Position numbers and translations under genes: made by a program
NCBI RefSeq assembly: GCF_001598795.1
Contig: NZ_BCZP01000040.1
Coordinates: 3,393 to 35,392, forward strand
DNA: 32,000 nucleotides
Origin: Delftia acidovorans NBRC 14950
GTDB taxonomy: Bacteria; Pseudomonadota; Gammaproteobacteria; Burkholderiales; Burkholderiaceae_C
Direction of reading: 5' to 3'
The notes under the pieces: model-generated
Databases searched by the model: none
Told to the model about the DNA's origin: nothing
Seen by the model: the letters and a program-made list of their open reading frames with translations, nothing else
Part shown: piece by piece, positions 1 through 32,000 of the stretch
How positions within the stretch are numbered: the first letter of the stretch is position 1
Layout of the letters: every line of letters starts with the position of its first letter

Positions 1-2711
1 GTCACGCGGTCGCCCGTGCGGTACAGGCGCTTGCCCGGCTGGAACGGGCTGGCCACGAAGCGCTCTGCCGTCTGCCCGGGCCGGGCCCGGTAGCCGCGCG
101 CCAGGCCCGGCCCGCCCAGGTACAGCTCGCCACTGGCGCCCAGGGGCACGGGCTGCAGGTCGGCATCAAGCACCAGGGCGCGGCTATTGGCCAGCGGCCT
201 GCCCACGGGCAGGCTTTCGCCGCCACGCAGCGCCTCGCCCGCCTCCTGGGTGAGGATGCCCACCGTGGTTTCGGTGGGGCCGTAATGGTTGAGCACACGG
301 CAGCCGGGCCTGAGCGCGGCGATGCGGTCGATCAGCGGCCAGCGCGTGGCCTCGCCGCCCAGCACCAGGCGGCTGGCAGGCAGCACGTCAGCGGGCATGC
401 CGGCATTGAGCAGCCCCTGCAGATGGCTGGGCACGATCTTGAGCACGTCCACGCGGTGCTCTGCCATGTAGCGCGCGAAGCCGTCAGGGTCGAAGGCCAG
501 TTCGGGCGCCATCAGATGCAGCGCGCGCCCCGAGCACAGCGCGCCGAACAGCACGGTGTGCCCCAGGTCCGCCGCCACGGTCGAGACCATGGCCATGCTG
601 CGCGCCGCCTCGGGCAGGTCCAGCCGCTGCAGCACGGCCTGCACATAGTAGGCCAGCGCCCCGTGGCTGACGACCACGCCCTTGGGCTGCCCGGTCGAGC
701 CCGAGGTGTAGATCACATAGGCGCCCTGTGCGGAATGCGGCGGCGCGGCCGGCGGCGCCTGCCCCGCAATGCACGGCTCCTGGCAGGCATTCAGGTCCAG
801 GCTCAGCAGGGGAACGCCCGCGTCCCAGGCGGGCGCCTGCTGGCAGAGCATCAGCACCGCGCCGCTGTCGCGCAGCTGCCAGGCCAGCCGCTGCGCCGGC
901 AGGCCGGGGTCCAGGGGCACATAGGTGCCACCGGCCTTGAGCACGGCGAGCAGGCCCAGCACAAAGGCGCAGCTGCGCTCGGCATGCAGGGCCACCCGCA
1001 CATCGGCCCCCACGCCGCGCGCCACCAGGGCCCGGGCCAGCTGGTCGGACTGCCGGTCCAGCTGTGAATAGTCCAGTGCCGAGCCCGCGTCCCTGACCGC
1101 CGTGCCATCGGGATGGGCCTGCACGGCGCGCGACCAGAGCTGCAGCACGCTGTCGGCGCCAAAGGCCTGCACCGGGCCTGCAGACTCCGACACGCGGCCT
1201 GGCAGCGACAGCTCGCCGAGCCTAGGCTGCCTGTCGCTGATTGCGCCGGTGACCTGCAGCGCAAGGTCCTGGAATGCGGCGGCCATGTCGCGCACCACGG
1301 CCTCGTCGAACAGGGCATCGGCATAGATCAGCACGCAGTCGATGCCGTCCTGCCGGTCGGTGAAGTCCAGGCTCAGGTCGAAATGCGCCTGGCCGCTGGA
1401 GACGGCCTGCATGGCGATCTCCAGGCCTGCGATGTGGCGCGCGGCCGAGGCATCTTCCTGCTGGGTGCACTTGACCTGGAACAGCGGGTGAACGCCCGGC
1501 TGGCGGGCCGGCTGCAGCGCCTCGACCAGCAGGTGGAACGGCAGGTCCTGGTGGGCCTGCGCGCCCAGCACCGCCTCGCGCACCTGCGCCAGCAGCGCGC
1601 CGAAGTCCTGCGCGGGATCGATGTGCGTGCGCAGCACCAGCAGGTTCAGGAAGTAGCCGATCAGCCCATGCGTCTCGGCCTTCTGGCGGTTGGCCACGGG
1701 CGTGCCCACGCGCAGCTCGCGCGTGCCGCTGAAGCGGTACAGCACCAGCTTGAGCAGGGCCAGCATCACCATGAACAGCGAGGCGCCATGCGCGCGGCCC
1801 AGGGCACGCACGCGGGTGGCCAGTGCGGCGGGCAGCGTGAACTCCAGGCGCTGCTCCTGTGCCTCCTGCGCGGCCGCCCTGGCCTGCTTCATCGGCAGGG
1901 CCAGGGCCTCGTGCTCGGTGCCCAGCCGGGCGCGCCAGTAGTCCAGCTGCCGCTCGCGCTCACCGGCATCGAACCAGCGGCGCTGCCAGACGGCGTAGTC
2001 GGCGAACTGCAGGGCCATGGCCGGCAGGCGCGATGGCTGCTGCGTGCGCAGGGCCTCGTACAGGTGGAACAGCTCCTGGATCACGATGCCGTTGGACCAG
2101 CCATCGCCCGCAATGTGGTGCAGCGACAGGCCCAGCACATGCTCCTGCGCGCCCAGCCGGCACAGGACGGCGCGCAATGGCGTTTCCGTGTCCAGCGCAA
2201 AGGGCTGGCGGGCCAGCAGCAGCACCTGGCGCTGCGCCTCGGCCTGCGGATCGCCGTCCGTCCATGCGCCCAGATCGACATGGCGCAGGGGCACGGGCGC
2301 GGCGGGCTGAATGGACTGCCGGGGCTCGCCGTCCTCGCCGGCCGGATAGCAGGTGCGCAGGATCTCGTGGCGCTCGGCCAGGGCCTGCAGCGCCTGCTCC
2401 AGCGCCAGCGCATCCAGCGGCCCCTTGAGCGACAGCGATCCCACCATGTTGTAGGCGGGGCTGGCGGGCTCCAGCCGCCAGGTGAGCCAGAGGCTGCGCT
2501 GCGCGGGGGACAGGGCAATGGCCAGCGTGCGGTCGCAGCGGGTGATGGTGTGGGCCGTCGTGTTGCAGGCGTCGCCGTCCGGCAGGCCACCTGCGCCACC
2601 TACGCCAGATGCAGCGGGTGCACCAGATACACCCCGGAGCCTCAGGGCCAGTGCGGCACGCTGCGTATCGGACAGGCGGGACTTGCGGGAATCGAGATCG
2701 TTCAGGGACAT
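1..2711 (-). CDS. Non-ribosomal peptide synthetase, 5' part only (condensation + adenylation domains); 3' end truncated by the left window edge
   Basis: Absent from the ORF track, which appears to list only ORFs with a stop inside the window. Hand translation of the minus strand from ATG (complement 2709-2711) gives MSLNDLDSRKSRLSDTQRAALALRL... It continues through the C-domain motif SLHHIAGDGWSN (about 2091-2126) and the A-domain motifs [19 protein letters not shown] (about 662-718), NHYGPTETTV and GELYLGGPGLARGY, ending with YRTGD (9-23). The ATG lies 10 nt after the PKS stop. I did not check every codon for stops. Confidence 0.85.
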   Translation of the reverse strand, partial: MSLNDLDSRKSRLSDTQRAALALRLRGVSGAPAASGVGGAGGLPDGDACNTTAHTITRCDRTLAIALSPAQRSLWLTWRLEPASPAYNMVGSLSLKGPLDALALEQALQALAERHEILRTCYPAGEDGEPRQSIQPAAPVPLRHVDLGAWTDGDPQAEAQRQVLLLARQPFALDTETPLRAVLCRLGAQEHVLGLSLHHIAGDGWSNGIVIQELFHLYEALRTQQPSRLPAMALQFADYAVWQRRWFDAGERERQLDYWRARLGTEHEALALPMKQARAAAQEAQEQRLEFTLPAALATRVRALGRAHGASLFMVMLALLKLVLYRFSGTRELRVGTPVANRQKAETHGLIGYFLNLLVLRTHIDPAQDFGALLAQVREAVLGAQAHQDLPFHLLVEALQPARQPGVHPLFQVKCTQQEDASAARHIAGLEIAMQAVSSGQAHFDLSLDFTDRQDGIDCVLIYADALFDEAVVRDMAAAFQDLALQVTGAISDRQPRLGELSLPGRVSESAGPVQAFGADSVLQLWSRAVQAHPDGTAVRDAGSALDYSQLDRQSDQLARALVARGVGADVRVALHAERSCAFVLGLLAVLKAGGTYVPLDPGLPAQRLAWQLRDSGAVLMLCQQAPAWDAGVPLLSLDLNACQEPCIAGQAPPAAPPHSAQGAYVIYTSGSTGQPKGVVVSHGALAYYVQAVLQRLDLPEAARSMAMVSTVAADLGHTVLFGALCSGRALHLMAPELAFDPDGFARYMAEHRVDVLKIVPSHLQGLLNAGMPADVLPASRLVLGGEATRWPLIDRIAALRPGCRVLNHYGPTETTVGILTQEAGEALRGGESLPVGRPLANSRALVLDADLQPVPLGASGELYLGGPGLARGYRARPGQTAERFVASPFQPGKRLYRTGDRV

Positions 2712-2721
2712 GGTGGTCTTC

Positions 2722-5700
2722 TCACGCAGATGCGAAGGCAGCAAGGGCATCGCCTTCATCGGTAACGGTGGCCTCGATCTCCTCGATCAGCCGGGTCTCC
2801 ACCAGCACGGCCAGCTCGCCGACGGTGGGGGCCTTGAAGAAGGCGGCAGGGTGCAGCTCGACACCAAAGCGCTTTTTCACGCGGCCCAGGATCTGCAGGG
2901 CCAGCAGCGAGTCGCCGCCCAGCTCGAACAGGTTGTCGTCCACGCCCACCGGGGCGATGCCCAGCATGTCGGTCCACAGCGCGGCCAGGGCCTGCTGCAG
3001 TTCGCCTTCGGCCGCAACGTAGGCGGTCTGCAGCGCCGGGCGCGGATGGCCGCCACGGGCCTGCGATCCGTTGGCAGGTTTGGCGAAGGCTTCGGTGGCA
3101 GGTTCTGCCAGCGCATCCACCAGCCCGGCATCGATCTCGCCCAGGCGCTGCTGCAGGTCGGTGGTGGAGATGACCACCTGGTGCGGCACATCGCCGTTGA
3201 CGATGCGCTCGAACACCGCTGCCGCTTCTGCGCCGCTCCAGCCTATGCCCTCGGGAATGCGCATGCCGGCGGCCATGCCCAGGTCACGCCAGGCGTCCCA
3301 GTCCACGGAGATGACGGGCCAAGCGCGCTGGCGGCTGGCCAGTGCCGCCAGTGCATCCATGCAGGCATTGGCGGCGGCGTAGTCGCTCTTGCCCAGGCCT
3401 GCGGTGAGGCTGGAGATGGACGAGCACAGCAGTACGAAGTCCGGCGCCCGCATGTCCTGCATGTCCTGCGTGCCCAGCAGGTCCAGCAACAGCCGGGTGC
3501 CGCGCAGCTTGGGGGCGAATACGCGCTCCACGCTGTCCCGCGTGCGGGTGGACAGCATGCCGCTGTCGGCATGGCCTGCGGCATGGACCACGCCATGCAG
3601 CGCGCCAAAGCGCTGGTGCGCCTGCGCCAGCGCCGCCTGCATCTGCGCGGCGTCGGCCACATCGGCGGCCAGGGTCAGCACCTGGGCGCCCTCGGCCTCC
3701 AGGGCCAGCAACTGCAACAGTTGCTGGCGCAGGGTGCGCGGCTGCCCGTCATCGGCGGCCAGCGCCTCCCATTGGCTGCGCGCAGGCAGCGCCGTACGGC
3801 CCACCAGCACCAGGCGGGCCTGCCAGTGCACGGCCAGATGCCGGGCCAGCGCCAGGCCCACGCCGCCCAGGCCGCCCGTGATCAGGTACACGCCCTGCCT
3901 GCGCAGGCGCGGCGCTGCGGCTTCCTGCCACTGCAGGGGCTCGTAGGTCTTGCGCCAGCGGTGGGCACCGCGCAGGGCGATGGCCGTGTCGGCCGCGCGC
4001 AGCCCATGCGGCGCGCGGGCTTCGTCCAGCAACTGGCGCGCCAGCCGGGCCTGCATTGCGGGCGAACCCGCCTGCACCACATCGACGAAACGGCAGTCGA
4101 TGGACGGGCATTCCTGCGCTATCGCCTTGCACAGCGGAAAGACGGCGGCCATCTCGGGGTTCAGCGCTTCCAGCCCGGTCACATCTTCCGAACCGCCTGC
4201 GGCCACCAGCAGCAGCCGCCTTTCGCGCGGGCCTCCAGCACCGTGCGCACGGGCCTCCAGCGCCTGCGCCAGGGCCAGCACGCTGTGAAAGCCGCGCTCC
4301 AGCGGCGCAGGGGCGGCCGCGCCCATGGCCCACAGGTGGTAGATGGCGTCCACAGGGCCGAACCGCGCCTGCACCGCCTCGAGCAAGTCATCGCAATCGC
4401 GGCGCTCGCCGGGGCGCACGGCATGCCGGCCCGGGGCCGCGCAGGCGGGGGCGGCGCCCGCTTCCACGCAGACCACATCGGTGCCCTGCGCGCGCAATGC
4501 GTGCACCAGGGCCTCGGCCGTGGCACTGCCGTCGCCAAACACCAGGGCCACCTGGGCTGCGGCTGCGGCGGTGCCTGCCGCCAACTGCAAGGGACTGCGC
4601 TGCCAAGCGGCTGCGTAGAACGGACCGGCGGTCGCCGAGGGACCTGCCGTACCTGCCGCTTTCGGTGCATCGCCACCCTGCCCCGCCGCCTGCACCCAGA
4701 AGGAGCGGCGCTGGAAGGCATAGGTCGGCAGCGGCACGCGCCGCCCTGGCCGCCCGCCCCGGCAGGCAGTCCAGTCGATGTCCACGCCCGCGCACCACAG
4801 GCCGGCAACGGCCTGCGCCAGCAGCTGCGCGCTGCGTGCGGTCTGCTGGGGATGGGCCTGGCTGGGCCAGATGCCGGCCGCCGTGGCGGCGCGCGCATGC
4901 TGGCGGGCCAGGGCGGTAAGGGCCTGGCCGGGGCCTACCTCCAGCAGCACACGGCCCGGCTCTCGCACAAGCTCGTCCAGCCCGTCCGCAAAGCGCACGG
5001 TATGGCGCAGGTGGCGGGCCCAGTAGGCGGGGCTCATGGCCTGCTCGGCCGTGATGGGCCTGCCGGTCACGCTGGAGATGAAGGCCAGGCGCGGCGCATG
5101 CCGGGGCACGCTGGCCACCACCTGCTCCAGCTGCGCCAGCAGGGGCTCGGTCATGGCCGAGTGCGAGGCCACGGCAATGTGCAGCCGGCGGGCGGTGATG
5201 TCGCGCGAGCGCAGCGCCCCTTCGGCCGCCTCGATGGCGGCCAGCGGGCCGGACAGCACGCACAGGCGTTCGCCGTTGACGGCACCCAGGTCGCAGCCCG
5301 CGTCCAGCAGGGATTGCAGCTCGGCCTCGGCCAGGGGCACCGAGGTCATGGCGCCCTGCGGCAGCGACTGCAGCAGGCGGCCGCGCGCCGCGACGATGCG
5401 CAGGGCATGCGGCAGCTCGAACACGCCGGCCAGGCAGGCCGCCACATACTCGCCCAGGCTGTGGCCCAGCATGGACACGGGCTGCACGCCGCGTGCCATC
5501 CACATCCGGGCCAGCGCATAGCCGATCACGAACAGGGCCGGCTGGGCCTTGTCCATGGCGGACAGCGCCGCGTCGGCCTCCACCTCTTCACCCGGGGCGT
5601 GGAACAGCCACTGGCGCAGGTCCCAGCCTGTTTCGGCCTGCAGCAGCTCGCAGCAGCGGTCCACCTCCTGCCGGAACACACCGCCGTCGCGGTACAGGTC

Positions 5701-7410
5701 CAGGCCCATGTTGGCGTGCTGCACGCCCCCGCCCGGGAAAAGAAAGGCCACGCCGGGCGGCTGTGCCGGCACCTCGGTGGCCTGGCCTGCCGGCGCAGCA
5801 GCAGAAGCAGCAGCAGCAGTAGCAGAGAGGTGCAGGCCCTCCACCGCCATGCCCATACCGTCTGCCACCACGGCACGGCGATGGCCGAAGGCGCGGCGGC
5901 CCTGCTGCAGGGTGTGGGCCACATCGTCCAGCGACAGGCCACTGCCGGCCTGCTGCAGATGGGCGGCCAGGCGGCACGCCGCTTCGTCCAGCGCACGGGG
6001 GCTGCGAGCGGACAGCGGCAGCACCTGCCAGCCCCGGGCTGCATCCGCCGGTGCACTGGAAGGAGTGGCAGAGGTGGCAGGGGCGGCAGCAGCCTCCTGC
6101 AGCACCACATGGACATTGGTGCCGCCAATGCCGAAGGCGCTCACGCCCGCGCGGCGCGGCGTGGCCGCCTGGGGCCAGGGCTTGGCCACGGTGTTGACAT
6201 GGAAGGGACTGCGCTCGAAGTCGATCTGCGGGTGCGGCCGCTCGAAATGCAGGCTGGGCGGCAAGGTGGCATGCCGCAGCGAGAGCACCGTCTTGATCAG
6301 GCCCGTGACACCGGCGGCCGCATCGAGATGGCCGATATTGGTCTTCACCGATCCGATGGCGCAGTAGCCCCTGCGCTGCGTGCTGGCGCGAAAGGCCTGG
6401 GTCAGCGCCGCGATCTCGATGGGGTCGCCCAGCGCCGTGCCCGTGCCATGGGCTTCCACATAGCCGATGGTGTCGGCCGGCACGCCCGCCAGGGCCTGCG
6501 CCGCGCGCACCACGGCGGCCTGGCCGTTGACGCCGGGCGCCGTGAAGCCTACCTTGTCTGCGCCATCGTTGTTGGCGGCGCTGGCCAGGATGACGGCGTG
6601 GATGGTGTCGCCGTCGCGCAGCGCATCGTCCAGGCGCCTGAGCACCACAATGCCCGCGCCGCTGCCCTGCAGCGTGCCTGCGGCCTGGGCATCGAAGGCG
6701 CGGCAATGCCCGTCCGGCGAGAAGATGGCTCCGGCCTGGTAGCGGTAGCCGCCGTTTTGCAGCAGGTTGAGCGAGACGCCCCCGGCCAGCGCCATGGCGC
6801 ATTCATGGCCCAGCAGTGCCTGGCAGGCGGTGTGGACGGCCATCAGCGAGGTCGAGCAGGCCGTCTGCACGGTGACGGCCGGGCCGCGCAGGTCCAGCTT
6901 GTAGGCCACGCGCGTGGCCAGGGCATCGGCCATGTTGCCGCTCATCAGGCCCAGCAGGTCGGCGACCTGGGCGCCAGGGCCCGGCGCATGGCGGGGCAGC
7001 AGATGGCGCATCAGGTAGACGCTGGCGCCCGTGCCCGCATACACGCCGATGGCGCCGGGATGGCGCCGTCCCTCGTAGCCCGCGTGCTCCAGCGCCTGCC
7101 ACGCGCATTCCAGAAAAAGGCGGTGCTGCGGGTCCAGCTGCTCGGCATCGCGCGGGGTGTAGCCGAAGAAGTCGGCATCGAAGAGGTCCATGCCGGCCAG
7201 CGGCACGCCGGCCTTCACGTAGCCGGCATCGTCCAGCAGGGCCTGGGGCACGCCCAAGGCGCGCAGCTCATCGTCGCTGTAGCGCTTCACGGACTCGACG
7301 CCGTCACGGATGTTGGCCCAGAAGCGGTCGATGTCGTCGGCGCCCGGAAAGCGCCCGGCCATGCCGATGACGGCGATCTCCAGGCCGGTGGTTTCGGAGG
7401 AAGAAGGCAT
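2722..7410 (-). CDS. Type I polyketide synthase module, KS-AT-KR-ACP
   Basis: This is the real part of track ORF 2722..8784. It starts at [23 protein letters not shown] (ATG = complement 7408-7410). KS motifs: DPQHRLFLE, TACSTSL, EAHGTGTALGDP, KTNIGHLDAAAG. AT: GHSLGEYVAAC. KR Rossmann: YLITGGLGGVGLALARHL. Carrier protein: LGGDSLLALQI. The 458 aa upstream in the same ORF are compositional junk lying over the NRPS 3' end. Confidence 0.92.
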   Translation of the reverse strand: MPSSSETTGLEIAVIGMAGRFPGADDIDRFWANIRDGVESVKRYSDDELRALGVPQALLDDAGYVKAGVPLAGMDLFDADFFGYTPRDAEQLDPQHRLFLECAWQALEHAGYEGRRHPGAIGVYAGTGASVYLMRHLLPRHAPGPGAQVADLLGLMSGNMADALATRVAYKLDLRGPAVTVQTACSTSLMAVHTACQALLGHECAMALAGGVSLNLLQNGGYRYQAGAIFSPDGHCRAFDAQAAGTLQGSGAGIVVLRRLDDALRDGDTIHAVILASAANNDGADKVGFTAPGVNGQAAVVRAAQALAGVPADTIGYVEAHGTGTALGDPIEIAALTQAFRASTQRRGYCAIGSVKTNIGHLDAAAGVTGLIKTVLSLRHATLPPSLHFERPHPQIDFERSPFHVNTVAKPWPQAATPRRAGVSAFGIGGTNVHVVLQEAAAAPATSATPSSAPADAARGWQVLPLSARSPRALDEAACRLAAHLQQAGSGLSLDDVAHTLQQGRRAFGHRRAVVADGMGMAVEGLHLSATAAAASAAAPAGQATEVPAQPPGVAFLFPGGGVQHANMGLDLYRDGGVFRQEVDRCCELLQAETGWDLRQWLFHAPGEEVEADAALSAMDKAQPALFVIGYALARMWMARGVQPVSMLGHSLGEYVAACLAGVFELPHALRIVAARGRLLQSLPQGAMTSVPLAEAELQSLLDAGCDLGAVNGERLCVLSGPLAAIEAAEGALRSRDITARRLHIAVASHSAMTEPLLAQLEQVVASVPRHAPRLAFISSVTGRPITAEQAMSPAYWARHLRHTVRFADGLDELVREPGRVLLEVGPGQALTALARQHARAATAAGIWPSQAHPQQTARSAQLLAQAVAGLWCAGVDIDWTACRGGRPGRRVPLPTYAFQRRSFWVQAAGQGGDAPKAAGTAGPSATAGPFYAAAWQRSPLQLAAGTAAAAAQVALVFGDGSATAEALVHALRAQGTDVVCVEAGAAPACAAPGRHAVRPGERRDCDDLLEAVQARFGPVDAIYHLWAMGAAAPAPLERGFHSVLALAQALEARAHGAGGPRERRLLLVAAGGSEDVTGLEALNPEMAAVFPLCKAIAQECPSIDCRFVDVVQAGSPAMQARLARQLLDEARAPHGLRAADTAIALRGAHRWRKTYEPLQWQEAAAPRLRRQGVYLITGGLGGVGLALARHLAVHWQARLVLVGRTALPARSQWEALAADDGQPRTLRQQLLQLLALEAEGAQVLTLAADVADAAQMQAALAQAHQRFGALHGVVHAAGHADSGMLSTRTRDSVERVFAPKLRGTRLLLDLLGTQDMQDMRAPDFVLLCSSISSLTAGLGKSDYAAANACMDALAALASRQRAWPVISVDWDAWRDLGMAAGMRIPEGIGWSGAEAAAVFERIVNGDVPHQVVISTTDLQQRLGEIDAGLVDALAEPATEAFAKPANGSQARGGHPRPALQTAYVAAEGELQQALAALWTDMLGIAPVGVDDNLFELGGDSLLALQILGRVKKRFGVELHPAAFFKAPTVGELAVLVETRLIEEIEATVTDEGDALAAFASA

Positions 7411-10400
7411 CAGAGGGTCCTTTCGATGTGGCGCTTGCGCTGCAGCAGCGCCTCGCGGCGGCGCTGGGCCGCGTCCATGCCGTCCCGGGCGGCGGCCGCC
7501 TGCGCGGCGCCGTCGCCCTCGCCCTCGCCCTCGCCATCTGCGCCCTGCTCGATGCGCCGCGCCAGGGCCGACACCGTGGGGTGCTTGAAGAGATCGACCA
7601 GGGACAGCTCCCGGCCCAGCCGCGACTCCAGCAGGCCATGCACGCGGATGAGCTGAAGCGAATGCCCGCCCAGGTCGAAGAAGTTGTCGCTGGCGCCTAT
7701 GCGCTCCACGCCCAGCACCTGGGCCCAGAGGGCGGCAATGGTCGCGGCCACGCCGCCCTCGGGCGGCTCGTAGGCCTGGCGCTCCAGGGCCGGCAGGGTG
7801 GGCGCCTCGGGCAGCGCCTTGCGGTCCACCTTGCCGTTGGCGTTCAGGGGCAAGGCATCCAGCACGGTGATGGACGAGGGCAGCATGTAGTCGGGCAGGG
7901 CTGCGGCCAGCGCGCTGCGCAGCGCGGCCATGTCCAGGCACTGTCCCTGCTGCACCGAGACAAAGGCGGCCAGCCGCGCACCGTCGGCCGCCTGGCGGGC
8001 GACCACCACGGCCTCGCGCACGGCGGGGTGGGCCAGCAGTTGGGCCTCCACCTCGGCCAACTCGATGCGAAAGCCGCGGATCTTCACCTGGTGGTCCACG
8101 CGGCCCAGGTAGTCGATCTGGCCGTCGCCGCGCCAGCGCACCAGGTCGCCCGTGCGGTACAGGCGCTCGCCCGTGCGGCTGGCGGGGTCGGCGACAAAGC
8201 GCTCGGCGCTCAGGCCCGGCCGCCGCCAGTAGCCGCGCGCCAGGCCCACACCGCCCAGGTACAGCTCGCCAGCCACGCCGCGCGGCACCTCGTTGAGCGC
8301 GGCATCCAGCACATGGGTGCGCAGCCCGGCCACGGGGCGGCCTATGGGCACGGACAACGCGCCCTCGTCCCGGCAGTCCCACCAGGTGACCTCGATGGCC
8401 GCCTCCGTGGGGCCGTAGAGATTGAGCAGGCGGGTGCCGGGGAAGGCCTGCAGCACGGCCGCCTGCAATTCGGCGGACAGGGCCTCGCCGCTGCAGATGA
8501 TGCGCTGCAGCCCCTGGCAGGTGGCGGCCGCCGGGTGCGCCATGAAGGCCTGCAGCATGGACGGCACGAAGTGGATGGTGCTGACCTGGTGGCGCGCTAT
8601 CAGCTCGGCCAGGCGCCGGGGATCGCGGTGGTCGCCGGGGGCGGCCAGCGCCAGGCGTGCGCCGGTGGTCAGCGGCCAGAAGAATTCCCAGAAGGAGATG
8701 TCGAAGCCGAAGGGCGTTTTCTGCAGCACCGTATCGCCCGGGCCCAGCGGCTGATGCATCTGCCCCCACGCCAGGCGGTTGCACAGCGAACGGTGGCGGT
8801 TGGCCGCGCCCTTGGGACGCCCGGTCGAACCCGACGTGTAGATCACATAGACCAGGCTGTCGCCATGCAGGGCAACGGCCGGGTTGTGGGCCGGCATGTC
8901 CTGCAGCCGGGACGCCAGGCCCGGCACATCGACCAGTTGGGCACTGCAGCTGGCCGGCAGGCGGTCACGCACCTGCGGCTGCACCAGCACCAGGGACACG
9001 CCGCTGTCCTCCAGCATGTAGGCGATGCGGTCGGCCGGGTGCTCGGGGTCGATGGGCACATAGGCCGCGCCGGCCTTCATGATGGCCAGCAGCCCCACGA
9101 CCATCTCGATGGAGCGCTCCATGGCAATGCCCACCGGCACGCCGGGCCGCACGCCCGATGCAATCAGGTGATGCGCCAGCCGGTTGGCGCGCGCATTGAG
9201 CTCGGCGTAGCCCAGCGTGGCCTCGCCCAGGCACAGGGCCGGGGCATCGGGGCTGCGCGCCACCTGCTGCTCGAAGCGGCGGTGCACGATGTCGCCGCCG
9301 TGCAGGATCTGGTCATTGCAGCTCCAGGCCGCCAGTTGCTGGCGTTCGCCGGGACCCAGCAGCGGCACCTCGTCCACGGCACATTGGGGCTGGTGCGCCA
9401 GTGCGTCCAGCATGGCCGCATAGTGGGCGGCCAGGCGCTGCATGCTGCCCGGCGCGAACAGCTCGCGGGCATAGACCAGGCTGATGCCCAGGCTGCCATC
9501 GGAGCGCACGCGCACTTCCACGGTCAGCTCGAACTGCGCATCTGCGGCCGCCAGCGGCTGGCCGGCCACGGTCCAGCCCGGCACCTGCTGCAGCGCGTGC
9601 CAGTCCTCCACCAGATGATTGAACAGCACCTGGAACAAGGGGCTGTGCGCCAGGCTGCGCTGCGGCTGCAGCGCCTCCACCAGTTGCTCGAACGGCAGAT
9701 CGTGGTGGGCCTGCGCGCCCTGCGCCGCCTCGCGGGCCTGCTGCAGCACGTCGGCCAGGCGCATGCGCCCATCGATGCGGTTGCGCAGCACCAGGGTGTT
9801 GACGAAAAAGCCGACCACGCCCTGCAGGTCGGCATGCGCGCGGTTGGCCACGGGCACGCCGACGCGGATGTCCTCCTGCCCCGTGTAGCGGTACAGCAAC
9901 GCCTGCCATCCTGCCAGCAGCAGCGTGAAGAGCGTGTCTCCCTGCTGGCGGGCCTGCGCGCGCAGCGCCTGCAAGGTTGCGCCGGACAGCTCGAAGCTGT
10001 GCCGTCCCGCCCGATAGCGTGCCAGCGCCTGGCGCGGATGGTCGGTAGGCAGGGCCAGCACAGGCTGGGCCTCGCCTGGGGGCACCTGCAACCGTTCCAG
10101 CCAGTAGGCCAGCGAGGCCTGTTGGCCTTGCTGGGCCTGCTGAGCCTGCTCCCGCTGCCAGACGGCGTAGTCCACATACTGCAGCGCCGGGCCGCTGTCC
10201 GGGGCGCCGGCATACAGCGCCGCCAGATCGTCCAGCAGGATCTGCATGGAGGCGCCGTCGGAGACGATGTGGTGCATCACCAGCGCCAGGATGTGCTCAT
10301 TGGCCTGCAGCTGCACCAGGGCAGCCCGGGCCAGCGGCCCCTGCTGCAGATCAAAGGGCTGGGCGCACAGCGCCTGCAGCCATTGGGCGGCGTGCTCCTC

Positions 10401-12770
10401 GCGCTGCGCGGGCTTGCCCTGCGCGGCCTGCGCGGCATCCAGCCACTGCAGCTCCAGCCTGCCCTGGGGGTCCAGGCGCTGCTCGACCTCCCCATCGGGC
10501 CGGGCGTTGAATACCGTGCGCAGCGAACCGTGCCGTTCGGCAAGGCCCTGCACGGCTGCACGCAGGGCGCCAGCATCCAGCGGCCCGGTGATGCGCAGGG
10601 CGCCCTGCACGTGGTAGGCCGTGCTGCGCGTATCCATCTTCCAGAGAAACCATTGGCGCTGCTGGGCCGGCGTCAGCGGCAGGGGCATGGCGCGACGGGC
10701 CTCGGCCAGCGGGGCAATGCGCTGCAGCGCCGTGCCCGGCTGGCGCTGTTGGCACAGCCGGTCGATGTCCTGCGCCTGGTCGCGCAGCCGCGGGTGCTCG
10801 AAGACCCGCCCGGCTGGATACTCCAGGGACCATTGCCGGCAGATGCGCGCGGCCAGCCGCACGGCGGCCAGGGAGTTGCCGCCTTGCGCGAAGAAGTTGG
10901 TCTCGCCGGCCGGCTTGTGCAGGGCATCGCCACCGAGCACCTCGCACCACAGGCCGGCCAGCGTGCTTGTGGTGGGATCTGCCGCACCCGCCTCCTGCGG
11001 TGCCTGGCTGCCGCCGCCCGCGAAGCGGCCCGACTCGAACACGGCCCAGGCATCCAGCGTGCGCGCGGACCAGCCCTGGCGGCAGGCTGCGCGCTGCAGC
11101 TTGCCGCTGGAGGTGCGGGGCAAGGCGCCGGGGTTGAGCAGCACGATCACCCGGGGCGCCTCGCCGCACTGCGCACCCACGGCGGTGCTCAGTGCATCGA
11201 CCAGGGCCTGGGCCGGCACCAGCTTTTGCATGCCGAACGAGACTTCGGCAGCAATGCCTATGCCTTCCCGGCCATCGATGTCCACCGCAAAAGCGGCCAC
11301 GCGCCCCTTGCGCACGGCTTCGACCTCGGCCTCGACCACGCGCTCGATGTCCTGCGGGTAGAGGTTGTGCCCGCGCACGATGATCAGGTCCTTGATGCGG
11401 CCCGCCACATGGACCTGCCCGCCGTGCACGAAGCCCAGGTCGCCCGTGCGCAGCCAGCGCCGGCCTGCATGCTCGACAAAGGCCTGCTGCGTTTGCTGCG
11501 GCTTGCCCCAGTAGCCCTGGCTGATGCTGGGGCCGTGCGCCCAGATCTCGCCCACGCGGCCGGGCTCCAGCACCTGCAGGCTGTGCGGATCGACGATGTT
11601 CACCGAATGGCCGGGAACGGCGGGGCCGCAGCCCACCAGCGGGGTGGTCTGCGAGGCGCCGGAGCTTTCCTCGGCCCGGCCCTGGCCCAGGGCCTCGGTA
11701 TCGAAGGACGTGATCGTGGCGCCTGCGCCGCAACTGCCGCCGGTGACGAACAGGGTGGCTTCGGCCAGGCCGTAGCAGGCATAGGCCGCGTCGGGCCGCA
11801 GGCCGCAGGCGGCAAAGCGCTGCGCGAAGGCCGTGACGGTGTCGGCACGCACGGGTTCGGCACCCGTGTAGGCCAGCCGCCAGCTCGACAGGTCCAGCTG
11901 CGCCAGTTGCGACGGCTTGATGCGCTCCAGGCACATGCGGTAGGCGAAGTCGGGGCCGCCGCTGATGGTGGCGCGGTGGCGCGAGATCAGCTCCAGCCAG
12001 CGCACCGGGCTTTCCAGAAAGAGGCGCGGCGAGGTCAGCACCAGCGGCAGCCCGCTGTACAGCGGCTGCAGCAGTCCGCCGATCAGGCCCATGTCGTGGT
12101 ACAGCGGCGCCCAGGACATGAAGCGGTCGCCCGCGCCGATGTCCATGCGCTGCTGGATGGCGGCCTCGTTGGCGATGAGGTTGCCGTGGCTGACCATCAC
12201 GCCCTTGGGCGCCGAGGTGGAGCCCGAGGTGTATTGCAGGAAGGCGATGTCGTCGGCAGCCGGGGCATGGGGCCGCCAGGCGTCGGCATCGGCCAGGTCC
12301 ACCTGGTCGGCGGCCACGGCGGCAATGCTGGCAAAGCGCGCATCGGCACCGGGCAGGGCCTGCATCACTTCGGCCGTGCTGATCACGCAGGCCGCATCCG
12401 CGTCGCCCACGATGCCCAGCAGCCGCTCCAGGTGCTGCACGCGCAGCGATTCCAGCGGCGGCACCGGCACGGCGATCACGCCCGCGTAGAAGCAGGCCAG
12501 CATGCTGGCGGCGTAGTGCTCGTCGTTGTCCATCATCACCAGGGCGCGCGCGCCCACGGGGCACAGCTGCTGCAGCCGGGCGGCCAGCGCGCGCACGCGG
12601 CGGTCGAACTCGCCATAGCTGTGGCTGCGCTCGACCACGCGGCCGTCCTTCACGGCGGCCACGGTGAGCCAGATGTCGTCGGGCCGCTGCTGCGCCAGCC
12701 CCCTCAGGTGCTCGACCAGGCTGGCCGGCGCCTGGCCTGCTGCCGCGATTGCACTTTGTCCACTCAGCAT
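7410..12770 (-). CDS. NRPS with fatty-acyl-AMP-ligase-type loading domain (FAAL-ACP-C-A-PCP)
   Basis: This is the real part of track ORF 7410..13856. It starts at [12 protein letters not shown] (ATG = complement 12768-12770, with GGGAGG 8 nt upstream). FAAL motifs: [45 protein letters not shown]...[20 protein letters not shown]. Carrier: [15 protein letters not shown] domain: [12 protein letters not shown] domain: [74 protein letters not shown]: [12 protein letters not shown]. The stop TGA (7410-7412) shares one nt with the PKS ATG. Confidence 0.9.
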
Positions 12771-12790
12771 GTCAGCTGCCTCCCGGGTTC

Positions 12791-13780
12791 TCAGAAACGG
12801 TCCAGATTGCTGCGCGGCTCGGCCATGGCGACGATGACCTTGCGCGGCCCCTTGAAGGGCGAGCGGGCATGGGCCACGAGCATGTTGTCCAGCATCAGCA
12901 CGTCGCCCTGCTCCCAGGGGAAGCTGACGGTCTCGGCGTCCAGCGCGGCGCGCACCTCGGCGAAGATGTCGTCGCCGATGGTGGAGCCGTCGGCGAAGAA
13001 GGTGTTGCGCGGCAGGTTCTCGATGCCGTAGACCTCCTCCAGCACCTCGCGCTCCTCGGGCTCGCGCGCCGAGATGTGGAACAGGTGGGCCTGGTTGAAC
13101 CAGACCATCTCGCCCGTGACGGGATGGCTTTCCATGGCCTGGCACAGCTGGCGTGTGCGCAGGCCGTCGTCCTCCTTCCACTCCCAGTCCATGCGCGCAT
13201 GGCGGCAGAAGGCCTCGACCTCGGCGCGGCTTTCGGTGTTGAAGACCTTCTGCCAGGGCACGTCCATCTCGCCGAAGTTGCGCACGTAGAGGATGCCGGG
13301 CTCGAACAGCTCGCGGATGCGCGCCGGAATGCGGCGGTAGACCGCACGGCTGTCGGCAATCGGCGTCTCGCCGCCCTCGGGCGATGCGGTGACGCAGTGG
13401 AACCAGATCTTCATGGGCCACTCGCGCGTGTAGGCCTGCTCGTTGTGCAGCGGAATGCTCTGGTGGGCCGGGTATTCGGTGGAGGTGTAGACGCCCGCGC
13501 CGCTGGAGGCCTCGACCGCGCTGCGCGGCGTGGAGGCAAACTCGTACTTGAGCAGCGGGTGGCCGAAGGCCGAGGCGAAGCGCTGGAAGGTCTCCACATC
13601 GGGCACGCCAAAGCCACGCAGCAGCACGCCGCCCGTGGTCAGCAGGGCCTCGTCGATGTCGCGGCGCAGCGGCGGCAGCGCGGCCAGCAGGTCCTGGCCC
13701 GGCTGGGCGGGCGTGATGAGCTGGGGAAGCAGCGAGCCCGCGGGGGCCTTGCGCTCGAAGCGCTGGAGGGTTTCGTTCAT
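12791..13780 (-). CDS. TauD/TfdA-family (SyrP-like) Fe(II)/2-oxoglutarate dioxygenase, probable carrier-linked amino-acid beta-hydroxylase
   Basis: Track ORF 12791..13801. The sequence resembles NRPS-associated TauD/SyrP hydroxylases (LLRGF..., [14 protein letters not shown]..., [14 protein letters not shown]). I prefer the ATG at 13778-13780 (MNETLQRF), which forms an ATGA overlap with the PPTase stop and follows AAGGAA. The track start at 13801 is a GTG. Confidence 0.85.
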
Positions 13781-14466
13781 GTCGATTCCTTGGTGCGCCA
13801 CGCAAGAGCTGCCGCGTAGCCCGGCGGCGCTGGCAGCGCCATCGCTTGAAAACCATTCCAGTCGGGGACCGCGCAGGCGATGGCCAGCCGTCCGTCCCCT
13901 CCCGGGCTGATGCCTATGGAGCGCAGGTGGTCGGCCACGCCGATGCCGATGGCCTTGAGCACGGCTTCCTTGCCCACCCAGCGCTGGTAGAAGGCCGCCA
14001 GCCGATCAGGCGCACGGCGCACGCTGGCGCGTTCCTGGTCGGTGCAGACGGCGTCGAGCATGACCTCGGCATCGAGGTCGGGCTTGTGCTGCTCGATGTC
14101 CACGCCCAGATGCAGCACGCCACCGGGATCGGCCAGCGCGATCAGCGCATGCCCGCCCGAATGCGAGACATTGAAGAGCGGTGCCCGCAGCGGGTCCTCG
14201 TCGACAAAGGGCTTGCCGTGGACGCCGACCGCCAGCGGCACATCGGCCGGGCAGCAGCCCAGCCTGCGCCCCAGCAGCCGCCGCGTGGCAGCGCGCGTCT
14301 GTGCGAAGCGCAGCCGGTCGGCGGCCCGCACGAAGCGCGCGGCGCGACCGCGCTCTTCGGGGGTCAGGTGCGGCAGGCTGTCGCTCAGCTCGGCCGACAG
14401 GTCCAGGTCCAGCCTGAAGACCTCGATGCCCTGGCTCATGGCCTCACGCACGGACACGAGCTGCAT
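13777..14466 (-). CDS. Sfp/EntD-type 4'-phosphopantetheinyl transferase
   Basis: This is the real part of track ORF 13777..14805. It begins [21 protein letters not shown]... and contains [18 protein letters not shown] and [12 protein letters not shown], the classic PPTase motifs. The start at 14466 follows AGGGGGAA. An alternative ATG is at 14439. Confidence 0.8.
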
Positions 14467-15187
14467 GGATTTCCCCCTGGAGTGACTGGGACCCGGCCAG
14501 GCGCTGCGCCAGCACGGCCAGCACATCGCCTTCGCGCTGCTTGATGAAGAAATGCCCGCCCTCGAACCAGTCCAGCGTGAAGGCCCCGGCGGCCTCCTGC
14601 GACCAGGCCTGGACGCGGGGCGCCTCGATGTCGTCCTGCCGCCCCGCAAAGACGTGCACCGGCAGCGGCAGGCCCGCAGCGGGCACATGGCCGAAGCTCT
14701 CGCAGACGCGGTAGTCGGACCCCAGCACATCCAGCGTGATGCGCATGAGCTCGGGGCTGGCAAACACCTCTTCGGGCGTGCCGCCCTGCCTGCGCAGATC
14801 GGCAATCAGCGCCGCATCGTCGCCCTTGCCCGCAAAGCGCTCGGGATCGCGGCAGGCCGGTGCCGGGCTGCCCGAGGCAATCAGGGCCAGCGGCAACTCC
14901 CTGCCCTGCTCGCGCAACTGCCGCGCCATGCCGAAGGCCAGCAGCGCGCCCATGCTGTGGCCCAGCAGCGCAAAGCGGCCGCGCATGGCCTGGCGCTGCT
15001 CGGCGCACAGCAGCGAGACCAGTTGCCCGAAGTCCTCGACCGCAGGCTCGCCCAGCCGGCTGCCCCGCCCCGGCAGCTCCACCGGCGCAATGCGGATCCA
15101 GTGGGGCAGCAGCCTGCGCCAGCGCAGGTACATGGTGGCGCTGGCGCCTGCGCATGGCAGGCACAGCAGGGTCAGCGGCGCGTGCAT
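14444..15187 (-). CDS. Type II (editing) thioesterase, alpha/beta hydrolase
   Basis: This is the real part of track ORF 14444..15526. It starts MHAPLTLLCLPCAGASATMY, carries the nucleophile elbow GHSMGA, and has a C-terminal GGHFF motif. The ATG (complement 15185-15187) lies 5 nt after the MbtH stop. Confidence 0.85.
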   Translation of the reverse strand: MHAPLTLLCLPCAGASATMYLRWRRLLPHWIRIAPVELPGRGSRLGEPAVEDFGQLVSLLCAEQRQAMRGRFALLGHSMGALLAFGMARQLREQGRELPLALIASGSPAPACRDPERFAGKGDDAALIADLRRQGGTPEEVFASPELMRITLDVLGSDYRVCESFGHVPAAGLPLPVHVFAGRQDDIEAPRVQAWSQEAAGAFTLDWFEGGHFFIKQREGDVLAVLAQRLAGSQSLQGEIHAARVRA

Positions 15188-15192
15188 GCGCG

Positions 15193-15477
15193 TCAGCCCG
15201 CTGCGGTTTCGATAACGGTATCGGTATCGCTTTGCAGCGCGGCGCCGGCTCCCGCCTGCTCCTGCTGCTGCATCCACACGCGCAGCGACTTGGGTCGCAT
15301 GTCGGTCCAGGTGGCGTCCACGTAGTCGAGCACGGTTTTCTTGTCGCCCTTCACGCCCTCCACGGCGGTCCAGCCGCCGGGCACGGCCTTCCAGTGCGGC
15401 CAGATGGAATACTGTTCCTCGTGGTTGACCAGAACGATGAAGGTTTCGTCTTCGCGGTCGAAGCAGCTTGTAGACAT
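15193..15477 (-). CDS. MbtH-like NRPS accessory protein
   Basis: 94 aa. [24 protein letters not shown]...[12 protein letters not shown] matches the MbtH signature (NxEGQYSxWP...GW...W). It is the first gene of the operon. Confidence 0.92.
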
Positions 15478-15678
15478 GCAGGCGTCCTTGTGCAGTTGAA
15501 CATCGGCGAAGCCAGTGCCGGATCACGGCGATCCGGTACTGCGCCTCTGTTCAACATGACGTTCGGCGCCTGAAACTGTTCATGCCATGGCCAGGCATGA
15601 GATTGCGGCGGCAAGCAATTGCCCGCAATTTTCAGAGTACTCCTAGTCCAGATTGGGTTGCCCTATCGCCATTCATCT

Positions 15679-15697
15679 GTCTATGATTTTCATTTAT
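15679..15697. promoter_or_regulatory. Fur-box-like AT-rich element in the divergent MbtH/vgrG intergenic region, overlapping a TATGAT -10-like hexamer
   Basis: gtctatgattttcatttat matches 11 of 19 positions of GATAATGATAATCATTATC, with a TGATnnTCATT core. It is the only AT-rich patch in the spacer. TTGCCC-18 nt-TATGAT lies about 50 nt upstream of the vgrG ATG. The match is weak. Confidence 0.2.
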
Positions 15698-15737
15698 CAG
15701 ATGACGGGAGGGTGTCCCCAGCGGGGCGCAAGCAGCA

Positions 15738-18080
15738 ATGACACGCAGAGTCACCATACACACGCCATTGGGCGAGCAGCTGCATTTCCGTGAATTGCGC
15801 GGCCAGGAAAACATCAGCCAGCTCTTCAGCCTCGATGTGGAAATGCTCAGCGAAAGCGAAAGCATCGATCCCAAGGCCCTATTGGGCAAAAACGCCACCA
15901 TAGAAATAGAAACCCAGGGCGGTGGCAGGCGCTTCATCGACGGCATCGTCACCCGCTTCGGCATGCAGGGCCAGGACCACCGCCACTATGCCTACAAGGC
16001 GCGCCTGAGCCCCTGGCTGTGGCTGGCCACGCGCAAGAGCGACTTTCGCATCTTCCAGAACCAGACCGTGCCCGACATCATCGAGCAGGTATTGGGCGTC
16101 TATGGCCATCCCCTGCAAAAGAAACTCACGCGCGCCTATCGCAGCTGGGACTACTGCGTTCAATACAACGAAAGCGATTGCGACTTTGTCTCGCGATTGA
16201 TGGAGCACGAAGGCATTTACTACTTCTTCGAGCATGCCTCGGGCCAGCACACCCTGGTTCTGTGCGACGACATCATTGCCTCGCATGGCGCATTGCCAGG
16301 TGGCGAATCCATTCCCTTCTATCCCCCGGAAAAAGCCGCCGCAGGCGATCAGGAAAACATCCACGCCTGGCAGCTGGAGCAGGAAATCAAATCGGGCCGC
16401 CATTACAGCGACGACTACGACTTCAAGAAACCCCGGGCCGACCTCACCCACCTGCGGCGCGACCCACCGGGCCACGCCCATGACGGCCATGAAATCTACG
16501 AATGGCCGGGCGGCTACACCCAGCTGAGCGACGGTGAGGACTACATCCGCGTGCGCCTGAAGGAAAGCCTCACGGGCCAAAGCCGGGTGCGGGGCCAGTC
16601 CTGCCACCGGGCGCTGGCCACGGGCTACACCTTCAGCCTCTACAACTACCCGCGCGGCGACCAGAACCAGCAGTACCTGATCACGGGCCTGAGCTACCAC
16701 CTCAAGGAGAACCCCCGCGTCAGCGCCATCAGTCCCATCAGTGCCGTGGCCCCTGGCGCCAAGGGCAGCGCCGCGGAGGACGGCTCCTTCCAGCGCTACG
16801 AGTTGCAGGCCCAGCCCACGAGTCTTGCCTACACGCCCGCACGCACCACGCCCAAGCCCCGCACCACGGGCCCGCAGACCGCCGTCGTCGTGGGCCCGGC
16901 CGGAGAAGAAATCTGGACCGACGAATACGGCCGCATCAAGGTGCAGTTCCACTGGGACCGGCTGGGCGGCATGAACGAGAACTCCAGCTGCTGGATCCGC
17001 GTGGCCACGAACTGGGCGGGCCCGGGGTTCGGGGCCATCTCCATTCCGCGCATAGGGCATGAAGTCGTCGTCGACTTCCTCAACGGCGACCCGGACTCCC
17101 CGCTGGTCACGGGCTGCGTCTACAACGCGGCCAACATGCCGCCCTGGGCGCTGCCGGCCAACGCCACGCAATCGGGCATCAAGACCAGATCGAGCAAGGG
17201 CGGCGCCGCAGGCGCGGGCATGAAGAACGGCCCGGGCGACGCCAACGCCATCCGCTTCGAGGACAAGGCAGGCGCCGAACAGCTGTGGCTGCACGCGCAA
17301 AAGGACCAGCTCACCGAGGTCGAGAACGACGAGGACAAATGGGTGGGCAACGACCGGCGCAAGACCGTGGACCGTGACGAGACCAACGTCATCCACCGGG
17401 ACCGCACCGAGACCGTGGACCGCGACGAGACCATCACCGTGCACAACAACCGCACGGAGCGGGTGGACCACAACGAGAAGGTCAGCATCGGCGACAACCG
17501 CAATGAGGATGTGGGCCTCAACGAACACATCGCCATCGGCAAGAACCAGCGCATGCGCATAGGCGCCAGCAAGTCCGAGACCGTGGCCCTGAGCTACACG
17601 CAGAGCACGGGCATCGCCAAGATGATGAACGTCGGCATGGCCTACAGCCGCAATGTCGGCATGGCGATGAACTCCTTCGTCGGGCTCATGAAGGCCAGCC
17701 AGGTAGGCGGAACCCAGTCGCTGAAGGTAGGCCAGACCTATAGCGCAGACATCGGCAAGCGCATGGACCTCAGCGTGGGCGAGCGCCAATCGGTGACCGT
17801 GGGCCAGATCAGCGTGCACTCCAGCGGAGAGCATCTGGAGCTGGCCTGCGGCAAGGCCAGGATCGTCCTCCAGAGCAATGGCGGCATCTACCTGCAGGGC
17901 GTGCACATCCAATTGCAGGGCGAAGGCGCCATCAACGGCGACGCCGGCCGCATCCACTGGAACTGCGGCGCCAGCCAGTCCGCACCGTCCGCTCCGCCAG
18001 GCTCCTCCCCATCACCCGCCGCAGCCGACGCGCAGCCGCTGCCCGAGCTTGTGGGAATCAACGGAACCGTCGGGCGCTGA
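15738..18080 (+). CDS. vgrG: Type VI secretion system spike protein VgrG
   Basis: 780 aa. It has the typical VgrG N-terminus (TPLGEQLHFRELRGQENISQLFSLDVEMLS), then WDYCVQYNESDCDFVSRLMEHEGIYYFFEH, then the gp5-like region IPRIGHEVVVDFLNGDPDSPLVTGCVYN. Beta-helix repeats (DRDETxxVHxxRTExV) follow, then a DUF2345-like C-terminus and a Pro/Ser-rich tail. Confidence 0.93.
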   Translation: MTRRVTIHTPLGEQLHFRELRGQENISQLFSLDVEMLSESESIDPKALLGKNATIEIETQGGGRRFIDGIVTRFGMQGQDHRHYAYKARLSPWLWLATRKSDFRIFQNQTVPDIIEQVLGVYGHPLQKKLTRAYRSWDYCVQYNESDCDFVSRLMEHEGIYYFFEHASGQHTLVLCDDIIASHGALPGGESIPFYPPEKAAAGDQENIHAWQLEQEIKSGRHYSDDYDFKKPRADLTHLRRDPPGHAHDGHEIYEWPGGYTQLSDGEDYIRVRLKESLTGQSRVRGQSCHRALATGYTFSLYNYPRGDQNQQYLITGLSYHLKENPRVSAISPISAVAPGAKGSAAEDGSFQRYELQAQPTSLAYTPARTTPKPRTTGPQTAVVVGPAGEEIWTDEYGRIKVQFHWDRLGGMNENSSCWIRVATNWAGPGFGAISIPRIGHEVVVDFLNGDPDSPLVTGCVYNAANMPPWALPANATQSGIKTRSSKGGAAGAGMKNGPGDANAIRFEDKAGAEQLWLHAQKDQLTEVENDEDKWVGNDRRKTVDRDETNVIHRDRTETVDRDETITVHNNRTERVDHNEKVSIGDNRNEDVGLNEHIAIGKNQRMRIGASKSETVALSYTQSTGIAKMMNVGMAYSRNVGMAMNSFVGLMKASQVGGTQSLKVGQTYSADIGKRMDLSVGERQSVTVGQISVHSSGEHLELACGKARIVLQSNGGIYLQGVHIQLQGEGAINGDAGRIHWNCGASQSAPSAPPGSSPSPAAADAQPLPELVGINGTVGR

Positions 18081-18104
18081 GCATCTTTCAAGGGAGGAAC
18101 CGGC

Positions 18105-21100
18105 ATGAACAAACCCGCAGCCCGCCAGGGCGACATGACCAAGAAGGGCGGCCCTGTCATCCAGGGCTCGTCCACCGTCTTCATCGGCTCCAGTGGCGGC
18201 GTCGCCTGCTCGGCATGCCCGGGCGGACGCGCCGAAGGCAACCCTGTCAACCCCGTGCTGGGCGCCAAGGTCCTGACCGCAGAAGTCGACCTGGCCCTGC
18301 CAGGACCGCTGCCGCTGCACCTCTCGCGCGACTACTCCAGCTACCAGACGCCCACGCCAGCCCCCGTGGGCCTGCTGGGTCCGGGCTGGTGGATGCCCGG
18401 CGAACTTGGCCTGCAGGCAAGCCGCGAGCAGCTCATCGTTCACGACGGCAAGGGCCGCAGCATCTGCTTCGACCCGCTGGCGCCCGGCGAAGTCGCCTAC
18501 AGCGCCAGCGAGCACCTTTGGCTGGTACGCGGCGGCAGGGAGCGGCTGCTGGGCGAGGGCCATCCTCAGCGCGTGGCGCATTCCTACCTGGCCCTGCCTT
18601 TGGAACTGCGACAGGGCCGCGACTTCATCCTGGCCACCTCGTCTGCCCTGGGGCCGTGGTGGGTGCTGGGCCCCGAGCGCGGCATGGCGGCTGGCACCGA
18701 AGCCGCTGAATCCACCGATCCGGATACAGCCACCAGCGAAGACCCGCCCGGCCTGGACAAGCGCCATGTGCTGCTGGGCCTTGTTGACCGATTCGGCAAC
18801 CAGCTGCGGCTGTTTCGCCACGCCAAGGGCGAGTTCAAGGGACTGGTGAACTTCATTGATGACGGCGCGGGCCGGCGCTATCAGCTGGAGCTGCAGCGCT
18901 GCAGTCCTGCGCAGGAGGCGGCGCACGGCTGGGGGGCGGACGCCGGCATCCGCCTGGTGGCCGTGCATCTGAAGCGCGACCCGGCTTTCGGCAGGCAACC
19001 GCCCCCGGAGCCCCTGGTGCGCTACGAGTACAGCCCGCACGGGGAACTGCAGGCCGTCCATGGGCGCGATGGCCGGATCATGCGGCGCTTTCTCTATGAC
19101 CCGCGGCACCCGGGCCGCATGGTGGGCCACAGCCATGCGGGCCGCCCCACCAGCCGCTACACCTACGACGACCAGGGCCGGGTCATCGAGCAGCACAACC
19201 CCGAGGGACTGGACTACCGCTTTGACTACAGCGCCCACCAGGAGCCCGGCGCCGACCCTGCCAGCCCGCCCCAGGCCAGCACCCTGGTCACCGACGGCCT
19301 GGGACGCCAGCGCCTCTACCTCTTCACCGGCGAAGGCGGCCTGCGTCGCATTGCCTGCATCATCGAGGCCGATGGCAGCCGGCACAGCTATCGCCATGAC
19401 AGCGCGGGCCGGCTGGTCGAGGCCACCGACCCGCTGGGACGGCAGACCACCTACCGGCTGGATACCGCCAGCGGCGACGTCACCCGCATCACCGACAGCG
19501 CCGGGCGCACAACCGAGCTGCAGTACAACCTGCACGGACAGGTCACCCGCAGCAGCACCCCGGCCGCAGGCAACGAATCCGCTGTCCACCAATGGCGCTA
19601 CGACCCGCTGGGACTGCTGCAGGAGCACATCGACCCTCTGGGCCACAGCACCCGCTATCACTACCCGGAGCCCGCCTCCGATGTCCGGCCTGCCGGCGCC
19701 GAGCCCTCCCCCCTGCGCCACTTGCCCATCGCCGTCACCGATGCCAAGGGCGGACGCCAGGAACTCCAATGGGACGCCCGTGGCCTGCTGCTGCGCCGCC
19801 AGGACTGCTCCGGCCGCAGCACACGCCAGGCCCACGACGCCTGGGGAAACCTGGTGGCCATCTACGGCGAGGAAGGCGGCAAGCTGTCGTTCACCTACGA
19901 TGACGCCGCCCGGCTGACGGCCAGCATCAACGCGCTGGGCGAGGTTACGCGCTATGGCTACAACGCCAGCGGCGACCTCGAACGCATCGAACACCCTGAC
20001 GGCCACCTGGAGCAATTTGCCCTCGATGCGTGGGGCCGCACCATCGGCTACCGCTACGGAGCCCAGGGCAGCTTCTTCCACCAACGCTACCTGCGGGACA
20101 AGGCCGGCCGCCTGGTCGAGCTGCACAACGAAAACGCCAGCATCCATCGCCTTCGCTACGACAGCCAGGACCGGGTGGTCGAAGAGACCGGGTTTGACGC
20201 CAGCCCCAGGCACTACCAATACAACGCGGCCGGCCAGGTCACCGCCAGCAGCGACGCCCTGCACCGGACCCTCCACCACTACGACGAGCGCAATGGCCGG
20301 CTGCTGGCGCGCAGCATCTCGGCCCTGGACACCGAAGGCCAGGATGCGGCCCCCATCGCCACGGAGCACTTCGACTACGACAGCGCGGGCACCCTGACCG
20401 GCGCCCACCACGTGGTGCACGGCGGCTACCGGCTGGGCACCCTGTTCGAGCGCGACCTGCTGGGCCGCACGCTTGCGGAGACCCAGCAAATGCATGGCCC
20501 GCTGGGCGAGCTGCTGTGGCAGCACCGAAGCCAGCGGCAACTGGACGAGATGGGACAGGTCACGCAAAGCACCATCACCGGACTGCCTCCACTGCAATGG
20601 CTGCACTACGGCCCGGGCCACCTGCACGGCCTTTTGCTGAGCGGGCGCAACGTGCTGGAGCTGGAACGCGATGCCCGCCACCGGGAGATACAACGGCGCT
20701 GCGGAGCCACGACCGTGCAGCGCGCCTATGACAGCCTCTCGCGCCTGACCACCACCCGCCTGATCAGGGACACTACCCATCTGCGCGGCCCCGGCGCGGC
20801 CAACGCCCAGGCTGCCGGCGAAACCGCATCAGGCCCCGTGCTGAGCCAACTCAACCGCAGCCATCAATACAACGCACTGGGCCAGTTGTGCGGCACAGGC
20901 ACGGCGCAAGGCCCCTGGGCCTACGCCTATGACCCCGCAGGCCGCCTGGTCCAGGCCAAAGGCCCGGGCATGGATCAGCGCTGGCAGTACGACAGCGCCG
21001 GCAACCGGCTGTTTGCGCACCAGCAGAGCCATCATGCCGCCCGCCAATGGAGCGACGAAGTCCGGCAGAACCTGCATGACCCGGACTTCAACCTCCTGCA

Positions 21101-22505
21101 GGCAGACCACCGCGACCGGGACCGCAGCCACCCGCCCTGTTGGCCCGGCAACCGCATCCTGCAGGACGACCAGCACCAGTACCGCCATGACAGAGCGGGC
21201 AACCTGCTGGAAAAAAGAGGCCCGCAGCAAACCCATCGCTACCAATGGGACCATGCCAATCGCCTCATAGGCCATGCCGTGCAAACGAACGATGCGGGCC
21301 ATGAGCACGAAGGATCCGCCCGCACGGATGAAGCGCCCACCAGCCAATACTTCTACGACGTCTTCGGCCGCCGCATCGCCCGACGAATCCCCCAAAGCGC
21401 CACCCCTGCTGCCAGCCACCCCACCGGTGCCGGTGTGGCAAAGGGTGACGACAACGCAACCCTGGTCTTCTACGGCTGGGACGGCGACCGGCTCACCCTC
21501 ACCCAATTGCCGGCCCAGAACCACCGGCCAATGCGGCGCATCCACACCCTGTACGAACCGGACAGCCACGTTCCCCTGCTGCGCGTGGAAACCGCAGGGC
21601 TGCCTCCGGAAGTCAACCTGGCCGACCTGTGGGAGCAAGACAGCGGCCACACCACCGATGCACAGCAGCGAAGCATGCTGGCCGAAGTGCAAAAGCAGAT
21701 CCTGGCGGGCCCCAGCCCCCAGATGCGCCAGACCCTGGCCGAATTCGGCCTGGACGCCGACGCGCTGCGGGAGAAACTCCTGCCGCCCGCCGCCGCCATC
21801 ACCCATATCCACCTCTACCACTGCGATCACCTCGGAACGCCCCTTGCCCTGATCGACCCGCTGGGAAAAATCGACTGGCATATCGAACTCGATCCCTGGG
21901 GCAACTGCATCAGGGAATACAACCCCAACCATCTCCACCAACCTATTCGGATGCAGGGACAGCATCTGGATGAGGAATCGGGGCTGTTCTACAACAGGCA
22001 TCGGTATTACGACCCGGCGTTGGGGAGGTATATCAGCCGTGATCCGATTGGGTTGATGGGGGGCATTAATTTTTATGAATATGCCAACACCAACCCTTGC
22101 AATGCATATGATCCATTGGGACTGCAAGCCGTAGCTGCGCAGTCCTGTGTATATACCCAATCCACCGGCAATCTCACATGTACAAGAGATGGTATTGAAA
22201 CAGTAAATAATAACGGATATGCCGGAGCGGGGCAGGGGAGAAACAATCCCGACATGCAAGATGTTTTAAATACTGGCCCATTGCCACGTGGAAACTATAC
22301 GATAGGAGAAGCATTTAGACACAGGACTGCCGGTATTGCTACAAGACGTCTGACGCCGGCACCCGAAAATGATATGCAAGGACGTGCAGGATTCCTTATT
22401 CATGGGGACAATGCAACAGGCACAGCCTCTGAGGGATGTATTGTAATGCCTCGCACGATAAGAGATAGTCTTAATGATGGTGACTCTCTGGAGGTAATTA
22501 GATGA
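18105..22505 (+). CDS. Rhs-family T6SS polymorphic toxin with PAAR-like N-terminus and variable C-terminal toxin tip
   Basis: 1466 aa, with AGGGAGG 7 nt upstream. The N-terminus MNKPAARQGDMTKKGGPVIQGSSTVFIGSSGGVACSACPGG...GNPVNPVLGAKVLTAEVDLALPGPLPLHLSRDYSS closely parallels the enterobacterial RhsA N-terminus as I remember it. There are many YD repeats (YTYDDQGRV, YRHDSAGRL, YGYNASGDL, and others). The core end reads HLYHCDHLGTPLAL...DPWGN...YNRHRYYDPALGRYISRDPIGL...NPCNAYDPLGL. Confidence 0.92.
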   Translation: MNKPAARQGDMTKKGGPVIQGSSTVFIGSSGGVACSACPGGRAEGNPVNPVLGAKVLTAEVDLALPGPLPLHLSRDYSSYQTPTPAPVGLLGPGWWMPGELGLQASREQLIVHDGKGRSICFDPLAPGEVAYSASEHLWLVRGGRERLLGEGHPQRVAHSYLALPLELRQGRDFILATSSALGPWWVLGPERGMAAGTEAAESTDPDTATSEDPPGLDKRHVLLGLVDRFGNQLRLFRHAKGEFKGLVNFIDDGAGRRYQLELQRCSPAQEAAHGWGADAGIRLVAVHLKRDPAFGRQPPPEPLVRYEYSPHGELQAVHGRDGRIMRRFLYDPRHPGRMVGHSHAGRPTSRYTYDDQGRVIEQHNPEGLDYRFDYSAHQEPGADPASPPQASTLVTDGLGRQRLYLFTGEGGLRRIACIIEADGSRHSYRHDSAGRLVEATDPLGRQTTYRLDTASGDVTRITDSAGRTTELQYNLHGQVTRSSTPAAGNESAVHQWRYDPLGLLQEHIDPLGHSTRYHYPEPASDVRPAGAEPSPLRHLPIAVTDAKGGRQELQWDARGLLLRRQDCSGRSTRQAHDAWGNLVAIYGEEGGKLSFTYDDAARLTASINALGEVTRYGYNASGDLERIEHPDGHLEQFALDAWGRTIGYRYGAQGSFFHQRYLRDKAGRLVELHNENASIHRLRYDSQDRVVEETGFDASPRHYQYNAAGQVTASSDALHRTLHHYDERNGRLLARSISALDTEGQDAAPIATEHFDYDSAGTLTGAHHVVHGGYRLGTLFERDLLGRTLAETQQMHGPLGELLWQHRSQRQLDEMGQVTQSTITGLPPLQWLHYGPGHLHGLLLSGRNVLELERDARHREIQRRCGATTVQRAYDSLSRLTTTRLIRDTTHLRGPGAANAQAAGETASGPVLSQLNRSHQYNALGQLCGTGTAQGPWAYAYDPAGRLVQAKGPGMDQRWQYDSAGNRLFAHQQSHHAARQWSDEVRQNLHDPDFNLLQADHRDRDRSHPPCWPGNRILQDDQHQYRHDRAGNLLEKRGPQQTHRYQWDHANRLIGHAVQTNDAGHEHEGSARTDEAPTSQYFYDVFGRRIARRIPQSATPAASHPTGAGVAKGDDNATLVFYGWDGDRLTLTQLPAQNHRPMRRIHTLYEPDSHVPLLRVETAGLPPEVNLADLWEQDSGHTTDAQQRSMLAEVQKQILAGPSPQMRQTLAEFGLDADALREKLLPPAAAITHIHLYHCDHLGTPLALIDPLGKIDWHIELDPWGNCIREYNPNHLHQPIRMQGQHLDEESGLFYNRHRYYDPALGRYISRDPIGLMGGINFYEYANTNPCNAYDPLGLQAVAAQSCVYTQSTGNLTCTRDGIETVNNNGYAGAGQGRNNPDMQDVLNTGPLPRGNYTIGEAFRHRTAGIATRRLTPAPENDMQGRAGFLIHGDNATGTASEGCIVMPRTIRDSLNDGDSLEVIR
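22125..22502 (+). other. Rhs C-terminal toxin tip (126 aa after the DPLGL boundary), candidate DUF2778/Tlde1-like YkuD-fold peptidoglycan-targeting domain
   Basis: The DPLGL motif is encoded at 22110-22124. The tip reads QAVAAQSCVYTQSTGNLTCTRDGIETVNNNGYAGAGQGRNNPDMQDVLNTGPLPRGNYTIGEAF...GRAGFLIHGDNATGTASEGCIVMPRTIRDSL. The GYxGxGxGxNNP, GP[IL]PxGxYxIG and FLIHGD...GTASxGCI pattern matches my recollection of DUF2778/Tlde1. The His...SxGC arrangement recalls the L,D-transpeptidase active site. Confidence 0.55.
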
Positions 22506-22999
22506 GGTTTTCGAAAAATTTTCTGATTTTAACTACACTTGTCCTACCCTCCATAGCAATGAGTGATGTGGCATGCCTCAAGGAAATACAGACTTCAAAG
22601 AAGCAACCTTCTAACAACGAGGTGAGCACGGCTGCATGGAATTGTCTGGATTCGCTTACAGAAAATATAATATCTGGCGATATTAACGCAATTGATGATG
22701 GCGTTAAATTATTGCACCACACAGATGCTGGATATACATCCACGATAAAAATATCGTTAGGACTTGCTTTAAAAAAGGAGCCCGAACATGTGATGATTAA
22801 TCTAAAAGAAAATCATTCATTATTAATATATGTATGTAGTTTAAATTTTATTGAACCAGAAATTAATTTCGTTAAAGAATATTATCAATCAACGAGAGAA
22901 AAATTAGAAAATATAAAGAGCAGGTATTTAGTTAAAGAAAAGGATCTATGCATCAAAAATATGAACCGTTCTTACAAATTATTTTTCATGGAGAATTAA
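22502..22999 (+). CDS. Putative periplasmic immunity protein for the Rhs tip (hypothetical, Sec signal peptide)
   Basis: 165 aa. Its ATG overlaps the Rhs stop (ATGA). The N-terminus MRFSKNFLILTTLVLPSIAMS has a basic n-region, a hydrophobic core and a small-residue cleavage site. Four Cys residues are consistent with periplasmic disulfides. The gene is extremely AT-rich like the toxin tip. I recognise no family. Confidence 0.6.
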   Translation: MRFSKNFLILTTLVLPSIAMSDVACLKEIQTSKKQPSNNEVSTAAWNCLDSLTENIISGDINAIDDGVKLLHHTDAGYTSTIKISLGLALKKEPEHVMINLKENHSLLIYVCSLNFIEPEINFVKEYYQSTREKLENIKSRYLVKEKDLCIKNMNRSYKLFFMEN

Positions 23000-23249
23000 T
23001 TTTTATTGAATTGAGAATTTCAACCATTTGACATAAAATATTACACCCTATACCAAATCAATAGAACAACCTAACTTATCAAATAAAACGATATCTCAAA
23101 TGAATATAGAAAAATTTCAGAAGATATAAACATATTCAATCTCGCCGCCAATATCCATTGACAAGTCAATATTGCATTTAGCGCGTGTTGTGCACTTTGA
23201 AGTACCCGCATTGGCTTTGTACGCTGGTTATCGCAAGGCACAGTGCGCA

Positions 23250-23269
23250 GCCAAGGCTGGTGCCTTGGC
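23250..23269. terminator. GC-rich hairpin between the convergent immunity and sigma-factor genes (possible terminator)
   Basis: GCCAAGGC-TGGT-GCCTTGGC is a perfect 8-bp stem, 30 nt past the ECF sigma stop. There is no clear U-tract on either strand. Confidence 0.2.
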
Positions 23270-23299
23270 AGTCATTGCAACGCTGTGAGCGCCTACCGG

Positions 23300-23824
23300 T
23301 CAATTCAAGTCCAGCAGCGAGCGGTGGACATGGATGGCCTTGCAGGCGTCGGCAATCCTGGCGTTCACCAGGCCCAGCGCACACTCCATGTGCTCGGCGA
23401 TCTGGCGCTGGGTGAGGCCCTTGATGCGGTACAGCTCGAAGGTCTCGCGGGTCTTGGGCGGCACCTCGTCCAGGGCCTGGTCGATCAGGCGTATGGCCTG
23501 GGACTCGAACAAAAGGCGCTCGGGCGAGCGGCTGTCCGGTATCTCCAGCGTCTCCACATCCACGCCGTGGGTGCGGTAGCTGTTCTCGCGCTCCTGGCGG
23601 CGCAGGTAGTCCAGCGCCATGTTGCAGACGGCGCGCGTCCAGTAGGCGGCGGGCCTGGCGATCTCGGCATCGCTGCGCATCTCGGCAACGCGCAGATAGG
23701 TGTCCTGCACGGCGTCGTCGGCCAGTTCGGGATTCCTGAGAATTCTTCGCGCGACCCTCACCAACTGTCCACGCGAAGCAATGAAAACCTCTTCCAGCGA
23801 AGAATGTGTGTGATTCAAGGACAC
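23300..23824 (-). CDS. ECF (group IV) sigma-70 factor, FecI/PvdS-like
   Basis: 174 aa with an apparent GTG start. Region 2: ADDAVQDTYLRVAEM...YWTRAVCNMALDYLRRQ. Region 4 helix-turn-helix: ETFELYRIKGLTQRQIAEHMECALGLVNARIADA. Confidence 0.85.
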   Translation of the reverse strand: MSLNHTHSSLEEVFIASRGQLVRVARRILRNPELADDAVQDTYLRVAEMRSDAEIARPAAYWTRAVCNMALDYLRRQERENSYRTHGVDVETLEIPDSRSPERLLFESQAIRLIDQALDEVPPKTRETFELYRIKGLTQRQIAEHMECALGLVNARIADACKAIHVHRSLLDLN

Positions 23825-24026
23825 GATGCAGTTCCTCTCGCAAGCTAGGCAAGAACGTCAAGGGGAAATGTCGACCGCAGGTCGATGGACTGCCGGCGCG
23901 CCGCCCGTTCAAAAAGACGGGAACGGGGCTCGGCACAGGCGGAAAGCGGCGGCACGACCGCTGACCGCAGGGCATCAGTGCACGCCGATGCGCATCGGCG
24001 TGACTTGGGGAATCGGGCCTTAGATC

Positions 24027-24070
24027 GGCCTCATACCGGCTTCATGGCGGCCTCATACCGGCTTCATGGC
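24027..24070. repeat. Exact tandem duplication of a 22-bp unit (ggcctcataccggcttcatggc x2)
   Basis: Read directly: 24027-24048 is identical to 24049-24070. It lies in apparently non-coding DNA. Confidence 0.9.
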
Positions 24071-24492
24071 GGCGGCCGACCTCGCCGGGCCCATGCGTCC
24101 TGGAACAGGATCGGCAAGGGCTGTGCGGCCTTGCAGACGTGCTGAAACTTGAACCGGGACCAAGGCATGTAGTGGTGCTCCTTTAACGTTTTCCAGAACA
24201 TGAAATGAGAAGCATTAACAGCTCCGGCGACAAAACCGGGTCTGGATCGGCATCTCGTACCTGTCTGGAAGACGTCCCGCCAAGGCAAACGAAGACACGG
24301 CTATCGGCATTGGAAAATCGGCAGCCGATGCCTATGGATTCCCGTCTCCCATGGCTTTCCCTCGCCATGGATGATGGGCCTGGATCATGACGGACTGGTG
24401 ATGCCCCAAGCGCAGCGCGGGGGCACCGAAGGGCTGGGTGCGCAGGCAGGAAAAGCGAACGGAGCGCGGCCTGCTGCTGCAACCTGCAGACG

Positions 24493-24515
24493 AAAAAAAG
24501 CCACCTTGCGGTGGC
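24493..24515 (-). terminator. Rho-independent terminator downstream of tRNA-Asp
   Basis: The minus strand reads GCCACC-GCAA-GGTGGC followed by TTTTTTT. A second hairpin (TGCAAAC-loop-GTTTGCA, 24526-24544) lies between it and the tRNA. Confidence 0.75.
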
Positions 24516-24557
24516 TTCTTGTCTGTGCAAACGCTGGGTTTGCACAAGGAATCTGGC
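24494..24557. repeat. Direct repeat copy 1 (64 bp: tRNA-Asp 3' end plus downstream hairpins and terminator)
   Basis: Identical to 31937-32000 except one a/g difference (24530 versus 31973). The offset is 7443 bp. Confidence 0.95.
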
Positions 24558-24630
24558 GGAGTGGACGGGACTCGAACCCGCGACCCCCGGCGTGACAGGC
24601 CGGTATTCTAACCAACTGAACTACCACTCC
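24554..24630 (-). tRNA. tRNA-Asp (anticodon GUC)
   Basis: The reverse complement is GGAGTGGTAGTTCAGTTGGTTAGAATACCGGCCTGTCACGCCGGGGGTCGCGGGTTCGAGTCCCGTCCACTCCGCCA. It folds as a cloverleaf with anticodon loop CTGTCAC, a GTTCGAGTC T-loop and an encoded CCA. Confidence 0.95.
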
Positions 24631-24674
24631 TGGCAGACAGCTTTTGCGCTCTTTCGAGCCAAGTGCTGCAAACT

Positions 24675-24750
24675 TGGCGACCCTACGGGGATTCGAACCC
24701 CGGTACTCACCGTGAAAGGGTGATGTCCTAGGCCTCTAGACGATAGGGTC
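24675..24750 (-). tRNA. tRNA-Glu (anticodon UUC)
   Basis: The reverse complement is GACCCTATCGTCTAGAGGCCTAGGACATCACCCTTTCACGGTGAGTACCGGGGTTCGAATCCCCGTAGGGTCGCCA. The anticodon loop is CTTTCAC. Confidence 0.95.
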
Positions 24751-24788
24751 AATCCTAGAACTTGCGTAAATACTCAAGTCTCAATTTT

Positions 24789-24864
<76 letters not shown>

Positions 24865-24990
24865 TTGCTGCAACGTTGCACTGCTTCGTTGCTGCGATTC
24901 AAAAATTGTAGCACAGCGTTTTTGGGGCAATTCCGGAATGCATGACTTTTTTATGTCGCCCTGCATTCCGGCGCCCTGCTCAAGCCCGGG

Positions 24991-25326
24991 TCAGGCCAGG
25001 CTTTGCCCATCGCGTATGCGGTGGATCTCGGCGATGTCCACCACCCAGACCAGGCCGTCGCCGACCTGGCCCGAATGGCAGGCCGTGGTGATGGCCGCAC
25101 GGATAGGCTCGACCATGGAGGCCTCGGCCAGCACGCAGACCATGATCTTGTCGGAGAAGTCGGTCAACTCCTCCTTCACGCTGCGCTTGTCGATGGCGGC
25201 CGGGGCCGTGAAGCCCTCGGCGCGGAACAGCGTCACGCCGGGGAAGTTGGGAATGGCGCGCAGCGCGTCGCGCAGGCGCTCCAGGCGGCTGGGGCGCACG
25301 ATGGCCCGGATTTCCTTCATGGTCAT
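24991..25326 (-). CDS. PII (GlnB)-like signal-transduction protein encoded at the end of a metal-efflux operon
   Basis: This is the real part of track ORF 24991..25368. It starts MTMKEIRAIVRP (ATG 25324-25326, GAAGGAGA 7 nt upstream) and lies 16 nt after the pump stop. It aligns by eye to GlnB: KEIRAIVRPSRLERLRDAL versus KIEAIIKPFKLDDVREAL, and GQVGDGLVWVVDIAEIHRIRDGQ versus GKIGDGKIFVFDVARVIRIRTGE. Confidence 0.8.
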   Translation of the reverse strand: MTMKEIRAIVRPSRLERLRDALRAIPNFPGVTLFRAEGFTAPAAIDKRSVKEELTDFSDKIMVCVLAEASMVEPIRAAITTACHSGQVGDGLVWVVDIAEIHRIRDGQSLA

Positions 25327-25342
25327 TGCAGTGTCTCCTTCA

Positions 25343-28300
25343 TCAGGCTTCCAGCGGTTTTTCGTCAAACCAGCGGTACAGGGTCGGCAACACCACCAGC
25401 GTGAGCAGGGTGGACGAGATCAGGCCACCGATCACGACGATGGCCAGCGGGCGTTGCACCTCCGAGCCGGGGCCGGTGGCGAACAGGAAGGGCACCAGGC
25501 CCAGCAGCGCGACGGTGGCCGTCATCATCACGGGGCGGAAGCGCTGCACGCAGCCTTCGCGCACGGCCTCGGCCACGTTCATTCCATCCTCGCGCAGCTT
25601 GCGGATGCAGCTGACCAGCACCACGCCGTTGAGCACCGCAATGCCCCACAGCGCGATGAAGCCCACCGATGCCGGCACGCTCACGTATTCGCCCGTGACG
25701 AACAGGCCTATCAGTCCCCCGATGGAGGCGAAAGGCAGCACCAGGATGATCAGCCCGGCCAGCTTGACCGAATTGAACAGCACGAACAGCAGGAAGAAGA
25801 TGGCCACGATGGTCAGCGGCACGATCACCTGCAGCGTGCCCATGGCGCGCTCCATGTTCTCGAACTGGCCGCCGTACTTGAAGTAGTAGCCGTCGGGCAG
25901 TTGCACTTCCTTGTCGATGCGCTGCTGCACTTCGGTCACGAAGCCGCCCAGGTCGCGCCCTTCCACGTTGGCGCCCACGACCACGCGCCGCTTGCCGCCT
26001 TCGCGGCTGATCTGCGCGGGTCCGTCCACCAGTTCGATGCGGGCCACGCTGTTGAGCGGAACCTGCGCGCCGGTGCTGGTGGTCAGCAAGGTGGCGCCGA
26101 CAGCCTGGGGCGAGCCACGGAAGGGCTCGGGGAAGCGCACGACCACGTTGTAGCGGCGCTCGCCCTCGTAGACCGTGGTCACGTCCTTGCCGCCGATGGC
26201 CGACTCGATCACGCCCTGCACGTCGGTGACGTTCAGGCCGTGGCGGGCAATGGCCTTGCGGTCGATATCCACCGTGAGCGCCTGCTGGCCCGACAGCCGC
26301 TCGACACGGATGTCGGTGCTGCCCGGCACGCTCTTGAGGATGCGGGCCACCTGTTCGGAGACATCGCGCAGATCGTCCAGCTCGTCGCCGAAGACCTTGA
26401 TGGCCAGTTGCGAGCGCACGCCCGTGACCATTTCATCCACGCGCTCGGAAATCGGCTGGGACAGCACGATCTGCACGCCCGGAATCGAGGACAGGCGCTG
26501 GCGGATGTCTTCGTCGATCTCGTCCTGGGTGCGGTTGGACTCGGGGTCCAGCAGCACGATGGGATCGGACTCATTGGGGCCTGCGGGATCGGCCGGCGAT
26601 TCACCGCGTCCGAGCTTGGAGACCACGCTGAGCACGCCGGGCACCTCGGCCACGGCCTTCATCGCCGCCATTTCCATGCGGATGGACTCGTCCAGCGAGA
26701 TGCTGGGCACGCGGTTGATCTGCGGCGTAAGCGCGCCCTCCTTCATGGTGGGCATGAAGGACTTGCCCAGCAGCGGGAACAGTCCCAGCGAGCCCAGCAG
26801 CAGCGCCACGGCCACGGCCAGCGTGGCGCGGTTGCGCGCGGTGGCCAGGTCCAGCAGGCGCAGGTAGTGGCGCTTGAGGAAGGCGATCAGGCGCGTGTCA
26901 TGGTCCGCGCCGCCCTTGAGGAAGTACGAGCACAGCACGGGCGACAGGAACAGCGACACGGCCAGCGAGACCGCCAGCGAGATCGCGATGGTCAGTGCCA
27001 GCGGGCCGAACATCTTGCCCTCGATGCCCTGCAGCGTCATCAGCGGCAGGAACACCAGGATGATGATGGCGATGCCGAAGATGGTGGGCGTGGCCACCTC
27101 GGTGGTGGCCGAGAGCACGGTGCGCACGCGTGCGCCCATGCTGTCGCCGGCCTGGCCGAGCTTGTGGAACACGTTCTCCACCACCACCACGGTGGCATCG
27201 ACCATGAGGCCGATGGCGATCGCCAGCCCTCCCAGCGACATGAGGTTGGCCGAGATGCCCCAGCGGTTCATCATGATGAAGGTGGTCAGCGGCGTGATGA
27301 TCAGCGTGGCCACCACGATCAGGCTGGAGCGCACGTCACCCAGGAAGATGAAGAGCACCACGACCACGAGCAGGATGCCCTCGATCAGCACCTTGCCCAC
27401 GGTCCACAGCGCCGAGTCGACCAGGTCGGTACGGTCGTAGTAGGGAACGATCTGCAGGCCGCCGGGGAGCATGCCCTTGGAGTTGATCTCCTGCACGCGC
27501 TCCTTCACGCGGGTGACGACTTCCTTGGCATTGCCGCCGCGCATCATCAGCACGATGCCGGAGACGCCTTCGGTATAGCCGCCCTTGATGATGGCGCCCT
27601 GGCGCACTTCCTGGCCCAGCTGGACCTCGGCCACATCGCGCACGAAGACCGGCACGCCGCCATCCTGCTTGAGGACGATGTTGCCGATGTCCTCCAGCGA
27701 CTGGATCAGGCCCACGGCGCGGATCAGGTACTGCTCGGTCACCTGGGGCAGGATGCCGCCGCTGGCGTTGGCGTTGTTGTCGGCGATGGCCTGGACCACA
27801 TGGCGCACGGACAGGCCGTAGTGGCGCAGCCGGCCGGGGTCGACCTCCACCTGGTACTGCTTGACGTAGCCGCCCTGCGAGTTGATTTCGGCCACGCCGG
27901 GAATGGAGCGCAGCAGCGGGCGCGCCACCCAGTCCTGGATGGTGCGGCGCTCGGTCAGCTCCTCGGGCGTGAGGGCCCGCTTGCCGTCGTCGGGATGGTC
28001 CAGCGTGTACTGGTAGACCTCGCCCAGGCCCGTGGACACCGGCCCCAGCACGGGGATGATGCCTTCGGGCATGCGCGGCGTGACCTCCATCAGCCGCTCG
28101 GTGACGAGCTGGCGCGCAAAGTACACGTCGGTGGTATCGGTGAAGACCAGGGTGATGATGGACAGGCCGCTCTTGTTGAGCGAGCGCATCTCCACCAGGC
28201 CCGGCATGCCGGTCATGGCGATTTCCAGCGGCACGGTCACGAAGCGCTCGATTTCCTCGGGCGAGCGGCCTGGCGCCTCGGTAGCCACCTGGACCTGGAC

Positions 28301-28432
28301 GTTGGTCACGTCAGGAAAGGCGTCCACCGACAGATTCATGGCGGCGCGCAGGCCAAAGCCGCACAGCACCAGCGAGAGCACGATCACGATGAGTCGCTGG
28401 CTCAGTGCGGCCCGGATCATGGAAGCGATCAT
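25343..28432 (-). CDS. CusA/CzcA-family heavy-metal efflux RND transporter (inner-membrane pump)
   Basis: 1029 aa. The typical HME-RND N-terminus is MIASMIRAALSQRLIVIVLSLVLCGFG...VDAFPDVTNVQVQV. The TM4 region is LGGLAIAIGLMVDATVVVVEN. There are twelve-TM-like hydrophobic blocks and two large periplasmic loops. Confidence 0.93.
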   Translation of the reverse strand: MIASMIRAALSQRLIVIVLSLVLCGFGLRAAMNLSVDAFPDVTNVQVQVATEAPGRSPEEIERFVTVPLEIAMTGMPGLVEMRSLNKSGLSIITLVFTDTTDVYFARQLVTERLMEVTPRMPEGIIPVLGPVSTGLGEVYQYTLDHPDDGKRALTPEELTERRTIQDWVARPLLRSIPGVAEINSQGGYVKQYQVEVDPGRLRHYGLSVRHVVQAIADNNANASGGILPQVTEQYLIRAVGLIQSLEDIGNIVLKQDGGVPVFVRDVAEVQLGQEVRQGAIIKGGYTEGVSGIVLMMRGGNAKEVVTRVKERVQEINSKGMLPGGLQIVPYYDRTDLVDSALWTVGKVLIEGILLVVVVLFIFLGDVRSSLIVVATLIITPLTTFIMMNRWGISANLMSLGGLAIAIGLMVDATVVVVENVFHKLGQAGDSMGARVRTVLSATTEVATPTIFGIAIIILVFLPLMTLQGIEGKMFGPLALTIAISLAVSLAVSLFLSPVLCSYFLKGGADHDTRLIAFLKRHYLRLLDLATARNRATLAVAVALLLGSLGLFPLLGKSFMPTMKEGALTPQINRVPSISLDESIRMEMAAMKAVAEVPGVLSVVSKLGRGESPADPAGPNESDPIVLLDPESNRTQDEIDEDIRQRLSSIPGVQIVLSQPISERVDEMVTGVRSQLAIKVFGDELDDLRDVSEQVARILKSVPGSTDIRVERLSGQQALTVDIDRKAIARHGLNVTDVQGVIESAIGGKDVTTVYEGERRYNVVVRFPEPFRGSPQAVGATLLTTSTGAQVPLNSVARIELVDGPAQISREGGKRRVVVGANVEGRDLGGFVTEVQQRIDKEVQLPDGYYFKYGGQFENMERAMGTLQVIVPLTIVAIFFLLFVLFNSVKLAGLIILVLPFASIGGLIGLFVTGEYVSVPASVGFIALWGIAVLNGVVLVSCIRKLREDGMNVAEAVREGCVQRFRPVMMTATVALLGLVPFLFATGPGSEVQRPLAIVVIGGLISSTLLTLVVLPTLYRWFDEKPLEA

Positions 28433-28436
28433 GGGC

Positions 28437-29654
28437 TTACTCCAGCTCTGCGCGCTTGCGCTCGTTGTTCAGGTGGAAGGCGCCCGTGGTGACGATGACC
28501 GTGCCATCGGCCACGCCCTTGTTCACGGGGCGCATGCCGCCGCTGGCAGTGCCCAGCTCGACGGGCGTGAGGCGGTAGTGGTTCTCGCCCTTCTTGACGA
28601 AGACATGGTCGCGATCGTTCTCGCGCACCACGGCCTCGGCCGGCACGGCCAGCAGTTGGCGCACCTCGCCCTGGATGCGCATGGTGGCCAGCATCTGGGG
28701 CTTGAGGTCGCGCTCGGTGTTGTCCACCTGGGTGCGGATGGTGACGGTGCGGGTCTCGGGCGTCACGGTGTCGCCCACATGCACGATCTGGCCGGACAGC
28801 ACGCGCTCGCCCAGGGCGGGCACGGCGATCTCCACGGCCTGGCCGGCGCGCACGCCGCTGGCCATCTGCTCGGGAATCGCGCCCACCACCCAGACACTGC
28901 TCAGGTCGGCCACGGTGAACAGCGGATCGCCGGGCTGGGTCACCTGGCCGGAGCTGACCTTGCGCTCGATCACCACGCCGGCCCCTGTGGACAGCACGGC
29001 GGCATGCGACTGCAGCGTGCCCTTGTCGCGCAGCTGGGCGATGGCGCTGTCGGGAATGCCGATCAGGCGCAACTGGTCGCCGGCAGCGCGCTGCTCGGCG
29101 CGCGCAATCGACAGCTCGGACTCGCGGCGCTGCAGTTCGGCCGAGCCGATGACGTCAGCGGCGATCAGCTGGCGGGCGCGCTCCACGCCGCGCTCGGCCA
29201 GCGTGGCGGCGGAGTGTGCACGCAGATAGGCCAACTGGGCGGTGGTCAGCTCGGGGCTGGCCACGCGGGCCAGCACCTGGCCCGCACGCACGCGGTCGCC
29301 CACTTCGACCAGCACCTCGGTCACGCGCCCCGTGGCGGCCGCGCCAATGCGGGTGACCTGGCGCTCATTGGCCTCGATGCGGCCGGACACCTCCTGCAGC
29401 AGCGCGATCTGCGCCTGCGCCACGGGCTTGACGGCGAAGTTGGGCGCCATCTCGGCGGTCACACGGACCTCCATCGGGTCCTGCTCCTGGGCAGCGGCCG
29501 CTGCGGGCGCCGCCTTGGCTTCGGCCTCTTCGTTCTTGCCGCAGGCGCTCAGCGCCAGCGTTGCGGCCAGCAGTCCGGCCAGGGCCAGGGAGTTCACCAA
29601 GGTGCTGCTGCCTGCGCGGGCGGCGATGGGTTTCGGATGCATATTCAAGGACAT
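28437..29654 (-). CDS. Efflux RND periplasmic adaptor (membrane fusion protein, CzcB/CusB-like)
   Basis: Track ORF 28437..29699. It has a lipoprotein-like signal (LLAATLALSAC). A lipoyl/hairpin region follows (GRVTEVLVEVGDRVRAGQVLARVASPEL), then beta-barrel motifs. The start is uncertain: ATG at 29654 or 29642, or a GTG at 29699 overlapping the upstream stop. Confidence 0.85.
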   Translation of the reverse strand: MSLNMHPKPIAARAGSSTLVNSLALAGLLAATLALSACGKNEEAEAKAAPAAAAAQEQDPMEVRVTAEMAPNFAVKPVAQAQIALLQEVSGRIEANERQVTRIGAAATGRVTEVLVEVGDRVRAGQVLARVASPELTTAQLAYLRAHSAATLAERGVERARQLIAADVIGSAELQRRESELSIARAEQRAAGDQLRLIGIPDSAIAQLRDKGTLQSHAAVLSTGAGVVIERKVSSGQVTQPGDPLFTVADLSSVWVVGAIPEQMASGVRAGQAVEIAVPALGERVLSGQIVHVGDTVTPETRTVTIRTQVDNTERDLKPQMLATMRIQGEVRQLLAVPAEAVVRENDRDHVFVKKGENHYRLTPVELGTASGGMRPVNKGVADGTVIVTTGAFHLNNERKRAELE

Positions 29655-29695
29655 GTTCGTTTCTGATTTCGGGTGTGAGGCAGGGACGGCGCGCT

Positions 29696-31135
29696 TCACA
29701 GCGCGGACGGATCGTCGTAGCGGCCCGCGAGGTATTCGAGCTGTATGCGCGCCGCCTGCAGCTGGTAGCGCGCATCGAGCAGGTCTGCACGGATGGAGCG
29801 CAGCACGCGCTGCGCATCGAGCACATCGAGAATGCCGCGCTCGCCGAAGCGGTAGGCGGCCTCGGCCACGCGCAGGGCCGACTCGGCCTCGCGCACCGAA
29901 CCCTGGCTCAGTGCCTGGGTGCGCAGTCGTGCCATCTCCAGCTCCTTCCAGGCCTGCAGCGTCTGCTGGCGCAGCTCGATCTGCCGGCCTTCCAGCTGCA
30001 GACGCGCGCGCTCCAGCTCGGAGGCGGCCTCGTCGATGGGGCCGCGGTGCTGGTCGAGCAAGGGGATCTGGATGCTCACGCCCACCGTGTTCAGGCGCAC
30101 GTCGGGCTCGCGCGTCTGGCCGTAGCGCAGCTCCACGCCCGGCCAGCGCGAGGCCTTGGCACCGTCAAGCCGCGCCTGGGCACGCTCGACCTCCGCCTTG
30201 AGCTGGCGCAGTTCGGGGTGCTCCATGGGATCGATCTCGCCCATGTCCTCGATGCGCAACGGATCCTCCAGCGACACATCCAGGCGGAAGCGCACGGGCA
30301 GCTGGCCTGCGGCCAGGCGGCCCAGCGACAGCTGCGCCTGCTCGGCACGCAGCCTTGCGGTCTGCTCCTGCTGGCGCGCCTGGATGATTTCGGCATCGGC
30401 CTTGATGATTTCGTAGCGGGCCGCCTCGCCGCTGTCCACGCGGACGCGGACGCGCTCATGGGCCTGCTCCAGAAGGCGCACCGCCTCCTTGGCGGCCTCG
30501 ACCTCCGCCTCGCGCAGCACCATTTCGTAGGCGCGCAGCCGCACCTGGGCCACCAGCGCATTGCGCGTGGTCGCTACGAAGTGCACCGACCCCTGCTCGC
30601 CTGCCTTGGCGGCCTCCACGCGCGCACCGCGCACGGCGGGGTTCTCGATGGGCAACGCCACGGCCCAGCCCTGCACCGTGCCGGCCGCCGCGCCGGGCAC
30701 GCGGGCGCTGTTTCGGCCCTGGTTCCATTCGAGCTTGGGATTGGGCAGCGCCGAGGCGCTGACCACGCCTGCGCGCGCCGTGGTGCGCGACTGCTCGACG
30801 GCGCGCAGATCGGGGTTGTGGTCCAGCACGGCGCGAACGACCTCGTTCAGGCTCAGCTGGGGCAGGCGCTGTGCGGCGGCCGAAGCCACCGAAGCCGTTG
30901 AAGCCGTCGATGCGGCCTTAGGCGTGACCGGGGCGCGGGCCGCTGCGGCCTCGGCGGCTGCAGCCGCGGCGGGTGCCGCCTGGGTCATGGGAGGCTGGGA
31001 TGCCTGTGCCGAGGCACCGGCACTCCAGCCCACCAGCAGGCTGCAGATCGCGCCTTGCAAGGCCTTGCGCGAAAAGGATGGAAAACGAGCGGGGGCCATT
31101 CCCGCCAATACCGTTGGATTCACCATGGCATGCAT
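29696..31135 (-). CDS. TolC-family outer-membrane efflux factor (CzcC/CusC-like)
   Basis: 479 aa. It has a signal-like N-terminus and an Ala-rich linker, then two repeated coiled-coil/beta halves (LSLNEVVRAVLDHNPDL... and ...ALRVAEAAYRFGERGILDVLDAQRVL...YQLQAARIQLEYL). It sits directly upstream of the adaptor and pump. Confidence 0.85.
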   Translation of the reverse strand: MHAMVNPTVLAGMAPARFPSFSRKALQGAICSLLVGWSAGASAQASQPPMTQAAPAAAAAAEAAAARAPVTPKAASTASTASVASAAAQRLPQLSLNEVVRAVLDHNPDLRAVEQSRTTARAGVVSASALPNPKLEWNQGRNSARVPGAAAGTVQGWAVALPIENPAVRGARVEAAKAGEQGSVHFVATTRNALVAQVRLRAYEMVLREAEVEAAKEAVRLLEQAHERVRVRVDSGEAARYEIIKADAEIIQARQQEQTARLRAEQAQLSLGRLAAGQLPVRFRLDVSLEDPLRIEDMGEIDPMEHPELRQLKAEVERAQARLDGAKASRWPGVELRYGQTREPDVRLNTVGVSIQIPLLDQHRGPIDEAASELERARLQLEGRQIELRQQTLQAWKELEMARLRTQALSQGSVREAESALRVAEAAYRFGERGILDVLDAQRVLRSIRADLLDARYQLQAARIQLEYLAGRYDDPSAL

Positions 31136-31343
31136 CTGCCGCGAAACGACAGTCGAGGGGTTGAGTAAGAGATGGGCCCTCCCCTGCGGACAACGCGGGA
31201 ACGGGCATGGCCGGGCCGTGCGCAGTCAGCGCGCGGACGACGGCATGGCATGCGCGCCAGCAAGGCGCGCACGAGCAGTGATCAGGCAGTGGGATGCGTC
31301 AGCCGACAAGGGGCGCAGGGCATGCCTGCGCCGCAATATGCGG

Positions 31344-31748
31344 TCAGCCGAGCAGGGAAGGTCTTGGAGGGCGCAGCAGCTGGCCCGGAGCGGGCGACAG
31401 GTGCGCGTGGGAATAGGTCGAAGGCGGGGCCCACAGCGACACCACCTGCACGGCGATGGGCTCGGGCGGCCAGTACATCTCGGCGGAGCGGTCCTCGCCA
31501 CAGGCCAGCAGGGCCAGCAGCTGGCGGGTATTGCCGCCGTGTGCCGTCAGCTCGGCAAACTCCGTCTCGTCGTCTTCCTCGACTTCCGCGAGTTCTTCGA
31601 GGAATTCCTCATCGATGGTCACGATGGGGTGGTGCGCCAGCAAGCCATCGCTTTCCAGTCCATCGGACGATGCCGACGCCGCCACCTGTCCACAGAAGAT
31701 GGACAACAGCATCAGCAAGGAAAACAGGAACGATGGCGCAAGGCGCAT
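31344..31748 (-). CDS. Hypothetical small secreted protein (first gene of the efflux operon)
   Basis: 134 aa. The signal-peptide-like N-terminus is MRLAPSFLFSLLMLLSIFCGQVAASA. An acidic stretch follows (IDEEFLEELAEVEEDDETEF). Third-position GC is high in this frame. I recognise no family. Confidence 0.45.
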   Translation of the reverse strand: MRLAPSFLFSLLMLLSIFCGQVAASASSDGLESDGLLAHHPIVTIDEEFLEELAEVEEDDETEFAELTAHGGNTRQLLALLACGEDRSAEMYWPPEPIAVQVVSLWAPPSTYSHAHLSPAPGQLLRPPRPSLLG

Positions 31749-31782
31749 GGGGCGAGACGAAGGCGGGAGCAGTGAAAGTGAA

Positions 31783-31800
31783 TGTCCCGTGATCGGGACA
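31783..31800. promoter_or_regulatory. Perfect 7-4-7 palindrome TGTCCCG-TGAT-CGGGACA upstream of the efflux operon (candidate operator or 5' UTR hairpin)
   Basis: Read directly. It lies 35-52 nt upstream of the 31748 start codon and is followed on the minus strand by ATTCACTTTCAC. Confidence 0.25.
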
Positions 31801-31936
31801 CCATCTATTGTTACGAATGTTGAGGCAAAGTTCCGGGTTTGCCCTTAAAAAATCTGTGGCAAAGCCCGCTTTTCGCACATGCTTGCCCGCCGCCAAGCGG
31901 TGGCTGCCATGCAGGCGAGCTGCACGCGGCAGAAAC

Positions 31937-31958
31937 AAAAAAGCCACCTTGCGGTGGC
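31937..31958 (-). terminator. Second copy of the tRNA-Asp-type rho-independent terminator
   Basis: The same GCCACC-GCAA-GGTGGC hairpin, followed by TTTTTT on the minus strand. It is part of direct repeat copy 2. Confidence 0.7.
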
Positions 31959-32000
31959 TTCTTGTCTGTGCAGACGCTGGGTTTGCACAAGGAATCTGGC
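31937..32000. repeat. Direct repeat copy 2, ending in tggc, the probable 3' end of a second minus-strand tRNA-Asp running off the window
   Basis: 63 of 64 positions are identical to 24494-24557. The last 4 nt correspond to the CCA end of tRNA-Asp in copy 1. Confidence 0.95.

Follow-up and report, generated by a model that had tools for sequence, protein, structure and literature searches.

A predicted Tlde1/DUF2778-type toxin tip on a vgrG-linked Rhs protein of Delftia acidovorans

Rhs effectors are generally seen as vehicles for cytoplasmic toxins, and, with very few exceptions, Rhs tips are predicted to act inside cells (bioRxiv 10.1101/2024.02.26.582050; PMC12994826); the site and manner of cargo release are still unsettled. 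Fusions of Rhs to DUF2778 were described in 2020 by Sibinelli-Sousa et al. (bioRxiv 10.1101/2020.02.18.954545), with Shigella sonnei WP_052983304.1 as an example, and were reported in 11% (387/3510) of Tae7-family genomes; this text is the preprint of the original Tlde1 paper and still has the earlier Tae5/6/7 nomenclature. According to the same preprint, L,D-peptidase toxin domains fused to Rhs had been predicted by Zhang et al. (2012). The Salmonella effector Tlde1a is toxic in the periplasm only, and an immunity protein located there neutralises it (bioRxiv 10.1101/2020.02.18.954545), and its H129 is predicted to bind the D-Ala4 carboxylate by a hydrogen bond (PMC9638812). The capping-subdomain insert of Tlde1a is reported to be specific to that protein, and its authors predict "more general TPase activity" for subfamilies without the insert; from a conserved Arg and Gly, the same authors concluded that all Tlde1 subfamilies are likely to share D-amino-acid exchange. 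Our literature searches found no experimental enzymology or toxicity work on any Rhs-borne Tlde1, and nothing specific on T6SS Rhs proteins of Delftia. Because Rhs-DUF2778 fusions were reported in the 2020 preprint, the architecture described below is not new, and the Delftia protein is an uncharacterised further example of it. A first-pass annotation of this DNA had called the tip unusual; this stands with regard to the intracellular action predicted for nearly all Rhs tips, but not with regard to the fusion itself, which has been described since 2020 and is common in databases.

The analysis covered a window of 32,000 nucleotides (the whole stretch of DNA presented here), in which no T6SS core genes were found; the features of the locus are specified in Table 1. 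The vgrG product is an exact match to D. acidovorans WP_230590918.1, and the gene ends 24 nt upstream of rhs, whose 1466-residue product is present in RefSeq as D. acidovorans WP_051940931.1. The full-length Rhs protein was matched by the Pfam models RHS_repeat (176.6 bits, 12 stretches), DUF6531 (60.3 bits), RHS (45.5 bits) and Tlde1_dom (48.4 bits), and by the NCBIfam models Rhs_assc_core (TIGR03696, 87.5 bits against a cutoff of 32.5) and YD_repeat_2x (175 bits). At the N-terminus, a literal PAAR was read at residues 4-7, with a weak match to the Pfam PAAR_motif (E=0.016, 15.9 bits against a cutoff of 27). The 1466 residues contain no TM-like segment (highest 19-residue Kyte-Doolittle mean, 1.13) and no TM or prePAAR region that could aid passage across the inner membrane. 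The protein carries the hallmarks of the Rhs/YD-repeat polymorphic toxins: a repeat shell, the RHS-associated core and a PxxxxDPxGL demarcation ahead of a variable tip. Self-cleavage is established for the cores of Rhs proteins and Tc toxins. By analogy, the Delftia protein, in which both Asp-containing motifs are present, is presumed to undergo autoproteolysis after L1340.

Table 1. Features of the rhs locus (positions in the window)
Feature	Position	Strand	Evidence or remark
vgrG, VgrG spike protein, 780 aa	15738..18080	+	Phage_GPD E=1.3e-109, Gp5_trimer_C, Phage_base_V (Pfam)
Full Rhs protein, 1466 aa: putative PAAR-motif N-terminus, DUF6531, YD/RHS repeats, RHS core, Tlde1 tip	18105..22505	+	
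RHS-associated core, aa 1263-1340	21891..22124	+	TIGR03696; ends with DPIGL and DPLGL
Exchangeable cassette (core end, tip, candidate immunity gene)	21971..23027	+	Homology limits against L004-L006 orphan copies; GC profile
DPIGL, aa 1313-1317	22041..22055		Second motif
DPLGL, aa 1336-1340	22110..22124		
Predicted Tlde1/DUF2778 toxin tip, aa 1341-1466 and stop	22125..22505	+	PF10908, AF2 model, Foldseek, dN/dS
Cysteine pair C1348/C1359 (tip C8/C19)	22146..22181	+	One cysteine on each strand of the first beta-hairpin of the model
H1433, candidate catalytic residue	22401..22403		
C1445, candidate catalytic residue	22437..22439		
Shine-Dalgarno GGAGG, 7 nt 5' of the 165-aa ORF's ATG	22490..22494	+	Read from the sequence
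Candidate immunity protein, 165 aa; predicted Sec signal peptide, aa 1-21 (AMS, then D)	22502..22999	+	ORF scan; signal peptide by hydrophobicity heuristic

The first-pass annotation had read the segment after DPLGL as a DUF2778/Tlde1 domain on account of its motifs, and had called for an HMM search and a comparison of folds. All the motifs that it quoted (GYAGAGQGRNNP, GPLPRGNYTIG and GFLIHGDNATGTASEGCIV) are present in the translated segment (126 aa and a stop codon). In the Pfam search, tip residues 29-112 matched Tlde1_dom (PF10908) with E=1.6e-14 and 54.8 bits (gathering cutoff 30.1); YkuD (PF03734) came second with 21.1 bits, just below its cutoff of 23.4, and no NCBIfam model was matched. 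The tip was modelled with AlphaFold (AF2; pLDDT 94.7, pTM 0.88) and the model was compared with the PDB using Foldseek: the top 50 matches were all L,D-transpeptidases, YkuD proteins or the LD-carboxypeptidase Pgp2 (E down to 3.7e-5, TMq 0.52-0.63). Both comparisons thus bear the assignment out, the predicted fold matching L,D-transpeptidases only. Sequence searches of the PDB gave only a marginal YkuD match (4lpq, E=0.62); the Tlde1a chains were retrieved neither by the tip sequence alone (phmmer) nor by a 40-sequence family profile, and the link between the tip and Tlde1a therefore rests on the Pfam match and on the motif spacing. The tip is under purifying selection (dN/dS 0.11). By profile and model, the last 126 residues of the Delftia Rhs protein are a genuine Tlde1/DUF2778 domain with a predicted L,D-transpeptidase fold.

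The candidate catalytic residues are H1433 and C1445 (tip H93 and C105), and R1427, D1435, S1442 and G1444 are also conserved. When 40 homologues were aligned, R87, H93, D95, S102, G104 and C105 of the tip were invariant, and R113 was likewise listed among the invariant columns. Tip R87, H93, S102, G104 and C105 are equivalent to R115, H121, S128, G130 and C131 of Tlde1a, and that protein also has R and H 6 positions apart and the S-x-G-C order (PMC9638812). In a profile alignment, the HG...AS-x-GC of the tip falls on the YkuD motif of 4lpq. The arrangement had been described as a shortened His...Ser-x-Gly-Cys motif, and accurately so: the step from H93 to C105 is 12 positions, whereas most relatives and the YkuD protein 4lpq have 14.

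The second histidine of the (S/T)HGC motif (Tlde1a H129) is absent from the tip, which has E103 and hence SEGC. Among 353 homologues, this site is occupied by E in 159 sequences, by N in 51, by Q in 28 and by H in just 26, so that the second histidine is not conserved in the tip's branch. In the secondary structure predicted by AF2 for the tip, no capping insert is seen: nothing that contains a helix intervenes between the core strands. The Tlde1a disulfides C66-C86 and C37-C111 have no counterpart either, the three cysteines of the tip being C8, C19 and the candidate catalytic C105. Because of the Glu of SEGC and the apparent lack of a capping subdomain, the substrate and the reaction type of the tip may differ from those of Tlde1a. 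The tip could then be a YkuD-fold cysteine hydrolase that acts in the same compartment on a different periplasmic substrate, cleaving for instance 3-3 cross-links or the Lpp-peptidoglycan link, or a general transpeptidase, instead of a carboxypeptidase/exchange enzyme of the Tlde1a type. The scarcity of a histidine that in Tlde1a would contact D-Ala4, the activity predicted for subfamilies without the insert and the length of the tip (126 aa, against 2-174 for the Salmonella construct) are in keeping with such an enzyme. However, neither R87 nor G104, which correspond to R115 of the exchange pocket and to G130, varies among the aligned homologues, exchange having been deemed common to the Tlde1 subfamilies, and no positive evidence points to any alternative substrate; we consider a different reaction rather improbable.

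The signal-peptide protein that had been noted next to the tip is encoded by a real ORF of 165 codons. Its start overlaps the rhs stop codon by 4 nt (ATGA), its product (WP_155294312.1) begins with MRFSKNFLILTTLVLPSIAMS followed by D after the predicted cleavage site, and it is under purifying selection (dN/dS 0.22-0.23). Only two clusters of homologues of the 165-aa protein were found in a set of 5.8 billion proteins, both of them belonging to the same cassette, and no Pfam or NCBIfam family was matched; in Pfam, this includes Imm16/DUF2750 and Imm57, the immunity families of Zhang et al. (2012) in so far as that work is cited in the 2020 preprint. The AF2 model, built from only 3 sequences, was unusable (pLDDT 56), and a scan of positions 22900-23400 for promoters and terminators was uninformative. 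An ORF with a signal peptide, as called by a hydrophobicity heuristic in place of a trained predictor, lies directly downstream of the tip in 7/7 other assessable Rhs-Tlde1 loci, which belong to other taxa and unrelated phyla; the downstream ORFs of the loci L010, L073 and L054 had no Pfam match. Position, signal peptide and co-inheritance with the tip make the 165-aa protein a candidate immunity protein.

Periplasmic action of the tip is well supported by inference, because the downstream ORF is predicted to be exported both here and in the 7/7 other loci and is inherited with the tip as one cassette; the earlier remark that such a tip would need periplasmic delivery fits these observations. 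The converse would be a tip that works in the cytoplasm, for example on peptidoglycan precursors, next to an ORF that is not its immunity protein. In its favour, nearly all Rhs and PAAR-Rhs effectors have been predicted to work inside the cell (bioRxiv 10.1101/2024.02.26.582050), and the 165-aa ORF falls outside every known immunity family, but cytoplasmic action is very unlikely given the neighbouring signal-peptide ORFs here and in the other loci, the joint inheritance of the 165-aa ORF with the tip, the periplasm-only toxicity of Tlde1a, a subclade-conserved cysteine pair that suggests an oxidising compartment, and an Rhs protein without a TM or prePAAR region to help it through the inner membrane.

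The end of the core, the tip and the 165-aa ORF form a segment whose GC content drops from 0.54 to 0.27, against about 0.69 in the flanks. In related contigs (loci L004-L006 and L008), the tip is again accompanied by the 165-aa ORF, the two forming a displaced orphan module behind a different Rhs tip; homology to the L004-L006 copies begins at the EESGLFYNRHRYYDP codons and stops about 28 nt past the stop codon of the candidate immunity gene. Neither the alternative Rhs tip of L004 nor its 187-aa partner matched Pfam. The low GC of this horizontally acquired segment and the orphan copies in related strains might suggest a decayed, inactive leftover of recombination, a reading that is scarcely credible for a tip joined in frame to an intact 1466-aa Rhs protein, with every family-invariant residue kept, a dN/dS of 0.11, a confidently folded model and the same or nearly the same allele in several Delftia genomes and metagenomes.

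We therefore favour, with a probability of roughly 0.8, a VgrG-linked T6SS Rhs effector whose caged tip, a YkuD-fold cysteine peptidase/transpeptidase of the Tlde1 family, acts on target-cell peptidoglycan in the periplasm. The Rhs protein would be loaded through its putative PAAR-motif N-terminus onto the VgrG encoded upstream, and its core would cleave itself after DPLGL, as expected from its family, with the 126-aa tip remaining inside the cage. Firing of the T6SS would bring the spike into the recipient periplasm, where the tip would be released. The H1433/C1445 dyad, aided by S1442, G1444 and R1427, would remove the terminal D-Ala from tetrapeptide stems or exchange it, the activity shown for Salmonella Tlde1a, and the wall would be weakened. 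The producer would be shielded by the co-translated 165-aa protein, sent to the periplasm by its Sec signal peptide, and the low-GC cassette would be swapped through recombination in the conserved end of the Rhs core.

Like the fusions described in 2020, the Delftia protein has DUF2778 at the Rhs C-terminus, in a predicted T6SS context; unlike them, it occurs in Delftia acidovorans (Comamonadaceae) and is paired with an unrelated, nearly unique candidate immunity protein. It also resembles the systems of Zhang et al. (2012), as far as these are known from the preprint's citation, in having an L,D-peptidase tip on Rhs repeats and an adjoining immunity gene. With Tlde1a/Tldi1a of Salmonella Typhimurium (STM14_0336; structure PMC9638812), it shares PF10908, the L,D-transpeptidase core fold and the equivalent R/H/S/G/C residues, as well as T6SS delivery and a periplasmic immunity protein, both predicted for Delftia. 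However, Tlde1a is a stand-alone cargo thought to ride Hcp, whereas the Delftia tip would be caged in Rhs on VgrG; Tlde1a has the capping insert and two disulfides, and the tip has neither, with its own C8/C19 pair; SHGC is replaced by SEGC; the H-to-C distance is 10 in Tlde1a and 12 in the tip; and Tldi1 is encoded upstream of tlde1, whereas the Delftia candidate immunity gene is downstream of the tip. The canonical L,D-transpeptidases (Bacillus subtilis YkuD 1y7m, Mycobacterium tuberculosis LdtMt2 3vyo, Campylobacter jejuni Pgp2 6xj6) share the fold (Foldseek prob 1.00, TMq 0.59-0.63) and the His...Ser-x-Gly-Cys arrangement; in contrast to these housekeeping enzymes, the tip is a predicted toxin module without accessory PG-binding domains, with 11-18% identity, a sub-threshold YkuD score and a shorter catalytic loop.

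In the AF2 model, C8 and C19 lie on adjoining strands (E7-11 and E16-21), and a C1348/C1359 disulfide is possible. The pair was found in 34/52 Rhs-linked homologues versus 16/301 others, and is mostly confined to one subclade. A general need of the pair for Rhs encapsulation was considered and rejected: a second subclade (n=21, 11 Rhs-linked) is without it, and the association with Rhs is largely a single-clade effect. As a speculation that we hold to be unlikely, the tip may represent a subclade of Rhs-caged Tlde1 domains adapted to encapsulation and periplasmic release, with a C1348/C1359 disulfide formed after exit and an SEGC, uncapped site whose reaction or substrate differs from that of Tlde1a. 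If this were true, the disulfide would form only after exit of the unfolded tip from the cage in the recipient periplasm, intoxication would depend on the target's Dsb system, and the tip itself would offer a natural means of showing that, by default, the periplasm is where the Rhs cage opens. Given a naturally periplasm-acting tip, a simple cysteine-dependent read-out and an exported immunity protein, the locus would be a convenient system for the question of periplasmic release, and would allow the first biochemical test of a Tlde1 subfamily in which both the SHGC histidine and the capping subdomain are missing. In practical terms this is of modest but real use. As a genomic observation, the architecture has been on record since 2020, and the protein is already in RefSeq.

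Homologues of the tip numbered 457 in one database (E<=1e-3), and a second database gave 2123 representative clusters. Linkage to Rhs was seen in 40/150 of the closest representative proteins and in 8/80 species-representative loci (about 10%, close to the preprint's 11%). Stand-alone relatives of the tip occur in Serratia, Pantoea, Erwinia and Paraburkholderia, taxa listed for Tae7. The tip probably belongs to Tae7, which we take to be the later Tlde1c. Outside the Delftia cassette, nothing is more than 63% identical to the tip; a scan of genome contigs, which did not recover the window's own allele, gave a best match of 55% identity. The PF10908 match is also found precomputed in public metagenome annotations.

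Translation of nt 22125-22505 of the window gave 126 residues and a stop codon, the C-terminal tip (aa 1341-1466, numbered here from residue 1 = aa 1341) of a large Rhs protein. The first-pass annotation had placed this tip after a DPLGL demarcation and quoted GYAGAGQGRNNP, GPLPRGNYTIG and GFLIHGDNATGTASEGCIV from it; all three were recovered. The tip starts immediately after DPLGL (aa 1336-1340), and a DPIGL motif lies further N-terminal at aa 1313-1317. The Rhs N-terminus carries a literal PAAR motif with a sub-threshold Pfam PAAR match (E=0.016), and no hydrophobic segment fit for a transmembrane helix was found in the 1466-aa protein. The end of vgrG (Pfam Phage_GPD, E=1.3e-109) lies 24 nt upstream of rhs. 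Exact protein look-ups (Delftia acidovorans) returned WP_051940931.1 for the Rhs protein, WP_155294312.1 for the downstream 165-aa ORF and WP_230590918.1 for VgrG.

Features of the vgrG-rhs island, its surroundings and related loci (window nt unless stated; L, contigs from homologue searches; H, phage and plasmid hit records)
Feature	Position	Strand	Source or remark
rhs ORF, 1466-aa protein	18105..22505	+	ORF calling
DUF6531	aa 45-122 of Rhs protein		Pfam
RHS-repeat stretches (n=12) and RHS domain	Rhs protein		Pfam
YD repeats	Rhs protein		NCBIfam
RHS-associated core domain	aa 1263-1340 of Rhs protein		NCBIfam
Tlde1_dom	aa 1369-1452 of Rhs protein		Pfam
Cysteine pair C8/C19 (C1348/C1359)	22146-22148, 22179-22181		two strands of first predicted hairpin
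165-aa ORF, candidate immunity protein	22502..22999	+	ORF calling
Same locus with displaced cassette, related Delftia contigs	L004:4469-6132, L005:839-2502, L006:569-2232, L008:634-1577		cf. window 21971-23027
NRPS/PKS/thioesterase/PPTase cluster	2725-15526	-	NRPS = C-A-T modules; PKS = KS-AT-KR-ACP
tRNA-Asp/Glu/Ala cluster (3 tRNA genes)	24554-24864	-	
CzcCBA-type RND efflux operon	25346-31135		
Phage tip-like protein, example	MH248138.1:164605-164955		records H26-H35

The initial reading of the tip as a Tlde1/DUF2778 domain of YkuD fold stands, because the family match is significant and the predicted fold is that of L,D-transpeptidases. Searched alone against Pfam, the tip matched PF10908 (Tlde1_dom) with E=1.6e-14 and 54.8 bits (cutoff 30.1); YkuD (PF03734) came second at 21.1 bits, just under its cutoff of 23.4. 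At E<=1e-3, 457 homologues were retrieved from a collection of 5.8 billion proteins, nearly all with PF10908 and most of them stand-alone proteins of ~120 aa; searching 1.84 billion representatives exhaustively gave 2123 at the same threshold. R87, H93, D95, S102, G104, C105 and R113 (tip numbering) are invariant in a 40-homologue alignment, from which an AlphaFold2 model was built (pLDDT 94.7, pTM 0.88). The 50 best Foldseek PDB matches of this model (E down to 3.7e-5, TMq 0.52-0.63) were all L,D-transpeptidases (among them LdtMt1/2/3/5, M. abscessus Ldt2 and E. faecium Ldt), YkuD or the LD-carboxypeptidase Pgp2. In a profile alignment, the HG...AS-x-GC of the tip family falls on HG...ASHGC of the YkuD-family protein 4lpq.

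The key residues of the stand-alone Salmonella effector Tlde1a are R115, H121, S128, H129, G130 and C131 (PMC9638812). The tip has R87, H93, S102, G104 and C105; its R-to-H spacing (6) and its S-x-G-C arrangement equal those of Tlde1a, but H129 is replaced by Glu (E103). Only 26 of 353 aligned homologues have His at this position, against 159 with Glu, 51 with Asn and 28 with Gln; for H129 of Tlde1a, a contact with the D-Ala4 carboxylate has been predicted (PMC9638812). Tlde1a has two disulfides, whereas the short tip has three cysteines in all, so both cannot form. The tip also appears to be without the capping-subdomain insert that the Tlde1a authors describe as Tlde1a-specific, and the Tlde1a PDB chains were retrieved neither by the tip sequence nor by the family profile in PDB sequence searches. 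The tip is thus assigned to the Tlde1 family, but outside the Tlde1a subfamily. For subfamilies without the insert, the Tlde1a authors predicted a more general transpeptidase activity, and took the conserved Arg and Gly to suggest that D-amino-acid exchange is retained.

In the model, the strand register would set C8 and C19 opposite each other, and a disulfide between them would be in keeping with action in the periplasm. The pair occurs in 34/52 Rhs-linked homologues vs 16/301 others (Fisher p=3e-22, uncorrected). Clustering traced it mostly to one subclade (n=33; 32 with the pair, 24 Rhs-linked), and another Rhs-linked subclade is without it. The pair was therefore ruled out as an encapsulation requirement and is a lineage trait.

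The start of the downstream 165-aa ORF overlaps the rhs stop codon (ATGA, 4 nt), with GGAGG 7 nt ahead of its ATG. The signal-peptide protein noted beside the tip was confirmed in this ORF, whose N-terminus was called heuristically as a Sec-type signal peptide (MRFSKNFLILTTLVLPSIAMS, then D). No Pfam or NCBIfam family matched it. Only two homologous clusters (95% and 84% identity) were found in 5.8 billion proteins, and these homologues always adjoin the Tlde1 tip: in contigs L001-L003 they follow the same full-length Rhs, and in L004-L006 and L008 a different Rhs tip (no Pfam family) and a 187-aa ORF precede an orphan core end, Tlde1 tip and 165-aa ORF. Homology of the orphan segment runs from ~nt 21971 (codons for EESGLFYNRHRYYDP) to ~nt 23027, ~28 nt beyond the immunity stop, and a drop in GC from ~0.69 to 0.27 coincides with this interval. 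By sequence, the arrangement corresponds to classical Rhs tip displacement that left a displaced toxin/immunity cassette, and the orphan fragments show the tip and the ORF to be inherited together, as one unit. Purifying selection acts on both genes (dN/dS 0.11 for the tip, 0.22-0.23 for the ORF) and also on the displaced cassette.

The tip had also been called unusual for an Rhs protein. According to predictions, Rhs and PAAR-Rhs effectors are indeed intracellular almost without exception (bioRxiv 10.1101/2024.02.26.582050; PMC12994826), but Rhs-DUF2778 fusions are already documented. The architecture is thus not new, and the tip is a new uncharacterised member. Judged by the organisms that carry its relatives, the tip is probably part of the widespread 'Tae7' branch, which we take to be the later Tlde1c. 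In the preprint version of the founding Tlde1 paper, DUF2778 was reported at the Rhs C-terminus (e.g. Shigella sonnei WP_052983304.1), with Rhs-DUF2778 in 11% (387/3510) of 'Tae7'-family genomes (bioRxiv 10.1101/2020.02.18.954545); the preprint also credits Zhang et al. (2012) with having predicted L,D-peptidase toxin domains on Rhs repeats. Our counts agree: 40 of the best 150 representative proteins had significant similarity to this Rhs core (10 are >1000 aa), and 8/80 Tlde1 loci in species-representative genomes were in-frame Rhs-core fusions. An identical metagenomic protein already carries PF10908 in the JGI precomputed annotation. No experimental work on an Rhs-borne Tlde1 turned up in literature searches.

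At all seven Rhs-Tlde1 loci with downstream sequence (Geobacteraceae, Burkholderiales, Gemmatimonadaceae, Thermoanaerobaculia, Myxococcota, Rhizobacter), the ORF that follows starts with a signal-peptide-like sequence by heuristic calling, often with a 4-nt overlap. Tlde1a is toxic in the periplasm only (bioRxiv 10.1101/2020.02.18.954545). These two results, the predicted export of the 165-aa ORF, its co-inheritance with the tip and the selection on both make the periplasm the best-supported site of action that we infer for the tip. In the mechanism that we hold most likely, the T6SS would deliver the VgrG-mounted Rhs, autoproteolysis would free the 126-aa tip, Cys/His-dependent editing of peptidoglycan stem peptides would follow in the recipient periplasm, and the exported partner would protect the producer. 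We give a probability of about 0.8 to this overall picture of a T6SS Rhs with a periplasmic Tlde1 tip and an exported partner; confidence in the exact reaction is lower.

No T6SS core genes were found within the window, so the vgrG-rhs island is auxiliary. The NRPS/PKS cluster lies directly upstream of the island and is presumably similar to the D. acidovorans delftibactin cluster. Beyond the cassette end, ~150 nt at GC ~0.26 (23028-23180), missing from the otherwise collinear contigs L004-L006, precede an ECF sigma factor gene; the tRNA cluster, ~1.5 kb past the downstream end of the island, lies between this gene and the CzcCBA-type operon.

Tlde1 domains were also seen in other settings. 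Two Tlde1 stretches in tandem occur in some Tlde1 relatives, a 1420-aa protein has the domain at its N-terminus, and several carriers >1200 aa are without similarity to the Rhs core (proteins P0123, P0135, P0182, P0216, P0250, P0131 and P0184; locus L084), so the domain is used by other delivery scaffolds as well. On Pantoea agglomerans megaplasmids (hits H10, H11, H14, H15 and H17), DUF2778/Tlde1 genes adjoin genes annotated as 'Shiga toxin A subunit', in one case also tssD (hcp). In 58 phage genomes (48 Erwinia, 8 Dickeya, 1 Yersinia, 1 Citromicrobium), 'hypothetical' proteins without annotation share 43-49% identity with the tip, and the listed Erwinia phages are jumbo phages of ~265 kb.
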